This document shows positions 1-41,785 of a stretch of DNA of 41,785 nucleotides, one piece after another. Where the stretch lies: the IMG/VR virus record IMGVR_UViG_3300046615_000228, positions 1 to 41,785 of that record. One strand, 5' to 3'. The stretch is from a virus. Every line of letters begins with the position of its first letter. Positions within the stretch are counted from its first letter, which is position 1. Both the position numbers and the translations under genes were made by a program. The notes under the pieces were generated by a model. The model worked only from the letters and a program-made list of their open reading frames with translations, had not been told where the DNA came from and did not search any database.

Positions 1-127
1 CGGACTTCTGCCCGATGTAATCCATCATTCCGAGAATGTCAGCCATCAGGAATAGCCCCCTGCGCCGTAGGCGTTCTGCCAGTTAGCGCCGCTCGCCGTT
101 GTGGGTGCCGCCGCATACGGGCTGCCG
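1..127. repeat. Terminal overlap copy 1, identical to 41659-41785. Marks circular closure of the contig.
   Basis: Read directly: both ends read cggacttctgcccgatgtaatcc...gcatacgggctgccg over 127 nt. Joining them makes genes 46..732 and 40343..41704 adjacent with a TGATG stop/start overlap. Confidence 0.9.
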
Positions 128-732
128 TAGGTCGGCTGCTGACGGCCCGCCATGTAGCCCTGCCACAAGCCGCCGAGAGCGCCAGCCGTGCCCGCTGCGA
201 ACTGCGCGTTGTTGTTGTAGCTGGACGCGCGTGCGTTGCCTGCGCCTGCAAGGCCCTGCTGAATGCTGTTGGCCGAGTTAGCGCCCAGCGCGCCAAGGCC
301 CTGCCCGGTCGTCTGGCCCTGATTGGCAAGCGACTGCAACCGGTTGTAGTAAGCGTTGTAATTCTGCGAGGCCAAGCCCTGCCCGAACTTCATAAGGTCC
401 GCCGAGTGGCCGCCGCTGTAGAGACCACCACGCGCAGCCGCAGAGCGGTCTAGTCCCTGCATTCCCTGGTCGAAGGCAAACTGATAATCCGGCGACTTGT
501 TGAACGCCGTCATATCGCCCGCGTTCAACCGCTGCATCTGGCTCAGCGCGTCGCCGCCAGCGTTCAGCCACGGCATCTGATCCTGTCGCGACAGGTCGTA
601 TTGCCTGCGCTGTTCGTCAACGCCTGCCATCTCGCCAGCCGCCGCAGCACTCGCGCCCTTGTTCGCTTGGTGGCTTGCAACAGCGCCACCCACGACGGTC
701 ACAGCCGCCGCGCCAACCATTCCCCACGTCAT
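46..732 (-). CDS. Internal virion / DNA-ejection protein, the first of three. Gly/Ala/Gln-rich.
   Basis: 228-aa ORF. Hydrophobic N-terminus (MVGAAAVTVVGGAVA) and a low-complexity G/A/Q/N-rich C-terminal half. ATGA overlap with the cupin gene upstream and TGATG overlap with the 453-aa gene across the junction. Size and position resemble P22 gp7 (about 229 aa as I recall). Confidence 0.7.
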   Translation of the reverse strand: MTWGMVGAAAVTVVGGAVASHQANKGASAAAAGEMAGVDEQRRQYDLSRQDQMPWLNAGGDALSQMQRLNAGDMTAFNKSPDYQFAFDQGMQGLDRSAAARGGLYSGGHSADLMKFGQGLASQNYNAYYNRLQSLANQGQTTGQGLGALGANSANSIQQGLAGAGNARASSYNNNAQFAAGTAGALGGLWQGYMAGRQQPTYGSPYAAAPTTASGANWQNAYGAGGYS

Positions 733-1256
733 GCGTACACTCCCTGTAGCGCGTTGGTTAGCGCAGCCTGTTCCGTTGGCTGCGGGCTGTATTCAATCTG
801 TGCCTCGGGGATGATCGTGTCGGCCTCGATAACTTCCAGGTCCGTCTCATCCGTGGCGTGCATCGTGTAGAACAGGCAATCGCTGTGCGTGTACAGGGCG
901 CGCTTGACGCCTGCGGGCGACTTCCACACCTTCGGGCCGGTGATTCGCTCCATGCCCTTGTCCGTCCAGACAGTGGCCTCACCAGACACCAGCATCACTA
1001 GATGTTCGTGACGGTGCATCTTCCCCACCACCACCGAATCGCCTGCAATCGCCAGCTCCCGCAGGTACATGCCCGGCGCGAAGTAGTGTTCCGGCTTGAA
1101 CTCGATCTGATTCGGCAGCGTTCCGACCGCATCCTGTAGCCGCTTGATCTGGCCCAGCGTCGGATGCTTCGGCATCTCAAACGGCACGACTTCCTTCCGC
1201 CCATACGTCCACGTCCCGAGGTCATAGACCACGGGCTGATTCGCAACTAAGTCCAT
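729..1256 (-). CDS. Cupin-fold protein embedded in the virion operon
   Basis: 175 aa. Cupin-like metal motif GKMHRHEHLVMLVSGE and a second His-containing strand (ALYTHSDCLFYTMH). TAAATG junction upstream and ATGA overlap downstream. Confidence 0.75.
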   Translation of the reverse strand: MDLVANQPVVYDLGTWTYGRKEVVPFEMPKHPTLGQIKRLQDAVGTLPNQIEFKPEHYFAPGMYLRELAIAGDSVVVGKMHRHEHLVMLVSGEATVWTDKGMERITGPKVWKSPAGVKRALYTHSDCLFYTMHATDETDLEVIEADTIIPEAQIEYSPQPTEQAALTNALQGVYA

Positions 1257-1472
1257 TTATTGCCCCGCCGATTCCGTTTGAATGCTGGCCGCGAGTACGT
1301 CTGCGCGGTAATCGTCCGTAACGCGCCACTGAAAGACGAAGTGCCGCGCAACTCCCCACCTACGGGTGACGCACGGCTTCATGAAGTCGCCAAGTTCGCC
1401 GATGGGAACCTGCCGCCAGTCGGAGAACGTGTGGCCGCCGTCCTTGCTAACGCAAATGTCTATGTAGTTCAT
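1257..1472 (-). CDS. Detached C-terminal segment (71 aa) of a gp10-type tail-hub / DNA-stabilization protein
   Basis: Starts MNYIDICVSKDGGHTFSDW... and ends ...VLAASIQTESAGQ. The ATG at 1472 overlaps the TGA of the 785-aa ORF (ATGA). Pattern S-K-D-G-G-x-T-F ... R-R-W-G-x-x-R ... F-x-W-R-V ... I-Q-T-E matches my recollection of the P22 gp10 C-terminus. The 92-aa track ORF start at 1535 is rejected in favour of the coupled ATG. Confidence 0.7.
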   Translation of the reverse strand: MNYIDICVSKDGGHTFSDWRQVPIGELGDFMKPCVTRRWGVARHFVFQWRVTDDYRADVLAASIQTESAGQ

Positions 1473-3826
1473 GCGCGGGCCTGCCCTACGGAGTACATCG
1501 GGTAATAGGCCGCGAACGTAGAACGCTGGGTCCACGACTGGCCGTTAGTGCTGGTGTAGAGCTTGCCAACGCCACCGGACGACGTGAGCAGGATGAAGTG
1601 CGAGCCCGTCCAGAAGATTTGGACAACCTGCTGCGTCAGCGCCACGCCAGCGTTCACAAACCCGCTACCGCTGTCGTACGCCACCAGCCCGTTATTGGTG
1701 CCAATGACCTTGATGCCGTTTCCGTAGGCGCATGCGGTGATCTGCGTCGCGCTGGTCAGGGTCGGCAGAGTCACAGTGGACACAACGCCCGCCTGCGTGA
1801 CCTTCTTCAGCACGGGCAGCGGGGTCAGCGTCGCGCCGCCGAAGTAGTAATCCGTCCCGTCGGTCATGCCGCAAAGGACGGTCTGGATGCCGTGCAGGGT
1901 TCCAGCCGTCCATGTGGCGGCCGTGTCCGTGGAAAGACGAACGTTGTTCCCGTCGATGCCCGCCAGCTTCCCGGCCGTGCGGTTCAGCGCAACGATGTAC
2001 TTAATCGCGGCGCCGCCAGCGGTGAAGGTCAGACCCTCGTCCGTGGACTTCTGGAGGTTTCCGGTATGCGCGGGCAGGATTAGGGCGCTGTTGGTGTAGG
2101 CATCGAATCCGCCACTAGCCACAGCGCCTGCCGTGACATTCGCAGCGGTCAGCGACCACGCTGCGCCGTAATTCGTGGAGTAGGCAGCCTTTGCAGCCGC
2201 CGCCACGCCTCGACCGAAGTAGCGGCCCGACAAGCCCGTTAGATACGGGGCATTATTGGCGTTGCCAGCGGTGATGACGGGGGCGGTATTCCACGTAATG
2301 CCGTCCGTACTCTGGATCATCACGACGGACGCGCCACTACCAGCAGCAAGCAGCATCGGGCGCGCCGAGATAACCACCGTATCGGCAAGGTCTACGTAAT
2401 CGCCGCCCGCATCGGTCACGCGAACGGTGAAGTTGTAGGTGCCCGCCAGCGTGTAGCCGAACGTAACCGTGCCATCCGTGCCAAGCGTCGCGCCGGTCGG
2501 AAGCGCGCCGGACACAAGGGAATAGGTATGCGGATGCAGGCCGCCCGTTCCGACGTAGCTGTACGTGCCGGAATCGTCCACGTAGGCGTCTGCAAGGCTG
2601 CCCGTAAGCGTCAGCGGGGCATTCAGCGGCGCGGGGAACGGAGACGAATCAGCGGTGATGCCCGTGTCTAGCTCCAGCTTCAGCGCGTTGACAATCAGGC
2701 GGTTGCCGTTGTCATGGATCGGCGGCAGCGTGCCAATACGCTCCAACGGCTGGCCTGCGTCATTGCTCAGGCGCCAATCGAGCTGGTAGAGCGAGCCGTC
2801 CGTGTAATCCAGCCCCATCCATGCACCGGACCAGCGGACGAGGTGCGACATACGCCAGAAGTCCAGGCCGTAGGACTTGCGGCGATGCCACTCGCCCGTA
2901 GCCATATCAAAGCCGAACGTCTGCCCGTCCGTGAAGGTCAGGTAATAGATCTTGTGGCCGCGATCCTCAAACGTGTACGCATAGGCGTCCGCCATGTTGC
3001 AGCGGGCAATGGCCTGTTCGATGGGGTGCGTGGAGATGCGCTGCGGGGTATAGCCGTTCAGGCGGTATACGCTGCCGTCATGGCCCAGCCACACCACAGA
3101 GTTGTCCAGGCGCACGACGGAATGGGCAGCCGCGCAGCCGATCTCCATGCCTGCATCACGGCGCTGAAACGTGCCCGTAGCCGCGCCCGTGTTGTAGAAG
3201 AACTCCGAAGTACGCTCGCCAAGCACGAACACTTCGCCGTGCGTGGTGATGAGCGTGACGATCTTGTCGGGGGCGGTTTCAGCCTCGGCACGGTCCAAGG
3301 TGTTGTAGTCGCCTGCCGCAGCAAGGTCAGACCAAAACCAATAGCGGCCCTGTGGCTCCACGCCAACGATGTACTGGTCTACGAAGTCAAAGACCTTCGC
3401 GCCGGGGAAGCCGTCGTCGGTGATCTGCGCCAGCGAGTCGGTGACAGTGTTGTAGACGTAGCCGGACAGGCCGTTTGCAACGGCGATCTGGTTGCCGTCC
3501 GTGATCTGGTTGTGCGCGATGGAGCAGCGGCCGACGCCTGGAATGGTGCCCAGCGAGGTCATGCCACCGTCAGCGGCCACGCTGTAAAGCGTCTGACCCT
3601 TAACGACGACTAGCAGCCCTTCCGCGTTGTGCATCCCACGGCCAGCCGATTCCACGCCATCGGCAGAGAACAGCGAGCAGCCGGGAGCCTGACGCGGCAT
3701 GATCGGCGAACGCGTACCTTCACGCTCCGCCTTGACCGGGATGTAATTTATATAGCTTTGGGTCGCCCACGGCGTGGCGTCGTCAGCGTAGGCACCGCCG
3801 ACGAAGGGGAGAGGAGTCCAGCGCAT
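1469..3826 (-). CDS. gp10-type tail-hub (packaged-DNA stabilization) protein N-domain fused to an Ig-like domain and an Asp-box (BNR) beta-propeller
   Basis: 785 aa. Residues 1-390 look like the P22 gp10 / phage stabilisation family (YINYIPV..., ...NRLIVNALKLELDTGI). Residues about 415-485 look like a He_PIG/cadherin-like Ig domain (YSLVSGALPTGATLGTDGTVTFGYTLAGTYNFTVRVTDAGG). Residues about 490-785 carry Asp boxes STDGITW, STNYGAAW, STDEGLTF, STDTAATW, STNGQSW. Confidence 0.9.
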   Translation of the reverse strand: MRWTPLPFVGGAYADDATPWATQSYINYIPVKAEREGTRSPIMPRQAPGCSLFSADGVESAGRGMHNAEGLLVVVKGQTLYSVAADGGMTSLGTIPGVGRCSIAHNQITDGNQIAVANGLSGYVYNTVTDSLAQITDDGFPGAKVFDFVDQYIVGVEPQGRYWFWSDLAAAGDYNTLDRAEAETAPDKIVTLITTHGEVFVLGERTSEFFYNTGAATGTFQRRDAGMEIGCAAAHSVVRLDNSVVWLGHDGSVYRLNGYTPQRISTHPIEQAIARCNMADAYAYTFEDRGHKIYYLTFTDGQTFGFDMATGEWHRRKSYGLDFWRMSHLVRWSGAWMGLDYTDGSLYQLDWRLSNDAGQPLERIGTLPPIHDNGNRLIVNALKLELDTGITADSSPFPAPLNAPLTLTGSLADAYVDDSGTYSYVGTGGLHPHTYSLVSGALPTGATLGTDGTVTFGYTLAGTYNFTVRVTDAGGDYVDLADTVVISARPMLLAAGSGASVVMIQSTDGITWNTAPVITAGNANNAPYLTGLSGRYFGRGVAAAAKAAYSTNYGAAWSLTAANVTAGAVASGGFDAYTNSALILPAHTGNLQKSTDEGLTFTAGGAAIKYIVALNRTAGKLAGIDGNNVRLSTDTAATWTAGTLHGIQTVLCGMTDGTDYYFGGATLTPLPVLKKVTQAGVVSTVTLPTLTSATQITACAYGNGIKVIGTNNGLVAYDSGSGFVNAGVALTQQVVQIFWTGSHFILLTSSGGVGKLYTSTNGQSWTQRSTFAAYYPMYSVGQARA

Positions 3827-4461
3827 TAGCGGGTACGGACCCGGAGCGTGCCGCCTGCATACACCCGTGCGCGTTCGCTATGGTTCGCGCCGTCCGCCAA
3901 TTGGCGATACCGGGCCTCCCAAATGGGCATCTTCTCGTTCATGCCGAGGAACAGCGCCGCCTCATAAAGACAGGCGTAGGTGAACAGCTCGGGATAGCGC
4001 GCAAAGGTCGTGGCGTCCGCCCAGTCGGCCACAGTCACGATGCTTTCCGGCTTGCTGTAGTAGCTGCCAATCACGGTGCCGGATGCGGCAGGCCAAAAGA
4101 TCAGCGAATCGCCGTCCTGAGCAGCATAGCGAGACGGGCCGCCCGTGCCAGCGTCCAGCAGATTTCGCACGCGCGACAACGGAACAATGTCCAGCGGCGG
4201 TTCGCCACTGAAATAGACCTCTTTCAGCGCCAAGAGGTCGGCCGGAAGCGCAGCCGCATTCGCCGTGACAGACGCGGAGATGGCCTTAACCATCGTGGAC
4301 GCGCGCAGGCCGTTGGTAGCAGCGTCGCCGTGGTACACGCGGCCCTCGCCCAGCCCCACAATCAGGTCAAGCGTATTGACGCTGAACGTACCGGTTAGCT
4401 CGTCACCTTCGATCAGCCATAGCAGGCTATTTCGGAAGGCGTCATAAGAAGTGAAGTTCAC
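3826..4461 (-). CDS. Head-to-tail adaptor / head completion protein (at the P22 gp4 position)
   Basis: 211 aa. GTG start in a GTGA overlap with the upstream gene and TAATG overlap with the hub gene. Sits between the capsid and gp10-type genes. Function is inferred from synteny only. Confidence 0.65.
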   Translation of the reverse strand: MNFTSYDAFRNSLLWLIEGDELTGTFSVNTLDLIVGLGEGRVYHGDAATNGLRASTMVKAISASVTANAAALPADLLALKEVYFSGEPPLDIVPLSRVRNLLDAGTGGPSRYAAQDGDSLIFWPAASGTVIGSYYSKPESIVTVADWADATTFARYPELFTYACLYEAALFLGMNEKMPIWEARYRQLADGANHSERARVYAGGTLRVRTR

Positions 4462-4751
4462 AGGCGTCCAGTCCAGATGCGAAAGGCAGCGTTATCGGGG
4501 TCTTCCACAAAGCGGGTCTGCATCTTCTGGTCGCGCATGAACTGCGAGAACGTGATGCCCTTCTTCACGCACCAATCGTTAATGACCCAGCCATCAACGG
4601 ACATAGCCAGCTTGTCGTCCTTGCCGTTGCCAGCGCCGATAGAGCGCATGGCCGCGCAGTGGTCCGCCAGGGTGTCCAAGTCGCGCTTGTCCACGGTCGT
4701 CGCCAGAATTAGCTTGTCGTCGTCTTCGTGGTCTGCGATCAGATAGCCCAT
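4458..4751 (-). CDS. Hypothetical head-associated protein (97 aa)
   Basis: Internal ATG at 4751 preceded by GAGGGA. The longer track ORF (to 4883) would run through the capsid terminator and the capsid gene end. Sequence starts MGYLIADHEDDDKLILATT... Confidence 0.6.
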   Translation of the reverse strand: MGYLIADHEDDDKLILATTVDKRDLDTLADHCAAMRSIGAGNGKDDKLAMSVDGWVINDWCVKKGITFSQFMRDQKMQTRFVEDPDNAAFRIWTGRL

Positions 4752-4760
4752 GCGTCCCTC

Positions 4761-4794
4761 AAAATAGAAAGGGGCCGAGATTGCTCCCGGCCCC
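4761..4794 (-). terminator. Intrinsic terminator/attenuator just after the major capsid gene
   Basis: Minus strand reads GGGGCCG-GGAGCAATCT-CGGCCCC followed by TTTCTATTTT. It lies between the capsid stop (4831) and the next RBS. Confidence 0.6.
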
Positions 4795-4830
4795 TGCGCC
4801 CATCCGTGGGCAGTTCCTTCCGTGAAGCTA

Positions 4831-5799
4831 TTACGAACCGGTGACGGTGATATCGCGGATCGCGTACAGCGGCTTTTCGTCACGCACGATCAGCATGGAC
4901 TCCGAACGCACCTGCCAGTTCTTGGCATCACCCACGGTCGCCATCTGCTCCGACTCCTCACCACGCAGCACGCCAGAGGCGAGCTTGTCGGCGTCGATGA
5001 TGTAGATGGTGTCGTTCAGACCCACCACAGCCGTCGCCTGTACGCGGTTCGGGACGATCTTGGTAACGCCGAAGTCCGAGCGGTAGAAGTCGAACGCGAC
5101 ATTGACCACGGCCGCCTGCTTGCTTCCGACTTCGTTAGTACGCTGCACGTTGGCACCGAAGGACGAAATCTTGACCTTGTGGGCCGGGGAGCAGAGGACG
5201 ATGGAACCATCACCGCCGTTCTCGTAACAGCTCTGGATGCCATCCTTAAGCATCGTCTCGGTCAGGGCACGGTCAGTGCCGTTGACGGGGGCGGTGTTGG
5301 TGGTCGGATCAGGCGAGACGCCGGTAGCGCCGAACGAGTCCATCGTGAGGAAGCCGTACAGGCCACGGGTCTTGGCAGCAGCGCCAGAGGTGCCGGTGAC
5401 CGTAGCGCCGGAGCTGATATACGCAGCTTCCTTGTCGCGCTTCAGTTCCAGAAACTTCTTCATCTTGAGGCGCTTGGCCTCCGAGTCGCGGCCGTACTTC
5501 TTGACGCGCTCAGCCGTGTTCGACACCGAAACCGTGTCCTGGAAAATCTGGGTACGGTTGTTCAGCAGGGTCGGCTCGGTCTGCGCCGCGTAGGTGGCGT
5601 CCGCGCCTTCGATGGCGGCACGGGTGCCGTCCGGGGTGCGGTAGGTGTCGCGCTGCCATTCGGTGTAGACGTTGTCCACCGACTGACGCTCAATCATCGA
5701 GATAAGCGGGGCATCGGACGGGTTGAAGTTGTAAATCTGGTCGATTACGTCTTCTTTGACCTTCACAACGGAAGGGGTAATCAGGGTATTGGTCGGCAT
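4831..5799 (-). CDS. Major capsid protein (HK97 fold, SU10/BPP-1-like type)
   Basis: 322 aa, directly downstream of an acidic coiled-coil scaffold gene and followed by a strong hairpin terminator. The composition and length are typical of podoviral HK97-fold capsid proteins. Confidence 0.85.
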   Translation of the reverse strand: MPTNTLITPSVVKVKEDVIDQIYNFNPSDAPLISMIERQSVDNVYTEWQRDTYRTPDGTRAAIEGADATYAAQTEPTLLNNRTQIFQDTVSVSNTAERVKKYGRDSEAKRLKMKKFLELKRDKEAAYISSGATVTGTSGAAAKTRGLYGFLTMDSFGATGVSPDPTTNTAPVNGTDRALTETMLKDGIQSCYENGGDGSIVLCSPAHKVKISSFGANVQRTNEVGSKQAAVVNVAFDFYRSDFGVTKIVPNRVQATAVVGLNDTIYIIDADKLASGVLRGEESEQMATVGDAKNWQVRSESMLIVRDEKPLYAIRDITVTGS

Positions 5800-5811
5800 T
5801 GCTCTAGTCCT

Positions 5812-6747
5812 TTAGAGGAGGTTGGCGAGCGTGTTAACGGACGGGTTGGCTCGGTGAGCCTTCAATGCGTCCTGACGCTTCGCCAGTTGCGGGGGTTGGT
5901 TAGTGGTGCCGGGCTTGGTGACCTTCGGAAGCTGGGCGACAGGCTTCATTTCTGCCTTCTTCGCCAGCAACGCGTCATAGGCTTTCGCCTTGTGGATCAG
6001 TTTCCAAAACCCTTCCTGCACAAACGCCACGTCCACCTTTTCCGGGGTCAGGCCGAGGCCAGCCGCGTACTTGGCGTAATCGTTCAACGTGTCGTCGCTC
6101 CAACCGGGCAGGGTGTCCCGCAACGCCTTTTCGGTCGCATCGGCTTGCTGGGCGATATAGGCTTGGCGTTGCCGCTGCTGTTCGCTCTGCAAGTTGGCGA
6201 TGGCCGTCCGTGCCTGCTCTAACTGGCCCTTACGGTTCTCGTACAGTTCCTTTTGCGCGAGGTAATACGCGGCATCCTGCTGCGCCCATTCGATGGGGGG
6301 CGGGCTGCCGATCTGGCTGGCGTAGAAGTTCTCAAGCGCCTGGAGCTTCCCAAGCGAATCGTTCAACGCCTGTTCGTTCTGCTGACGATGTTCCTCGGCC
6401 TTCGCTTTGACGGCTTCCACCGCCTTACGTTCCTCGGCTACCGCCATCGTTTTCTTGGAGTAGTCAAACCCTTGCTGGGCCATATCGACCAACTCGGACT
6501 GCTTAAGGGTGACTTCCTTGCCATCGTGTTTGATGGTGAAAGTCGCCTCCTCTTGCTCGCCTTCGCCTTCCGATTCGCCTTCTTCTCCGGACTCGACTTC
6601 TTCGGACTCGCCGGATTCCTCGCCTTCCTCACCCGACTCGCCCAGCGCGTCCTCAACAACTTCCTCGCCGCCATCCATCAGCGCGACAAGATCGGTCATC
6701 GTGGCAACGCCTTCGGTCGGCTGGCTTTCGCCGTCACCAACGCTCAT
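5812..6747 (-). CDS. Scaffolding protein
   Basis: 311 aa from the ATG at 6747 (AAGGAAG RBS 5 nt upstream; the track start at 6753 is a GTG). Very acidic N-terminal tract (EEGEESGESEEVESGEEGESEGEGEQEE) followed by a long helical/coiled-coil region. Sits between the portal and capsid genes. Confidence 0.8.
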   Translation of the reverse strand: MSVGDGESQPTEGVATMTDLVALMDGGEEVVEDALGESGEEGEESGESEEVESGEEGESEGEGEQEEATFTIKHDGKEVTLKQSELVDMAQQGFDYSKKTMAVAEERKAVEAVKAKAEEHRQQNEQALNDSLGKLQALENFYASQIGSPPPIEWAQQDAAYYLAQKELYENRKGQLEQARTAIANLQSEQQRQRQAYIAQQADATEKALRDTLPGWSDDTLNDYAKYAAGLGLTPEKVDVAFVQEGFWKLIHKAKAYDALLAKKAEMKPVAQLPKVTKPGTTNQPPQLAKRQDALKAHRANPSVNTLANLL

Positions 6748-6809
6748 AAACACTTCCTTGTGATACTCGGCGGCTCCATTGCCACCGGACTCCCTTTCGG
6801 GGAATTTCG

Positions 6810-6944
6810 TTACAGCTCTACGCGCTCTCCGCTGCTCAACACGGCTAGCGGCTCGCCCTGATACACCTTGGCGTGGCCGTAGATGCCCTTCCAGAGCGCT
6901 CCGACCGGCTCCGGCCAGTACACGATGCAGACCGGAACTGACAC
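6810..6944 (-). CDS. Possible small ORF (44 aa) filling the gap upstream of the scaffold gene
   Basis: GTG start. Sequence VSVPVCIVYWPEPVGALWKGIYGHAKVYQGEPLAVLSSGERVEL. The RBS is weak, and only the tail of the 109-aa track ORF looks protein-like. Confidence 0.25.
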   Translation of the reverse strand: MSVPVCIVYWPEPVGALWKGIYGHAKVYQGEPLAVLSSGERVEL

Positions 6945-6958
6945 GCTCTCAAGCTCGT

Positions 6959-7246
6959 TTAGGCGGCTCTTTGCAGCCTGCCAGTCAAGCGATCGGACAG
7001 GCTGCGCTTGCGCTCCAGCTCCTTCGCCGACACTTGGCCCGACCTCATGGCCGACTCCAGCACTGTCCGCGCCTTGTCCAACATCAGCAGCGCCCGGTGT
7101 ATGTCCTCGCGCTCGTCCTTGTCCCTTGAGTCTCGCCATTTCTTCGTAAACTCCTGCTCGATCAGTGCGTAGCTTTCGGCATAGACGGCGTTATTCAGCA
7201 CGTCCGCCGCCAAGCGTGCGCGGTCAATGTCCTGTTCGTGGCTCAT
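6959..7246 (-). CDS. Hypothetical helical protein (95 aa)
   Basis: ORF between the portal module and the scaffold gene. Charged and helical (…KKWRDSRDKDEREDIHRALLMLDKART…). Confidence 0.65.
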   Translation of the reverse strand: MSHEQDIDRARLAADVLNNAVYAESYALIEQEFTKKWRDSRDKDEREDIHRALLMLDKARTVLESAMRSGQVSAKELERKRSLSDRLTGRLQRAA

Positions 7247-7527
7247 CAGGTCTCCGTGAAGACGCCAAAGCTCGTAGTGCCCGCGCGACGGATAACGCGG
7301 AAGGTGCCAGGACCGGCGATGACCTTCACAGGACGCACGCCCGACAGTTCATCAACCACCACGTCAACGCTAGGCGTATCCATCATGATGACGGCCGAGT
7401 GGTTGCCCGGAATGCCGTTTGCGTCTGCCGTAAACAGGCCGATGCTGACCGTAGCGCCTGCCGCCACAACGACGTCACTAGACGTCGCCAGCGTCGTCCC
7501 CGACGCCAGAATCGTTGCTTGTGCCAT
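7246..7527 (-). CDS. Small beta-rich protein (93 aa), MAQ...GVFTET family. Paralog of 17171..17473.
   Basis: Immediately downstream of the portal gene. Shares MAQ start, G-A-T-V-[SA]-I, and terminal GVFTE[TS] with the 100-aa ORF at 17171..17473. Confidence 0.7.
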   Translation of the reverse strand: MAQATILASGTTLATSSDVVVAAGATVSIGLFTADANGIPGNHSAVIMMDTPSVDVVVDELSGVRPVKVIAGPGTFRVIRRAGTTSFGVFTET

Positions 7528-7542
7528 TTGTATCGTCCTTGA

Positions 7543-9684
7543 TTACTGGGCCGCTTCCTGCGGCTGGATGAACTGCAATATCTGCGTGACGGCATCCGTA
7601 AGGGCTGCCACCTGTTCCTGTAGATCGGCGACCGTTGCGTCACCCTCTGCGCCCTGTGCCACACGCTGGGCCGATTCAATGCCGCTTATGTGGGCTTCGT
7701 GGTCGCTGCGGTCTGCGGCTCGCTCTTGCAGGGACAAGTCGGCCGCACCCTTGATGGCTTGCAGTTCGATCTTCTTGTCTTCCTGGTCCAGCTTGCGATG
7801 CTGGAGCATCAGGTCGCCTTCCTTGGCGGCCTTCTCTGCCTTGAGCGCCTGATTCTCTTGGCCCAACTGCTGCAACTGTTCCTGTAGCTGGCCAATCTGC
7901 TGCTGTATGCCCTGCTGCATCTGCTGGAACGCCTGCGGGTTAGGCGGCATACCAGACGGCTCCGGGTCCACGAATCGCTCCGGATTCTTGAACTCGTTAG
8001 CCTCCACAAACAGGCGGATGGCCTCGCTGAAATGCTGCGGACGAACCACGCCCGCCTGCGCGCCCTGCATCATCACTTGCAATAGCGCCATGATCCGGGC
8101 CGATTGCTGCTCCTTGCTGCCGGAGCCCAGGCCAATGTTGATCTTGGTGTGGTACTGGTTGCGGAACTCGCTCGGGTTGATCGGGACGAACTGGCCGTTG
8201 ATGGCGACCATTTCCGCAACGTTCTGATACTGAATCGCCAGCTTCAGCATCTTGGCGAACAACTGCCGCATACCAACGCCGAAGAAGCGCGCCATAAGCT
8301 CCATGCGCATATCCGCCTTGGCCGTCAGCAGCTCCGTACCGCGCGCCGTCTTGTTCAGCGCATTTTGGTCGGTGCCCGCGCTGTAGCGGTTAAAGCCCGT
8401 GCGGTTCTCGGCCCAAGAGGCAATGTATTCATTGAACTGATACGCCGGAGCACCCAGCGCCGGAACCTGGATCGGGGTAATCGCATCCCCTGCCGGACCC
8501 TCGCCACGGATGACGCCGCCAGGACGCGAGTCCAAAACGTCGTCAATGTTCACGCGGGCGTTCATGTTGACGTACGTCCGCTGATTCGTACTCAGGAACA
8601 TGTTGTCCTGAATCGCGCGGATGGTATGCGTGCGCAGCTTCTGCGGCTGGATGGCACGATCTGCCGGACAGTCACCGTAGAAGCTGTGCGGGCGCGGAAT
8701 CGGGCAAATCCACACATACGGGTGGTCGTCTACCTGCTCAATCGCAGGCTTGCCGCCCTCCACGTAGACAGCGACCTTTTCCTCAATCAGACAGACCTTG
8801 ATCCACTCGGCGATGCCGTCGCCGTCCGCATCCAACTTGATGTAGCACTCGTCATAGCGGAACAGTTCGTGGCTATCGTGCGGAGCTGAATAGGTGAAGT
8901 CACCCGCCTCGCCAAGAGCTTCCATGCTCTCCATGTTGGTTGCGTAGGAACCGCTAGTGCCCACGTCCGACAGGTCGTAACCGTCCTGCTCCAGCTCAAA
9001 GCGACGGCGGTAGAAACACTGGCCGATTGCCGCAGGCTCAGCGCCCCATCGGGCATTCTGGTCAACGCGCATCTCCGACGACGGGCAGGCCATCGCCTTG
9101 ACCTTCCGGTGGCGCGACTCCTTGCGCACCGTGAAGTTCAGCAGGCCCGTTGCCTCGTCCAGCTCGGGATCGCCCTCAAGCTGCCAGCCGTCTTGCAGCA
9201 ACATGGCGGCCTGCTCTTGCGTCTGGCCCTCGTAACGCTGCTTTGCGTCCTCGGCCTCCTCCTCCGCCCACACCTTGGCGAAACCCACCTTGTTAAGCAG
9301 CGCGTCCTTGAACCAGTCGTGGACCACGCCCACGCCGTCATTGCGGACATAGAACAGGTGGTTGACGTAAGCGGTCGCTAGCTTGGCTTCCTGCTCCGCG
9401 CCCGGCTGGCCCTGCCCCTCAAACGTCACCGCGTCATCCGACGAGACGAACATCCGCATAATCTGCGGCAACATCCCGTCTACGGTGTCCGCTACGTCCG
9501 TAGCTACGAAGTCGGAACGATCCTCAATCTCAGGCGGTGCAAGCTCGCCCTCCGCCTCGGCGTTGTAATACTCCAGGTTACGCAGGCGCGCGTGTCCCAC
9601 GTCCGAATCCGGAGCGCCCATCGCAGTACGCAGGAAGTCCCGCGCGGTCTGCTCAATTTGCTCGTCCGTGAGCTTGTCTGTCAC
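7543..9684 (-). CDS. Portal protein (P22-type) with a long C-terminal coiled-coil barrel
   Basis: 713 aa, GTG start. Lies downstream of terminase. The Gln-rich helical C-terminus (QQMQQGIQQQIGQLQEQLQQLGQENQALKAEKAAKE...) resembles the P22 portal barrel. Confidence 0.9.
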   Translation of the reverse strand: MTDKLTDEQIEQTARDFLRTAMGAPDSDVGHARLRNLEYYNAEAEGELAPPEIEDRSDFVATDVADTVDGMLPQIMRMFVSSDDAVTFEGQGQPGAEQEAKLATAYVNHLFYVRNDGVGVVHDWFKDALLNKVGFAKVWAEEEAEDAKQRYEGQTQEQAAMLLQDGWQLEGDPELDEATGLLNFTVRKESRHRKVKAMACPSSEMRVDQNARWGAEPAAIGQCFYRRRFELEQDGYDLSDVGTSGSYATNMESMEALGEAGDFTYSAPHDSHELFRYDECYIKLDADGDGIAEWIKVCLIEEKVAVYVEGGKPAIEQVDDHPYVWICPIPRPHSFYGDCPADRAIQPQKLRTHTIRAIQDNMFLSTNQRTYVNMNARVNIDDVLDSRPGGVIRGEGPAGDAITPIQVPALGAPAYQFNEYIASWAENRTGFNRYSAGTDQNALNKTARGTELLTAKADMRMELMARFFGVGMRQLFAKMLKLAIQYQNVAEMVAINGQFVPINPSEFRNQYHTKINIGLGSGSKEQQSARIMALLQVMMQGAQAGVVRPQHFSEAIRLFVEANEFKNPERFVDPEPSGMPPNPQAFQQMQQGIQQQIGQLQEQLQQLGQENQALKAEKAAKEGDLMLQHRKLDQEDKKIELQAIKGAADLSLQERAADRSDHEAHISGIESAQRVAQGAEGDATVADLQEQVAALTDAVTQILQFIQPQEAAQ

Positions 9685-9858
9685 TTAGCGAAGCCTCAAA
9701 TAGTTGGGCGGGAACGCGGTCGGGTTCTTGGCCACCGCGCCCTGTATGTCTTTGAGCGTCACGCGCCCTGCGATGCCCGCCTCTTTGGCGGCTTGGTCAA
9801 TGGCGGCCTGCATCGGCACGCCATCCTTGACGCGCTTTGCAAGCAGCTCGGCGAACAT
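9685..9858 (-). CDS. Small protein (57 aa) between terminase and portal. Shares its C-terminal peptide with TerL.
   Basis: Not in the track because it is under 60 aa. Reads ATG...TAA: MFAELLAKRVKDGVPMQAAIDQAAKEAGIAGRVTLKDIQGAVAKNPTAFPPNYLRLR. TGATG overlap with the TerL stop, and its stop abuts the portal GTG. Confidence 0.55.
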   Translation of the reverse strand: MFAELLAKRVKDGVPMQAAIDQAAKEAGIAGRVTLKDIQGAVAKNPTAFPPNYLRLR

Positions 9859-11105
9859 CAGCGAAGCCTCTTGTAGTTCAGAGGCTCAGACTTCACCGGA
9901 TCGCGGTGAGCCATTGCCATGTAGCGGAAGGCGTCAGCGCCGTGGCTGGCCCAGTCGTGGACCGGGGTCGCCTTGAACTCGCCCAGCTTGTCGTTGAACT
10001 CGCGGCGGTAATTCATCAGCGCCGCTATCCCGTCCTTACACTTCTCGGCATCGAAGTAGCAGCGACTAAACAGCATCCGCGCCGCGTTGATGCCCTGCTC
10101 CAGTCCGTCCCGGTCCAGCACCCGCATCCGCACGCCCTGACCGCTGGCGACCTCTACGATGCTCTTACCGGTGCCCAACTCGCGCCCCGCAGCATCGTGC
10201 GGAACGTGGTGGTCTCCGTAGCTGTAGCCCTTGCCAGCCAGCACGGACAGGTAATGCGTGATCGGCTCGCCACTGTTGGAGTAGTAATCGATCAGGTGAA
10301 TCTCACGTCCCACGTTCTGGAAGAACCAGACGCAGGTTGAATCACCAACGCCCAAGTCCCACGCGGTATGCACCAGCGCGGACCTGTCATACGGGACCCC
10401 ACACACGCGGCCATCTTGCTTGGCCTGCGCAATCTCTGTCGCGTAGATCGCACCCAGTGCCGGAACATCAAACGCGCACTCAAACTCCTGCGCGAACTGC
10501 TCAGGCGTCATCTGTGACCGCGCATCCGCCAACTCGGACGGGTCCACAATCCCGGTCTCCGAAGCCTTTAGCTCCTGATAGAACCAATCCGGCGACGACT
10601 TCGCCTGCTCGGCCAGCGCGTGAAAGTGATTCTTGCCTTTTGGCGTGCCAATGAAGCTGGCCCACCCTTTCCGATCCGTCAGCAGGGGGCGGATGATCTC
10701 GCCCCACACGCTGGGCCGCATATCGCCGTATTCGTCCAGCACAACGCCGTCTAAGTACAGGCCGCGCAATGCGTCCGGGTTGTCCGCGCCAAAGAGACGG
10801 ATGCGCGCCCCCGTCACCAGCTCCACAGATAGCTCAGACTCCATCACCTTCGCTGCGATGGGCTGCGCGTAGTGCTTCAGGTAGTCCCAGGCGATGGCCT
10901 TGGCCTGCGCGTAGTACGGCGCAAGGTAGGCATAGCGGGCATTGGGCAGCTTGCACAGCGCCGCACGCTTCACCAGCTCGTTAATCTCGCGAACCGTCTT
11001 ACCAAACCGCCGATGCGCCACCGTGCAAGCCCACCGCTCGGCTCGGTCGTGGTACGGCAGCGATTGCGGACGCGGACGGTAGTCCAGCGTGATTAGTCGC
11101 GCCAT
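9858..11105 (-). CDS. terL: Terminase large subunit
   Basis: Walker A-like HRRFGKT and Walker B-like VVLDEYGD, followed by a C-terminal nuclease-type region. Lies upstream of the portal gene. Start chosen at ATG 11105 (MARLITLDY...); the alternative track start at 11180 overlaps the terS frame. Confidence 0.9.
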   Translation of the reverse strand: MARLITLDYRPRPQSLPYHDRAERWACTVAHRRFGKTVREINELVKRAALCKLPNARYAYLAPYYAQAKAIAWDYLKHYAQPIAAKVMESELSVELVTGARIRLFGADNPDALRGLYLDGVVLDEYGDMRPSVWGEIIRPLLTDRKGWASFIGTPKGKNHFHALAEQAKSSPDWFYQELKASETGIVDPSELADARSQMTPEQFAQEFECAFDVPALGAIYATEIAQAKQDGRVCGVPYDRSALVHTAWDLGVGDSTCVWFFQNVGREIHLIDYYSNSGEPITHYLSVLAGKGYSYGDHHVPHDAAGRELGTGKSIVEVASGQGVRMRVLDRDGLEQGINAARMLFSRCYFDAEKCKDGIAALMNYRREFNDKLGEFKATPVHDWASHGADAFRYMAMAHRDPVKSEPLNYKRLR

Positions 11106-11353
11106 GCCAGCACGATCTCGCCGTCCTTGCCCTCGCCGCCAATCGTCAGCGGAAGCAATTTCGGGTAAATCGTCGCCCAAAATGCCTTTTCGTTCTGCGG
11201 GTCAGCCTTGGCCCACGCAAGCAGTCTAGTAGCGCCGCCAAGCCCTTCGGCCGCCTGAGCGATAACTTCCTTCGCTTCCTTGCCGAGCTTGTTAGGCGAG
11301 CCCTTAGGCCGCCCCTTGCCCTTCTTGGCTTCCAGGTTCTCCGGATTGGCCAT
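11093..11353 (-). CDS. Putative terminase small subunit
   Basis: 86 aa with a basic N-terminus (KKGKGRPKGSPNKLGKE), immediately upstream of and overlapping terL. Assigned by position and motif only. Confidence 0.55.
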   Translation of the reverse strand: MANPENLEAKKGKGRPKGSPNKLGKEAKEVIAQAAEGLGGATRLLAWAKADPQNEKAFWATIYPKLLPLTIGGEGKDGEIVLAWRD

Positions 11354-11510
11354 TTTCGTTCCCTAATTTATTTGAGCTGGCCTGCGCCTTGGCTCCGAGG
11401 TTGGCCGTCCCTGGCCGTGGTTCGTCCTTAACTCGCCTGTCCGGGAAAGGCCAATTAGCCTCTACCAGGGCAGTGTTTTCCTTGCGCCTGCCGCTTCCCT
11501 TGCCACTCAT
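11304..11510 (-). CDS. Hypothetical small protein
   Basis: 68-aa ORF starting MSGKGSGRRKENTALVEANWPFPDRR. The KGS...NW pattern recalls small conserved proteins found upstream of terminase genes. It overlaps the terS start by 50 nt. Confidence 0.4.
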   Translation of the reverse strand: MSGKGSGRRKENTALVEANWPFPDRRVKDEPRPGTANLGAKAQASSNKLGNENGQSGEPGSQEGQGAA

Positions 11511-11580
11511 AGAGCGTCTCGCTCATCCCACCCGCACGGAAACTCCGCGTTCTCGGGCCATGCGCCTTGGTTGGTCATCA

Positions 11581-11784
11581 CTACCTCAGCGCGCAGTCCG
11601 CGTACTGCTGAACCACTTGGCTGTACCAAATGGCGAAGTCGTCCGCGCTATTGTTCTCAGGGGGCGCTATCAGCTCCGGGCACGCGGCCCTTGCGGATGG
11701 CTTCGTTAACGGCATCGACCTGCACCCGGATAGCATCAGCAACAGGAGCAGGCAGATTGCAGCCGGACGGGTTAGCTCTAACAA
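11581..11784 (-). CDS. Outer-membrane spanin (Rz1-like lipoprotein), overlapped architecture
   Basis: Signal peptide with lipobox LLLLLMLSG-C and a Pro-rich mature part. It starts inside the i-spanin gene in another frame and extends past that gene's stop. Confidence 0.8.
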   Translation of the reverse strand: MLELTRPAAICLLLLLMLSGCRSMPLTKPSARAACPELIAPPENNSADDFAIWYSQVVQQYADCALR

Positions 11785-12040
11785 CGGTCACCACCTTTGG
11801 CGGATGCTTTGCCAGCTCGTCTAGCGCGCTACGGGCTGCGTTACGTTCGGCCTGCGCCTTGTCCCGCTCGGCTACTGCGGCCACTAGCGCCTTGTTTTCT
11901 TTGGCTAGCCACTTGGCGCGCTCGGCGGTAACGCCGTGCCCATAGGCCCATAAGTAGGCCCCGAATGCCCAGGCGGCCAGCCCCGCCACTGCGAAGATAT
12001 GCAGCCAGTAGCGGCGCAACAGGGCTAGGAGGATGGTCAC
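11657..12040 (-). CDS. Inner-membrane spanin (Rz-like)
   Basis: 127 aa. N-terminal TMD (LHIFAVAGLAAWAFGAYLWAY) followed by a coiled coil (AERAKWLAKENKALVAAVAERDKAQAERNAARSALDE). Contains the Rz1-like ORF. Confidence 0.8.
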   Translation of the reverse strand: MTILLALLRRYWLHIFAVAGLAAWAFGAYLWAYGHGVTAERAKWLAKENKALVAAVAERDKAQAERNAARSALDELAKHPPKVVTVVRANPSGCNLPAPVADAIRVQVDAVNEAIRKGRVPGADSAP

Positions 12041-12138
12041 TTACTCTTTCCGCCGTACTTGTGCTGCATACAGACGCCCCAGCACAGCAGGCCCGTGAAG
12101 TAGAGAACCGGGATCAGCAGGATCAGCGGGCTATTCAC
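12037..12138 (-). CDS. 33-aa membrane peptide coupled between the protease and Rz genes
   Basis: MNSPLILLIPVLYFTGLLCWGVCMQHKYGGKSK. The GTG start overlaps the protease TGA (GTGA), and its TGA overlaps the Rz GTG (GTGA). Confidence 0.4.
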   Translation of the reverse strand: MNSPLILLIPVLYFTGLLCWGVCMQHKYGGKSK

Positions 12139-12704
12139 GCGATTTCCTTCCAATCCTTAGCCGTGAACGACAGCGGATACAGCACCACCATCGAGAACGT
12201 GAACGGCCCGTTTATCCACATCTTTCCGGCCGAAACCACGCCGACGATGCGGCCGTCATTGCCAAACATGGCGGCTCCTGAATCCCCGCCGAAGCTGTGC
12301 CCGTCCACCCAAATCTCTTGCAGGTACACCCGCGAGACGTAGCCCTCGCGGTAAACGCGATCGTTAGCCGCGGGCATCCCAAGCCACCGCACGCGGTCGC
12401 CAGTGTTGGGGCCTCGCCCTACCTGCGCCCAATGCTTAAACCGCATCGTGACCCGGACCAGTACATGGTCGTGGCCGTCCTTGATGATCTTCAGCGCCCG
12501 CGCGGGCAAGCCGTTGATCGCCAGGATTGGGCCGCTATTCGTGCAGTGCTCAGCCGTCAGGACAATGTCCTTGCCGACCGCTGTCCCCGAACATATCCCG
12601 CCGCCCTCTAGATCAAGCCTTAGGGCCGTATCGCGGAAGGATGCCGGGTGCGCGTCTGCACATCCCGCCAGAAGGAAGGACAGTGCGAGCGCGCAAATTT
12701 TCAT
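12135..12704 (-). CDS. Lipoprotein trypsin-like serine protease (S1 family) inside the lysis cassette
   Basis: 189 aa. Lipobox LSFLLAG-C. Catalytic His in LTAEHC, Asp in GHDHVLVRV, Ser in GGDSGAAMF. Confidence 0.85.
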   Translation of the reverse strand: MKICALALSFLLAGCADAHPASFRDTALRLDLEGGGICSGTAVGKDIVLTAEHCTNSGPILAINGLPARALKIIKDGHDHVLVRVTMRFKHWAQVGRGPNTGDRVRWLGMPAANDRVYREGYVSRVYLQEIWVDGHSFGGDSGAAMFGNDGRIVGVVSAGKMWINGPFTFSMVVLYPLSFTAKDWKEIA

Positions 12705-13012
12705 TAGTCCGTCCCGCCCGCCTTGATCGTGTCACTGTCCAAATCGAACGGAGGCGGCTCGATGCCCTTTGCGCGCATCAGCCCTTCCAGTCGGTAGATA
12801 TGGCGGACCATGCGGCCCTCGCGCTGCTCTAGGCCCGTTAACCGGGTCTGCACGCGTTCAACCTCTTGCCGCAGCAGGTCGATAACGGTCACTTCGGCGC
12901 CAGTCGCGGCGCTCTCTACCTTCCGACCGCCCTTGCCCTTGAAGTAGCCGCCCACGCCTGCCACTAGCCCGGCAGCCCCTGTGCCGACCAATGCCCAATC
13001 AATTGCCATCAC
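12704..13012 (-). CDS. Holin candidate (single Gly-rich TMD plus a coiled-coil tail)
   Basis: 102 aa. TMD IDWALVGTGAAGLVAGVGGYF, then a charged helical region. Coupled to the endolysin stop (GTGATG) and the protease start (TAATG). No other holin-like ORF was seen near the endolysin. Confidence 0.5.
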   Translation of the reverse strand: MMAIDWALVGTGAAGLVAGVGGYFKGKGGRKVESAATGAEVTVIDLLRQEVERVQTRLTGLEQREGRMVRHIYRLEGLMRAKGIEPPPFDLDSDTIKAGGTD

Positions 13013-13440
13013 GCGCCCTCAAACAAGGCGCGCTCTGCGGCCCGTCGTTTCACCAAACCCGGCAAGACCCTTCCGCCGCCTTTGTTCCAGCGTGAGAATT
13101 GGTCCGCCGCCCCCTTGTAATCCCCAGCGTTCAGCAGTCGCAGCAGCGTGGACTTGCGGAACGCCTCTATGCCGATGTTGTAGGCCAGCGATGCACAGGC
13201 GGCCATCTGGCCGGCCGTCAGGTCAACGCGCACCAGCGCATCCACCCGCGCACCGAAGCCCCGTAGATCGCGCTCTAGGCGGCTCTCTGCCTGTTCCTGC
13301 GTCCACGTCATGCCCAGTCGCACATCGGGGCCGGTTGATCCGTAGCCGATTGTTGGGACGCCTGCCGGACACAGGTACGCGGACAGATTGCACCCCTCGC
13401 TCCGCTTCACTAGCGGCAGCGCGAGTTGCAGCCAGTCCAT
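13009..13440 (-). CDS. Endolysin, GH24 (T4/P22-type) lysozyme
   Basis: Catalytic pattern E-x8-C-x5-T (RSEGCNLSAYLCPAGVPTIGYG). Family-typical NIG..AF..STLL..LN.GDY..AA..F..W...GG....GL..RR..E..LF. Confidence 0.9.
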   Translation of the reverse strand: MDWLQLALPLVKRSEGCNLSAYLCPAGVPTIGYGSTGPDVRLGMTWTQEQAESRLERDLRGFGARVDALVRVDLTAGQMAACASLAYNIGIEAFRKSTLLRLLNAGDYKGAADQFSRWNKGGGRVLPGLVKRRAAERALFEGA

Positions 13441-13577
13441 GCCGTTCCTATGTGTGCCCTATGGGCTGGATAAATTGCTTGCGGGCCTTTCGGCACTCCC
13501 CCGATACACACGGGCCGCTGACCAACGGGGGCACAAGCGGACTGATGCGTGTCTAACCACGCCGCCGCAAGCAAAAC

Positions 13578-13790
13578 TCAATTCAACGCCCTATCGGGCA
13601 CCTGATTCTCATAAGCATCAGCCGCCGCGCGGAGCATCTTCACCACCAGACTGGTGGGCAGCTTCGGGCCAACGTAGCTTGCGGCTCCGTCCTCGGGAGC
13701 GAATATCACGAACGCCGGGAAGCCTTCTTCCTGCGCCCAGCTACAAAGGTCGCAGGCTTCGTCTAGCCACTCAGCGCTTGCGCTTGGCAC
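13578..13790 (-). CDS. Hypothetical acidic protein (about 70 aa)
   Basis: GTG at 13790 overlaps the end of the HslV-like gene. Sequence PSASAEWLDEACDLCSWAQEEGFPAFVIFAPEDG... Hand-counted GC3 is about 69%. The upstream part of the 123-aa track ORF is an Arg-rich shadow frame. Confidence 0.45.
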   Translation of the reverse strand: MPSASAEWLDEACDLCSWAQEEGFPAFVIFAPEDGAASYVGPKLPTSLVVKMLRAAADAYENQVPDRALN

Positions 13791-14217
13791 GCTTGGGCTC
13801 CACTGCCATCGTCTCGACCGGAGCCGATGTGTACGTGTCAACACTGGCCGCAGCGTGGACGGCCTCCTCTGACGTAGCCTGGAAGTGGCGCATGGCGCAT
13901 ACGGCAGCCTGCGCGCCGGAGCCGATAGCCACCGGCCCCAACTCCTCAACCCACGTCCAGTGCTTGTCCGTGACCGAATAGGACCTGCCGTCCGCCTTAG
14001 CGATCAGCAGCGAGCTATTCGGAATCTTCGGCGGCTTGCCCTTCGCGCCCTTGGCTAGCCAGTTGAAGGCGCGGTTAATCTCGTCAGCCGTCCCGCATCC
14101 ACCCATCACGCCGCCGCACGGAAGCCGGAACAGCTTGTGAACACGTGACTTGTTTCCACCCCACGTGGCCTGAGTATCGCTTGCCATCACCCCGTTGTCG
14201 TAGGCGATGGTTGTCAT
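13771..14217 (-). CDS. HslV-like N-terminal-nucleophile (proteasome beta-type) peptidase
   Basis: 148 aa. MTTIAYD... (Thr2 nucleophile) aligns by eye with E. coli HslV: MTTIV..., SDTQAT vs GDGQAT, HKLF vs KKVRRL, GGCGTADE vs GGTADA, VAIGSGAQAA vs IAIGSGGPYA. Confidence 0.85.
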   Translation of the reverse strand: MTTIAYDNGVMASDTQATWGGNKSRVHKLFRLPCGGVMGGCGTADEINRAFNWLAKGAKGKPPKIPNSSLLIAKADGRSYSVTDKHWTWVEELGPVAIGSGAQAAVCAMRHFQATSEEAVHAAASVDTYTSAPVETMAVEPKRAKRKR

Positions 14218-14372
14218 GCGGTCCTCTTAAATTAGCGCCCGGCCTGTTCTAGCTTGCCGCCGGGGTCTAGTTAACCGGAAGGAGATTTCGACAGAGGCCG
14301 TGCTCGGGCTAAGGGGCGTTGTCTCCCCTCCAAAGTCATTAACACACGCGTTTCCGGGAACGGGGCGTTCGT
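14218..14372 (-). promoter_or_regulatory. Putative late-promoter / antitermination region (PR'-like)
   Basis: 155-bp non-coding gap between the Q-like gene and the first late gene. Minus-strand TTAACT-17-TAGAAC (plus strand 14269-14274 and 14246-14251). Hairpins AGGGG-N8-CCCCT, plus CCGTGC-N6-GCACGG just upstream of the gap, inside the end of the Q-like gene (about 14386-14403). RBS AAGAGGA before ATG 14217. Confidence 0.3.
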
Positions 14373-14981
14373 TCAGCATCCCGATCCGTGCGGCATTGCA
14401 CGGAAGCAACCATCCCCCACCAAATCCATTTCATGACCGAAGCCTCGGCCGTCGGATAGCTGGACCGCAGGCTTGGGCGCGGACAGTCTGCGATTAACGA
14501 TGAACACCTGTCGGATGGCTACCTGCATCCGAATCCAGTATTCGTCCAGGCTCGCCACAAGTCGGGCATAGGTGCCGTTTCGCAGCTTGCGGTAGGTCTT
14601 GGGGTCCACGCCAAGTGCGGTGGCAACCTCGGTTGCGCTGAACTCCCATTCCTTGCTCACAAGCCGGTTGTAGACATCGCGCCCAGCCGCGTAACCAAGC
14701 TCATCGCTAGCCACCCTGCGGGAAACTCCGCCCTCCTGCCCGTAAGCGATGGCGAACCCCACACAGAAGCAAAATAGCCGCTCCTGCAAATGCGTATCCC
14801 CTGCGTGGCAGGTTCGGTACATGGCCCAATTTGGGAACCCATTGCGCCAATCCATGTGGACCAGCCTGTCAGCGTCCCCCACTGACTCGGTTACAGCTCC
14901 GACCAGTATGGTTTCAAAGTCAGGAACGCGGTTGTCATAGTCCCCGACGGTCTGCGCGGCCCTCGTCTCTACAGTGGTCAC
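14373..14981 (-). CDS. Putative late-gene regulator (Q-like by position), HTH-containing
   Basis: 202 aa, the last gene of the early-right operon before the late gap. HTH-like SATEVATALGVDPKTYRKLRNGTYARL. No family was recognised with confidence. Confidence 0.6.
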   Translation of the reverse strand: MTTVETRAAQTVGDYDNRVPDFETILVGAVTESVGDADRLVHMDWRNGFPNWAMYRTCHAGDTHLQERLFCFCVGFAIAYGQEGGVSRRVASDELGYAAGRDVYNRLVSKEWEFSATEVATALGVDPKTYRKLRNGTYARLVASLDEYWIRMQVAIRQVFIVNRRLSAPKPAVQLSDGRGFGHEMDLVGDGCFRAMPHGSGC

Positions 14982-15298
14982 TTGCGCGCCCCCTTGGTGA
15001 TCTTGGGTTTTGGCTGGACCTCAATCGGCTTAACCGCCCCCGGTGCGATGTAGTGCTTGCCGTCAATCTCAAATCCGATGACCACAGTCACGGCGACGCC
15101 CGGATTGAACTCGTGCGCTTGCTGGCAGGACTGGAAATATTCCGCGTGGGTTCGCTTGATCGGCCCCGACTTGCCAAACGTCACGCTGGTCCATTCCGCC
15201 TTGTAGTAGTTGCGCCACTCGGCCGGATTCGGGACATATCGAATCGTTGGCTCCAGTCGCCCACACAGCGCCAGCCATGCTTGCTTTAGGCGGGTCAT
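14978..15298 (-). CDS. Hypothetical protein (106 aa)
   Basis: ATG 15298 in an ATGA overlap with the phosphoesterase stop. Starts MTRLKQAWLALCGRLEP... Confidence 0.65.
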   Translation of the reverse strand: MTRLKQAWLALCGRLEPTIRYVPNPAEWRNYYKAEWTSVTFGKSGPIKRTHAEYFQSCQQAHEFNPGVAVTVVIGFEIDGKHYIAPGAVKPIEVQPKPKITKGARK

Positions 15299-16116
15299 GC
15301 GGCTTTCCTCGCCAGTGAGAAACGGTCTTTTGCGTTGCGTCGATTGCGTTGCAGCCAGCGGGAAACATTCGTTCCGGTGGCCTCGCGGCACAGGTAATCC
15401 ATATCCAGCGGCATTTCTAGGAAATGACCGTTCCGCACATCGTTCAGAACGACAATTCCCCGGAAGTGCGCGTTTGCAACGCCCTTGTATCCCTCGTCAT
15501 GCAGGTAACAGGAACCAGCTACCACGCCGCGATACGTTCGGCCAGTCGCGAGAGGAACATCGCCGCGCATAAGGCCCTGTTGATGGCCCTGCACGAAACT
15601 TCCGCCGATACGGGATATGCGTGTGGCAATGGTCCCCGTGACGGCGTTGCCTGTATTCGGCTGCGCGAAATAGTGTGCGTACCAAATCCCGTCAATCTGG
15701 ATAACGCCAGGGTGGTCGCCGCAGTACGGGACAATCTGCCAGCCCTTGTCGTCCAGCATGTCCAGCGTAATCAGGCCATGAAGAACGGGGTTCTTCGCGA
15801 TGAAGCGCGTCAACCTGTGCTCATGATTTCCGCGCAACCTAACCATGCGCTTGGGGCGGAAGCTTCCCATGCCCTCACGCAGCAGGCGCTCGCCCTCGTT
15901 GTAGGCGTCGAAGTCCGCCTTTAAGCGCTTGCCCTCGCGGGACAGTGAGCCGGGGTCGGCGTGCGTGGAGATGGACTCGAAATCGGCAGCATCGCCGAGG
16001 TCGATAACCACATCGGGCTCATACTTGGCGATGGCCTGCCCGACCCAGCGGTTATGTTCAAGCGGAACGCCTGGTTTGTTTTGCCGGTCTGGAATAATGA
16101 AATGTCGCTTAGTCAA
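15295..16116 (-). CDS. Calcineurin-like metallophosphoesterase
   Basis: Motifs VIDLGDAAD, RLRGNHE(H) and downstream His-containing motifs. 273 aa. Confidence 0.8.
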   Translation of the reverse strand: MTKRHFIIPDRQNKPGVPLEHNRWVGQAIAKYEPDVVIDLGDAADFESISTHADPGSLSREGKRLKADFDAYNEGERLLREGMGSFRPKRMVRLRGNHEHRLTRFIAKNPVLHGLITLDMLDDKGWQIVPYCGDHPGVIQIDGIWYAHYFAQPNTGNAVTGTIATRISRIGGSFVQGHQQGLMRGDVPLATGRTYRGVVAGSCYLHDEGYKGVANAHFRGIVVLNDVRNGHFLEMPLDMDYLCREATGTNVSRWLQRNRRNAKDRFSLARKAA

Positions 16117-16354
16117 GGCCGCAGCTCCCGTTGGCGCAGCCCGGAACGATCACGCCATCCTCGTTCGGCTCGAAACCGGCGATGTAGGAGGTCACCGGCT
16201 GCGGTGTAGGCACGCCCGCCTCGGGAACAATCTCCGCCATGAACTGCATCAGCCGCTTATGGCTGTACTCGTTCGGACAGATCACCATGACGGCCATCGG
16301 CTTATCAGCCGGGTTGGCGAAGATTGGAACGCTGCTGCCGTGAAGTGCCATCAC
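16109..16354 (-). CDS. Hypothetical protein (81 aa)
   Basis: ATGA overlap with the upstream HNH gene. Fills the gap before the phosphoesterase gene. Confidence 0.6.
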   Translation of the reverse strand: MMALHGSSVPIFANPADKPMAVMVICPNEYSHKRLMQFMAEIVPEAGVPTPQPVTSYIAGFEPNEDGVIVPGCANGSCGLD

Positions 16355-16845
16355 GCGGCCTCCCTATTCTGATAAGCGAACTCGCCATGCAGGCGACGCG
16401 TCATTTCTTCTGCGGCCAGTCCTGCCAGCTCCGCATCGTCAAACCTAGGGGAGTTGTAGGCGCGGCGGTCCGCCTTCACATGCGCCCGGAATTGCCCGCC
16501 AACGCGGGTCACGTTCCTGTATCCGGTCGAGTTTTCTTGGGCCTTGCTGTTCCAGCAGTTTTGAGAATGCGTGGCTTCACGCAAGTTCTCGATGCTGTTA
16601 TCCCAGGGCTGGCCGTTTACATGGTCAATCTGACCTCGCGGCGGCGAGCCGTGGTGCATAGTCCATATGATCCGATGGGCAAGGTAGTTCGTACCCTTGA
16701 AAGAGACGACGAAGTAATCGCTTCGTCCGTACTTCTTTGCGGCCAACTTCCACAGCCCGCCAATCCTGCGCTGAAGCCGCCAGTTCTCGTCAATCCGGAA
16801 GTGCTTACGAAGCACTTCTACCGGCGGAATCTGAAGCTCTTTCAT
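16351..16845 (-). CDS. HNH (HNH_3) plus AP2-domain homing endonuclease, copy 1
   Basis: IDHVNGQPWDNSIENLREATHSQN followed by the AP2-like GYRNVTRVGGQFRAHVKADRRAYNSPRFDDAELA. Paralog of 26701..27198. Confidence 0.85.
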   Translation of the reverse strand: MKELQIPPVEVLRKHFRIDENWRLQRRIGGLWKLAAKKYGRSDYFVVSFKGTNYLAHRIIWTMHHGSPPRGQIDHVNGQPWDNSIENLREATHSQNCWNSKAQENSTGYRNVTRVGGQFRAHVKADRRAYNSPRFDDAELAGLAAEEMTRRLHGEFAYQNREAA

Positions 16846-16892
16846 GTCCCGTGGTCCCTAATGGCCCACGGGCTAAGTTAATCAGGTACGTG

Positions 16893-17159
16893 TCAACTCA
16901 TAACTGGCATTTGTGACTTTCGCAGCGCGCGATAAAACGTTTCGTGCGAGTAGCCCTCGTCCTTCGCAGCCTCGCGCACATTGCCGCAACGGGCCACCGC
17001 CTCTAGCACCAACTGCCTACGGTCGCGCTTGGCCTTCGCCGCCTGCGCCAGTACGTCCGCAATCTCCGCGCACGCCTTCATCCGAACATTTGCCGGGACC
17101 CCCAACCGATGGAGCATCCGGTCCAGGCGGTCAACTTCTCCGATCCACTCCGTATCCAT
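16893..17159 (-). CDS. Small HTH DNA-binding protein
   Basis: 88 aa. C-terminal HTH (GNVREAAKDEGYSHETFYRALRK). Confidence 0.65.
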   Translation of the reverse strand: MDTEWIGEVDRLDRMLHRLGVPANVRMKACAEIADVLAQAAKAKRDRRQLVLEAVARCGNVREAAKDEGYSHETFYRALRKSQMPVMS

Positions 17160-17170
17160 AACGCCCCCTA

Positions 17171-17473
17171 TCAGGATTCAGTGAACACGCCGATTGCTTC
17201 GTCTGTCTCGCGCTTCCGCACCACGTAAACCTCAGTGATTGCGGATAGGCCCGTGACCGTCGCCACGGGCTCGCGGAACTCGTGCACCACTTCCGGCAAA
17301 TCGCCCGGCCAGTAGCCGCCGCCAACCTGCACCAGCGAGAACGCCGAACAATCAAGCGGGCGCTTATCGCCTTCCGAGTAGAGAACTATTGCTACCGTGG
17401 CGCCCCACGGCACATGGATTTCCGCTGAGTCGAACGCGGCCATTGTTGGGACTCTAAGAATCTGCTGAGCCAT
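17171..17473 (-). CDS. Small beta-rich protein (100 aa), MAQ...GVFTES family. Paralog of 7246..7527.
   Basis: Shares MAQ start, WGATVAIVLY vs AGATVSIGLF, and terminal IGVFTES vs FGVFTET with the portal-adjacent ORF. Confidence 0.65.
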   Translation of the reverse strand: MAQQILRVPTMAAFDSAEIHVPWGATVAIVLYSEGDKRPLDCSAFSLVQVGGGYWPGDLPEVVHEFREPVATVTGLSAITEVYVVRKRETDEAIGVFTES

Positions 17474-17484
17474 AACTCACCCCC

Positions 17485-17928
17485 TTAGATTTCAGCCGAT
17501 GCAGTAACCGCGACCCCTAGTGCCGACCATGCGTGCGACTTCACGCCATAGGTCGGGCCGGGTGCCTTCTTGGTTCCTTGCGGCCCTAGCCGCTGGATTA
17601 GCTTGGTGCGCACGTCCGGGTCGCCCCACTTGCCCGGACCGCACACATGCGCCTTAACCTTCCGGCGTGGGATCAGCATCACGTCACCGGGCACGCCCCA
17701 GGCTTCCATGAATCTCCCAATCCAAACGCATGTATCGAACGTCTCCTGCCCGACCGCGCTGCCGTAGCTGACGATCTTCTCGATTGCCAGCGCGTCGCTG
17801 TTGTCGTCCTTCACGATCTTCAACAGGTCATCGTTAGGCATCACGCCGGACGTGACCACGCGCCCGTCCTCGTAGACCACATAGCCGGACTCATGCGTGC
17901 CGGGGTCGATTGCCAGGATGCGGGTCAT
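17485..17928 (-). CDS. RuvC-like Holliday junction resolvase
   Basis: MTRILAIDPGTHESGYVV (catalytic Asp motif), 147 aa. ATG 17928 in an ATGA overlap with the upstream gene. The 177-aa track start is rejected. Confidence 0.8.
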   Translation of the reverse strand: MTRILAIDPGTHESGYVVYEDGRVVTSGVMPNDDLLKIVKDDNSDALAIEKIVSYGSAVGQETFDTCVWIGRFMEAWGVPGDVMLIPRRKVKAHVCGPGKWGDPDVRTKLIQRLGPQGTKKAPGPTYGVKSHAWSALGVAVTASAEI

Positions 17929-18461
17929 GCGGCCACCTGGATTCGCTGAAACTGCGAGGCGGGCGACACTTCGCCGATGCGCAGGACTTCCGGGCGGTTG
18001 CCAGTGCGCGCCATCCACTCGTCCACCGACTCCAGCCGAGCCGGGGCCGGGACCACTGTGCGCAGACCCAGCTCACGGTTGCGCATCGCCTGTGCGGCCT
18101 GTGCGCGCTCTGAGCGACGCTGCTGCGCGTCAATCTCACGGGTGCGACGCGCACGGACCACGCGCCCCTCTGCCGCCCTCGCCTCCTTGCGCAGCTTGGC
18201 CCGGTTTTGCAAACGCAGGCGTTCGCGCTCTTGGCGAATGGCCGGATCAACGCGGCGGCCATGATTCGGCCTCGCGTCGCGTCCGTGGCTGTAGCGGCCC
18301 GACTCGTCGCAGAGCAGGATGCCGCGCCTAACCATCGGGTTACACCAGCCCCATGCTTGACCAAAGCCAAGCCCCAGCGCTTCCGCAATCTGCCTGCCAG
18401 TCACCGGGCCATTCGCCTTGATGTAAGCGCGGATCAGGTCGGATTTCGTTTGTTCGGTCAT
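17925..18461 (-). CDS. Winged-helix-like DNA-binding protein with an Arg-rich helical centre
   Basis: 178 aa. N-terminus LIRAYIKANGPVTGRQIAEALGL. Central R/E/A-rich helix. Confidence 0.65.
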   Translation of the reverse strand: MTEQTKSDLIRAYIKANGPVTGRQIAEALGLGFGQAWGWCNPMVRRGILLCDESGRYSHGRDARPNHGRRVDPAIRQERERLRLQNRAKLRKEARAAEGRVVRARRTREIDAQQRRSERAQAAQAMRNRELGLRTVVPAPARLESVDEWMARTGNRPEVLRIGEVSPASQFQRIQVAA

Positions 18462-18793
18462 TACTTAATCTCCAGAAAATTGTTTGCGTGCCAAAACCTG
18501 TGTGTCCAGACCATTCCGCGTGTGGCGTAGAACCACCAATCCTCACTGCCGCGAACTAGCCCCTTAGTCGTGCCGTTGCCGTCGAGCGCCGTGTGGCAGG
18601 GGCCGCACCCCAGCGCCGCGCATGTGTCGTCGGGCTTCTGTGCGCCGCCTACATCGCCAGGGATGCGGATGTGGCAGAGGACGCAACCGGCCGTCTTGTC
18701 CGTCGTGGAGTCAGGGCAAACCCCCGCGATTTGCAATGTGCAGTAGGCGTTGTGGTGGCCTGCGCTGGCGCGGAGCTTCTTGGAGACGATCAT
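18461..18793 (-). CDS. Cys/His-rich DUF1364 (YbcO)-like putative nuclease
   Basis: C-x6-C ... C-x2-CH ... G-x-x-KP-D ... C-x2-CH-x3-D pattern (CTLQIAGVC, CVLCHIR, AQKPDD, CGPCHTALDG), typical of lambdoid nin-region proteins. Confidence 0.65.
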   Translation of the reverse strand: MIVSKKLRASAGHHNAYCTLQIAGVCPDSTTDKTAGCVLCHIRIPGDVGGAQKPDDTCAALGCGPCHTALDGNGTTKGLVRGSEDWWFYATRGMVWTHRFWHANNFLEIK

Positions 18794-19011
18794 GGTTTCA
18801 TCGCCTTGATGGCCTTGATGGCCTTGATGGCCGCGTCAAAAGCGTGGAAGTCATTGGCCGACTCGTTCTGCTCCTTAAGGGTCCAAGTTGTACGCACGCG
18901 CCGCTCTGCATCTCGCTTCATCCACATGAGCCGCTGAAGCGAGCCGCCGTGCGTTCGGGTCGTGTCCAGCAGGTATTGGCAGCGTTCCTCGTGGCGTTCC
19001 TCGTGTGTCAC
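18790..19011 (-). CDS. Hypothetical protein (73 aa) with an AIK x3 C-terminus
   Basis: GTG start, high GC3. Contains the 9-bp x3 tandem repeat. Confidence 0.55.
   Translation of the reverse strand: MTHEERHEERCQYLLDTTRTHGGSLQRLMWMKRDAERRVRTTWTLKEQNESANDFHAFDAAIKAIKAIKAMKP
18803..18829. repeat. Perfect 9-bp tandem repeat (gccttgatg) x3
   Basis: Read directly. Encodes AIKAIKAIKA on the minus strand. Confidence 0.9.
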
Positions 19012-19060
19012 TTCCGCCCCCTCTTCCCGTGATATGCGTTGTGCTGGCGCAGTAGGTCGA

Positions 19061-19243
19061 TCACCGGGAATCCTCCGAACACGCCGACTTGCACTCGTCC
19101 GCCGTGTCCGCGATCAGTAGCGATACCTCGCCCCGGTTGCGGATCGCCTGAAACTTCCACTTGCCGCTCACCCTGTAAGCCGTCACCCGATACCTCCCGC
19201 AATTGCTGTTCTCGTGGTACTTCCCGCCGCGTGACCACTTCAA
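19061..19243 (-). CDS. Hypothetical small protein (60 aa)
   Basis: TTG at 19243 overlaps the dnaB TGA (alternative ATG at 19294). Hand-counted GC3 is about 85%. Sequence KWSRGGKYHENSNCGRYRVTAYRVSGKWKFQAIRNRGEVSLL... Confidence 0.5.
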   Translation of the reverse strand: MKWSRGGKYHENSNCGRYRVTAYRVSGKWKFQAIRNRGEVSLLIADTADECKSACSEDSR

Positions 19244-20568
19244 AAGTCGCGCTCGCTTGCCAAGTCGCCGAAGCGCATGGTTTCGGCCAGCCATGCGAGC
19301 TGGAACTGTCCGCAGGGGCCGTGTCGGTTCTTTTCGACGTTCAGCTCTGCGACGCCCTTTAGGTTGCTGTCCTCGCGGTAAACCTCGTCGCGGTACAGCA
19401 TCGCGATCACGTCTGCCTCACGCACAAGGTCGTCACTGTTGGCGAGGTCGGACATACCGGGACGCTTGTCCTCCCGGCTGTCCACGCCCTTGATTACCTG
19501 CGATAGCGCGATAACCGGCACGTCCAAGTCGCGGGCGATTTCTTTCAGGCCGCGCGCCACCTCTGAAACCTCGTCAACGCGGTTGCTCGCCTTCGGCACG
19601 CGGATGCGCTGGGCATAGTCGATATAGGCCGCCTTCATGCCGTGCTCGTGCTTCCACTGGCGCAAGGTGCGGCGGACTTCGTCCAGCGTCGGGGCGCTGC
19701 GGTCGTAGATGAAAAACGACTGCTTCTTGATCTGGACGATGGCGTTATTCAGGCGCGGCCATTCCTCGTCCTCCAGGTCGCCGCTGCGCATCTTCTCGGC
19801 GGCCACCCCGGAGGTGCGGGCAATCACTCGCTGCCCGACCTGCATGGCTGACTGCTCGCCAGAAATCATCCCGACGCAATGGCCCTGCTCTGCCGCGTAC
19901 TCGGCGAGGTTGATTAGAAGGGCCGTCTTGCCCATCGCGGGGCGCGCGCCAATCACGATCAGGTCGCCGCCGTGGAAGCCGCCAAGGCGCTTGTCCATGC
20001 GCTTAAACCCGGTCGGGATGCCGCGAATCTGCCCGCCCGACTGCCACGCCGACTGCATATCGGCGAATGCGTCCGTGACCGCATTGGTCAGCGTGTGCTC
20101 GTGGCGGTTCTCCTGCTTCGCCAGCGCCATAAGGGCACCGATAGCTGAGTCGATGATTTCGGACGATTCCCGGCGGTTCGGGTTGTAGCTGCTGTCCAGC
20201 AATTCCCCGGCAGCTTCAATGGCGGCCCGAAGCACAGACTTGTCGCGAACGATCCCCGCATAGGCGCTGATGTTCGCGGCGCTCGGCGTGGTGCTGGCAA
20301 GCTCGATCAGGTACGCACCACCCTGAACCTGCTCACTCAGCCCCTTGGACTCAAACCACTCGCCAAGCGTCACCGCGTCGAACGGCTGCGACTTGCGGTC
20401 AAGCTCGCAGATGGCGCGGTAGATGGCTTGATGATCGCGGCGGATGAAGTCGGCTTCGGCCAAGTTCACGCGGGCCAGCGCCTGGGGGGCCAGCATCAAG
20501 CCGCCAAGCACCGCTTGCTCGGCCTCCACGGATGCGGGCGGAACCCGCACGTTTTCCATACGGGTCAT
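19240..20568 (-). CDS. dnaB: Replicative DNA helicase (DnaB family)
   Basis: 442 aa. N-terminal PPASVEAEQAVLGGLML. Walker A GARPAMGKTA, Walker B-like AYIDYAQ. C-terminal NRHGPCG. Confidence 0.95.
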   Translation of the reverse strand: MTRMENVRVPPASVEAEQAVLGGLMLAPQALARVNLAEADFIRRDHQAIYRAICELDRKSQPFDAVTLGEWFESKGLSEQVQGGAYLIELASTTPSAANISAYAGIVRDKSVLRAAIEAAGELLDSSYNPNRRESSEIIDSAIGALMALAKQENRHEHTLTNAVTDAFADMQSAWQSGGQIRGIPTGFKRMDKRLGGFHGGDLIVIGARPAMGKTALLINLAEYAAEQGHCVGMISGEQSAMQVGQRVIARTSGVAAEKMRSGDLEDEEWPRLNNAIVQIKKQSFFIYDRSAPTLDEVRRTLRQWKHEHGMKAAYIDYAQRIRVPKASNRVDEVSEVARGLKEIARDLDVPVIALSQVIKGVDSREDKRPGMSDLANSDDLVREADVIAMLYRDEVYREDSNLKGVAELNVEKNRHGPCGQFQLAWLAETMRFGDLASERDF

Positions 20569-21245
20569 AGCTGCTTCCTAGTTTTGGCCGGGCGCGGAAC
20601 GGCCGGGGAGTTGAACTGCCCCGCCGCCTTCGGCGCGTATACGTCCTGCCAGCCGGAGCGGATGGCGGTATCCATCAGGGTCAGGACGTCGTGGCCCTGC
20701 GCCTTCAATCCGGCGAGGTGGGTCAGCATCCGTGCCCGCGCCTTGTCGGTCATCGGCTTACGGATTGCCTTGCGGTGTTCGACCCAATCGCCCCAGCGGT
20801 CAGCCGGAAGCCAATCTGGCAAAACCTCTAATGGTGCTTCTTTCTTCTCTTCTCTTCTCTTCTCTTCTCTAGTCCGCTTTTTGTCCGCTTCCGGTGCGGA
20901 CATTTTGCGGACCTCTTGCTTGCGGTCGGCGTCCTGTGCTCGGCGCTTGGCAGACTGGCCGTTATGCGTGTCAAACCTAGGCAGGGCAAGGCTTTCGCCG
21001 TCTGAGTCAAGCCAGCCAACCGCGATCATCGCGACCGAAAAACCATCCCAGCGGAGGTGGGAGTCCAGCGTTTCGGGCGCGTAGCCCTCCAACTTTCCAT
21101 CAACCGAATGCGCATCAAACAGACACCATGCGGACATAAGTCCTCCGACCGTCCGCAACGTGTCCGCTTTCAATGCGGACGAAATGCGGACAACTTTCGG
21201 ATGCGTGAAGAGGTCCGCGCGCATCTTGATCCAATCACCAGCCAT
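20565..21245 (-). CDS. Replication initiator / helicase-loading protein (lambda O-like role)
   Basis: 226 aa, ATGA-coupled to dnaB. Contains two iteron blocks and a basic KR/E-rich linker. The role is inferred from position and the internal iterons. Confidence 0.7.
   Translation of the reverse strand: MAGDWIKMRADLFTHPKVVRISSALKADTLRTVGGLMSAWCLFDAHSVDGKLEGYAPETLDSHLRWDGFSVAMIAVGWLDSDGESLALPRFDTHNGQSAKRRAQDADRKQEVRKMSAPEADKKRTREEKRREEKKEAPLEVLPDWLPADRWGDWVEHRKAIRKPMTDKARARMLTHLAGLKAQGHDVLTLMDTAIRSGWQDVYAPKAAGQFNSPAVPRPAKTRKQL
20837..20912. repeat. Origin-like block 1: 34-nt all-pyrimidine tract including (TCTCT)x5, then GTCCGC-N5-GTCCGC-N7-GCGGAC-N5-GCGGAC
   Basis: Read directly. Hexamers at 20872, 20883, 20896 and 20907, with 11-bp phasing inside each pair. 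Confidence 0.7.
21130..21218. repeat. Origin-like block 2: the same GTCCGC-N5-GTCCGC-N7-GCGGAC-N5-GCGGAC array plus two flanking hexamers
   Basis: Hexamers at 21130 (GCGGAC), 21151, 21162 (GTCCGC), 21175, 21186 (GCGGAC) and 21213 (GTCCGC). Confidence 0.7.
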
Positions 21246-21271
21246 ATCGTCCTGCCCCTGATTCGTCCTGC

Positions 21272-21472
21272 TTAACCAAACAACCCGCTTTCAACCTTCC
21301 CCGCCCGCTCCATCTCCATGCGTCTCACTTGCTGGCTCCATTCCTCGGGGGTCATCAGCGCCCCGAACGCCACCTTTCGTATCTCCGCCACCTTTGCTGC
21401 CTTTGCCTGATCCGTTACCGCTGGCTTGCTTGAACCCTGGCGGCGTGGTCTGAACCATCCGAAGAAGGTCAT
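21272..21472 (-). CDS. Hypothetical protein (66 aa)
   Basis: ORF with hand-counted GC3 of about 70%. Lies upstream of the replication gene. Confidence 0.55.
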   Translation of the reverse strand: MTFFGWFRPRRQGSSKPAVTDQAKAAKVAEIRKVAFGALMTPEEWSQQVRRMEMERAGKVESGLFG

Positions 21473-21837
21473 GGGCTAGACTCCGCAGAGGGGTTAACAG
21501 GGGATGCACATGAACAGTCCGCGCACCGCTGACGCGGCGGCGTTTGTCCAAGTGACAACGCCTCGCCTGCTGTGGCTTTTTGCGTATCTGCTGCTTGCGC
21601 TTGGCTACGTGCTTCTAGCTGTCGCAGGACTTCTTGCTCTATGGCTTTGGCAAGTGACGCCCGCTCAGCTCTCCGCATCCGCTCAAACACTTCTGCGAAC
21701 GGGTCCGGTGCAGTTGTATGCACTGGCCGGAGGAACGCTGTTCGGAGCCATTGGCTGGTTTTGGAAAGGCCAGCGGTGGCTATCGCAATGGCTGTACGGA
21801 CGCCTTGCCCGGTACGCCGTGAAAGACCTGTAGTCAT
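21469..21837 (-). CDS. Doubtful ORF (122 aa), antisense to 21504..21833
   Basis: ATGA overlaps at both ends fit the operon. However, third-codon positions are only about 50% GC (hand count) and the termini are Arg/Ser/Cys/Pro-rich. Confidence 0.3.
   Translation of the reverse strand: MTTGLSRRTGQGVRTAIAIATAGLSKTSQWLRTAFLRPVHTTAPDPFAEVFERMRRAERASLAKAIEQEVLRQLEARSQAQAADTQKATAGEALSLGQTPPRQRCADCSCASPVNPSAESSP
21504..21833 (+). CDS. Putative membrane protein (109 aa) encoded antisense within the early-right operon
   Basis: Two hydrophobic helices (LLWLFAYLLLALGYVLLAVAGLLALWLW; LYALAGGTLFGAIGWFW). AGGGG precedes the ATG. Codon-position GC of about 73/50/60% fits a coding frame better than the opposite strand does. 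Confidence 0.45.
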   Translation: MHMNSPRTADAAAFVQVTTPRLLWLFAYLLLALGYVLLAVAGLLALWLWQVTPAQLSASAQTLLRTGPVQLYALAGGTLFGAIGWFWKGQRWLSQWLYGRLARYAVKDL

Positions 21838-21983
21838 TGCCCACCCCGCTTGTGCTTCTCGTTCCGGTAGCGCTCTAGACGGGCCTGAGCTGCGGCGGCA
21901 TCGGCGCGCTCGTCATCGGTCAGCGCGAAGTCGTATTGCTCCCACGGCTCAGGCGTGCGGGCTGGGATGGTTAGGACGTTCAT
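21834..21983 (-). CDS. Hypothetical small protein (49 aa)
   Basis: ATG 21983 in an ATGA overlap with the CII-like stop. Starts MNVLTIPARTPEPWEQYDFALTDDE... Confidence 0.5.
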   Translation of the reverse strand: MNVLTIPARTPEPWEQYDFALTDDERADAAAAQARLERYRNEKHKRGGQ

Positions 21984-22363
21984 GCGGCGGCCCTCTTGGC
22001 CTCGGCCAGCTCGCGCTCCAGTCTCTGCACACGGCTCTCGCGGATGGACACCGGCTCCAGGCCGACTTGCGAGCAAAGCCACTGGATCGGGCAAAGCGAA
22101 CCCGTGACCATCATGAAATCGGCCAGTTGCTCGGCAGAGAAATTGCGCGGGCGAGAGTTAGCGCGGCGCGGCTCGCTGATCATCCGGCTGAAGCTGGAGT
22201 GGTCGATTCGGAGCGCGTCAGCGACGGCTTCCTGATCGAAGCCGGACCTGTTGATGGCATAGCGCAGGGATGAGCGGAAGGTGGGCAGCTTCGCCACGTC
22301 GTCCGGGTCTGCGTTGTGAGGCGTCCGAACCTCGCCGATCATCCTAAAGCTCTGCTGATTCAT
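21980..22363 (-). CDS. CII-like regulatory protein (phage 186 CII / CP76-type)
   Basis: ATG 22363 with GGAG 8 nt upstream. Pattern AVADALRIDHSSFSRMISEP....RNFSAEQLADFMMVTGSLCPIQWLCSQVG resembles the CP76 family. It is the second gene of the early-right operon. Confidence 0.6.
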   Translation of the reverse strand: MNQQSFRMIGEVRTPHNADPDDVAKLPTFRSSLRYAINRSGFDQEAVADALRIDHSSFSRMISEPRRANSRPRNFSAEQLADFMMVTGSLCPIQWLCSQVGLEPVSIRESRVQRLERELAEAKRAAA

Positions 22364-22403
22364 CACTTTGGCTCCGATTGGCTTTGCTTGGCTTTGTGTT
22401 TCA

Positions 22404-22434
22404 GGCGCAAAAAAAGCGCCGATCCTTTCGGACC
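22404..22434 (-). terminator. Possible tR1-like terminator/attenuator between the cro-like and CII-like genes
   Basis: Minus strand: GGTCC-GAAA-GGATC hairpin, then GGCGC-TTTTTTT-GCGCC. Lies in an 82-bp gap. Confidence 0.4.
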
Positions 22435-22445
22435 AGCGCAATACC

Positions 22446-22661
22446 TCACCCTTGGGGATCGTCGTTTTGCTTGGAGAAATCAGATGCCAGCAACAGAAGC
22501 CCGCGCTCTAGCGCCAGCTCGATCAGCCGTTCGCGGTACTTGTGGCTGGGGGAGCGCTCACCCGTCTCCCAGAAGCGGACGGCGTGACGTGTGCAGCCAA
22601 TCGCCTTGGCGATCTGTGCGCGGCTCATGCCGGACTGCTTTAGGCGTTGGATGGCTCTCAT
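22446..22661 (-). CDS. Cro-like HTH regulator (XRE family)
   Basis: 71 aa. LKQSGMSRAQIAKAIGCTRHAVRFWETGERSP. Divergent from the repressor gene. Confidence 0.85.
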   Translation of the reverse strand: MRAIQRLKQSGMSRAQIAKAIGCTRHAVRFWETGERSPSHKYRERLIELALERGLLLLASDFSKQNDDPQG

Positions 22662-22698
22662 GGTTACGGATCGTAACCGGAGCCGTTTTAAATGTCAA
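22662..22698 (-). promoter_or_regulatory. PR-like promoter with overlapping 17-bp operator, predicting a leaderless cro-like mRNA
   Basis: Minus strand TTGACA (22698-22693), 17-nt spacer, TACGAT (22675-22670). Palindrome GGTTACGGATCGTAACC (22662-22678) abuts the ATG at 22661. Extra half-sites CGTAACC (22704) and CGGTAAC (22719). Confidence 0.6.
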
Positions 22699-22776
22699 CA
22701 GCACGTAACCGACTTGATCGGTAACATTTTGTTCACTCACCTAGTTCTCACCAATCCTTCACCTAAGCCCCCCGTC

Positions 22777-23109
22777 ATGACTCAGCCAGTGCGACCCACC
22801 TTCGACAAGCTAAAGGCCAAGGCAAAGATGGATGCCACAGGCAAAAGCTATGCCGACATAGGTCGCGCGCTTGGCATTGAACGCCAGGCCGTGGGTCACT
22901 GGTTTAGGGATCGGGGGGAGCCGAACGTGCAACAAATGAAACTCATGGCCGCAGAACTGGGCTGCCACTGGCTAGAGCTTGTTAATGAGGATGCGATGGT
23001 CGTTTATGCGGAAGATGAGCGGGTCCGGCTGGAACGGATGCGCCATCTGACGCCGGAGGCGCTGGCGAAGCTGGACGCCTATCTGGAGGTCGAAGCCACC
23101 GCCAAGTAA
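22777..23109 (+). CDS. CI-like repressor, short form (HTH only, no S24 peptidase domain)
   Basis: 110 aa from ATG 22777. HTH KSYADIGRALGIERQAVGHWFRDRGEP. Followed by a strong terminator. Divergent from the cro-like gene. Confidence 0.75.
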   Translation: MTQPVRPTFDKLKAKAKMDATGKSYADIGRALGIERQAVGHWFRDRGEPNVQQMKLMAAELGCHWLELVNEDAMVVYAEDERVRLERMRHLTPEALAKLDAYLEVEATAK

Positions 23110-23230
23110 TTTGGTAACAGCTCGCGCGGTAACGCCAAGTTCCGCAAATCTTCACGCCGAAATAACGCCTTACCTTTTAAGGGGCCTAGTACAAAGGCTC
23201 TATTGACGCCATCCAATCTGAACAAGACAG

Positions 23231-23252
23231 CCCGGCCCCGGCCGGGTTTTTT
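23231..23252 (+). terminator. Intrinsic terminator after the repressor gene
   Basis: CCCGGC-CCCG-GCCGGG followed by TTTTTT. Confidence 0.75.
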
Positions 23253-23284
23253 GTGCCCGATGAAAAATAATCGGTTACAGGGTG

Positions 23285-23320
23285 TTGACATCCCCGTAAA
23301 TAGGGTTACAGTACGTAACC
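23285..23320 (+). promoter_or_regulatory. PL-like promoter with overlapping 17-bp operator
   Basis: TTGACA (23285-23290), 16-nt spacer, TACAGT (23307-23312). Palindrome GGTTACAGTACGTAACC (23304-23320). Same layout as the PR-like promoter. Confidence 0.6.
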
Positions 23321-23377
23321 ATAAGCCGCACAGAACACCGCCCCACCACCGGGGCGAGGCGGCAAAGGGAGACGGGG

Positions 23378-24103
23378 ATGGCTCTAATCGAAATCAAGCA
23401 TCGCTACTCGGGAGCCGTGATCTTCGGCGGCGAGTACGCGACGGTTCTGGCGTGCTTGCTTGCGGCGGTTGCCAGCGGCGCGAACCTGTACGGCGCGGAC
23501 CTGTACGGCGCGAACCTGTACGGCGCGGACCTGTACGGCGCGGACCTGTACGGCGCGGACCTGGGCGGCGCGAACCTGTACGGCGCGGACCTGTACGGCG
23601 CGAACCTGTACGGCGCGGACCTGGGCGGCGCGAACCTGCGCGGCGCGAACCTGTACGGCGCGGACCTGGGCGGCGCGAACCTGCGCGGCGCGAACCTGTA
23701 CGGCGCGGACCTGGGCGGCGCGAACCTGTACGGCGCGGACCTGTACGGCGCGGACCTGGGCGAAAAGCCCGAACAACAGCTTTGGTTCGTGCAAACCCGA
23801 ATCCTCCCCTCTGACGGGGACGTGATCGGCTGGAAGAAGTGCATGGGTGGCGTGCTCGTCAAGCTGCGCATTCCCGCCGAGGCCAAGCGTTCTCACGCCT
23901 TCGGCCGCAAGTGCCGCGCTGAGTACGTCGAAGTTCTGGAAGTCATCGGCGCGGATGTTGGTGTTACGGACGCGCATGGCCCAAAGACCGAATACCGCGC
24001 CGGCGAAATCGTGCGCCCCGATTCGTTCTGCGAGAACTGGCAGGACGAGTGCAGCAACGGAATCCACTTTTTCATCACTCGCGCCGAAGCGGAGGCTTAC
24101 TGA
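23378..24103 (+). CDS. Pentapeptide-repeat protein (19 perfect A[ND]L[YGR]G units) with a C-terminal globular domain
   Basis: 241 aa. GANLY/GADLY/GADLG/GANLR units from residue 34 to 128. C-terminal domain ...GWKKCMGGVLVKLRIPAEAKR...CSNGIHFFITRAEAEAY. First gene downstream of the PL-like promoter. Confidence 0.9.
   Translation: MALIEIKHRYSGAVIFGGEYATVLACLLAAVASGANLYGADLYGANLYGADLYGADLYGADLGGANLYGADLYGANLYGADLGGANLRGANLYGADLGGANLRGANLYGADLGGANLYGADLYGADLGEKPEQQLWFVQTRILPSDGDVIGWKKCMGGVLVKLRIPAEAKRSHAFGRKCRAEYVEVLEVIGADVGVTDAHGPKTEYRAGEIVRPDSFCENWQDECSNGIHFFITRAEAEAY
23477..23761 (+). repeat. 19 tandem 15-bp units GGCGCG[A/G]ACCTG[TAC/GGC/CGC]
   Basis: Read directly. All synonymous positions are invariant across units. 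There is also a higher-order 45-bp repeat (…GANLYGADLGGANLR x2). Confidence 0.95.
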
Positions 24104-24104
24104 T

Positions 24105-24254
24105 ATGGCACCGATTCTCGATGGCACGGCCGATACCGGTAGCTGGCAGACCAGCCGCCTCCGCGCGATCCCCTACGAACTCCGCGTGGCGATCCTGTCC
24201 GCGATCCTGCTGGGTGAGGCGATGGTCTACGCCGCGCTGCGGGGTGGCCTGTGA
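24105..24254 (+). CDS. Small membrane protein (49 aa)
   Basis: ATG 2 nt after the upstream stop. C-terminal TMD VAILSAILLGEAMVYAAL. Its stop overlaps the next GTG (GTGA). Confidence 0.5.
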   Translation: MAPILDGTADTGSWQTSRLRAIPYELRVAILSAILLGEAMVYAALRGGL

Positions 24255-24562
24255 GCGCGCCGGTTGATGTGCTGGCGGTGATGGGGGCCTTCCTGATGTT
24301 CGGCGGAACCATCGGACCGCGCGAAGTCATCCCGCACTGGAATGTGCCGCGATCGACCGGCCTGATCGCCAACCGCGCCAATGAAAAGACCCCGAAGGTC
24401 TTGCGCGCCCTGCAACGCGCCGAGCGCGATGGCGTGGTGGTGTGTGTCGGGACCGGAGCCGAACACAACCGCGCATGGAACAAGAGCGCAGCAGCCACGG
24501 CCGAGCGGTACTGGAAGCTAACCGATGCCGCCCTCGCCCGCGTCACCGGAGAGCAGGCATGA
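24251..24562 (+). CDS. Hypothetical protein (103 aa)
   Basis: GTG start coupled by GTGA. N-terminal hydrophobic segment, then a possible winged-helix motif (KTPKVLRALQRAERDGVVVCV). Confidence 0.6.
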   Translation: MSAPVDVLAVMGAFLMFGGTIGPREVIPHWNVPRSTGLIANRANEKTPKVLRALQRAERDGVVVCVGTGAEHNRAWNKSAAATAERYWKLTDAALARVTGEQA

Positions 24563-24801
24563 GCCGCGTCTCCGCACTGACCCACAACGCGCCGTGCCTG
24601 TACGCGCCGGAGCCGGTCGCCAGCATCTTTGACGACGTGGACTGCGTGCGCGACGTGCTGAACGGCTCGGGCATCCCCGATTACCTCGCCTGCGCCCTTG
24701 CTGACGTGGCGGTGGCTGGGTGGACGCCTGAAGCGTGGATGGACGCCCTGCGCGACGTGCGCCGCCATGTGCAGCCGATCTTGTCGAGGGCTGACGCATG
24801 A
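24559..24801 (+). CDS. Hypothetical protein (80 aa)
   Basis: ATG 24559 in an ATGA overlap. Starts MSRVSALTHNAPCLYAPEP... Confidence 0.6.
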   Translation: MSRVSALTHNAPCLYAPEPVASIFDDVDCVRDVLNGSGIPDYLACALADVAVAGWTPEAWMDALRDVRRHVQPILSRADA

Positions 24802-25010
24802 ACTTCCTCCGCAATCGCCGCAAGACGCTCCCCCGCATCAACGTGGGCAACTGGATCGAAGCCGGGTGCTGCGTGTCGTGTTGCTCGCTGGTCACGGGAT
24901 GGCTGTTCGCGTTCGCCACTGGCAATGAGTGGCTAGCCGTTCCCGCCCTGATCCCCACGCTGCTGACGATTGCCGCCATCTACAAATACGACTGGAGGAC
25001 AGAGATATGA
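24798..25010 (+). CDS. Small membrane protein (70 aa, 2 TMD)
   Basis: ATGA-coupled. TMDs WIEAGCCVSCCSLVTGWLFAFA and LAVPALIPTLLTIAAIY. Confidence 0.6.
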   Translation: MNFLRNRRKTLPRINVGNWIEAGCCVSCCSLVTGWLFAFATGNEWLAVPALIPTLLTIAAIYKYDWRTEI

Positions 25011-25237
25011 GCCACCACCAACTGCTCGCAATTCTCGGCCAAACCACCGTGCAGGAAATGATGCGCGAGAGGGAGCGCGAGGAATGGGGCGTCGCAGTCG
25101 CAGACCCCGAGGCCGATATGCCGTGGGACGGGATTCTGGCGGATGAAGACCGCGAGCCGCCGACCACGGTCGGAATCTTCGACGCAATCCCGATGCCGCG
25201 CGATCCGTATCGCGAGCTGGGAGCCGATGCCGAATGA
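25007..25237 (+). CDS. Hypothetical acidic protein (76 aa)
   Basis: ATG 25007 in an ATGA overlap. Starts MSHHQLLAILGQTTVQEMMRERE... Confidence 0.6.
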   Translation: MSHHQLLAILGQTTVQEMMREREREEWGVAVADPEADMPWDGILADEDREPPTTVGIFDAIPMPRDPYRELGADAE

Positions 25238-25458
25238 ACGCACAACTCGATGCCCGCCTTTTGGCAATCGGAATTGACGCAACAACGCGAACTGCAGGAC
25301 GCGCCCGGCGAAAGCATCAGCACGGTGGCGCGCTGACCGTGACCCTGCTGCTGGTCGCATTGGCCGCCGCGTATTTCGGCGTTCGCAGTCTCCCCACCTC
25401 GCCAGCACCCAACACGGCCGCCCCCTCGGCCGTGGCTGGCGGGGATTTTATCAAGTGA
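25234..25458 (+). CDS. Small membrane protein (74 aa)
   Basis: ATGA-coupled. TMD ALTVTLLLVALAAAYFGV. Confidence 0.55.
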   Translation: MNAQLDARLLAIGIDATTRTAGRARRKHQHGGALTVTLLLVALAAAYFGVRSLPTSPAPNTAAPSAVAGGDFIK

Positions 25459-25865
25459 GTGTGATCCGCTCCGCCGCCGAGTGGTCGCGCTGGTGCGCCG
25501 TGACAGTGGCGCAGGGCTTCCCGCTGGACGTTTCAGCGAAGCCCTACAAGCCGACCAGGAGCAGCGAGCAAAACGCCTATCTGTTCGGCGTTTGCTATCC
25601 GCCAATCGCCGGAGCAATGGGTTACAGCGTCGAGGACATTCACGAATACATGCTTGGCCGCCACTTTGGCTGGCGTGACGTGAAGGTTCCCAAGACGCCG
25701 CGCAACCCGGAAGGACTGGCATCAGAACCGAACCGAACCACCACCCGCAACGAGGAAGGCAAGCGCAGCGTTCTGAACAAAGCCGAGTTTTCCGCCTTCG
25801 TTGAAACCGTTCACCGCATCGCCGCGCAGGCCGGGGTTTTCATCCCTGACGCGCTGGCAGCCTAA
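25455..25865 (+). CDS. NinB/Orf-like recombination mediator (tentative)
   Basis: 136 aa, GTGA-coupled. R-S-x-x-Q-N-x-x-x-(W/F) motif (TRSSEQNAYLFG) and C-terminal ...AEFSAFVETVHRIAAQAGV resemble lambda NinB. Precedes the annealing protein. Confidence 0.5.
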   Translation: MSVIRSAAEWSRWCAVTVAQGFPLDVSAKPYKPTRSSEQNAYLFGVCYPPIAGAMGYSVEDIHEYMLGRHFGWRDVKVPKTPRNPEGLASEPNRTTTRNEEGKRSVLNKAEFSAFVETVHRIAAQAGVFIPDALAA

Positions 25866-25876
25866 AGGAGAGTCCC

Positions 25877-26701
25877 GTGAACCAAGTCGTGCAATTCCAG
25901 CCCGCCGTCGAGAACTACGGCAGCCGATCCCTCACCGCCGCAGACGTTCGCGCTCAGGTCAATCTGATGCAGGACGTGATGCAGGAGGTGATGAAGGACG
26001 GCACCCATTACGGGACCATTCCCGGCACCAAGTCCAAGAGTCTCTACAAGGCTGGCGCTGAGAAGCTTATGGCGACCTTCCGCCTTGCCGGTGACCCGGA
26101 GGTGGAGGACTTGGGCGGCAATGGCGAAATCCATTACCGCGTCAAGGTCCGGCTTACCTCGTCCAGTGGCACGTTCATCGGAGCAGGCGTGGGCGAGTGC
26201 AGCAGCCAGGAGGATAAGTACGCATGGCGAGCTGCGATATGTGATGACGAGTTCGATGACACGCCCGAGAATCGCCGCCGCGTGAAATACGCCAAGTGGC
26301 AGGGCAAGGTCGAGAAGAAGAAGCAGGTTCGCACCAACCCGGCCGACGTGGCTAACACCATCCTCAAGATGGCGAAGAAGCGCGCGCAGGTTGACGCGGT
26401 GATTACCTGCACGGCCGCCTCTGACATTTTCACGCAGGACATTGAGGACTTGCCGGAGGAAGTGGTTGCGGAAATCGTCGGCCAGCATTCCAAGCCGAGC
26501 AGGCACGCCAGCCCGGCCCCGGCCGATAGCCCGGAACGTGACGCGGCCATCAAGGAAGCGCAGGACGTGGCCTCCCTCGGCGTGGAGAAGTTCCGCGCGT
26601 TTTGGGCCGGTCTTCCGAAGGAAAAGCGCCTGTTGATCGCGGACAAGATGGAAGCGTTCAAGGCAGCAGCCGAGCGCGCGGACGCTACGGAGGTCGAGTA
26701 A
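25877..26701 (+). CDS. Single-strand annealing protein (recombinase partner of the YqaJ exonuclease)
   Basis: 274 aa. GTG start with an AAAGGAGAG RBS. Conserved-looking YGTIPGTKSKSLYKAGAEKL and NTILKMAKKRAQVDAVI. Synteny with the exonuclease. The exact SSAP family was not determined. Confidence 0.7.
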   Translation: MNQVVQFQPAVENYGSRSLTAADVRAQVNLMQDVMQEVMKDGTHYGTIPGTKSKSLYKAGAEKLMATFRLAGDPEVEDLGGNGEIHYRVKVRLTSSSGTFIGAGVGECSSQEDKYAWRAAICDDEFDDTPENRRRVKYAKWQGKVEKKKQVRTNPADVANTILKMAKKRAQVDAVITCTAASDIFTQDIEDLPEEVVAEIVGQHSKPSRHASPAPADSPERDAAIKEAQDVASLGVEKFRAFWAGLPKEKRLLIADKMEAFKAAAERADATEVE

Positions 26702-27198
26702 TGGAACTGACTGTTGACCGGGTGTTTGAGGCCCTGACCTTCGCGCCGGACACGGGCAAATTCTATTGGATCAAGCCAAGCAAGTACCACAGCGAAAAGA
26801 CGCTAAGTGAGGCCGGTTGCGCACAGCGTAATCACAACGGAAAGAATTATTGGGTTATTCGCTTTGATGGTCGCGCAATCAAGCGCGGAAGGCTTGTGTT
26901 TTTTGTGCTGAATGGACGGTGGCCAACGCCATGCCTTGACCACATCAATGGCGACTCCCTTGATGATCGCCCTGAAAACCTGCGCGAAGCCACGATTGCC
27001 GAGAACGCCTGGAACCACAAAAAGCGAGCCCGGCGCATTGCCCTTCCAATGGGGGTTCGTTTGGCTGGTTCCGGCAGATTTCAGGCGCGAATCGCACATG
27101 AGAATCGGCAGATTCACCTTGGCTGCTATGACACACCGGAAGAAGCCCGCGCCGTTTACCTCGCCAAGAGAAAGGAGCTTTACCGTGAATTTGCATGA
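26701..27198 (+). CDS. HNH (HNH_3) plus AP2-domain homing endonuclease, copy 2
   Basis: LDHINGDSLDDRPENLREATIAENAWN plus the AP2-like GVRLAGSGRFQARIAHENRQIHLGCYDTPEEARAVY. TAATG overlap with the SSAP stop. Inserted between the SSAP and exonuclease genes. Confidence 0.85.
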   Translation: MELTVDRVFEALTFAPDTGKFYWIKPSKYHSEKTLSEAGCAQRNHNGKNYWVIRFDGRAIKRGRLVFFVLNGRWPTPCLDHINGDSLDDRPENLREATIAENAWNHKKRARRIALPMGVRLAGSGRFQARIAHENRQIHLGCYDTPEEARAVYLAKRKELYREFA

Positions 27199-27814
27199 AC
27201 CACAGAGGTCGGAAGCTTGGTTTGACGCCCGGTGCGGAAAGCTCACCGGCTCCCGTTTCGCGGACGTGATGAACGTTCTCAAAGACGGCACGCCAGGAGC
27301 CAACCGCCGCAACTTGGTCGCGCTACTGGCCGTCGAGCGCCTTACCCGCAACACCGTGGACACGTATCAAAACGACGCCATGCGTCGCGGAACGGAGCTG
27401 GAGCCGGAAGCGCGGGCGGCCTTTGAGGCTGACACGGGCGAGATTGTGGCGGAGGTGGGATTCATCCCCCACCCGGTTCTGGATTACGTAGGCGTGTCGC
27501 CCGATGGCCTGCTTGGCAATGACGGCATGGTCGAACTGAAGTGCCCGGCCAGCATGGCGAAGCACTTGGATGCCCTTCGCAACGATGACCACGCGAAGGA
27601 ATACAAGTGGCAGCTACAGGGCCAGCTTTGGGTCGCGCATCGCAAATGGGTCAAGGCGGTGAGCTATGACCCGCGATTCCCCGAACACTTGCGCCTCGCC
27701 ATCTGTCACGTCGAGCGCGACGAAAAGGCCATCGCCGAATTGGCCGCCGAGTGTGAAAAGGCAAACGGCGAAATCGAACAAATCCTATCCACCCTGCAAC
27801 AGAAGGCAGCGTAA
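27185..27814 (+). CDS. YqaJ/lambda-Exo-like PD-(D/E)XK exonuclease
   Basis: QRSEAWFDARCGKLTGSRFADVM, GTELEPEARAAF, SPDGL...GMVELKCP, and the QLQGQLWV motif. GTG 27185 (or TTG 27191) overlaps the HNH end. Confidence 0.85.
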   Translation: MNLHEPQRSEAWFDARCGKLTGSRFADVMNVLKDGTPGANRRNLVALLAVERLTRNTVDTYQNDAMRRGTELEPEARAAFEADTGEIVAEVGFIPHPVLDYVGVSPDGLLGNDGMVELKCPASMAKHLDALRNDDHAKEYKWQLQGQLWVAHRKWVKAVSYDPRFPEHLRLAICHVERDEKAIAELAAECEKANGEIEQILSTLQQKAA

Positions 27815-27816
27815 AC

Positions 27817-28092
27817 ATGGCAAGCCCCAGCAAGCGTTTTGATGTAGTCGCCGGTCGTCCTTACTCCACCCGCGACGGCGAGGAAAAGAAGCAGTGGATC
27901 AACGTCGGCCGCATGACGGAATGGGATGACGGCAGCTTCAGTCTTGAGCTGCACGCGATCCCGACCGGTAACTGGTTCGACGGCCGCCTGTCCGTGTTTG
28001 AGCCGAAGCCGAAGGAAGGCGAGCAGCGCCAGGAACGCAGCAGGCCGCAGCGTGGCGCGGTAGAGGCCCCGGCAGACGACATTCCCTTCTAA
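27817..28092 (+). CDS. Short SSB-like protein ending in the SSB C-terminal tip (ADDIPF)
   Basis: 91 aa. Beta-rich N-terminal part (KKQWINVGRMTEWDDGSFSLELHAIPTGNWFDGRLSVFEP), a disordered basic/acidic linker, and terminal DDIPF. Confidence 0.65.
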   Translation: MASPSKRFDVVAGRPYSTRDGEEKKQWINVGRMTEWDDGSFSLELHAIPTGNWFDGRLSVFEPKPKEGEQRQERSRPQRGAVEAPADDIPF

Positions 28093-28244
28093 CCCCAACA
28101 CAAGCCGCCCAGCAGGCGGTGGCGTAGTAACACCTGCTCGGAGGATCGGTGCATCCCGGCTAGCGATAGCACGACGTTCTCCCACCGAGGCCAACGCGCG
28201 CAGCCCCCGCGACAGTGGGGCAGTTTTCCACCGGAGAGAGAGAA

Positions 28245-28589
28245 ATGACGATTCTGCACAACGTCAACACATTCCCGCCCGTTGACACCAGTTGGTACGG
28301 CAAGCTGGCGACATTGGACGAGTACGACGCCGAGGAACTATCCCAAAAAGGCATTGTCGAGGCTTGGTATTGGTACGCCACCGGATCGTATGAAGGTAGC
28401 GGCCACTTGATCGGCAAGGACTCTGGCGGCGAGTGGGCTCACATGGATATGGGGCATTGCAGTTGTTACGGCCCCTGCGATGGCCGCGCCGGAGTTGCCC
28501 GCTATCCGACCATTGAGGCTATGCAGGCTGCAATGTCTGCCGACCTTCGCGCCGAGTGCGGCAACCTTTTCGCTGCGGTGACCCCATGA
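28245..28589 (+). CDS. Hypothetical protein (114 aa)
   Basis: ATG 28245 preceded by GGAGAGAGAGAA. Cys/His cluster HMDMGHCSCYGPCDG. Confidence 0.6.
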   Translation: MTILHNVNTFPPVDTSWYGKLATLDEYDAEELSQKGIVEAWYWYATGSYEGSGHLIGKDSGGEWAHMDMGHCSCYGPCDGRAGVARYPTIEAMQAAMSADLRAECGNLFAAVTP

Positions 28590-29470
28590 CCCCCCAAGAG
28601 GACGCCCGCGACAGTGTGGATGTGTTGCGCGAGATCGAGGCACATCACGTCGAACAGAACCGCCTGAAAGGGCGCGATGAATCGCGAAGCAAGACGCTGC
28701 GCCTCGTCCGCGAAGCCATCGCCGCCCTGTCCTCCCCGAGTGGGGCGGTGGCGTGGACCGTGGTCGGGCCTGACGGCAAGTCGAGCATTGGCGGATGGAT
28801 GGACATGCGCGTTCATGAGGCTTCGCTGAGGTGGGCTGTACTGCGCGAAGGCCATCGCTACGCATACGCCTACACCCGCCCGCAGCCAGCGGAGCCAGTG
28901 GAGGGGGAGGTGATTCGCGGCGAAGCAACCGGTGACACGCCCACCTTTGCTGAGACGTGGGCAAAGCTGACGGCGCTAGATCGCGCCATCATTTCTTCGC
29001 ACCTCCTTGAAACACGAGCATCACCAATCGCCACCCCCGCCCCGGTGAGCCCGCTGCCAGCGGTGGGGGATGAAATGGTGCCAGCGTCCTCGCTGAATGA
29101 CCTTTGCACCGCCTACGTGCGCCTGCTTGAAACCGGACGCGACCGCATCCGCGACCTTGGCGGCGAGTGCGACCCGGTGGACGTGATGGAGCGCGGCGAC
29201 ATTGACTTGCGCAAGGCTCGCAGCTATCTCGCCGCCCTCCGGAAGCATCACGGCGGCTATATGTGGAGAGACGCTACGGCCGACAAGGCCCCATATATTG
29301 ACGATAGCGAAGCGAAAAACGCGGCGCGGTATCGGCGGCTGCGGGACTGTCACGCATTCGGCCCGGTTGCCGTGCTGTCCGCGGCGCAGAACCACAAGCT
29401 ACTGGAGGGCATGTTTTTAGACGCCGCCATCGACGCCGCCCTCACCCCGCCAGCCAAGGAGTCGCCATGA
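28586..29470 (+). CDS. Hypothetical protein (294 aa)
   Basis: ATG 28586 in an ATGA overlap. No recognised motif. Confidence 0.65.
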   Translation: MTPQEDARDSVDVLREIEAHHVEQNRLKGRDESRSKTLRLVREAIAALSSPSGAVAWTVVGPDGKSSIGGWMDMRVHEASLRWAVLREGHRYAYAYTRPQPAEPVEGEVIRGEATGDTPTFAETWAKLTALDRAIISSHLLETRASPIATPAPVSPLPAVGDEMVPASSLNDLCTAYVRLLETGRDRIRDLGGECDPVDVMERGDIDLRKARSYLAALRKHHGGYMWRDATADKAPYIDDSEAKNAARYRRLRDCHAFGPVAVLSAAQNHKLLEGMFLDAAIDAALTPPAKESP

Positions 29471-29649
29471 GTGGTGATATCAAAGTTCCAATGACTGTGA
29501 AGTTGATCGCCGGGGACGTAGTAGTTGGCGAAGTTGACGACGCGGCCCTGTTCGCCTTTGTGCTTGGCGTTCTGCTTAACCCGCCGGACAAGACGCTTCC
29601 CCCATTGCCGGGAAAGTTCCTGCCGGACGGGTATCGGAGTTACCCATGA
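29467..29649 (+). CDS. Hypothetical small protein (60 aa)
   Basis: ATGA-coupled at both ends. Confidence 0.5.
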   Translation: MSGDIKVPMTVKLIAGDVVVGEVDDAALFAFVLGVLLNPPDKTLPPLPGKFLPDGYRSYP

Positions 29650-30023
29650 CGATGGCCGGTGATGACTATGTGCTGGTGAAGCGTGCCGACTTACTGCGAA
29701 TCGCGGGTGAGGCAAATGTCGCCGCGCTTCGCTTAGGCGAGATTGGCCTGCGTGGCGCGTGCATCGAAACACGCAACGAAATCCACAAGCTACTCGCCGC
29801 CCCTGCGCCTGCCGGGGACGATGCGTGGCTGCCGATTGAGAGCGCGCCGAAGGATGAAGAAATCGTCCTGTGGGGGCCGAAGTGGATCAATCCTGGCGCT
29901 GGCTGTATTGCGGATGACGGCGCCGCATATGAGCCCATGGGAGGCGCTGAGCTTTCGCCAAAGCCAACACACTGGCAGCCGCTCCCACAGCCACCATCTG
30001 GCGAGGTGACCAATGAACGCTAG
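29646..30023 (+). CDS. DUF551-like protein
   Basis: C-terminal WLPIESAPKDEEIVLWG...PTHWQPLPQPP matches the DUF551 pattern (W-x-P-I...P...THW-x-PLP-x-PP). Confidence 0.65.
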   Translation: MTMAGDDYVLVKRADLLRIAGEANVAALRLGEIGLRGACIETRNEIHKLLAAPAPAGDDAWLPIESAPKDEEIVLWGPKWINPGAGCIADDGAAYEPMGGAELSPKPTHWQPLPQPPSGEVTNER

Positions 30024-30351
30024 CTTAAATGCGTCAACGAAGTGGGGCGAATACTTCCCCGGCCACGACATGAAAAGCGAGTTTGATCTAGCCCGGCGAC
30101 CAGGGCGGGGTGCCAGACGGCAAATCATGAATCAGTGCCCAACCCATTCGGGGCGCACTCAATTCTGGCGCGAAACCTATCGCGCAATCTCACCATGCGG
30201 AGCGGTCTTTGTCGTGGCAAACAAAAGTTTCGTGATCGACGTATTCCCGCTTGATGGCGCTGAGAAATACATGAGCCACCTATCGCGATATGACGCCGCC
30301 CGCTTGCCCATCGCCGCCAACGGCGCGGGGCGTGAGGGGGAACAATCGTGA
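30013..30351 (+). CDS. Hypothetical protein (112 aa)
   Basis: ORF overlapping the previous gene by 11 nt. No motif recognised. Confidence 0.5.
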   Translation: MNASLNASTKWGEYFPGHDMKSEFDLARRPGRGARRQIMNQCPTHSGRTQFWRETYRAISPCGAVFVVANKSFVIDVFPLDGAEKYMSHLSRYDAARLPIAANGAGREGEQS

Positions 30352-30476
30352 CCGTCCAAGACTGGATCGACCTGTATTGCTCCGATGAGGACAGGCAACA
30401 CTTTGGACGCTGGCTGCGTCAGGCGGGTGCAGCATGACCACCACCCACCCGAGCCGCCGCGCGGAAGGGGGAGAGA

Positions 30477-30638
30477 ATGGCTAAGTCTGTGCAGATGGCG
30501 CGGTGCATGTGGCGCTGCTGGAACATAGCGGCGCGCGTTGAAACGCCATACGGTATCGCGTGGCCCTATTCCCAGCCGTTCCGAAAGTACGCCAGCAAAT
30601 ACCTGCGCCGCCACGCGCAGCGGCATGGGGGTGGGTGA
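30477..30638 (+). CDS. Hypothetical basic small protein (53 aa)
   Basis: ATG preceded by GGAAGGGGGAGAGA. Sequence MAKSVQMARCMWRCWNIAARVETPYGIAWPYSQPFRKYASKYLRRHAQRHGGG. TGATG overlap with the next gene. Confidence 0.4.
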   Translation: MAKSVQMARCMWRCWNIAARVETPYGIAWPYSQPFRKYASKYLRRHAQRHGGG

Positions 30639-30901
30639 TGGGCGATGTCCAATCGTTCGACCCGGTGAACGGCCAGAATATCGGCAACATTCCGCACATG
30701 CTCCGCTGGTGGGCGGATGCAATCGAGCGCGGCGAAAAAGAGGCGGAAACCGTGCTGCTGGTGCAGATACATGCGGGACCGATGCAGGCCCCGGAGTTGT
30801 TCTCGTTTGGGCGCAACGCCCTGCCGGTAGAGGTAGCAGGATCGCTCCAGTATTGCGCCAGCCTTGCATTGACTCTCCTGAACCGAGGGGGGCAAGGCTG
30901 A
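30638..30901 (+). CDS. Hypothetical protein (87 aa)
   Basis: Starts MGDVQSFDPVNGQNIGNIPHMLRWWADAIERGE... Coupled at both ends. Confidence 0.55.
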   Translation: MGDVQSFDPVNGQNIGNIPHMLRWWADAIERGEKEAETVLLVQIHAGPMQAPELFSFGRNALPVEVAGSLQYCASLALTLLNRGGQG

Positions 30902-31221
30902 TGCGCGGCAAAATATGCGGAATGCTTGTCGCCGAGTACCGCGATGCGCTTTACAAGCAAGCGTTGGAACATTTTGGATTTGTCCCGTGCTTCGTCTGCG
31001 GGGAGCATATCGAGCCCCGCGCCAAATCGCTTGAACACATTAGGCCAAAGGTTATGGGCGGAAACAGCAGAGACCCGAACAACCTTACGCTATCGCATAA
31101 GAGGTGCAACATCCGACGGAATTGGCGCCCCTTGTTTCGCCTGTTGCGCGGCCAGCCTTACGAGGCTGCGCATGTGCGGCACCCTGCAAAACCCCTCGTC
31201 CCCAGCGCGGGAGGCGCGTGA
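30901..31221 (+). CDS. HNH endonuclease (small, classical HNHc)
   Basis: CFVCGEHIEPRAKSLEHIRPKVMGGNSRDPNNLTLSHKRCN. Confidence 0.8.
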   Translation: MRGKICGMLVAEYRDALYKQALEHFGFVPCFVCGEHIEPRAKSLEHIRPKVMGGNSRDPNNLTLSHKRCNIRRNWRPLFRLLRGQPYEAAHVRHPAKPLVPSAGGA

Positions 31222-31222
31222 T

Positions 31223-31474
31223 ATGTGGCCTTTCAGAAAGAAGTCCGCACCCACTCCGCCTGTCGAACCGAAGGCCGGCGAATGCTGGATTTTCACCCAC
31301 GTCGACGGCCCGTGGCCTCGCGAGGATGGATATGGTCTGGTCAAAATCCGTGACGTGGCAGATGGTTGGGTGCGCTATGACCTCCCCCACTTTCCCGACC
31401 AGCGTATGCGAATCGAATCATTCGTTCGCATGTACCGTTGGGTCACGGACAGCGCGGGAGGCGCGGGAGGATGA
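31223..31474 (+). CDS. Hypothetical protein (83 aa)
   Basis: ATG 2 nt after the HNH stop. Starts MWPFRKKSAPTPPVEPKAGECWIF... Confidence 0.55.
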   Translation: MWPFRKKSAPTPPVEPKAGECWIFTHVDGPWPREDGYGLVKIRDVADGWVRYDLPHFPDQRMRIESFVRMYRWVTDSAGGAGG

Positions 31475-31689
31475 GTGACCTATGGCTTGAACCCGCCGAG
31501 GTCGTGGAACTGACCGCTAAGAAGCGGTGGGCGGCGCAGTGTCGCGAGCTGGCGGCAATGGGCGTACCGTTCATGCCGAACGCCGTAGGGCGGCCCCTGG
31601 TCGAACGTGCGGCGGTGTGCAAGGCGACCGCGAAGCCGAAGGCCAAGCGCGGCCCTAACTGGGATGCCTTGAGGAAGGACGCGGCCTAA
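31471..31689 (+). CDS. DUF4224-like protein, probable excisionase / directionality factor
   Basis: LEPAEVVELTAKKRWAAQCRELAAMGVPFMPNAVGRPLV pattern. ATGA-coupled upstream and TAATG-coupled to the integrase. Confidence 0.65.
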   Translation: MSDLWLEPAEVVELTAKKRWAAQCRELAAMGVPFMPNAVGRPLVERAAVCKATAKPKAKRGPNWDALRKDAA

Positions 31690-32675
31690 TGGGACGCAAG
31701 CGCACCCGCGACAAGCATCTGCCCGCGAACATGCAGCGCAAGCACGGGGCGTACTACTTCGTGAAGGCGGGCAAGTGGAATCCGCTGGCGAAGGACTACC
31801 CCTCGGCGCTGGTGAAATATGCCGCGCTGATCGGTGCCCCGCCGAAGGTCCGCACGGTGAAGGATGCGGTGTGGCACTACATAGAGGCCAGTACCGGACG
31901 ACTCGCGGACAAGACGCTGGCGGGCTACCGGATTTCAGCGGCCAACGTCTGCACGGTGTTTGGCGGAATGGCGCTGGAAGACGTGACGGCGGCGGACGTG
32001 TATCGCTACCTCACCGAAAAGGGCAACGTACAGGCAAACCGCGACCGCGCCCTGTTGTCTGCCGCCTACAGCGAGGCCCGCCGCATCGGCGCGTTTCCGA
32101 AGGCATCCGACGATCCCACCAAGGGGCTGGAGTACCGCAACCCGGAAAAGCCGCGCACGCGCTATGTGACGGATGCGGAGCTGGACGCGATCATTGCGGC
32201 GGCCAGTCCCAAGCTGGGCTGCATCGCCCGCTTCATCGAACTGACCGGGATGCGCCAGGGCGATGCGCTGGGCGTGAAGCTGGCGGACCTAGACGACGAC
32301 GGCTTCACGTATTGGAACAGCAAGGGCAAGAAATGGCAGGGGCTGGAGTGGTCGCCGGAGCTAACCGCCACGGTCGAGGACGCCAAACGCCTATGGCGTC
32401 GGTTCGGGCGGGAGTGGCTGTTTGAGTCGAACCCGAAAGGCAAGCACAAGGAGCGAGGAATCGGCCCGTACACGCCGAGCGGACTGCGCGCCCTATGGCG
32501 GGTAGCGCGGACCAAGGCGGGGCTTACAGACGTGCGCCTGCACGATCTGCGCGCTAAGGCGGGCAGTGACGTAGGGAGCAACGAGGACGCGCAACGGCTG
32601 CTTGGGCACGCCGATGGCAAGGTGACGCGCCGACACTACAGGCGCAAGGTGGAGCGGTCGAAGCCTGTCCGCTGA
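31689..32675 (+). CDS. int: Tyrosine integrase
   Basis: 328 aa. R...HDLRAKAGSDV...LLGHADGKVTRRHY catalytic signature. N-terminal SAM-like domain. Confidence 0.95.
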   Translation: MGRKRTRDKHLPANMQRKHGAYYFVKAGKWNPLAKDYPSALVKYAALIGAPPKVRTVKDAVWHYIEASTGRLADKTLAGYRISAANVCTVFGGMALEDVTAADVYRYLTEKGNVQANRDRALLSAAYSEARRIGAFPKASDDPTKGLEYRNPEKPRTRYVTDAELDAIIAAASPKLGCIARFIELTGMRQGDALGVKLADLDDDGFTYWNSKGKKWQGLEWSPELTATVEDAKRLWRRFGREWLFESNPKGKHKERGIGPYTPSGLRALWRVARTKAGLTDVRLHDLRAKAGSDVGSNEDAQRLLGHADGKVTRRHYRRKVERSKPVR

Positions 32676-32692
32676 TTTCCTGACGAACGGCA

Positions 32693-32721
32693 TTGACGTG
32701 TGACTAGTCACAAGGTAGGCT
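32693..32721 (+). promoter_or_regulatory. Putative moron promoter with an embedded 14-bp perfect palindrome
   Basis: TTGACG (32693-32698), 17-nt spacer, TAGGCT (32716-32721). The palindrome TGTGACTAGTCACA (32699-32712) fills the spacer. Confidence 0.45.
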
Positions 32722-32748
32722 AGCCACACAGTCAACGAGGCGGCCAAC

Positions 32749-32961
32749 ATGATCCGGAACAGCAAGCAGGTATGGGAAGTCGGCGAGGCGGTCAAGGTCG
32801 GTTTCATGCGACTCTTGGTCGCCGCCAAGGTTCCGACTCCAGGCGACTTCGCCCCGGACGCCTACGTTCTGACGAATCAGGGCGCCACCAAGTTTTACCG
32901 ATTCGTGCCGCACAATGGCCTGACGAGCCACGGCTCGATGTGCGAAGCGATGCAGGGTTGA
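32749..32961 (+). CDS. Hypothetical protein (70 aa) between int and the tRNA fragments (moron candidate)
   Basis: GAGG RBS. Sequence MIRNSKQVWEVGEAVKVGFMRLLVAAKVPTPGDFAPDAYVLTNQGATKFYRFVPHNG... Confidence 0.5.
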   Translation: MIRNSKQVWEVGEAVKVGFMRLLVAAKVPTPGDFAPDAYVLTNQGATKFYRFVPHNGLTSHGSMCEAMQG

Positions 32962-32978
32962 GATAGTCATTGCGGGTG

Positions 32979-33002
32979 GAGGGTTCGATTCCCTCGCTGG
33001 CA
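32979..33002 (+). other. tRNA 3'-end fragment A (T-arm plus acceptor strand only)
   Basis: GAGGG-TTCGATT-CCCTC followed by GCTGGCA. No D arm or anticodon arm upstream. Confidence 0.55.
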
Positions 33003-33012
33003 AGTACGGTGG

Positions 33013-33036
33013 CCGGGTTCAAATCCCGGCAGGCGA
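33013..33036 (+). other. tRNA 3'-end fragment B (T-arm plus acceptor strand only)
   Basis: CCGGG-TTCAAAT-CCCGG followed by CAGGCGA. Lies 10 nt after fragment A. Confidence 0.55.
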
Positions 33037-33105
33037 TTGGGGTGGCGAAAGCCTTAAATGGTGCCCAGCCGATCATGGTGTAGCCGGAAAGCCAGCACAG
33101 CCGCA

Positions 33106-33297
33106 ATGACTATCAAGCCAAACAACAACGCAGACCGACAAGCCAGTAGCCGCAAGGCGCGGGCCGCGGCAGGCGGCAAACAAATCGCCGTGATGCTCAC
33201 GCCCGAGGCAGCCGCGAAGCTGTCTGCGTGGGTCGCGCGAGGCGAAACCATTGCCTCCATCGTCAACCGACTACTGGCCCGATCCAAGCCCGGCTGA
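33106..33297 (+). CDS. Ribbon-helix-helix (CopG/Arc-like) protein
   Basis: 63 aa from ATG 33106. KQIAVMLTPEAAAKLSAWVARGETIASIVNRLL is a typical RHH strand-helix-helix. Confidence 0.6.
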   Translation: MTIKPNNNADRQASSRKARAAAGGKQIAVMLTPEAAAKLSAWVARGETIASIVNRLLARSKPG

Positions 33298-33424
33298 CTG
33301 TCTAAAACGAACCGCCCCTTGACCGTCGTTACTACGTTTCAGTGGGTCAGAATTGCCGGATATGTGACAGGCGGACTAGCCAAAACCCCCTGAAAAACAG
33401 CCTTCCTATCGCACTTGCAATAGA

Positions 33425-33472
33425 TGACTGTTAATCAGGGGGTCGTTGGTTCGAGTCCAACTTCGGGCGCCA
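33425..33472 (+). other. tRNA 3' half (Asn-GTT-like anticodon loop to CCA). Most likely the attP core.
   Basis: tga-CTGTTAA-TCAGG-GGGTC-GTTGG-TTCGAGT-CCAAC-TTCGGGC-G-CCA. The upstream sequence cannot form the 5' acceptor, D arm or full anticodon stem. Confidence 0.65.
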
Positions 33473-33509
33473 AAAACAGGCGGTTTTTCGTGATTTAGCC
33501 GAAACCGCC
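33472..33509 (-). terminator. Intrinsic terminator ending the late operon
   Basis: Minus strand GGCGGTTT-N15-AAACCGCC followed by TGTTTTTGG. Lies downstream of the last tail gene (stop at 33563). Confidence 0.55.
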
Positions 33510-33562
33510 CGCTCAAATATCAACGAATGTCTACTACTTTCACCCTCGCCGACCGGCTGGGG

Positions 33563-34003
33563 TTAGCCGATCCGTCGCGCGCTAACGTTGTCCACGGTGC
33601 CAGCACCACCGCCGCCCGCCGCGAAACCCAAGAAAGACTGCGAATCATTGGCAACGAAGGTGAACGAGAACGAGCCGCTGCGGCCGGTCGGCGAGCCTGA
33701 CAACGCGCCAGCCTGCCCCGCAGTATCCCATGCACCGCAAAAACAGGCATTGCCGGTATTGACCGCCCATACGCGATAGGTCGCCCCGGCCACCGTCGCG
33801 ATGCTCTGCTCCAAGTAGCCAGACCCGGCCGCGAGATTGGCAACGCCGCCAGAGATCGTGACCAGCGCCCCCTTTGTCCATGACGCGTCAACGTCGAAGC
33901 CGCCGTTTGTTACCAGTTCGGGTCCGAATGAACCACCGCCTTCCGTAACCCCGCGGGCGAGGGGGCCGAGAAGAGGACGGAGTATGGGAAGAGTAATGCT
34001 CAT
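33563..34003 (-). CDS. Tail-fibre module protein with a shared N-terminal anchor motif and a CBM/jelly-roll-like domain
   Basis: 146 aa from ATG 34003 (TAATG overlap). Starts MSITLPILRPLLGPLARGVTEGGG, then NGGFDVDASWTKG..., typical of carbohydrate-binding modules. Confidence 0.65.
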   Translation of the reverse strand: MSITLPILRPLLGPLARGVTEGGGSFGPELVTNGGFDVDASWTKGALVTISGGVANLAAGSGYLEQSIATVAGATYRVWAVNTGNACFCGAWDTAGQAGALSGSPTGRSGSFSFTFVANDSQSFLGFAAGGGGAGTVDNVSARRIG

Positions 34004-35694
34004 TAGTAAGTCGCCCCGCTTGTGACGTGGGTCCACACCGTGCCATTGCAGTAGACCGGCCCCTTGCCGCACGCAAGCCCCGCATTGAGGTTGTAGGCCA
34101 TATCGCCGTCCCGCTTGGTGATGCGGTCCACGGCCAGCCGTATTCCGAACGAGCGGCAATAGACGTTCTGCGCGGCGGTCTTGAACAGCCCATTTCCTGC
34201 CGTATTTTCAGCGATGCCGGTGAACTCCATGCTGGCGGAAGCATTCTGGATCGAAACGAAATCGCCCGTGATGAGCCGAAATCCCGCGAAGTTCGCCACC
34301 AGCAGCGTTGATGCCGTGTGCGTGATGGCTGCGCCGTTCGCCGGGGTGTCATGCAGGCCGGACACATCGAGGAAATTCACCGCAGAGGTGTCGCCCACAT
34401 ACAGCAGAGTCGAGCCGGTCAGGGCGCAATCCTTCACCGCGAGCTGCTTCACCGTGGCCGCGCCAGAGACGCTTATGGTGCGCGTGCTGGCATTGACCAG
34501 CGACCCATGCGGGTTGCGCACGACCAGCGCATCCACCGGGCCGCCCGTGACCCGCACGCCTTGCATGGACGCTCCGGCAGCGTCCTCCAGCTTCAGCCCG
34601 TCCACCGTGAGGTTTAGGGTTCGGGCGTTCGCCGTCGTGTCCACTTGGACGCCGTAATGCACCACGCTTGCCATCGCACTGGCGGGCGCGATGTTGCGGA
34701 AGGTGATCCGGCCGTACTTGGTGCCGCTAAATGACCCGGTGTAGTAGAGCCGGGCCTGGGCATACCCGGCATTTAGGTTCGTGACGCTTACCCCGTCCAC
34801 CAGGATGTTGTCGAAGATTCCACCGAGCGCGAAGGCGTCGAACAGGGACACGCCAGCCCCCGACACCGTGCCGGAAACGTCGCGCACGGTGATGTTCTTC
34901 ATATCCCCTGGCGACGTTACATTGCCGCTGTTCGGGTTGATAAACAGATTGACGCCCGAAACGCCGGACACCGATCCCGACTGTACTGGCCGGATGCGCT
35001 CAACTACCACGCCGTCAATGGTGCCCTTTGAGTAGTCGTATGCCGCATAGTCCGCACAGCCGAGCGCCACGAAGTCATCGTGCGAGTTGCCAGAAATGTC
35101 GTGTATCCAGCCGTTAGACGCGGGGCCGGTCACGTGCACGCCATCGGATGCGGACGCCACGATGATGTTGCCCACTTCAAAGAGGGTCACGTCCGAGAGG
35201 GAAACCGCGTACTTGCCCGAGGTGCTGGTAATGCTGCGCGGCGTGACGACGAGGCCGTCAACCTTGTTGAATAGGAAACGATGCGTGTTGCCATCGACAG
35301 CCCCGGCCGTCCAGTCGCCGCCGATGATGGCGATATTGGAGTCCCGGCCCGCGATCAGCGCGTTCTCGTTTTTAACCATCGGGTTTGTCGTGGATGGCGT
35401 GGTGATCGTGCAGCCCGTCAAATCCAGCGTTGTGTTGGACTTGATTACCAGCGTCCCGCCGTTCAAGTCATAGGACGCGCCCTTCGTTCCACGCACAATG
35501 GGGCGCCCCGAGTTAAGCGCCGCCTGCATCTTAATCAGGGTGGTTGCGCCCGCGTAGTCCTCGATAACAGCGATGTTGCCGATCATCGGCGTTACGGAAG
35601 TGAGGCGGCGCACGGCTCCGCTCACTACGCCGAGCACGGAATCGCCGACCGCTGGGGTGCCTATGGCAATGGTTGGAACCTGTACGTCTGCCAT
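34003..35694 (-). CDS. Tailspike / depolymerase with a right-handed parallel beta-helix
   Basis: 563 aa. Periodic beta-helix rungs (NIAIIGGDW, VTLFEVGNIIV, DGVHVTG, NITVRDVSG, NILVDGVSV, LVVRNPHG, LAVKDCAL). Confidence 0.8.
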   Translation of the reverse strand: MADVQVPTIAIGTPAVGDSVLGVVSGAVRRLTSVTPMIGNIAVIEDYAGATTLIKMQAALNSGRPIVRGTKGASYDLNGGTLVIKSNTTLDLTGCTITTPSTTNPMVKNENALIAGRDSNIAIIGGDWTAGAVDGNTHRFLFNKVDGLVVTPRSITSTSGKYAVSLSDVTLFEVGNIIVASASDGVHVTGPASNGWIHDISGNSHDDFVALGCADYAAYDYSKGTIDGVVVERIRPVQSGSVSGVSGVNLFINPNSGNVTSPGDMKNITVRDVSGTVSGAGVSLFDAFALGGIFDNILVDGVSVTNLNAGYAQARLYYTGSFSGTKYGRITFRNIAPASAMASVVHYGVQVDTTANARTLNLTVDGLKLEDAAGASMQGVRVTGGPVDALVVRNPHGSLVNASTRTISVSGAATVKQLAVKDCALTGSTLLYVGDTSAVNFLDVSGLHDTPANGAAITHTASTLLVANFAGFRLITGDFVSIQNASASMEFTGIAENTAGNGLFKTAAQNVYCRSFGIRLAVDRITKRDGDMAYNLNAGLACGKGPVYCNGTVWTHVTSGATY

Positions 35695-35703
35695 GTGGGC
35701 TCC

Positions 35704-35865
35704 TTATGCGGTCAGGCGGTTGGAGGATTCGTCGGTTAGACGGTTTCCAGATTCGTCGGTGATGTAGTCGCCAGATTGCGGCGTTCTACCCCCACCCCCC
35801 GCCTCCGTAACAGCGCGGGAGAGGGGGGAGAGGATGGGGCGGGTGATGCAGCGGGTGATGGGCAT
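35704..35865 (-). CDS. Small tail-module protein (53 aa) with the shared anchor motif and TDESxNRL repeats
   Basis: Not in the track. MPITRCITRPILSPLSRAVTEAGGGGRTPQSGDYITDESGNRLTDESSNRLTA. AAGGA RBS. Its stop is embedded in the AAGGAG RBS of the tailspike gene. Confidence 0.5.
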   Translation of the reverse strand: MPITRCITRPILSPLSRAVTEAGGGGRTPQSGDYITDESGNRLTDESSNRLTA

Positions 35866-35874
35866 TATCTGTCC

Positions 35875-37365
35875 TTAGAATCGGGTGACGGTGACGTTCA
35901 GGTCAGACACCGTGATGTTGGTTGTCGCCGTGTCGTTGGCGACGAACACTTCCACGTAATCGTTGGTGGACAGCGAGACCATTGCCTGTGTGCCGATATT
36001 GGAAGCGGCGCCGCTGCCGGAGGTCTGGAATCGCGACGTGCTTTCGGCCATCGTGGTGCCATTGACGGCCACACGCATCCGCAGGTTCTGGTTATTGCCC
36101 GAGGTCATAGAGGCGAACACGGTCACGAGGAACGAGCCAGGGAACGCGCCCGTGTATTGAGCGCGGTTACTGGTCGAATTGCTGAACTTCTGTGTGACTG
36201 ACGTAACTTCCGTCGTGGTGCCCGCGATCTTGACGAATGTGCCCGTGCTGGCAATCGTGGTGGCCGTGGCGCTGCCGGTCATGTAGTACTGAGTGACGGC
36301 GTTGGAATTGGTGATCCCTGAGCAGTTAAAAAACAGCGCCTTGTTCGACGTGTGCGTGATGCCCGCCAGATATGTGCCCGCACCCGCGAAGCTCACGTTG
36401 TCGAGGATGTATGCCTCGCTGGGGATCGTGGCCGAGGTGCTGAAGTTGATGCCGGTTTCGCCTGCATCCACCTGAAACGCCGTGTACAGCATCCGGAATC
36501 GACGCAGGAAGGTCGCCGTGGACGGAACCGTGATGGTGGTCTGCCCTGCGCGGCCATCGAACAGGGCCGTTTCCGCGACGAAGGACGCAAACGTGCCGTC
36601 CAGCGTCAGGTTCGCGGAGTTGGAAATGATCTGATCTTTCCAGACGACGTTCTGGTAATCCTTCACCGTGCCGATGGTCGGGGTGTCCAGAATGCGGCAG
36701 CCCTCCCACAGCAGGACGTGGGTCACGTCGCTGTCCAGGCTAAACAACGTGCCCGTGTTGGCCGTGAGCTGGATGTAGCGGAACGACAGGGACGAGGCCG
36801 ACGTGATCCACGTGGACGAGCCGCCACCCGAGAACAGCAGGCCGCAGGTATTGGCCGACGCGCCAATCAGCGAGTTATTCGTGCCGCAGACGATCCGGTC
36901 GCCCGCCATATCGATGATGTCGGTGAGCAGATAGCAGGCGTCATCCTCTAGCGTGACCACGCCAGCCACTGCATCCGGCAAGTCGGCCTTGGTGTTGACA
37001 ACCACGTAGGCGGGCGAAATCAGGTGATGCCAGCCCTTGTTGCCGTTGGAGTCCGTGCCATAGGTCCGCGTCGGGCCGGGGTTGGTCTCGTCGCCGTCTA
37101 GCGTGACGTTGAACACGCCGCCTTCCAGCGTGCCGCCAACCTCTACAGAGCCGCCGCCGTTGATGACGAAGGACACGGAGCTATCCTGCGGCGGGATGGT
37201 CGCCACGTCGCCATCCGGGGAGCCCAGCGCCGAGGCAATGGCAGCAATGTCCGACTCCGTAGCGGAAGCCGAATTGCTCAGCCCCTCCAGCCAGCGCCTA
37301 AAGGTGACGGACGCAAGGCTGCCATCCTGCGTGATGGCCTCCCGGTGATTAGGGAGCGAACTCAC
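35875..37365 (-). CDS. Tail fibre / receptor-binding protein
   Basis: 496 aa, GTG start in a GTGA overlap. N-terminal ITQDGSLASVTFRRWLEGL, a central beta-rich region and a C-terminal jelly-roll-like domain. Confidence 0.75.
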   Translation of the reverse strand: MSSLPNHREAITQDGSLASVTFRRWLEGLSNSASATESDIAAIASALGSPDGDVATIPPQDSSVSFVINGGGSVEVGGTLEGGVFNVTLDGDETNPGPTRTYGTDSNGNKGWHHLISPAYVVVNTKADLPDAVAGVVTLEDDACYLLTDIIDMAGDRIVCGTNNSLIGASANTCGLLFSGGGSSTWITSASSLSFRYIQLTANTGTLFSLDSDVTHVLLWEGCRILDTPTIGTVKDYQNVVWKDQIISNSANLTLDGTFASFVAETALFDGRAGQTTITVPSTATFLRRFRMLYTAFQVDAGETGINFSTSATIPSEAYILDNVSFAGAGTYLAGITHTSNKALFFNCSGITNSNAVTQYYMTGSATATTIASTGTFVKIAGTTTEVTSVTQKFSNSTSNRAQYTGAFPGSFLVTVFASMTSGNNQNLRMRVAVNGTTMAESTSRFQTSGSGAASNIGTQAMVSLSTNDYVEVFVANDTATTNITVSDLNVTVTRF

Positions 37366-38162
37366 ACGCGCAGACCGATTGCCACGTACTTGAACGTAAC
37401 GGCGGCATTGAAGTTGTACTGGCTCTGCGAGTCGTCAATTTCGCCCATCGTGAAATTGACGGTAAACCCGGTCGTGGAGCTGGTCGGGATCGCCCATGAA
37501 GGCATGTTGGTGCCGCTGGATAGGCTGGAGTTGGTGACCTGAATCCCGATCCAGACAGGCGTCGTGGTGAACGGGGTCGCAAAGACCACCGTGGCCGCCT
37601 GAGTACGGCCGCCCAGGTTGGTGCCCGTGCCCGTGCCGCTGAGCACGTACATATCGTTAACGCTGAACTCCGTCGTGGTCTGCGACACGTCAGACGTACC
37701 CGCCGCGCCGTCCGCAGGCTTGGCGATCCACGACAGGGACGTGCCATCGGTGGATAGCACCTTGTTAGCGTTGCCGGACGGGTCCGGGACTTCGCGCACG
37801 CTGGCCCACGACAGGGAGCTACCGTTGGTGGTCAGAAACTTGCCCGAATTGCCCGACTGCGATGGGATCGAGGCTCCGGCACCCCCCTCCTCCTGCACCG
37901 GGTCGGCCTCGTCCACCAGCACGCCGTCTGCGTCATACAGGCGCACGCGGTACACGCCCGAGCCCCACACGTCAGACGGCAGGCGGCCAGCGCTGTCTAG
38001 CGTGACCTCATTGCCGAGGTTCACGGATAGGGCAGAGTCGGAATAGACCGACTTTGGGGTCTCCGTCAGGGTGTCGTAGAAACGCAGCTCCCCGCCCGCC
38101 AGGGGTTGGAACGTGTTGTCTACGTAAACGACGAGGGGGTTCGCTGGGCGAAATGCGGCCAT
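37362..38162 (-). CDS. Tail fibre protein with an internal repeat and a possible H-type-lectin-like C-terminal domain
   Basis: 266 aa. Repeats GNSGKFLTTNGSSLSWASV / GNANKVLSTDGTSLSWIAKP. C-terminus ATVVFATPFTTTPVWIGIQV...TTGFTVNF. Confidence 0.75.
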   Translation of the reverse strand: MAAFRPANPLVVYVDNTFQPLAGGELRFYDTLTETPKSVYSDSALSVNLGNEVTLDSAGRLPSDVWGSGVYRVRLYDADGVLVDEADPVQEEGGAGASIPSQSGNSGKFLTTNGSSLSWASVREVPDPSGNANKVLSTDGTSLSWIAKPADGAAGTSDVSQTTTEFSVNDMYVLSGTGTGTNLGGRTQAATVVFATPFTTTPVWIGIQVTNSSLSSGTNMPSWAIPTSSTTGFTVNFTMGEIDDSQSQYNFNAAVTFKYVAIGLRV

Positions 38163-38175
38163 CCGTGGCTCCTAA

Positions 38176-38201
38176 AGTGAAAACCCCGCACGGGGCGGGG
38201 T
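38176..38201 (-). terminator. Hairpin plus T-run on the late strand, just upstream of the tail-fibre RBS
   Basis: Minus strand ACCCCGC-CCCGT-GCGGGGT followed by TTTTCACTTT. The GGAG RBS and ATG 38162 follow. Confidence 0.45.
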
Positions 38202-38241
38202 GTGGTATGGTTTTGGGACGACTGGCCGGGCGAGGTCCGGG

Positions 38242-38400
38242 ATGCAGAAGTCAACGATGATCGCGATGGTTCTGGCGCCGCTTCTGGCCCCTGCTGTCCG
38301 GTGGGCCATGTTGCAGCCGGGTCGCCGACTGACCGCCTACTTGCAGCGACGCATTCAAAGTCCCAAGCTTCGCAGCATCGTCTTTAAACGCATCTGGTGA
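38242..38400 (+). CDS. Small membrane/secreted protein (52 aa) on the opposite strand
   Basis: MQKSTMIAMVLAPLLAPAVRWAMLQPGRRLTAYLQRRIQSPKLRSIVFKRIW. Hand-counted GC3 is about 73%. There is no competing minus-strand ORF. Confidence 0.4.
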   Translation: MQKSTMIAMVLAPLLAPAVRWAMLQPGRRLTAYLQRRIQSPKLRSIVFKRIW

Positions 38401-38406
38401 CCGTCC

Positions 38407-38547
38407 ATGCTGGGCTTTATGTTCGTTGTGCTACTGATCGCCATCGTTTTTGGCGTCAACATGATTCACAAGGCGGTTCACGAGCTGAAAGACCGTGTGA
38501 CCGAATCAGAAGCTAGGCTTATCAGCGAAATAGAGCGGAACCGTTAA
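38407..38547 (+). CDS. Small membrane-anchored protein (46 aa) on the opposite strand, in a low-GC patch
   Basis: MLGFMFVVLLIAIVFGVNMIHKAVHELKDRVTESEARLISEIERNR. Local GC is about 50% (hand count of 38401-38547). Its TAA interlocks with the TAA of the convergent 599-aa gene (TTAA). Confidence 0.5.
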   Translation: MLGFMFVVLLIAIVFGVNMIHKAVHELKDRVTESEARLISEIERNR

Positions 38548-40343
38548 CGCTTCTTCTGCTTGAACCGCCGCACCAATTCATCATCCGCCGCGACTTCTTC
38601 CGGCGTTGCAACCCGCCCGCCTGCCATCTCCAGTTCAAGCATCTGACCAAGGCGCGGACCCGCTACCGGCAATGCACGCGGCGCACCACTGACCAACCTC
38701 GCCAGCCCCGCAGTGGGCTTGCCCTGCTGCAACAGCTTGGATGCCATGTTGGAATTGAGCGCACGGCCAGCAACCGCGCCGCCCGCAATGCCCTTAGCCA
38801 GCAGCGGCAGGACGCCCAGCGATGCGGCGCCAATCGCGCCCCCGCCCCCCGTCATCAGGTTGGTATAGAACTGGCGCTGAGCCGATCCAGAATCGCCTAG
38901 ACCGTCCTTCAGCACGTTCTGCCCAATCTTCGCCAGCTCGCGCATCTCCTTGGTGCTGCCCTTGCGAATCAGGGGCCACAGCGAGGCGGGACGCACGTTG
39001 CCAGCCGCGCCACCACCCTGCCCGGCCGCACCGCTGGCCTGCTTGAGGGCATCTTCCACCACGCGCATGTTCGCCCACTGTCCGCGACTCTTGGCGAGTG
39101 CTGCTGCGTCATCCGGGCCGATTGCCTCGGCTGCAATATCGTCCAGCGTCTTGCGAAGCTCTTTCACGGCCGATCCGGTCTTGTCCGGTCCTTCCGCCTT
39201 CTGGATGAGCGTGCGAACCGCCTGATACTTCTTGCCAGTCAGTGCGCCATCTTCGGAATTGGAGATGATGCGATCCAACTGGTTGCGGACGACTTGCGCC
39301 TCATCGTGCGTCAGGTTCTTGGCGGCCCCGCTTTCCACGGCCACAAGGCGGCGCATCGCATCGGCCGACAGGGGAACGTCGTTGCGGCCATAAATGTCCT
39401 CAAACACGCCGCCAATCTTCTGGCGCGCAGAGCGCATCACGTCATCTGTCAGGTACTTGGCCTTGTCGAGGCCCATAGAGCGGCCAAGGGCGCTGTTAAA
39501 CGCCTCCTGCTGCCCCTTGGCTGCGCCAGCAGCGCCAGAGAACGGCAGCCAGCGCGAAACCGCCTGCATCGCCTTTATCGGGCCGGATTCGGACACCTGA
39601 GCAACGTTCAGCGGGATGCCAGCGCGGCGAGCAAGGTCAATCGAAGTCTGCACGGCTTCGGGCAGGGCGTTCTTCGCCCCTGTAGCCAGTCGGCCGAGAC
39701 CTGAAGCGACGCCCTGACCGACGACGCCAAGCCCAGCACCGAGGCCAGTATTAAGCGCGCGATACTCGCCCGAGGCTACCGGCTGAAGTCCGCTGAACAA
39801 CGCGCCATTAGCAGCCGACAAGCCGAACTTGCCAAGTGTGCTGGCAGCGCCGCCAGGAATGGCCGCCGTCTGCGCAACTTGCCCGAGAACATTACCCGCC
39901 AAGCCCGCCTTGGTGTCCATCAACGGGGCTTCTAGCCTGCGCGTCTCGTCAATGTCCGCCTGCTGCGATGCCTGCGACGCGGCCACGTAATCATCCGCGC
40001 CGTGCATGATCCGCTTGGCTGCGTCCATGCCATAGGCATCGACCAGCGGAGCCATCGTGCTGGTGAAGCGACGGGCGTTATCCGTGACCGCCTGCTTTAC
40101 GCCGCGCCCGGTGCCAACAATGGCGCTGCCAAAGCCCGCGCGCACCTTGTCCAGCGTGGACATATCATCGGCAGGGTTAGCGGCGGCCTGCGGCTTCGGC
40201 GCACCCGTAATCAGGCGAGCAAAGTCGGAATCGTTGGCGGACGGGGCATCAAATTCCCGAGTCGCGGCGTCGATTTCCTCTGGAGAAGCGTCATCGGGGA
40301 ACTCATGCATCCTCCCCTGTGCGTCTCGGAAGTATTGGGCCAT
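38544..40343 (-). CDS. Internal virion / DNA-ejection protein, the third of three (P22 gp16-sized)
   Basis: 599 aa. N-terminal GRMHEFPDDASPEEID. Ala/Gly-rich with hydrophobic stretches near the C-terminus (GGGGAIGAASLGVLPLLAKGIAGGAVAG). Assigned by synteny. Confidence 0.75.
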   Translation of the reverse strand: MAQYFRDAQGRMHEFPDDASPEEIDAATREFDAPSANDSDFARLITGAPKPQAAANPADDMSTLDKVRAGFGSAIVGTGRGVKQAVTDNARRFTSTMAPLVDAYGMDAAKRIMHGADDYVAASQASQQADIDETRRLEAPLMDTKAGLAGNVLGQVAQTAAIPGGAASTLGKFGLSAANGALFSGLQPVASGEYRALNTGLGAGLGVVGQGVASGLGRLATGAKNALPEAVQTSIDLARRAGIPLNVAQVSESGPIKAMQAVSRWLPFSGAAGAAKGQQEAFNSALGRSMGLDKAKYLTDDVMRSARQKIGGVFEDIYGRNDVPLSADAMRRLVAVESGAAKNLTHDEAQVVRNQLDRIISNSEDGALTGKKYQAVRTLIQKAEGPDKTGSAVKELRKTLDDIAAEAIGPDDAAALAKSRGQWANMRVVEDALKQASGAAGQGGGAAGNVRPASLWPLIRKGSTKEMRELAKIGQNVLKDGLGDSGSAQRQFYTNLMTGGGGAIGAASLGVLPLLAKGIAGGAVAGRALNSNMASKLLQQGKPTAGLARLVSGAPRALPVAGPRLGQMLELEMAGGRVATPEEVAADDELVRRFKQKKR

Positions 40344-41704
40344 TAATTGCTGCTCCTGACGAGCTTGCCGTTAGCGTCTCGGGTCCAGACAGTGCCGCCC
40401 CCGCCGCCCTGAGTAATGGACGTGTTGGGGCGATCCTGCGACTCCGCATACTTCTTATTCAGCCGCTTAATCTGCTGAAGCGCAGTCATTCGGGTTTCAA
40501 CAGGAAGCGTGGGGTTTGCGAGGTCGCCGGCCATTTGCTTATAGAGCTGCACGTCCTTATCCGACTGCGGACCCTGCATTCGCGGCATGGACGAGGTGAG
40601 CTGACCCGCAATCGTTTGCAACGCAGCGATGGCCTTTGCGCCCGTCGTGGACTGGCCGAAAACAGCCGCGCCAGCGTCAACGAGGTTCCCGACAGAGCTT
40701 CCGGTGGAAAGAGGAAGCAAACGCTCCGCCTCATCCAACAACGTCAGCGCGCGATTAGCGTCTACCGCCTTGGTTGCCACCGCCGAATCACGCTCACTCC
40801 GCGCCTTTGCGGCAGCTTCAGCGGCAGCCTTCTTGGCTGCGTTTTCGGCCTCAATGTCGCCGCGTTGCGGAAGGTTGCGCAACTCAACGGCTTGCTTGGC
40901 CGCCGCCTCGGCTGCCGCAGTTTCGGCCGCACTTGGATTGCGCTGCGGAACTGGAGCAGCGGGCGGAGCCTGTCCGCCGACCATCATCGGCGCACCCTGC
41001 TGCGTGCGCATCCAGCTCTCTACCTGATCCTGCGGAACGCCCGCCTTCGTCATCTGGTTGGCAAATTCGGCGATCTGCTGATCGTCCATGCGCGGAGGCG
41101 GGGACGCTGCGCCAGCAGACGGACCAATCCCCGTGGTTTGGCCGATCTGGCCGCGCCCAGTGGTGACCAGATACGGCAACTGGCCCGGCTCATTGATGAG
41201 CTGCGTGCTAGGCGATGCCGCCTTGCCGGTATCAATGACCTGTCCGCCACGGGTGACGATGCCAATGTTCCCGTTTGCAAGGATTTGCGTGCTCTGGACG
41301 TTTCCGCCTCCGCTGTTCCCACCCAACGCCTGCGCCAGCTTCTGGATATTCGGCGCAAACGAGGGGTCCCACTGACCCGGAGCCGGGATGCCCAACGCCT
41401 GCGCCTGCTGCGCGAGCTGCGGATAGGCCTGTGCCTTCTGCTCATCGGGCAGGGCATCGAACGCGGTCGCGTATTCGCCGAGGCGTGCGCGGGCGTTGTC
41501 GTCCATGCCCTTGAAGTGGCTTTCCGCGTCATACGCAGCCGCAGGACTCACGCCCGCCATCTGCGCAATCAAGCCCTGGCGCTGGTCGCGCGGAGCCTGC
41601 ATGGACTGCTGCACCAAGCCAGCAAGGCGCGACTGCTGCCCACGTTGACGGCCTTCCTCGGACTTCTGCCCGATGTAATCCATCATTCCGAGAATGTCAG
41701 CCAT
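40343..41704 (-). CDS. Internal virion / DNA-ejection protein, the second of three (P22 gp20-sized)
   Basis: 453 aa, Gln/Ala/Gly-rich with helical segments. Coupled to the flanking ejection-protein genes. Confidence 0.75.
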   Translation of the reverse strand: MADILGMMDYIGQKSEEGRQRGQQSRLAGLVQQSMQAPRDQRQGLIAQMAGVSPAAAYDAESHFKGMDDNARARLGEYATAFDALPDEQKAQAYPQLAQQAQALGIPAPGQWDPSFAPNIQKLAQALGGNSGGGNVQSTQILANGNIGIVTRGGQVIDTGKAASPSTQLINEPGQLPYLVTTGRGQIGQTTGIGPSAGAASPPPRMDDQQIAEFANQMTKAGVPQDQVESWMRTQQGAPMMVGGQAPPAAPVPQRNPSAAETAAAEAAAKQAVELRNLPQRGDIEAENAAKKAAAEAAAKARSERDSAVATKAVDANRALTLLDEAERLLPLSTGSSVGNLVDAGAAVFGQSTTGAKAIAALQTIAGQLTSSMPRMQGPQSDKDVQLYKQMAGDLANPTLPVETRMTALQQIKRLNKKYAESQDRPNTSITQGGGGGTVWTRDANGKLVRSSN

Positions 41705-41785
41705 CAGGAATAGCCCCCTGCGCCGTAGGCGTTCTGCCAGTTAGCGCCGCTCGCCGTTGTGGGTGCCGCCGCATACGGGCTGCCG
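41659..41785. repeat. Terminal overlap copy 2 (identical to 1-127)
   Basis: Read directly. Confidence 0.9.

Follow-up and report, generated by a model that had tools for sequence, protein, structure and literature searches.

Tail hubs of the "packaged DNA stabilization protein" type are known from P22 gp10, Sf6 gp8, Pam1 and Pan3, and these proteins served as references (PDB entries 8tvr, 8eap, 7sg7, 7eeq and 9vyg). All solved or described hubs of this kind are single chains of ~440-472 aa. In Sf6 gp8 the N- and C-terminal extensions jointly form an apical "lamin B1-like" domain that attaches where two adaptor subunits meet (PMC9728967). The apical domain of Pa223 gp59, made up of residues 2-46 and 403-512, likewise binds the adaptor rings (bioRxiv 10.1101/2025.06.11.659172). 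We analyzed a window of 41,785 nucleotides, the whole of positions 1 to 41,785 of the IMG/VR virus record IMGVR_UViG_3300046615_000228, in which the hub is organized differently. Unlike the solved hubs, it is broken after the propeller, carries an extension of ~395 aa consisting of an Ig-like domain and a second propeller, and has its last 71 residues encoded as a separate product. We consider it likely that the locus encodes a genuine two-gene tail hub, with an apical domain completed in trans, coupled translation and an exchangeable displayed propeller.

The large hub ORF of 785 aa occupies positions 1469 to 3826 on the minus strand. The small ORF of 71 aa lies on the same strand at positions 1257 to 1472, running from its ATG at 1472 to the stop at 1257. 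As in P22-type phages, the hub gene is positioned after the head-to-tail adaptor gene and before the ejection-protein genes. The adaptor gene (3826 to 4461, minus strand) belongs to the SU10_adaptor family (Pfam, E 8.5e-19), and its product is predicted, by analogy with the solved systems, to be what the composite apical domain docks on. A gp7-like ejection gene was found at 46 to 732, with more ejection genes wrapping round the end of the window. In the virion, hubs of this family are hexamers that bind the adaptor ring and are plugged by a needle. We saw no gp26-like gene for a needle on the stretch separating the hub from the ejection genes. That spot is taken by a DUF6445/cupin-like gene (729 to 1256, minus strand) matching PHROG 12032 and 24280 ("short tail fiber," "tail fiber adhesin"). 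In every relative examined, the small ORF is followed by a gene of this kind; DUF6445 was found in L003-L005, L008, L009 and L010, and L092 has a member of the Asp_Arg_Hydrox family. Other fibre-like genes are present in the genome at 34003-35694 and 35875-37365, so the role of primary receptor-binding protein need not fall to the hub extension.

Residues 1-392 of the large ORF (positions 2651 to 3826, minus strand) form a gp10/gp8-type tail-hub domain, composed of N-terminal strands, a six-bladed propeller and, at residues ~365-392, a share of the apical adaptor-docking domain. Family membership was assigned from PHROGs, PDB sequence matches, custom HMMs and Foldseek; the Pfam family PF11134 did not contribute, as it gave no match to the large ORF at E<=0.1. 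The collinearity with the gp10 family claimed in the preliminary description was borne out by PHROG 578 ("head closure Hc3," the P22 gp10 family, 486 profile positions), where residues 1-395 matched profile positions 1-404 with E 6e-112. In phmmer searches of the PDB, the large ORF matched 7eeq_1 (5e-20), 9vyg_M (1e-16), P22 gp10 (4e-5) and Sf6 gp8 (5.5e-5), and an HMM built for the N-domain matched residues 14-388 of P22 gp10 (E 7e-23). The AF2 model of the 785-aa chain had a mean pLDDT of 85.7, with values >90 across residues ~50-360, and it shows the six-bladed interrupted beta-propeller that characterizes the gp10 family. All six top Foldseek matches in the PDB were hub proteins, the best being 9vyg_M, 8eap_D, 8u10_1, 7sg7_S and 7eeq_1, with 355-370 aligned columns and an rmsd of 2.7-3.8 A. 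Over ~360 columns, the alignments to solved hubs reached TMt 0.62-0.65 and Foldseek E values of 1e-17 to 1e-22. Confidence was low at residues 1-20 and 370-400 of the single-chain model, as expected of a half-domain modeled without its partner. The domain is followed by a Pro/Ala-rich linker (residues 393-404; 2615 to 2650, minus strand), a low-confidence coil in the model. This linker is the site of inserts and breaks in relatives, and in all of them the N-domain HMM stops at ~392.

The missing end of the hub was located in the small ORF. Its residues 8-68 matched PHROG 578 positions 411-471 (E 7e-6), so the two ORFs together cover a single family profile in collinear order. A profile of the small-ORF family matched residues 364-438 of the 442 in 7eeq_1 (E 3.5e-15) and residues 367-440 of the 446 in 9vyg_M (E 9.9e-13), both at the extreme C-termini of solved hubs. 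The match of the C-module HMM to P22 gp10, at residues 419-463, was weak (1.4e-4). These results confirm the earlier placement of the gp10 C-terminal block in the 71-aa ORF, and the P22 gp10 text given there (...FDLEVESSTGVAQYADRLFLSATTDGINYG...VLWKRVGRIRRLIGFKLRV...IRLE) also proved correct. One canonical Asp-box, SKDGGHTF, is present in the small ORF, and many free-standing ORFs of this kind and of ~71 aa occur in relatives. The small ORF and that of the closest relative, L095, share 87.5% protein identity, with 26 synonymous and 9 non-synonymous codon differences, a pattern that shows purifying selection at the sequence level. By analogy with Sf6 and Pa223, the small ORF most likely represents the C-terminal half of the apical adaptor-docking domain.

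At the junction the ATG of the small ORF overlaps the stop codon of the large ORF as ATGA (1469 to 1472; minus strand, ...GCGC-ATGA-ACTAC...), as described before. The sequence has no Shine-Dalgarno motif upstream of the overlap. An overlapping stop and start and the lack of an own ribosome-binding site are the features of a translationally coupled overlapping pair. This arrangement implies, as far as the nucleotide sequence can tell, coupling by termination-reinitiation, and synthesis of the two products would therefore be obligatory and roughly equimolar. An alternative is that both ORFs are read as one protein, either by programmed frameshifting or because an indel or sequencing error went undetected, which would give an ordinary single-chain hub with an insertion. 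Single-chain hubs with in-frame inserts do exist in this group, and the frame of the small ORF stays open for ~21 codons upstream of its ATG. However, a slippery heptamer of the form X XXY YYZ is absent from the last 33 codons, and the upstream open window ranges from 5 to 33 codons among relatives. The break also recurs in >50 independent assemblies, all metagenomic contigs, and in one cultured, separately sequenced phage, Xylella phage Xfas53 (gp36/gp37), nearly always with a stop-start overlap. ATGA or GTGA overlaps were found at the same site in Xfas53, L003-L005, L014, L016, L017, L021, L029, L034 and L095, whereas L025 has an 8-nt overlap (ATGGCTGA), and TGAGATG (no overlap), TGATG and TAATG junctions were found in further relatives. 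A motif resembling a Shine-Dalgarno sequence was lacking at 11 of 12 junctions of relatives. The one-protein reading is thus largely refuted and extremely improbable, and because independent assemblies retain the break, the escape through a frameshift or indel that the preliminary description had allowed is closed.

The split form was found in 44 of the 120 best N-domain homologues and in 7 of 80 IMG/VR loci, and in L003-L005 it stands beside three different capsid types. The layout is real and conserved, neither an error nor a one-off. A literature search found no paper describing a split hub, although the Xfas53 phage paper lay outside that search, and the two-gene hub is apparently undescribed so far. 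The earlier statement that no split gp10 was known therefore holds for the publications searched, but the hub is not unique, given the identical ATGA split in Xfas53 gp36/gp37.

The presence of an Ig domain and an Asp-box propeller between the two hub pieces, noted at the outset from the sequence, was supported by structure prediction. Residues 405-488 (2363 to 2614, minus strand) form a putative stalk, modeled by AF2 as a beta-sandwich with pLDDT 89-97. Pfam He_PIG (PF05345) matched residues 426-475 with E 3.8e-4 and 21.3 bits, below the cut-off of 24; homologous domains in P0128 and P0130 passed that cut-off, and the domain is probably a He_PIG member. Among the tblastn matches were Ig decorations on the major tail proteins of Gordonia and Nocardia phages. 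The remaining residues 489-785 (1472 to 2362, minus strand) make up a distal BNR/Asp-box beta-propeller. Propellers of this class repeat the motif S-x-D-x-G-x-T-W once in each blade. Five Asp-box-like motifs lie here at residues 506, 550, 594, 632 and 759, three with canonical spacing and two one residue short. AF2 modeled residues 483-785 as an all-beta propeller (pLDDT 86, pTM 0.88) with ~25 strands and therefore ~six blades. The only close homologue of the extension is the fibre protein P0121, with 43-46% identity over the Ig domain and propeller, whose N-terminus is a Gp77 "podophage GP4 fiber-tail adaptor" domain (Pfam PF23148). Weaker homologues are host-specificity proteins of the Phage-tail_3/Rcc01698 type. 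The distal domain of L095 shows no relationship to the one here (29.7% identity in a forced alignment), while its small ORF is 87.5% and the gene after it 60.5% identical. Clustering of 46 split extensions gave 11 distal-domain clusters. From these sequence relationships, the extension is considered to be a swappable fibre-type cassette, and the distal propeller a probable receptor-binding cassette by analogy with fibre proteins.

The preliminary description had suggested a glycan-binding or glycosidase-like propeller. An enzymatic function, as a sialidase- or GH74-like depolymerase of capsule, EPS or LPS, would be in keeping with the Asp-box repeats and with the top PDB structure matches, which were GH74 xyloglucanases (E 4e-8 to 1e-7, TMq 0.61-0.65). 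One BFVD match is labeled "beta-1,4-xyloglucan hydrolase" (Achromobacter phage Motura). The active sites of GH74 enzymes, however, lie between two propellers, and the distal domain has only one; the matched GH74 chains comprise 704-748 residues compared with ~300 here. Sialidases (GH33) are recognized by an Arg triad and a Tyr/Glu nucleophile, and GH74 enzymes by the two-propeller cleft with catalytic Asp residues. No sialidase or GH family of Pfam matched the distal domain, where BNR alone was found, with E 0.043 at best. Non-enzymatic Asp-box propellers (Ycf48, sortilin, DAIP) matched equally well: GH74, Ycf48 and sortilin-type structures all fell at TMq 0.55-0.65 in the PDB search, and phage fibre- or spike-type proteins in BFVD reached TMq 0.73. 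In these model comparisons, the fold matches (TM 0.55-0.73) appear as generic propeller likeness. An enzyme is therefore unlikely, and of the two functions suggested earlier the models make binding the more likely one, while the glycosidase found no support beyond the generic fold (TM 0.55-0.65).

Searches for uninterrupted relatives yielded unbroken hub genes that carry in-frame inserts of 24-694 aa at the same junction, among them P0159, P0254, P0255 and the IMG/VR loci L015, L069 and L082. Since such genes accommodate inserts of up to 694 aa, breakage is not required for carrying a large domain. In L008 the break precedes the extension (399 aa + 229 aa), L092 has a three-ORF version of the hub, and P0164 is a circular permutation in which the C-terminal module is fused back at the other end. 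Given the in-frame inserts, alternative breaks and permutation, insertion and breakage are separable. These forms bear on the origin of the split, for which the preliminary description had proposed insertion of a mobile module that brought its own stop and restart. As a single event, a cassette of Ig domain, propeller, stop and restart would have entered an intact hub gene in the ancestor of all splits. Nearly all type-A splits do share the break point, the overlap (mostly ATGA) and an Ig domain right after the hub (48 of 56 split extensions), features compatible with one origin followed by swapping of the distal domain. The in-frame, L008, L092 and P0164 forms occur among close relatives, however, and eight split forms have no Ig domain. 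In a neighbor-joining N-domain tree of 186 sequences, which is weakly resolved and confounded by recombination, split and contiguous forms were interleaved with ~25 parsimony changes. A single founding event is thus possible but doubtful, and the proposal found only partial support. None of the 15 in-frame inserts of >=70 aa that were tested has an Ig stalk, compared with the 48 of 56 split extensions, and this link between Ig domain and breakage may stem from common descent and not from any topological requirement.

The hub assembled from two polypeptides and displaying a propeller, as first proposed, is the best reading by homology to the solved hubs. The 785-aa product would supply the hub's six-bladed propeller together with the N-terminal portion of the apical domain, which docks between adaptor subunits. 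Where an ordinary hub enters its last ~70 residues, the chain would instead run outward through the Ig stalk and the ~six-bladed Asp-box propeller to the stop. The 71-aa product would then be translated from the ATGA overlap by termination-reinitiation. Because the N- and C-termini of hubs jointly form the apical docking domain, the 71-aa protein most likely completes that domain in trans by contributing the missing C-terminal strands, as judged from the homologous single-chain hubs. The complete hub would contain six copies of each protein and would present six distal propellers, each linked to it covalently, close to the usual binding site of P22-type tailspikes. The distal domain would be a fibre-type cassette open to exchange, and its most likely role would be to bind a surface glycan or some other receptor. 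Recombination could swap it between conserved flanks, the hub and Ig region upstream and the small ORF downstream.

Alternatively, the 71-aa protein may have left the hub for an independent role, for instance that of an assembly chaperone or tail accessory, the truncated hub docking alone. The adaptor is of the SU10 type rather than the P22 gp4 type, and docking may differ from that in Sf6 and P22. The same split is found, however, beside P22_Tail-4-type adaptors (L005). The C-terminal module is also kept in every architectural variant, always adjoining the hub gene and joined on again at its other end in the circular permutant, and its degree of conservation equals that in unsplit hubs. An independent role is accordingly quite improbable, and the two-chain hub remains the preferred model.

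Tentatively, and as a plausible rather than a probable extension of the two-chain model, the junction that separates blade 6 from the C-terminal strands in the docking domain might act as a general "expansion slot" of P22-like tail hubs, used as a host-range cassette site in the Xfas53-like lineage. Two chains would be kept so that the Ig domain and distal stalk end free, and the 71-aa gene would be both docking keystone and 3' recombination anchor, with heterodimerization as a checkpoint in assembly. If so, proteins with 50-65% identity (unsplit, insert-bearing, split in three ways and circularly permuted) would form a natural series in which insertion, fission and permutation interconvert. 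For protein evolution, close relatives already offer a single fold in contiguous form, with inserts, split in different ways and circularly permuted. The findings also bear on annotation, where the 71-aa genes now pass as "hypothetical" or as "conserved phage protein" and their large neighbors resemble hubs cut short; in Xfas53 the record labels gp37 solely "conserved phage protein," not part of a hub. The clean, conserved flanks of the cassette may be of use in host-range prediction and engineering for temperate podophages of the Xylella, Xanthomonas and Lysobacter type.

A close known counterpart is Xfas53 (NC_013599 / GQ421471), which is built alike and has an identical ATGA break between gp36 (642 aa) and gp37 (72 aa). 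Gp36 shares 48% identity with the large ORF over residues 2-487, a span that takes in the Ig domain, and gp37 shares 39% with the small ORF. The distal domain of Xfas53, in contrast, comprises ~150 aa unrelated to the propeller described here, and its capsid module is P22-type, whereas that of the present genome is SU10-type. The in-frame-insert hubs share the insertion point but are single polypeptides. In P0121 the Ig domain and propeller, similar to those here along almost the entire extension, are found on a separate fibre protein that is attached non-covalently to the tail; here they are fused covalently to the hub.

"Evolved" Dit hub proteins of siphophages bear carbohydrate-binding insertions. 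They follow the same concept, a core hub gaining domains for receptor or glycan binding at a site that tolerates insertion, but belong to another protein family and another phage morphotype, and their insertions are in-frame; we know of no split gene among them. With the P22 gp10, Sf6 gp8, Pam1 and Pan3 hubs, the present hub has in common the six-bladed propeller, the gene position and the C-terminal module. Structurally characterized podophage hubs recruit tailspikes or fibres non-covalently, whereas this one carries its own propeller. A receptor-binding-type propeller of its own, together with a docking domain completed by a separate 8-kDa protein, would amount to a different principle of hub construction, although the known picture of tail assembly is not overturned. 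The hub is best regarded as a variant rather than an ordinary gp10 member, since its docking domain could form only from two chains.

The large open reading frame (ORF; 785 aa, 1469-3826, minus strand) and the small ORF (71 aa, minus strand, ATG at 1472 to stop at 1257), which share an ATGA as stop of the former and start of the latter, are pieces of one tail-hub family. In PHROG 578, labeled "head closure Hc3" and corresponding to the P22 gp10 family, positions 1-404 of 486 matched residues 1-395 of the large ORF (E = 6e-112), and positions 411-471 matched residues 8-68 of the small ORF (E = 7e-6). When the N-terminal 395 residues were compared with the PDB sequences, the hubs of the cyanophages Pam1 (7eeq_1, 5e-20) and Pan3 (9vyg_M, 1e-16) were retrieved, together with P22 gp10 (4e-5) and Sf6 gp8 (5.5e-5). 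A profile of the small-ORF family, built from 40 sequences, matched the final ~75 residues of 7eeq_1 (3.5e-15) and 9vyg_M (9.9e-13); this search of the PDB sequences returned the cyanophage hubs only and did not reach P22 gp10 or Sf6 gp8. Applied directly to P22 gp10, the small-ORF HMM gave 1.4e-4. The P22 gp10 text quoted in the preliminary description agreed with the actual sequence, on which the break falls between ...ESSTGV and LSATTDG.... The large ORF was modeled by AlphaFold2 with a mean pLDDT of 85.7, and the six best Foldseek matches of this model in the PDB were all hub proteins (355-370 aligned columns, rmsd 2.7-3.8 Å). No Pfam match to PF11134 (Phage_stabilise) was obtained on the large ORF (E ≤ 0.1) or on the small ORF. 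A precomputed PF11134 match was present on most relatives of the window hub, which suggests that the Pfam model is drawn too tightly to cover this branch. Because PF11134 gave no match, the family was assigned by PHROGs, PDB matches, our own HMMs, and Foldseek. The C-terminal module (C-module) of the hub contains a canonical Asp-box, SKDGGHTF in the window and SDDGGxTW in unsplit hubs, which alone is strong enough to retrieve sialidases from the PDB.

Judging by its gene neighbors, the two-ORF hub belongs to the virion module of a podophage. The genes upstream of the hub pair encode a major capsid protein (4831-5799) and a head-to-tail adaptor (3826-4461), both of SU10 type, and a P22 gp7-like ejection protein (46-732) is encoded downstream. 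The ejection-gene cluster leaves the window at its start (46-732) and continues at its end with the remaining ejection genes (40343-41704 and 38544-40343). Because of this wrapping and the presence of an integrase gene (31689-32675, plus strand), the window (41.8 kb, 62% G+C) looks like the complete, circularly permuted genome of a temperate podophage. A DnaB-like helicase is encoded at 19240-20568 (minus strand). The combination of an SU10-type capsid and adaptor with an Xfas53-/P22-like hub region makes the genome a mosaic. A megablast search with the first 6 kb of the window gave no match among GenBank phages; on that comparison, this is a phage without a close sequenced relative. Directly after the small ORF, in the window and in all relatives examined, lies a DUF6445/cupin-like gene (729-1256, minus strand), whose 175-aa product is a DUF6445 member with a cupin-like HxH...E motif and PHROG labels of "short tail fiber" and "tail fiber adhesin." In P22 this position belongs to the needle gene, gp26; no gp26-like gene was seen here. 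Three candidate fiber genes (34003-38162) are located downstream of the ejection genes, all on the minus strand. The 563-aa product of the first (34003-35694) had no match in the PHROG comparison, the 496-aa product of the second (35875-37365) had a weak C-terminal match to "tail fiber protein" PHROG 24754 (1.9e-7), and the third spans 37362-38162. Given these genes, receptor-binding proteins besides the hub extension are probably present in the genome, and the extension would not be the sole one.

The break is conserved. The best 120 hub-domain homologues (52-83% identity) comprised 58 ordinary hubs of ~465 aa, 44 proteins with hub domain and extension but no C-module, 14 with the hub domain only, 3 with an in-frame insert, and 1 permuted form. 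Split loci accounted for 7 of 80 sampled IMG/VR loci, with ATGA at five junctions, GTGA at one, and an 8-nt overlap, ATGGCTGA, at one. The layout was also seen on three metagenomic contigs that differ in capsid type (L003-L005); their large ORFs measure 801, 637, and 770 aa, and after each comes a 71-aa ORF with the same ATGA overlap. In the closest relative of the window, locus L095, the overlap is GTGA; its small ORF is 87.5% identical to that of the window, with 26 synonymous versus 9 non-synonymous codon differences. The open stretch in the second frame upstream of the break varied from 5 to 33 codons across relatives, and no slippery heptamer was found at the break. Because the break recurs, the junction types differ, the open stretch varies, and a slippery heptamer is lacking, sequencing error and programmed frameshifting were both ruled out for practical purposes. 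The split hub gene of the preliminary description is therefore genuine, a frame-fusing indel or frameshift being excluded by the recurring and varied junctions. The first search with the small ORF had yielded >100 apparent standalone small proteins. Many entries of 79-130 aa (e.g. P0011, P0012, and P0041) were gene-calling fragments of unsplit hubs, which in the alignment start at the internal Met of ...VDMQTGVGL... and lie on ~1-kb contigs. Protein-database counts of standalone C-modules are therefore inflated, and these fragments were left out of the split counts.

Past the hub domain, an Ig-like sandwich was modeled with confidence by AlphaFold2 at residues ~405-488 of the large ORF; the Pfam He_PIG match on this domain was slightly under the threshold. 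Similar Ig-like domains decorate the major tail proteins of Gordonia and Nocardia phages. Residues ~489-785 contain five Asp-box-like motifs and were modeled as an all-beta propeller of approximately six blades (pLDDT 86, pTM 0.88). Its structural neighbors were GH74 xyloglucanases, Ycf48, sortilin, and DAIP in the PDB (TMq 0.55-0.65) and phage proteins, including fiber- and spike-type proteins, in BFVD (TMq up to 0.73). These matches of a predicted structure are class-level and give no sign of enzymatic activity, so that the earlier term "glycosidase-like" found no support in them. One reading considered was that the distal propeller might derive from a duplicated Asp-box module of the hub itself; the Asp-box is a widespread motif. 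When 1.84 billion representatives were scanned exhaustively with HMMER for the extension, only 26 matches were obtained, indicating that the distal domain is rare, and a word-indexed protein search gave one real homologue in addition to Ig-only matches. The sole close homologue, database protein P0121, is 43-46% identical across Ig domain and propeller, has a Gp77 "fiber-tail adaptor" domain at its N terminus, and is encoded next to a second Gp77 gene. Weaker homologues of the extension were located inside Phage-tail_3/Rcc01698-type host-specificity proteins and other split hubs.

The final ~250 residues of the L095 large ORF are unrelated to those of the window (29.7% in a forced global alignment), and the next gene past the small ORF is 60.5% identical. 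By BLASTP, 46 split extensions fell into 11 distal-domain clusters, and the type found in the window was also present in L014, L017, P0139, and P0140. Conserved sequence borders the distal domain on both sides, the hub domain plus Ig stalk lying upstream of it and the small ORF downstream. Judged from these sequence comparisons, the extension is an exchangeable cassette, its conserved flanks being the usual signature of a receptor-binding module.

Further architectures were found at the same junction. The 80 sampled IMG/VR loci included 24 unbroken genes with 24-694 extra residues in frame at the identical junction (L015, L069, L082, L046, L079, and L045, among others), and in-frame inserts were also present there in the database proteins P0159, P0254, and P0255. 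The 332-aa insert of L069 has a repeat-propeller look, and the 239-aa insert of L082 is lectin or LamG-like by eye. At L008:3001-4891 the break precedes the extension, a 399-aa ORF being followed by a 229-aa extension plus C-module ORF. At L092:3501-5367 (GCA_020063765.1, JAITZL010000450.1) three ORFs of 392, 140, and 88 aa are joined via TGATG and TAATG overlaps, with the C-module on the last ORF only. In the circularly permuted hub P0164, a single 461-aa gene (L010:3001-4386 and L011:2711-4096), the C-module (residues 4-69) is fused ahead of the hub domain (residues 71-460). Four contigs carry this gene, which occupies the usual place of the hub, with the adaptor-side genes on one flank and the DUF6445 gene on the other. 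Since the two chain ends come together in the apical domain, such a permutation is plausible on structural grounds. The preliminary description had proposed insertion of a mobile module with its own stop and restart. Given the in-frame, otherwise-split, and permuted forms, insertion and fission are separable, and their union in a single step is less likely. An Ig stalk was present in 48 of 56 split extensions but in none of the 15 in-frame inserts with a length of ≥70 aa. Such a distribution would be expected if a linear stalk, its ends lying far apart, cannot be built into the chain in frame; common descent could equally account for the link between stalk and splitting. Split and contiguous forms were interleaved in a neighbor-joining tree of the hub domain with ~25 parsimony changes, a poorly resolved and recombination-confounded tree from which one origin cannot be told from several.

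The Sf6 gp8 protomer consists of a six-bladed propeller and an apical "lamin B1-like" domain, which is formed jointly by the N- and C-terminal extensions and docks where two head-to-tail adaptor subunits meet (PMC9728967). The apical domain of Pa223 gp59, made up of residues 2-46 and 403-512, attaches to the adaptor rings (bioRxiv 10.1101/2025.06.11.659172). Homology suggests that the 71-aa protein is the C-terminal half of this adaptor-docking domain. It would pair in trans with the N terminus and residues ~365-392 of the large chain, which are low-confidence parts of the single-chain model. A Shine-Dalgarno motif was absent from 11 of 12 junctions, which, together with the stop-start overlap, suggests termination-reinitiation coupling of the two ORFs and hence coupled synthesis. 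The extension would depart from the hub at the apical junction with a free end, and six copies would surround the tail.

A two-chain hub with a covalently attached fiber-type module is genuine and widespread. It is relevant to phage structural biology, annotation, and host-range engineering and changes no paradigm. In the literature searched, no account of a split hub was found, and the preliminary description likewise knew of no described split gp10; the layout itself has been in GenBank since the deposit of the Xylella phage Xfas53, with gp37 annotated only as "conserved phage protein." Xfas53 was the best GenBank match, with 48% identity across residues 2-487. Its gp36 (642 aa) and gp37 (72 aa) have the same split as the window, with the identical ATGA overlap at the same position.

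Follow-up and report, generated by a model that had tools for sequence, protein, structure and literature searches.

The window, the whole 41,785-nucleotide stretch of virus DNA analysed here (IMG/VR virus record IMGVR_UViG_3300046615_000228), encodes a predicted lipoprotein serine protease as a component of its lysis cassette. The protease family is real, and its linkage to lysis cassettes is kept in independent lineages. To our knowledge, the three-step model of Gram-negative lysis (holin, endolysin, and spanin or disruptin) is considered essentially complete. The occurrence of an exported, triad-intact protease family in a fixed slot of mosaic cassettes suggests an additional, undescribed accessory step at the envelope during phage exit. 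A literature search, which was not exhaustive, returned no paper in which a Gram-negative lysis cassette is described as containing an S1 protease. It is possible, with a probability of roughly 0.4, that the protein is a protease of the periplasm, expressed late and probably oriented towards the outer membrane, and that it serves as an accessory module aiding lysis or virion release by cleaving envelope proteins.

The cassette lies on the minus strand in the order GH24 endolysin, 101-aa protein with a transmembrane domain (TMD), protease, 33-aa TMD ORF and Rz/Rz1 (Table 1). An earlier reading of the sequence alone, the first-pass annotation, had described a 189-aa ORF between a holin-like gene and Rz/Rz1, followed by a 33-aa TMD peptide, with junctions overlapping by 1-4 nt (TAATG, GTGA, GTGA). 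The ORF (12704..12135) was recovered, and a base-by-base check reproduced the junctions: GTGA between the endolysin stop and the start of the 101/102-aa ORF, TAATG between the stop of the 102-aa ORF and the protease start, GTGA between the protease stop and the 33-aa ORF (GTG at 12138), and GTGA between the 33-aa ORF stop and the Rz start (12040). Overlaps of 1-4 nt occur at every cassette junction. No promoter-like or terminator-like site was found within the cassette, and its GC content equals that of the flanks. The phage is temperate, with an integrase at 31689-32675 and a repressor-like gene. Its host is Gram-negative and likely Xanthomonadales-like, judged from relatives in Lysobacter and Stenotrophomonas.

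Table 1. Features of the lysis cassette in the window
Feature	Coordinates	Strand	Description
o-spanin (Rz1-like)	11581..11784	-	67 aa; lipobox L-S-G-C; PHROG Rz-like spanin phrog_456, 5e-5
i-spanin (Rz-like)	11657..12040	-	127 aa; N-terminal TMD and coiled coil; PHROG Rz-like spanin families, 6e-5 and weaker
Small peptide ORF	12037..12138	-	33 aa, single TMD, GTG start; fills the protease-Rz gap
Protease	12135..12704	-	189-aa lipoprotein S1 (Trypsin_2) serine endopeptidase (predicted); signal peptide and lipobox L-A-G-C15; Pfam, conserved columns, AlphaFold, Foldseek
Holin candidate	12704..13012	-	101/102 aa; N-terminal Gly/Ala-rich TMD, basic patch, coiled coil, conserved C-terminal ...GG(T/S)(D/E)
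GH24 endolysin	13009..13440	-	143 aa; PF00959 1.8e-47, phrog_7 9.5e-62

The N-terminus of the protease, MKICALALSFLLAG-C15, ends in a lipobox (LLAG-C15) that fits the pattern [LVI][ASTVI][GAS]C. The protein is probably lipidated at Cys15 and sorted to the outer membrane, because residues +2 and +3 are Ala and Asp and do not form the Asp+2 retention signal of E. coli, a rule that may not be that of the host. The motifs TAEHC (residues 50-54), DHVLV (79-83) and GDSGAA (140-145) contain, in order, the catalytic triad H53/D79/S142, with the serine inside G140-D141-S142-G143 (GDSG). Both Pfam Trypsin_2 (PF13365; 37.9 bits, gathering cut-off 27.6) and Trypsin (PF00089; 31.3 bits, cut-off 20.6) match, and the precomputed Pfam domains of homologues agree with this assignment. 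The complete S1 triad and lipobox claimed in the first-pass annotation are thus present. Structure prediction, which it had proposed, gave a confident AlphaFold model (pLDDT 94.7, pTM 0.87) with the double beta-barrel chymotrypsin fold. A Foldseek search of the PDB returned 1514 matches at E<=0.001, the best 50 of which are S1B and S1C proteases; matches include Spl, V8, exfoliative toxin, HtrA, DegS and Rv3671c, with TM scores of 0.6-0.7. A PDB sequence search also matched glutamyl endopeptidase and DegP-like proteases. We infer from profile, triad and modelled fold that the protein belongs to peptidase clan PA, family S1, with predicted proteolytic activity.

The protein is a 175-aa enzyme domain, and the chain stops at residue 189 directly after the protease fold. 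Pfam detected neither a cell-wall-binding domain nor a PDZ domain. The protease, the 101-aa protein and the 33-aa ORF match no NCBIfam or PADLOC family; the only PADLOC hits of the protease (E 0.007-0.03) are to the protease part of RT-Protease_XI. A capsid-maturation protease is ruled out by the signal peptide, the lipobox and the location outside the head genes.

The closest structural matches are the staphylococcal S1B proteases (SplA-D, V8/GluV8, Esp and the exfoliative toxins) and Bacillus glutamyl endopeptidase (Foldseek E ~1e-8, TM 0.6-0.68), and the best PDB sequence match, 1p3c (2.5e-11), falls in the same group. These enzymes share with the phage protein a single-domain chymotrypsin fold of ~200 aa and a His-Asp-Ser triad. 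However, identity is just 15-19%, and the phage protein has a predicted lipidated Cys as its N-terminus and is encoded in a Gram-negative lysis cassette. The S1B proteases are secreted, soluble enzymes of Gram-positive bacteria whose activity needs a free, precisely processed N-terminus. Members of the HtrA family (DegP, DegQ, DegS, AlgW and MucD), which are S1C proteases, are periplasmic, as the phage protease is predicted to be, and their protease domains are similar to it (PDB profile matches 5e-10, TM up to 0.71). Membership in HtrA/DegP is nonetheless ruled out by the absence of a C-terminal PDZ domain. The phage-encoded protein further differs in its 189-aa length, in a Cys38-Cys54 pair and in being a lipoprotein, whereas HtrA proteases are soluble or TM-anchored. 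MarP (Rv3671c) is likewise a membrane-anchored periplasmic S1 protease and a structural match (TM ~0.68), but it is anchored by TM helices instead of a lipid, and it is a host stress-response gene.

The protease family comprises ~424 clusters (50% identity) at E<=1e-30, all of ~180-220 aa. Conservation of the catalytic residues had been named as a check on the prediction, and the triad proved invariant, which rules out a pseudo-protease: H53, D79, S142, G140, D141, G143, C38 and C54 show no change in 90-91 of 91 loci or in any of the 42 database homologues. Of the 91 loci, 78 (~86%) retain the lipobox Cys, and the remaining loci have ordinary signal peptides. Positions aligned with chymotrypsin 189-192 differ between lineages. 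Prediction of P1 specificity from the residue aligned with chymotrypsin 189 was dropped, as this residue varies by lineage (H, D, N, Q, L and others).

The same arrangement was found in dozens of uncultured phages. A tblastn search of 50,697 GenBank phage records with the window protease and three divergent family members found nothing beyond one weak match, a 236-aa trypsin-like peptidase of Rhizobium phage RHph_TM3_3_14B (30% identity, 1e-5). The gene for this peptidase lies ~3 kb downstream of the lysozyme gene, and the arrangement is therefore different. A scan of one genome per species, which used a narrow alignment pattern and is not a gauge of rarity, recovered only a Lysobacter koreensis prophage, in strain CCUG 55491, whose protease is WP_386811185.1. 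A metagenome scan for closer relatives, aimed at conservation of the 33-aa ORF of the window, yielded none above ~50% identity.

The first-pass annotation had proposed asking whether homologues lie in phage lysis cassettes, and most do. A GH24 or GH19 endolysin is encoded within 2 kb on the same strand in 39 of 52 dereplicated lineages, 32 of them with the endolysin <=600 nt upstream. Lineages from general metagenome and genome collections are found in lysis cassettes in 9 of 11 cases. Of 57 clusters formed at 80% identity, 37 encode a GH24 lysozyme on the same strand no more than 2 kb away, in 30 cases <=600 nt upstream, and two further clusters have GH19 fragments ~270 nt upstream of the protease. 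At least 14 lineages show a 4-nt overlap between the protease stop and the i-spanin start, and candidate i-spanin and o-spanin genes lie downstream in most lipoprotein-type loci. For example, the Lysobacter koreensis prophage and several metagenomic phages have holin, endolysin, in some cases small TMD ORFs, protease, Rz-like gene and terminase. The protease is found alongside SU10-, HK97- and P22-type portals, several terminase types, at least three holin types and several spanin families. Partner endolysins include soluble, SAR or C-terminally anchored GH24 enzymes and GH19-like enzymes (SAR, anchor and GH19 assigned by inspection and motif). We propose that the protease gene has moved among otherwise unrelated cassettes, always into the position between endolysin/holin and i-spanin.

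The protease appears to be an accessory and not a core lysis gene. Stenotrophomonas maltophilia prophages have related cassettes with the same holin-like gene and lack the protease, and about one-quarter of the lineages also occur away from a recognisable endolysin. These 13 of 52 lineages are mostly non-lipoprotein signal-peptide variants. Natural relatives without the gene speak against essentiality, though not against an accessory effect. A Pfam census of neighbours at 22 loci without GH24 found hardly any other endolysin family; apart from three with GH19 fragments found later, these loci are genuinely different. In L097, a close relative of the window phage, a non-lipoprotein Trypsin_2 gene occupies the protease slot. 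The holin/Rz junction of relatives also holds other inserts, including an HNH gene, a 77-aa ORF and an opposite-strand ORF. The protease does not substitute for an o-spanin of the Rz1 type. Both are lipobox lipoproteins of the same cassette, and the protease is often translationally coupled to the i-spanin, but it is an enzyme domain, whereas the o-spanin is a fusogenic partner that is short and rich in proline. The window, like most relatives, has an Rz1 of its own, which overlaps Rz in the window; the protease therefore accompanies the o-spanin and does not replace it.

The first-pass annotation had suggested a fourth lysis component that might cleave Lpp, OmpA or other envelope tethers, or else an exclusion or processing factor. 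An accessory role in lysis could be realised as follows. The gene would encode an active trypsin-fold serine endopeptidase, as the modelled fold and the triad lead one to expect. Because the genes overlap, the protease is likely to be co-expressed from a late lysis transcript shared with the endolysin, the holin-like protein and the spanins. Given its lipobox, the protease would leave the cytoplasm through Sec before the holin triggers, receive its lipid at Cys15 and probably end up in the inner leaflet of the outer membrane. The final step is wholly conjectural: from a tether of ~10 residues the protease might cleave envelope proteins, the best guess being outer-membrane ties or stabilisers (Lpp/OprI-, Pal- or OmpA-type) or other outer-membrane-proximal proteins. 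Cleavage might make the endolysin and spanin steps faster or more complete, or might free virions from debris. Braun's lipoprotein is released from the sacculus by trypsin, and mycobacteriophage LysB sets a precedent, as an accessory lysis enzyme that cuts a tether of the outer layer.

Several observations count against a lysis role. Little gain is expected from the cutting of tethers, because the endolysin already destroys the peptidoglycan. The working S. maltophilia cassettes without the gene, and the 13 lineages away from a recognisable endolysin, also speak against it. Given that positions 189-192 vary, diverse or lineage-specific targets fit better than one conserved tether. The likeness to LysB is a functional analogy only. 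LysB is a mycolylarabinogalactan esterase, an accessory enzyme encoded beside holin and endolysin that cuts the link between outer layer and wall (PMC8309991). Its fold (lipase/cutinase) is unrelated to that of an S1 protease, its substrate is a lipid ester instead of a protein and its hosts are mycobacteria; its role is known from experiment, whereas that of the phage protease is predicted from sequence and gene context.

It is unlikely, though less so than the other alternatives, that the protease serves to destroy a receptor or surface protein. The enzyme would degrade the phage receptor or periplasmic machinery, such as the type IV pilus or parts of a TonB-dependent receptor, late in infection, so that progeny are spared debris and vesicles or late superinfection is blocked, a function similar to that of T5 Llp or of Cor. 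Llp (T5) and Cor (phi80/N15) are small phage lipoproteins that act on outer-membrane proteins and block receptors by binding. The lipoprotein format of the protease resembles that of these known exclusion lipoproteins, the gene is optional between close relatives, the substrate-pocket positions vary, and the overlaps suggest expression timed with release. However, the protease has no sequence similarity to Llp or Cor, which lack a protease fold, and matches no PADLOC family. The known exclusion lipoproteins are encoded elsewhere, near tail or early genes, and are uncoupled from spanins, whereas the protease gene is coupled tightly, by 4 nt, to the i-spanin start in many lineages, which favours a role in the lysis step itself. 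A periplasmic enzyme would also reach only the inner face of outer-membrane receptors.

Less probable still is that the protease regulates lysis by processing a phage lysis protein (the periplasmic part of a holin or antiholin, a SAR endolysin or a spanin) or the adjacent small membrane peptides, and so sets the timing or activates a step. Host proteases of related fold have such effects: DegP degrades the T4 RI antiholin and so influences phage lysis timing, and M. tuberculosis MarP activates the peptidoglycan hydrolase RipA. MarP (Rv3671c), DegS and DegP are among the structural matches of the phage protease. Its constant place among lysis genes, the frequent neighbouring TMD peptides of 23-44 aa and the purifying selection on one group of these peptides are also consistent with such a role. 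However, by the positive-inside rule only a few residues of the window's holin-like protein and 33-aa peptide would reach the periplasm, and cassettes with the same holin-like gene work without the protease. The holin, endolysin and spanin families differ completely between lineages, and no common phage substrate is therefore evident.

The protease is very unlikely to be a second cell-wall hydrolase, a peptidoglycan cross-link endopeptidase that complements the muramidase in the manner of bifunctional endolysins or of the S1-type lytic endopeptidases of Lysobacter. Bacteriolytic enzymes with the S1 fold exist, the protease adjoins an endolysin in most lineages, and a relative is found in a Lysobacter prophage. 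However, its nearest relatives in sequence and structure are the protein-cleaving S1B and S1C enzymes, and no alpha-lytic protease chain is among the best 60 sequence matches or the best 50 Foldseek matches. S1 enzymes do not typically cleave the D,D cross-links of Gram-negative bacteria, a cell-wall-binding domain is absent, and Sec export before the holin fires would risk premature lysis. Equally improbable is a lysogenic-conversion moron, placed in a permissive spot of the cassette of a temperate phage (the holin/Rz junction does accept other inserts) and serving the lysogen in stress tolerance, virulence or exclusion, since the gene has no promoter or terminator of its own, has the GC content of its flanks, overlaps its neighbours by 1-4 nt on both sides, and uses one slot, coupled to the i-spanin, across many unrelated cassettes.

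A broader form of the accessory lysis role can be put forward more tentatively, as a doubtful generalisation: many Gram-negative phages may use a fourth, proteolytic lysis function. An S1 lipoprotein, exported by Sec/Lol and pre-positioned at the outer membrane, possibly checked or partnered by an inner-membrane peptide, would cut host proteins by which the outer membrane is anchored or stiffened, clearing the way for spanin disruption and virion release. Such a step would lie outside the holin / endolysin / spanin model. If the protease acts on outer-membrane tethers or receptors, it would reveal host envelope proteins that limit lysis or the escape of progeny. It would also provide a new enzymatic tool to weaken Gram-negative envelopes, of relevance to engineered phages and lysins.

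The 33-aa ORF reported to follow the protease is present, with GAAGGA upstream, and its product (VNSPLILLIPVLYFTGLLCWGVCMQHKYGGKSK) has one hydrophobic stretch. An alternative TTG start at 12153 gives a 38-aa version. Public gene callers do not call the ORF, and a 94-nt open frame alone is not significant (~0.2 by chance, by our estimate). Support for the ORF is comparative, because analogous peptides occur in relatives and one subgroup is under selection. Peptides of 23-44 aa with a TMD are often paired with the protease, before or after it; in 24 of 91 related loci, a similar single-TMD ORF of 23-38 aa lies directly 3' of the protease gene, and purifying selection is seen in one subgroup (pN ~0.2 vs pS 0.6-0.85). 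Position, the TMD and a K-Y-G motif do no more than suggest that the window peptide is homologous to those of relatives. Among relatives with context, the two closest (65% and 59% identity) lack a peptide of this kind after the protease gene. It may be speculated that the small peptide is a partner or modulator of the protease.

Among the remaining genes of the cassette, the label of the 101-aa protein as holin-like stands in part. It matches no family in Pfam, PHROG or NCBIfam; a holin is nevertheless plausible, because the protein, which has 28 homologues, is always encoded just downstream of an endolysin, of three different types: GH24, GH19-like (motif) and lambda-R-like (motif). By inspection, the GH24 endolysin of the window has no N-terminal SAR or TMD. 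Relatives of the window Rz are found in L097 and L101. In a different frame, the Rz1-like ORF shares sequence with the 3' part of Rz and runs 76 nt beyond the Rz stop. It also matches phrog_2425 (6e-6; function unassigned in PHROG) and, weakly and below the cut-off, NCBIfam P2_Rz1/LysC (E 0.054). The protease has no match to Cor or Llp, and a Cor match of E 0.086 falls on the Rz1 ORF instead. Overlapping or embedded lipobox ORFs similar to Rz1 also occur in related loci.

By its gene content, the system is a Gram-negative lysis cassette variant with a predicted extra component that is both enzymatic and exported. The 41,785-bp contig (GC 61.8%) is a temperate phage, complete or nearly so, and encodes an integrase, a repressor-like protein, O-like and DnaB-like replication proteins, a terminase and a SU10-type portal. 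All genes of the lysis block lie on the minus strand and overlap. The four junctions read GTGA, TAATG, GTGA and GTGA, the last three as given in the first-pass annotation, and the 33-aa membrane peptide that it placed after the protease is present as an ORF with a GTGA overlap at both ends. The Rz1-like ORF lies in a different frame from Rz, overlaps its 3' part and extends 76 nt beyond its end; public gene calls for the contig omit this ORF. Neither a sigma-70-like promoter nor an intrinsic-terminator-like site was found in 11000-14300, and at 0.60-0.64 GC the protease gene matches its flanks.

Features of the lysis region and other genes of the window
Feature	Position	Strand	Match or character
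HslV/proteasome-beta-like N-terminal-threonine peptidase homologue, 148 aa (MTTIAYDNG...)	13771-14217	minus	phrog_1040, 1e-30
Small soluble protein, 70 aa (…CDLCSWAQEEGFPAFVIF…)	13578-13790	minus	
GH24 endolysin, 143 aa	13440..13009	minus	PF00959, 1.8e-47
101/102-aa protein	13012..12704	minus	no Pfam, PHROG or NCBIfam match
Protease, 189 aa	12704..12135	minus	Pfam Trypsin_2, Trypsin
Hydrophobic ORF, 33 aa	12138..12037	minus	ORF reading
Rz-like i-spanin, 127 aa	12040..11657	minus	PHROG Rz-like spanin, best 6e-5
Rz1-like lipoprotein ORF	11784..11581	minus	LSGC lipobox; phrog_456, 5e-5
241-aa ORF	23378-24103	plus	PHROG families without known function, in repeated stretches
Integrase	31689-32675		

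The HslV-like gene lies just upstream of the cassette, and the conserved 70-aa gene separates it from the endolysin. By eye, the 70-aa protein resembles proteins of 67-73 aa encoded at this position in four related loci (L002, L005, L097 and L101). Elsewhere in the window, phrog_7713 matches the 241-aa ORF in three stretches, and this ORF looks like an internally repetitive protein of the immunity or early region.

Judged from alignment and modeling, the protease is genuine and appears to be active. It scores 37.9 bits against Trypsin_2 (curated cut-off 27.6) and 31.3 bits against Trypsin (cut-off 20.6). A word-indexed search returned 42 homologues of 174-219 aa, in whose alignment C38, S39, A51, H53, C54, D79, G140, S142, G143 and G151 are invariant and the lipobox G14-C15 is kept in at least 90%. 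The triad H53/D79/S142 and Cys38/Cys54 are present in 90-91 of 91 genomic loci, one ORF being partial. The complete S1 triad noted at first pass is therefore borne out, and the invariance of the catalytic residues in the 42 homologues speaks against a pseudo-protease, the outcome that could have undone that claim. The Cys38/Cys54 pair corresponds to the predicted 'histidine loop' disulfide, which would make sense for the periplasm. The AlphaFold model is confident (pLDDT 94.7, pTM 0.87), falling in confidence only over the signal peptide and the ~10-residue linker that follows Cys15, and the intact fold is placed by Foldseek among S1 proteases. Its neighbors are small S1B enzymes (SplA-D, V8, Esp, exfoliative toxins, glutamyl endopeptidase) and HtrA-type protease domains (DegS, DegP, DegQ, HtrA1, Rv3671c), at TM 0.6-0.71 and 15-22% identity. 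HtrA membership requires a PDZ domain, whereas the protease has neither a PDZ domain nor a propeptide and is not an HtrA protein. It matched no defence-family profile. Nor does it qualify as an o-spanin: it consists of a 175-aa enzyme domain, and the cassette has a separate Rz1-like ORF.

The protease is a new, unnamed subfamily of S1 (Trypsin_2) proteases. Scanning all of 1.84 billion representative proteins with an HMM gave 424 clusters at E<=1e-30; lengths among the best 150 are 165-259 aa. Members come almost exclusively from metagenomic phages of 49-65% GC, and the sole genomic member is named 'trypsin-like serine peptidase' by NCBI. GenBank phage records hold no such protease save one weak, non-syntenic hit, and the literature searched, with incomplete coverage, contains no description of a Gram-negative lysis cassette bearing one.

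Two context surveys link the protease to lysis genes. The first matched exact proteins in general collections of genomes and metagenomes, not pre-selected as viral: all 11 lineages examined lie in phage-like regions a short distance upstream of terminase and portal, and in nine of them an endolysin adjoins the protease. In the Lysobacter koreensis prophage, a holin gene (PF16082) is followed by GH24, whose hydrophobic N-terminus is SAR-like on inspection, then by a 44-aa TMD ORF, the protease and an Rz-like gene; L002-L005 and the P0023 contig share this layout, as does L100 with an HNH insert. The endolysin of L101 and L097 is GH19-like by sequence motifs and has no Pfam hit, and both loci encode a relative of the 101-aa protein; L008 reads TMD protein, protease, 80-aa TMD protein, GH24. 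L010 has only a holin-like protein beside the protease, and L007 no recognizable lysis gene there. The second started from 111 relatives detected in IMG/VR; 80 of these loci were retrieved, and dereplication at 80% protease identity left 57 clusters. Same-strand GH24 genes lie within 600 nt upstream in 30, farther upstream (up to 2 kb) in six and downstream in one; 15 clusters have none despite adequate flank, two of these having GH19 fragments ~270 nt upstream, and five flanks were too short to judge. The protease thus lies near a GH24 or GH19 endolysin in 39 of 52 judgeable lineages, so that homologues are predominantly, rather than strictly, confined to lysis cassettes. Loci without a nearby endolysin are mostly variants with an ordinary signal peptide and no lipobox, adjoined mostly by terminase or unannotated genes. 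Downstream of lipoprotein-type genes are TMD-plus-coiled-coil i-spanin candidates, with overlapping or embedded lipobox ORFs from several unrelated families; the protease stop and i-spanin start overlap by 4 nt in at least 14 lineages. Conservation of the protease is well supported by these comparisons.

Synteny is conserved around the protease while its partners are mosaic. Portals are SU10-, HK97- or P22-type; endolysins are soluble, SAR or C-terminally anchored GH24, or GH19-like; holins are Phage_holin_2-type, GTA_holin_3TM-type or the unnamed 101-aa type; and spanins belong to several families. The protease and its slot are the constant element, the pattern expected of a module tied to lysis and not to the phage backbone. 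Its presence is optional. In Stenotrophomonas maltophilia prophages, a 101-aa homologue comes after an endolysin that is lambda-R-like by motif (no Pfam hit); Rz (PF03245) and LysC (PF23793) are next, either immediately or beyond a small insertion, and the protease is absent. In L097-L099, a different Trypsin_2 gene, of 217 aa and not of lipoprotein type, lies between the 101-aa protein and an Rz whose N-terminus is nearly identical to that of the window. The slot between holin and spanin may thus be empty or hold either the lipoprotein or another exported protease, and the protease is accessory, not core, to the cassette.

The N-terminal TMD of the 101-aa protein is rich in Gly and Ala, and KGKGGRK and a coiled coil follow it. 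Its family has at least 28 members without a Pfam, PHROG or NCBIfam model, directly after a GH24, GH19-like or lambda-R-like endolysin and before Rz or the protease. We infer that it is the best holin candidate of the window, given the slot arrangements, the three preceding endolysin types and the absence from the cassette of any other TMD protein except the 33-aa ORF and Rz. The first-pass label 'holin-like' is plausible by position, but the protein matches no family. The family is a candidate new holin, or lysis-control, family.

The 33-aa peptide is probably real. Its ORF, missing from public gene calls, exactly spans a 94-nt gap and has a Shine-Dalgarno-like GAAGGA. In 24 of 91 loci, a similar single-TMD ORF of 23-38 aa begins within a few bases of the end of the protease gene; other lineages have 37-44-aa TMD ORFs immediately upstream instead. 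One group ends in C-K-Y-G-K/E-P-C-E, and pN of ~0.2 against pS of 0.6-0.85 among its divergent members indicates a selected gene. The window peptide shares with this group only the TMD, position and K-Y-G motif, and both nearest protease relatives with context lack a downstream peptide. A role as partner or inhibitor of the protease is speculation.

The protease would be co-expressed late with the lysis genes, exported by Sec ahead of holin triggering, lipidated, sorted to the outer membrane and able to cleave envelope proteins. We tentatively favor an enzyme that works on the periplasmic side of the outer membrane as an accessory to lysis or release (probability about 0.4). Mycobacteriophage LysB severs an outer-layer tether and trypsin classically releases Braun's lipoprotein from sacculi, precedents for this reading. 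Against it, tethers should matter little after wall digestion, putative substrate-pocket residues are variable, and some relatives manage without the gene; lineages differ at the positions aligned to chymotrypsin 189-192 and in the loop that follows the VVS motif, so no P1 preference can be read. It is less likely that the protease destroys a receptor or envelope protein, protecting progeny or excluding superinfection. Regulation or processing of lysis proteins, for which DegP acting on T4 RI and MarP acting on RipA are precedents, is more doubtful still. Cleavage of peptidoglycan cross-links as an endopeptidase and a moron benefiting the lysogen are both improbable. The remaining probability falls to an explanation outside these.

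Related loci showed two further features. Right after the spanins and ahead of terminase, L005 (8060-9088), L097 (3405-4550) and L099 (2276-3421) encode right-handed beta-helix proteins of 342-381 aa (PF13229, Pel9A-like), and 342-aa ORFs, matched on length alone, occupy this position in several other protease-bearing loci. The gene is absent from the window; its product may be a further exit-associated enzyme or a displaced tailspike. The window also lacks tRNA genes and in-frame stops. In-frame stops, all TAG, interrupt the protease ORF of 11 related phage contigs of 56-59% GC (L014, L016, L017, L020, L027, L033, L044, L060, L065, L068 and L073), whose endolysin matches are short fragments. 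A CUA-anticodon tRNA lies ~1-1.5 kb downstream of the protease in nine of these contigs (in L014, ORF 4977-5600 and tRNA 6723-6797), a pattern resembling phage-encoded suppression of amber codons or a recoding of the lysis genes.

Follow-up and report, generated by a model that had tools for sequence, protein, structure and literature searches.

A pentapeptide-repeat gene adjoins the immunity region of a temperate phage

[quoted passage not shown] The two ends of the window overlap by 127 bp, which identifies it as a circular assembly built with k=127. The gene lies beyond a cI-like repressor gene that is flanked by two divergent promoters, and the region comprises the following features:

21980..22441, minus strand: CII-like regulator gene, second in the leftward (replication-side) operon (PHROG 101, CII-like transcriptional activator, E 4.8e-5)
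22446..22661, minus strand: cro-like small HTH gene, first in the leftward operon (Pfam HTH_3, 5.1e-7; PHROG repressor/HTH families)
22662..22710, no strand: putative operator pair of the leftward promoter (exact palindrome 22662-22678 over the -10, degenerate copy 22694-22710 over the -35)
22670..22698, minus strand: PR-like sigma-70-type promoter, TTGACA, 17 nt, TACGAT (promoter scan, 10/12 matches)
22777..23109, plus strand: cI-like HTH_3 repressor gene between both promoters (Pfam HTH_3, 2.8e-8; PHROG repressor families)
23229..23255, plus strand: intrinsic-terminator-like hairpin and T-run that would close the repressor transcript (8-bp stem, 6 GC pairs, then TTTTTGTG)
23273..23320, no strand: putative operator pair of the PL-like promoter (degenerate copy 23273-23289 over the -35; exact copy GGTTACAGTACGTAACC at 23304-23320 over the -10)
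23285..23312, plus strand: PL-like sigma-70-type promoter, TTGACA, 16 nt, TACAGT (promoter scan, 10/12 matches)
23338..23371, plus strand: 5' leader, in which a GC-rich hairpin at 23338-23357 is followed by the ribosome-binding site AGGGAG at 23366-23371, spaced 6 nt from the ATG
23378..24103, plus strand: pentapeptide-repeat and DUF5758 gene (ATG start, 241 aa; P0001, exact match in the protein collection)
24106..27814, plus strand: closely spaced genes that continue the operon (small ORFs, NinB-like, PHROG 10048, HNH endonuclease, YqaJ/RecE-like exonuclease)
25455-25865, plus strand: NinB-like gene
25877-26701, plus strand: PHROG 10048 protein gene
31689-32675, plus strand: integrase, farther downstream

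The repressor gene was placed by transfer from the twin contig L004, on which it had been called (shift of 20,021 bp), and its product showed no S24 peptidase domain. Promoters and operators were assigned by their match to consensus sequences and are accordingly putative. The 17-bp palindrome GGTTAC-N5-GTAACC has just two exact copies in the 41.8-kb window, once per divergent promoter and each time over the -10 element, and the leftward operator region mirrors 23271-23325 (repeats I1 and I2). Two hallmarks of a lambda-type PL operon were found here: putative operators common to the PL-like and the divergent PR-like promoters flanking the repressor, and a plus-strand operon that runs into recombination genes and then the integrase. 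The downstream neighbour begins 3 nt past the stop codon of the pentapeptide gene. Judged by this layout, the gene appears to be the first of a repressor-controlled early operon in a complete temperate phage genome. The initial annotation had likewise placed it first after an operator-controlled promoter, and the promoter at 23285-23312, together with the palindrome common to the divergent immunity-region promoter, agrees with that proposal. The gene itself was also correctly recognised, except that position 23285, given as its start, is the -35 element of the promoter, while the ORF starts at 23378.

The array consists of near-identical in-frame units

Within the gene, we distinguished the following parts:

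23378..23476, plus strand: N-terminal cap, residues 1-33, a beta-hairpin and a helix sealing the start of the beta-helix (AlphaFold2 model)
23477..23761, plus strand: 19 x 15 bp array coding for the predicted beta-helix of about 4.75 coils (repeat finder, unit parsing, model)
23596..23728, plus strand: apparently recent duplication of a three-unit (45-bp) block (longest internal exact repeat and unit order)
23762..23803, plus strand: linker, residues 129-142, modelled with low confidence in part (pLDDT <50 at residues 136-140)
23804..24091, plus strand: DUF5758 domain, residues 143-238 (Pfam PF19062)

Tandem Repeats Finder reported one array, at 23476..23758, with period 15, 18.9 copies and 0 indels. 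Parsed in the frame GGC GCG [A/G]AC CTG NNN, it contains 19 units (23477..23761), matching the earlier count of 19; read from the alanine, the same stretch holds 18 perfect A[N/D]L[Y/G/R]G units (23480..23749) followed by ADLGE as the nineteenth. Four distinct 15-mers only are present, in 7, 5, 4 and 2 copies. The variable unit positions are 4, 10 and 11 (two codons), and the third-codon positions are invariant (5/5). A single codon is used per amino-acid type over the 95 codons of the array, which would be expected by chance with P about 1e-24 given the codon usage of 14 long ORFs in the same window; the 15-bp array with invariant synonymous sites noted initially is confirmed. The 45-bp duplication consists of two exact 88-bp copies at an offset of 45 bp, with ANLYG-ADLGG-ANLRG repeated.

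A beta-helix is predicted to precede a DUF5758 domain

Pfam searches with the protein matched PF00805 (Pentapeptide; 163 bits against a cutoff of 20.2, 8.9e-49, in four stretches) and PF19062 (DUF5758; 75.7 bits against a cutoff of 26.9, 3.3e-21, profile positions 5-105 of 105). The full-length AlphaFold2 model reached a pLDDT of 88.6. Its N-terminal cap, which is conserved across the family, has strands at residues 2-8 and 14-20 and a helix at 23-32 (pLDDT >93), and the array is modelled as one short strand per 5 residues over residues 35-127 (pLDDT about 90-95). When the model was searched with Foldseek, the PDB matches were pentapeptide beta-helices only, with a probability of 1.0 to Np275, MfpA, Qnr and AlbG. 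We therefore predict with high confidence the order cap, right-handed quadrilateral beta-helix of 19 pentapeptides, flexible linker and C-terminal DUF5758 domain of ~95 aa, and the beta-helix followed by a globular domain that had been suggested from the sequence is borne out by Pfam, AlphaFold2 and Foldseek at the level of prediction. Closest in structure were designed consensus beta-solenoids (PDB 4yc5 and its relatives) together with Np275/Np276, the repeat regions being 48-56% identical; these have near-perfect A(D/N)LxG repeats as well, whereas the designed and cyanobacterial solenoids lack the cap-linker-DUF5758 layout and the phage context. A VLAC motif was considered as a lipoprotein or signal peptide and rejected on inspection: it comes without a hydrophobic h-region, the family does not conserve its Cys, and in the model this stretch forms the cap helix.

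An HMM search of the C-terminal part, proposed earlier as a check, returned DUF5758 (PF19062) at residues 143-238. The part after the array, described initially as a globular domain of about 115 aa, is 113 aa long and divides into the linker and a 96-aa DUF5758 match. Three residues past this match the protein ends, with a conserved aromatic residue; among the 150 best of 3,238 representatives, the match reaches the protein end, or comes within a few residues of it, in almost all. Near-invariant positions in the domain are Arg and Lys residues and a Cys179/Cys225/His230 cluster. Modelled alone, DUF5758 gave a pLDDT of 84.6 and a pTM of 0.76. A structure search found no fold relative of the domain in the PDB (best E 0.77), and its family profile matched no PDB sequence (best E 0.6). 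A single-sequence PDB search with the C-domain did return DARPin/ankyrin matches (up to 2.7e-8), which we rejected as spurious because they were amplified by repeats on one ankyrin-length segment, each stretch was non-significant and they disappeared with the family profile. No paper mentioning DUF5758 was found in the literature search. Partners of DUF5758 among the 149 best representatives were Pentapeptide (118/149) and LRR (3/149); the rule of a C-terminal DUF5758 after a solenoid repeat module holds for the protein of the window, and the combination of Pentapeptide and DUF5758 is an already known domain architecture.

Homologs form a large family at phage repressor loci

The search for homologs yielded >7,610 matches, 3,238 representatives at 50% identity with the C-domain, 477 IMG/VR viral contigs and 98 genome loci across many phyla. 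Several cultured phages carry both Pfam domains in the same order. Rhizobium phage RHph_TM3_3_14B encodes the homolog EVB67_031 (68% identity) in its early region, beside and downstream of repressor C. In the T7-like Ralstonia phage BOESR1 the homolog HIBIKMCM_00009 (50% identity) is an early-region gene that precedes the one for RNA polymerase. Cluster E mycobacteriophage homologs, among them Kostya gp59, Porky gp57 and Icee gp58 (about 44-49% identity), are encoded in the early region next to the immunity gene, where the homolog comes third among the genes diverging from the immunity repressor. Whereas the gene of the window is the first of its operon, the cultured-phage homologs are second to fifth. 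A phage contig (L086) and a Burkholderia prophage (L087) have the homolog between the repressor and RecT or ERF/YqaJ/NinB genes. Among about 42 loci scanned, the upstream neighbours included HTH and S24 repressors, Tad3 (once) and Mu Gam (once), and the downstream neighbours ERF, YqaJ, NinB, RecT and integrase. The phage homologs usually adjoin the immunity repressor, upstream of recombination and integration genes.

Such a position would also suit a gene that serves the prophage, by superinfection exclusion or lysogen defence, and has no part in the lytic programme. Temperate phages often site exclusion genes next to the immunity region, sieB and gene 17 lie near the pentapeptide-repeat gene of ST104, and pentapeptide repeats occur in the described defence protein Hailong (PMC13586616). 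We nonetheless consider a prophage benefit quite improbable. The promoter of the gene shares its putative operators with the lytic promoter on the cro side, and the gene is thus expected to be repressed in a lysogen, and the terminator between the repressor transcript and the gene likewise speaks against such a role, as does the homolog in the early region of a T7-like phage. Consistent with this, no PADLOC-DB v2 defence model matched the full protein or the C-domain at E up to 0.1.

Arrays turn over faster than their flanks

We compared 123 arrays of the family. About 80% of them use one codon each for Ala, Leu and Gly, whereas the C-domains of these genes use 2.5-2.9 effective codons, and the fixed codon differs from array to array. 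Of the explanations suggested initially, the data support concerted evolution with recent turnover of units, and do so family-wide; selection on the DNA repeat itself, also raised there, is unlikely because the fixed synonymous codons vary between arrays. Copy number ranged from 5 to 76 units with a median of about 20-22, although part of the differences taken from short-read metagenome assemblies may be collapse artefacts. At two Xanthobacter loci the flanks were about 95% identical and the arrays completely different, and 90%-identity clusters contained alleles with identical flanks that differed by whole units. Published genomes agree: whole-unit variation in repeat number among close relatives has been described (PMC8022706; PMC11053796), and in the pentapeptide gene of P22-like phages copy number differs by one unit (15 bp) between genomes that are >99.9% identical (PMC8022706). 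Repeat number that varies by slippage, as proposed from the single sequence, fits these differences among close relatives. The sequence comparisons indicate that the 15-bp array evolves via slippage or unequal recombination, with units homogenised within each array, and that whole units are gained, lost and replaced much faster than the flanks diverge. For the phage of the window we found one array allele, on two contigs; its protein is the one member of its 90% cluster, and scans of metagenome DNA with the exact array flanks as query gave no matches for this phage.

The reading frame of the array was always kept across the family. Among units, pN/pS was 0.6 and 0.1 at the buried codons and 7.0, 6.9 and 3.8 at the exposed codons, with the proviso that pN/pS among units under concerted evolution is a non-standard test whose values could be distorted by unit-level turnover. 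Buried Ala/Leu codons are under purifying selection, and exposed positions keep mostly amino-acid-changing differences.

Divergent synonymous sites together with a fixed copy number, which would have told against array dynamics, were found among close homologs only in a degenerate sub-lineage, in the cluster E mycobacteriophages. In contrast to the near-perfect units in the gene of the window, their array is degenerate and of fixed length: the 19 units of the main run are all distinct in DNA, with 55% pairwise identity, and the gene is 846 bp long in 7/8 phages. Apparent copy-number variation in these phages was dismissed, as the gene length is fixed and the differences in count are artefacts of applying regular expressions to degenerate repeats. 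Because these arrays are degenerate and of fixed length, rapid turnover is not required for function.

We also weighed whether the repeat might matter as DNA, for instance as a site for protein binding or recombination, or be a mis-assembled low-complexity artefact. The extreme regularity of the DNA and the fact that assemblies often break at such arrays would fit this, and many IMG/VR contigs do stop inside the array. We regard it as very improbable. Different lineages have fixed different synonymous bases, so that conservation of the DNA goes no further than the peptide demands; the constant frame and the purifying selection on the buried Ala/Leu codons point the same way. As for assembly, contig L004, from another sample, carries a base-for-base identical ORF and shows 0 differences over 14,082 bp, and the longest exact repeat inside the array, at 88 bp, is shorter than the assembly k-mer of 127. 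In addition, hundreds of homologs have a matching architecture.

A further explanation is that all function resides in DUF5758, be it as an enzyme or as a binder of nucleic acid or a ligand, and that the beta-helix is a rigid, soluble stalk drifting by slippage. Several observations fit a neutral spacer of this kind. Unit counts over the 5-76 range show no preference for whole coils (24, 36, 29 and 21 arrays by remainder modulo 4), no face-specific pattern was detected along the helix (the lag-4 signal was trivial only), and arrays are completely replaced between close relatives, while the C-terminal DUF5758 is strongly conserved and is joined to other solenoid repeats too. Pure drift and homogenisation are nevertheless disfavoured because they do not predict a pN/pS of 4-7 at exposed positions, where differences between units mostly change the amino acid and synonymous ones are nearly absent. 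Given that 118/149 of the best DUF5758 representatives keep the array and that the family median is about 20-22 units, something maintains a helix of roughly this length. The degenerate mycobacteriophage arrays, conserved in length and sequence, also sit poorly with drift, and on balance we find a neutral spacer unlikely.

DNA mimicry is weakly supported

Pentapeptide-repeat proteins such as MfpA, Qnr and AlbG suggest another role, namely that the beta-helix mimics B-DNA and blocks a DNA-binding host enzyme, whether in restriction, BREX or another DNA-sensing defence, or gyrase in the manner of Qnr/MfpA. These proteins and McbG share the right-handed quadrilateral beta-helix fold predicted for the protein of the window (Foldseek probability 1.0 over the repeats), and the 95 array residues of the latter, whose net charge of -9 amounts to about -0.47 per unit, lie at the acidic end of the family. 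The immediate-early expression predicted from the promoter and operators would be in line with such a role. P22-like phages, moreover, carry a pentapeptide-repeat gene beside ral in the early left operon (ST104 orf19; orf232 of phages L and ST64T). Its array of about 15-22 units resembles that of the window, but it lacks DUF5758 and its unrelated C-terminal part has no Pfam match. T7 itself has ocr at the place that corresponds to that of the homolog in the T7-like Ralstonia phage, ahead of the gene for RNA polymerase.

The details of the protein fit less well. The best NCBIfam score was 42.1 bits for the MfpA model, against a cutoff of 360, and the Qnr family models scored 19-33 against 240-500, so that none of the curated cutoffs for Qnr, MfpA and SmQnr was reached. 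Topoisomerase-protecting proteins of the Qnr/MfpA type have degenerate, position-specific repeats, loops and a dimer-forming C-terminal helix (reviewed in PMC10886550), whereas the protein of the window has near-perfect, uninterrupted repeats, lacks Qnr-type loops A and B, and has the globular, beta-rich DUF5758 tail in place of the dimerisation helix. One monomer is also short. By the geometry of pentapeptide repeats, its about 4.75 coils are only roughly 23 Å long. Across the family, array charge ranges from -24 to +7 (median -3) and is zero or positive in 22%, Arg is the second commonest exposed residue, exposed residues are swapped wholesale between close relatives, and DUF5758 occurs on LRR repeats too. 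Ocr and ArdA resemble the protein of the window in its predicted early expression from a mobile element and in what may be an acidic surface, but no sequence or fold relation emerged (neither was among the Foldseek PDB, Pfam or NCBIfam matches), and the charge density of the window's protein is lower and not conserved in the family. Furthermore, the pentapeptide-repeat proteins McbG and QnrB failed to inhibit or relieve BREX (PMC7261183), and our searches for literature tying pentapeptide repeats to anti-defence, DNA mimicry, mycobacteriophages or anti-restriction returned incidental mentions only. Taken together, a DNA-mimic or gyrase role, which the initial annotation had called plausible, is weakly supported by the predicted structure, and we consider it unlikely. 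A gyrase protector of the Qnr/MfpA type is unlikely as well, and a polyanionic DNA decoy is possible for the copy of the window, though not as a conserved property of the family.

A candidate early factor with a fast-evolving array

The early first-gene position and the very large phage family with unusually fast array reshuffling make the protein a candidate host-takeover or counter-defence factor. The reading that we prefer, with a probability of roughly 0.5, is that of an immediate-early accessory binder in host takeover or counter-defence. The repressor-controlled PL-like promoter would turn on the pentapeptide and DUF5758 gene first, and the protein would then act by binding. The conserved DUF5758 would do the work or serve as the anchor, and the beta-helix would provide a fast-evolving interaction surface or a steric rod. 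One may go further and suppose that proteins of this architecture form a widespread, unrecognised class of immediate-early counter-defence or takeover factors, in which 15-bp turnover remodels the face and length of the helix and DUF5758 is a new effector fold; we regard this speculation as unlikely.

The family is of interest for its very large size and for its site, the start of a repressor-controlled early operon being among the most informative positions in temperate phages. Structural repeats do not usually show the pattern seen in the array, which is characteristic of proteins in molecular arms races, the signature being the combination of homogenisation within arrays, codon differences between arrays, turnover of whole units and an excess of amino-acid-changing differences at exposed positions. 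Should the arms-race reading be true, many new anti-defence or host-takeover activities would await discovery in the family, which would also offer a natural example of tunable beta-solenoid length. If the array serves repeat-cassette diversification, its logic would be comparable to that of LRR, VLR or DGR variation. The function of the family is directly testable because cultured, tractable phages carry homologs, most clearly the cluster E mycobacteriophages and also the Rhizobium and Ralstonia phages. As a minor point, the array is a frequent breakpoint in short-read phage assemblies.

The repeat gene heads a predicted repressor-controlled early operon

The window carries an exact terminal direct repeat of 127 bp (positions 1-127 match 41659-41785) and is therefore a circular assembly made with k=127, representing a circularly closed, complete temperate phage genome of approximately 41,658 bp. 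A second contig of this phage from another sample (41,776 bp, beginning at window position 20022) was identical over the 14,082 bp compared, the entire repeat gene included. A promoter scan of positions 21800-24600 identified two sigma-70-like promoters with 10/12 matches, with a cI-like gene between them:

22662-22678, exact palindrome copy over the -10 element of the PR-like promoter
22698..22670, - strand, PR-like promoter, leftward
22777..23109, + strand, cI-like HTH_3 gene
23229-23255, terminator (hairpin and T-run) downstream of the cI-like gene
23285..23312, + strand, PL-like promoter, rightward
23304-23320, exact palindrome copy over the -10 element of the PL-like promoter
23378..24103, + strand, repeat gene (ORF call; ATG start, 241 aa)

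Exact copies of the 17-bp palindrome GGTTAC-N5-GTAACC are found at these two places alone in the 41.8-kb window, and a degenerate second copy overlies the -35 element of each promoter. The regions around the two promoters mirror each other (82-86% complementary across 21-22 nt). Leftward lie genes for a cro-like HTH protein, a CII-like protein and a DnaB helicase. Rightward, the first gene is the repeat gene, with AGGGAG as its ribosome-binding site; only 3 nt lie between its stop codon and the next ORF. Further genes of the operon encode a NinB-like protein, a PHROG 10048 protein, an HNH endonuclease and a YqaJ/RecE-like exonuclease, and it runs on to the integrase. This layout around the cI-like gene mirrors the lambda immunity region. 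Promoters, shared palindrome and gene order thus support, as far as sequence can, the initial annotation's placement of this immediate-early, operator-controlled gene at the head of an early-left operon.

Several further features of this region were observed. A GC-rich hairpin (CCGCCCCACCACCGGGGCGA, 23338-23357) lies within the leader of 65 nt that separates the start codon from the PL-like promoter and could be an RNA stability or regulatory element. The cI-like repressor, an HTH_3 protein of 110 aa, lacks an S24 peptidase domain, so induction may depend on an antirepressor instead of RecA-stimulated self-cleavage. In the recombination module, the HNH gene between those for the PHROG 10048 protein and the YqaJ-like exonuclease encodes an HNH_3 endonuclease (26701-27198; gene call taken from the second contig), and another HNH gene lies further downstream.

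The 15-bp array undergoes concerted evolution

Tandem Repeats Finder reported a single array (23476..23758, period 15, 18.9 copies, no indels), and cutting it into units of GGC-GCG-[A/G]AC-CTG-[TAC/GGC/CGC] gave 19 units (23477..23761), in agreement with the array originally described and its invariant synonymous sites. Read from the Ala codon, 18 units encode a perfect A[N/D]L[Y/G/R]G and the final one ADLGE. Only four distinct 15-mers are present, varying at positions 4, 10 and 11 only, with all third-codon positions invariant. This uniformity is not codon bias, because under the codon usage of 14 long window ORFs (GCG 39% of Ala, CTG 48% of Leu, GGC 62% of Gly) the probability of a single codon per residue type over the 95 array codons is ~1e-24. 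An exact 88-bp repeat at a 45-bp offset (copies at 23596 and 23641) marks a recent duplication of a three-unit block. An assembly artefact is unlikely, given that k=127 exceeds this longest internal repeat and that the second contig is identical.

A survey of 123 family arrays of at least 8 units showed the same pattern. Around 80% of them use a single codon each for Ala, Leu and Gly, compared with 2.5-2.9 effective codons in the C-domains of the same genes, and the fixed codon varies from array to array.

Dominant codon in the surveyed arrays (number of arrays)
Ala: GCC 56, GCG 45, GCT 17, GCA 5
Leu: CTG 74, CTC 35, CTT 7, TTG 6, CTA 1
Gly: GGC 49, GGT 37, GGG 20, GGA 7

One codon within arrays, differing between arrays, is the classical signature of concerted evolution. 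Between the explanations first offered for the invariant synonymous sites, concerted evolution therefore holds family-wide, while selection for one particular DNA sequence is ruled out by the differing codons. Together with the assembly evidence, this makes it most improbable that the array reflects a DNA-level function or an artefact.

Arrays also turn over rapidly in length and content. Copy number ranges from 5 to 76 (median 22), with neither a preference for whole coils among family copy numbers nor a helix-face periodicity in the arrays. The closest relative, P0002, has 13 units versus 19 in the window, and of the 113 codons in its C-terminal flank 38 show synonymous and 19 non-synonymous differences; metagenome DNA scans returned no near-identical relatives of the window phage. 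Two Xanthobacter MAG loci, L022 (~4922-5684) and L030 (~4625-5855), share N- and C-terminal flanks that are ~95% identical around wholly different arrays, one of 13 ANLSG/ADLRS units and the other of ~50 VDLTG/VNLRY/ANLTG units, most with Val for the buried Ala. The repeat-number variation anticipated in the initial annotation was found in relatives, where identical-flank alleles within 90% identity clusters differ by whole units (290/210, 207/247/267/292, 299/269/214, 267/252/207 and 229/259 aa). Collapse of repeats in short-read assembly could produce similar variants, and numerous viral contigs stop within the array. Genuine changes of this type are nonetheless on record from isolates: phages L and ST64T, >99.9% identical, differ by one 15-bp unit (PMC8022706), and near-identical Caulobacter phages are separated by a 375-bp deletion (25 x 15 bp; PMC11053796); both changes were reported only as asides.

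Short-read phage assemblies repeatedly break within the array: in the IMG/VR loci L100-L102, L116, L132, L143, L148, L150, L157, L167, L173 and L175 the match starts at contig base 1-17 and query residue ~33-60, so the assembly ends inside the array. The longest array seen, in the isolate genome of Adlercreutzia shanghongiae R25 (L037, contig9, 5001-6059), comprises 59-76 units depending on counting, built from just three different 15-mers.

Among units of 122 homogenised arrays, pN/pS was 0.6 (Ala) and 0.1 (Leu) at the buried codons, against 7.0, 6.9 and 3.8 at the three that are exposed, suggesting, by what is an unconventional test, that mainly surface amino-acid changes survive homogenisation. 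The arrays of cluster E mycobacteriophages are degenerate (19/19 main-run units distinct as DNA, 55% pairwise identity) and fixed in length; fast turnover thus characterises most lineages without being required for function. That the array is a neutral stalk, with the function residing entirely in DUF5758, is possible but unlikely.

Homologs recur in early regions of distant phage groups

An exact match to the repeat protein, derived from a JGI metagenome, is present in a public collection. At E < 1e-5 more than 7,610 proteins matched, and the best 120 of these all combine Pentapeptide and DUF5758 (203-314 aa). The C-domain alone retrieved 3,238 cluster representatives (50% identity), nearly always with DUF5758 at the extreme C-terminus; the 149 best carry Pentapeptide in 118 cases and LRR repeats instead in 3. 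Relatives occurred in 477 IMG/VR viral contigs and in 98 genome loci of Proteobacteria, Actinobacteria, Firmicutes, Saccharibacteria, Planctomycetes and others. Cultured phages with DUF5758 comprise 152 cluster E mycobacteriophages, a Rhizobium phage (68% identity), a Ralstonia T7-like phage, a Thiohalocapsa phage and two Synechococcus phages.

Position of homologs
Rhizobium phage RHph_TM3_3_14B: downstream of 'repressor protein C', with a few small genes in between; integrase at operon end
Phage-sized contig L086: heads operon divergent from YdaS-like HTH gene; RecT downstream
Burkholderia multivorans prophage: between cI-S24 repressor and ERF, YqaJ, NinB
Eight cluster E mycobacteriophages: third gene of operon divergent from immunity repressor
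Ralstonia phage BOESR1: early region, ahead of RNA polymerase gene

Crude neighbour scans of ~42 loci (counted as ORFs with Pfam matches) gave HTH_3 (9), HTH_31 (8), Peptidase_S24 (3), YdaS (2), Tad3 (1) and Mu Gam (1) in the upstream 2.3 kb, and ERF (5), YqaJ (3), NinB (2), RecT (1) and integrase (5) in the downstream 2.9 kb. In P22-like phages a pentapeptide-repeat gene likewise occupies an early-operon place, adjoining ral in the PL operon, although it lacks DUF5758. The Tad3 match (type I Thoeris inhibitor, PF25185, E 9.4e-34; alignment A6) lies at most 2.3 kb upstream of the family member, and at least one homolog is therefore beside a known anti-defence gene. Locus L044 carries two Pentapeptide + DUF5758 genes in tandem, one being the query match and the other among its downstream neighbours.

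The architecture is already catalogued in Pfam and phage genomes annotate 'pentapeptide repeat protein', so the repeat protein belongs to a known, uncharacterised kind; we found no mention of DUF5758 in the literature searched. Three general properties appear undescribed: the immediate-early position is conserved between distant phage groups, concerted evolution extends over the whole family, and surface-changing variation is in excess.

Predicted architecture and candidate role

Pfam matched Pentapeptide (8.9e-49, residues ~35-130) and DUF5758 (PF19062; 3.3e-21, 75.7 bits where the cutoff is 26.9, residues 143-238), and all PHROG matches were to families of unknown function. An AlphaFold2 model (alignment of 64 homologs, pLDDT 88.6) predicts a cap (beta-hairpin 2-20, helix 23-32), a regular beta-helix (35-127), a linker with low confidence at 136-140 and a beta-rich C-terminal domain. 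All matches of a Foldseek search of the PDB were pentapeptide beta-helices (designed solenoids, Np275, MfpA, Qnr, AlbG). Modelled alone (pLDDT 84.6, pTM 0.76), the C-domain had no structural relative in the PDB (best E 0.77), nor did the family C-domain profile find a PDB sequence relative. Its near-invariant residues are G147, W152, K153, R171, S172, R177, K178, C179, R180, Y206, E224, C225, G228, H230 and F231. The last residues of most homologs are EAExY or similar, which places a conserved aromatic at the C-terminus or a few residues before it.

The initial annotation proposed a DNA mimic or gyrase modulator, for which the beta-helix fold is right; the array of this copy is acidic (net charge -9). 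However, the protein scored far below the cutoffs of the Qnr and MfpA models and, by sequence and model, lacks the dimerising C-terminal helix and loops that are family features of Qnr/MfpA (PMC10886550). Nor is acidity conserved: net charge over 119 arrays runs from -24 to +7 (median -3; zero or positive in 22%), Arg is the second commonest exposed residue, and the exposed residues are swapped wholesale in the Xanthobacter pair. DUF5758 is found joined to LRR repeats as well, and these serve as general scaffolds for protein binding. PADLOC models did not match the repeat protein, and tests of McbG and QnrB showed no relief of BREX (PMC7261183). A DNA-like decoy role is conceivable for this acidic copy, although it is not what the family conserves, and we consider mimicry or gyrase modulation quite unlikely.

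We instead favour, with a probability of about 0.5, that the protein would act by binding a host or defence component, with DUF5758 as a conserved working or anchoring module, whose candidate site residues would be a basic patch and the C179, C225, H230 cluster, and the beta-helix as a rapidly changing surface or steric rod. An exclusion factor benefiting the lysogen is, in our judgement, improbable.

Two further resemblances were also noted. Within the C-domain (window 23792-24100), the segment SHAFGRKCRAEYVEVLEVIGADVGVTDAHG looks like a single consensus ankyrin repeat, with E 2.7e-8 against DARPins of several repeats; since the family profile did not reproduce these single-sequence PDB matches, the likeness is fortuitous and is magnified by the repeats in the target, and we rejected kinship with DARPins as spurious. 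Among BFVD matches to model m01c9e62b5389, several giant-virus proteins, including Klosneuvirus-group proteins annotated 'MORN repeat' and a 126-aa mimivirus protein, align over ~105-125 residues (rmsd 2-4 Å, 20-30% identity); although these matches do not show which part of the query is aligned, DUF5758 may also occur in eukaryotic giant viruses.
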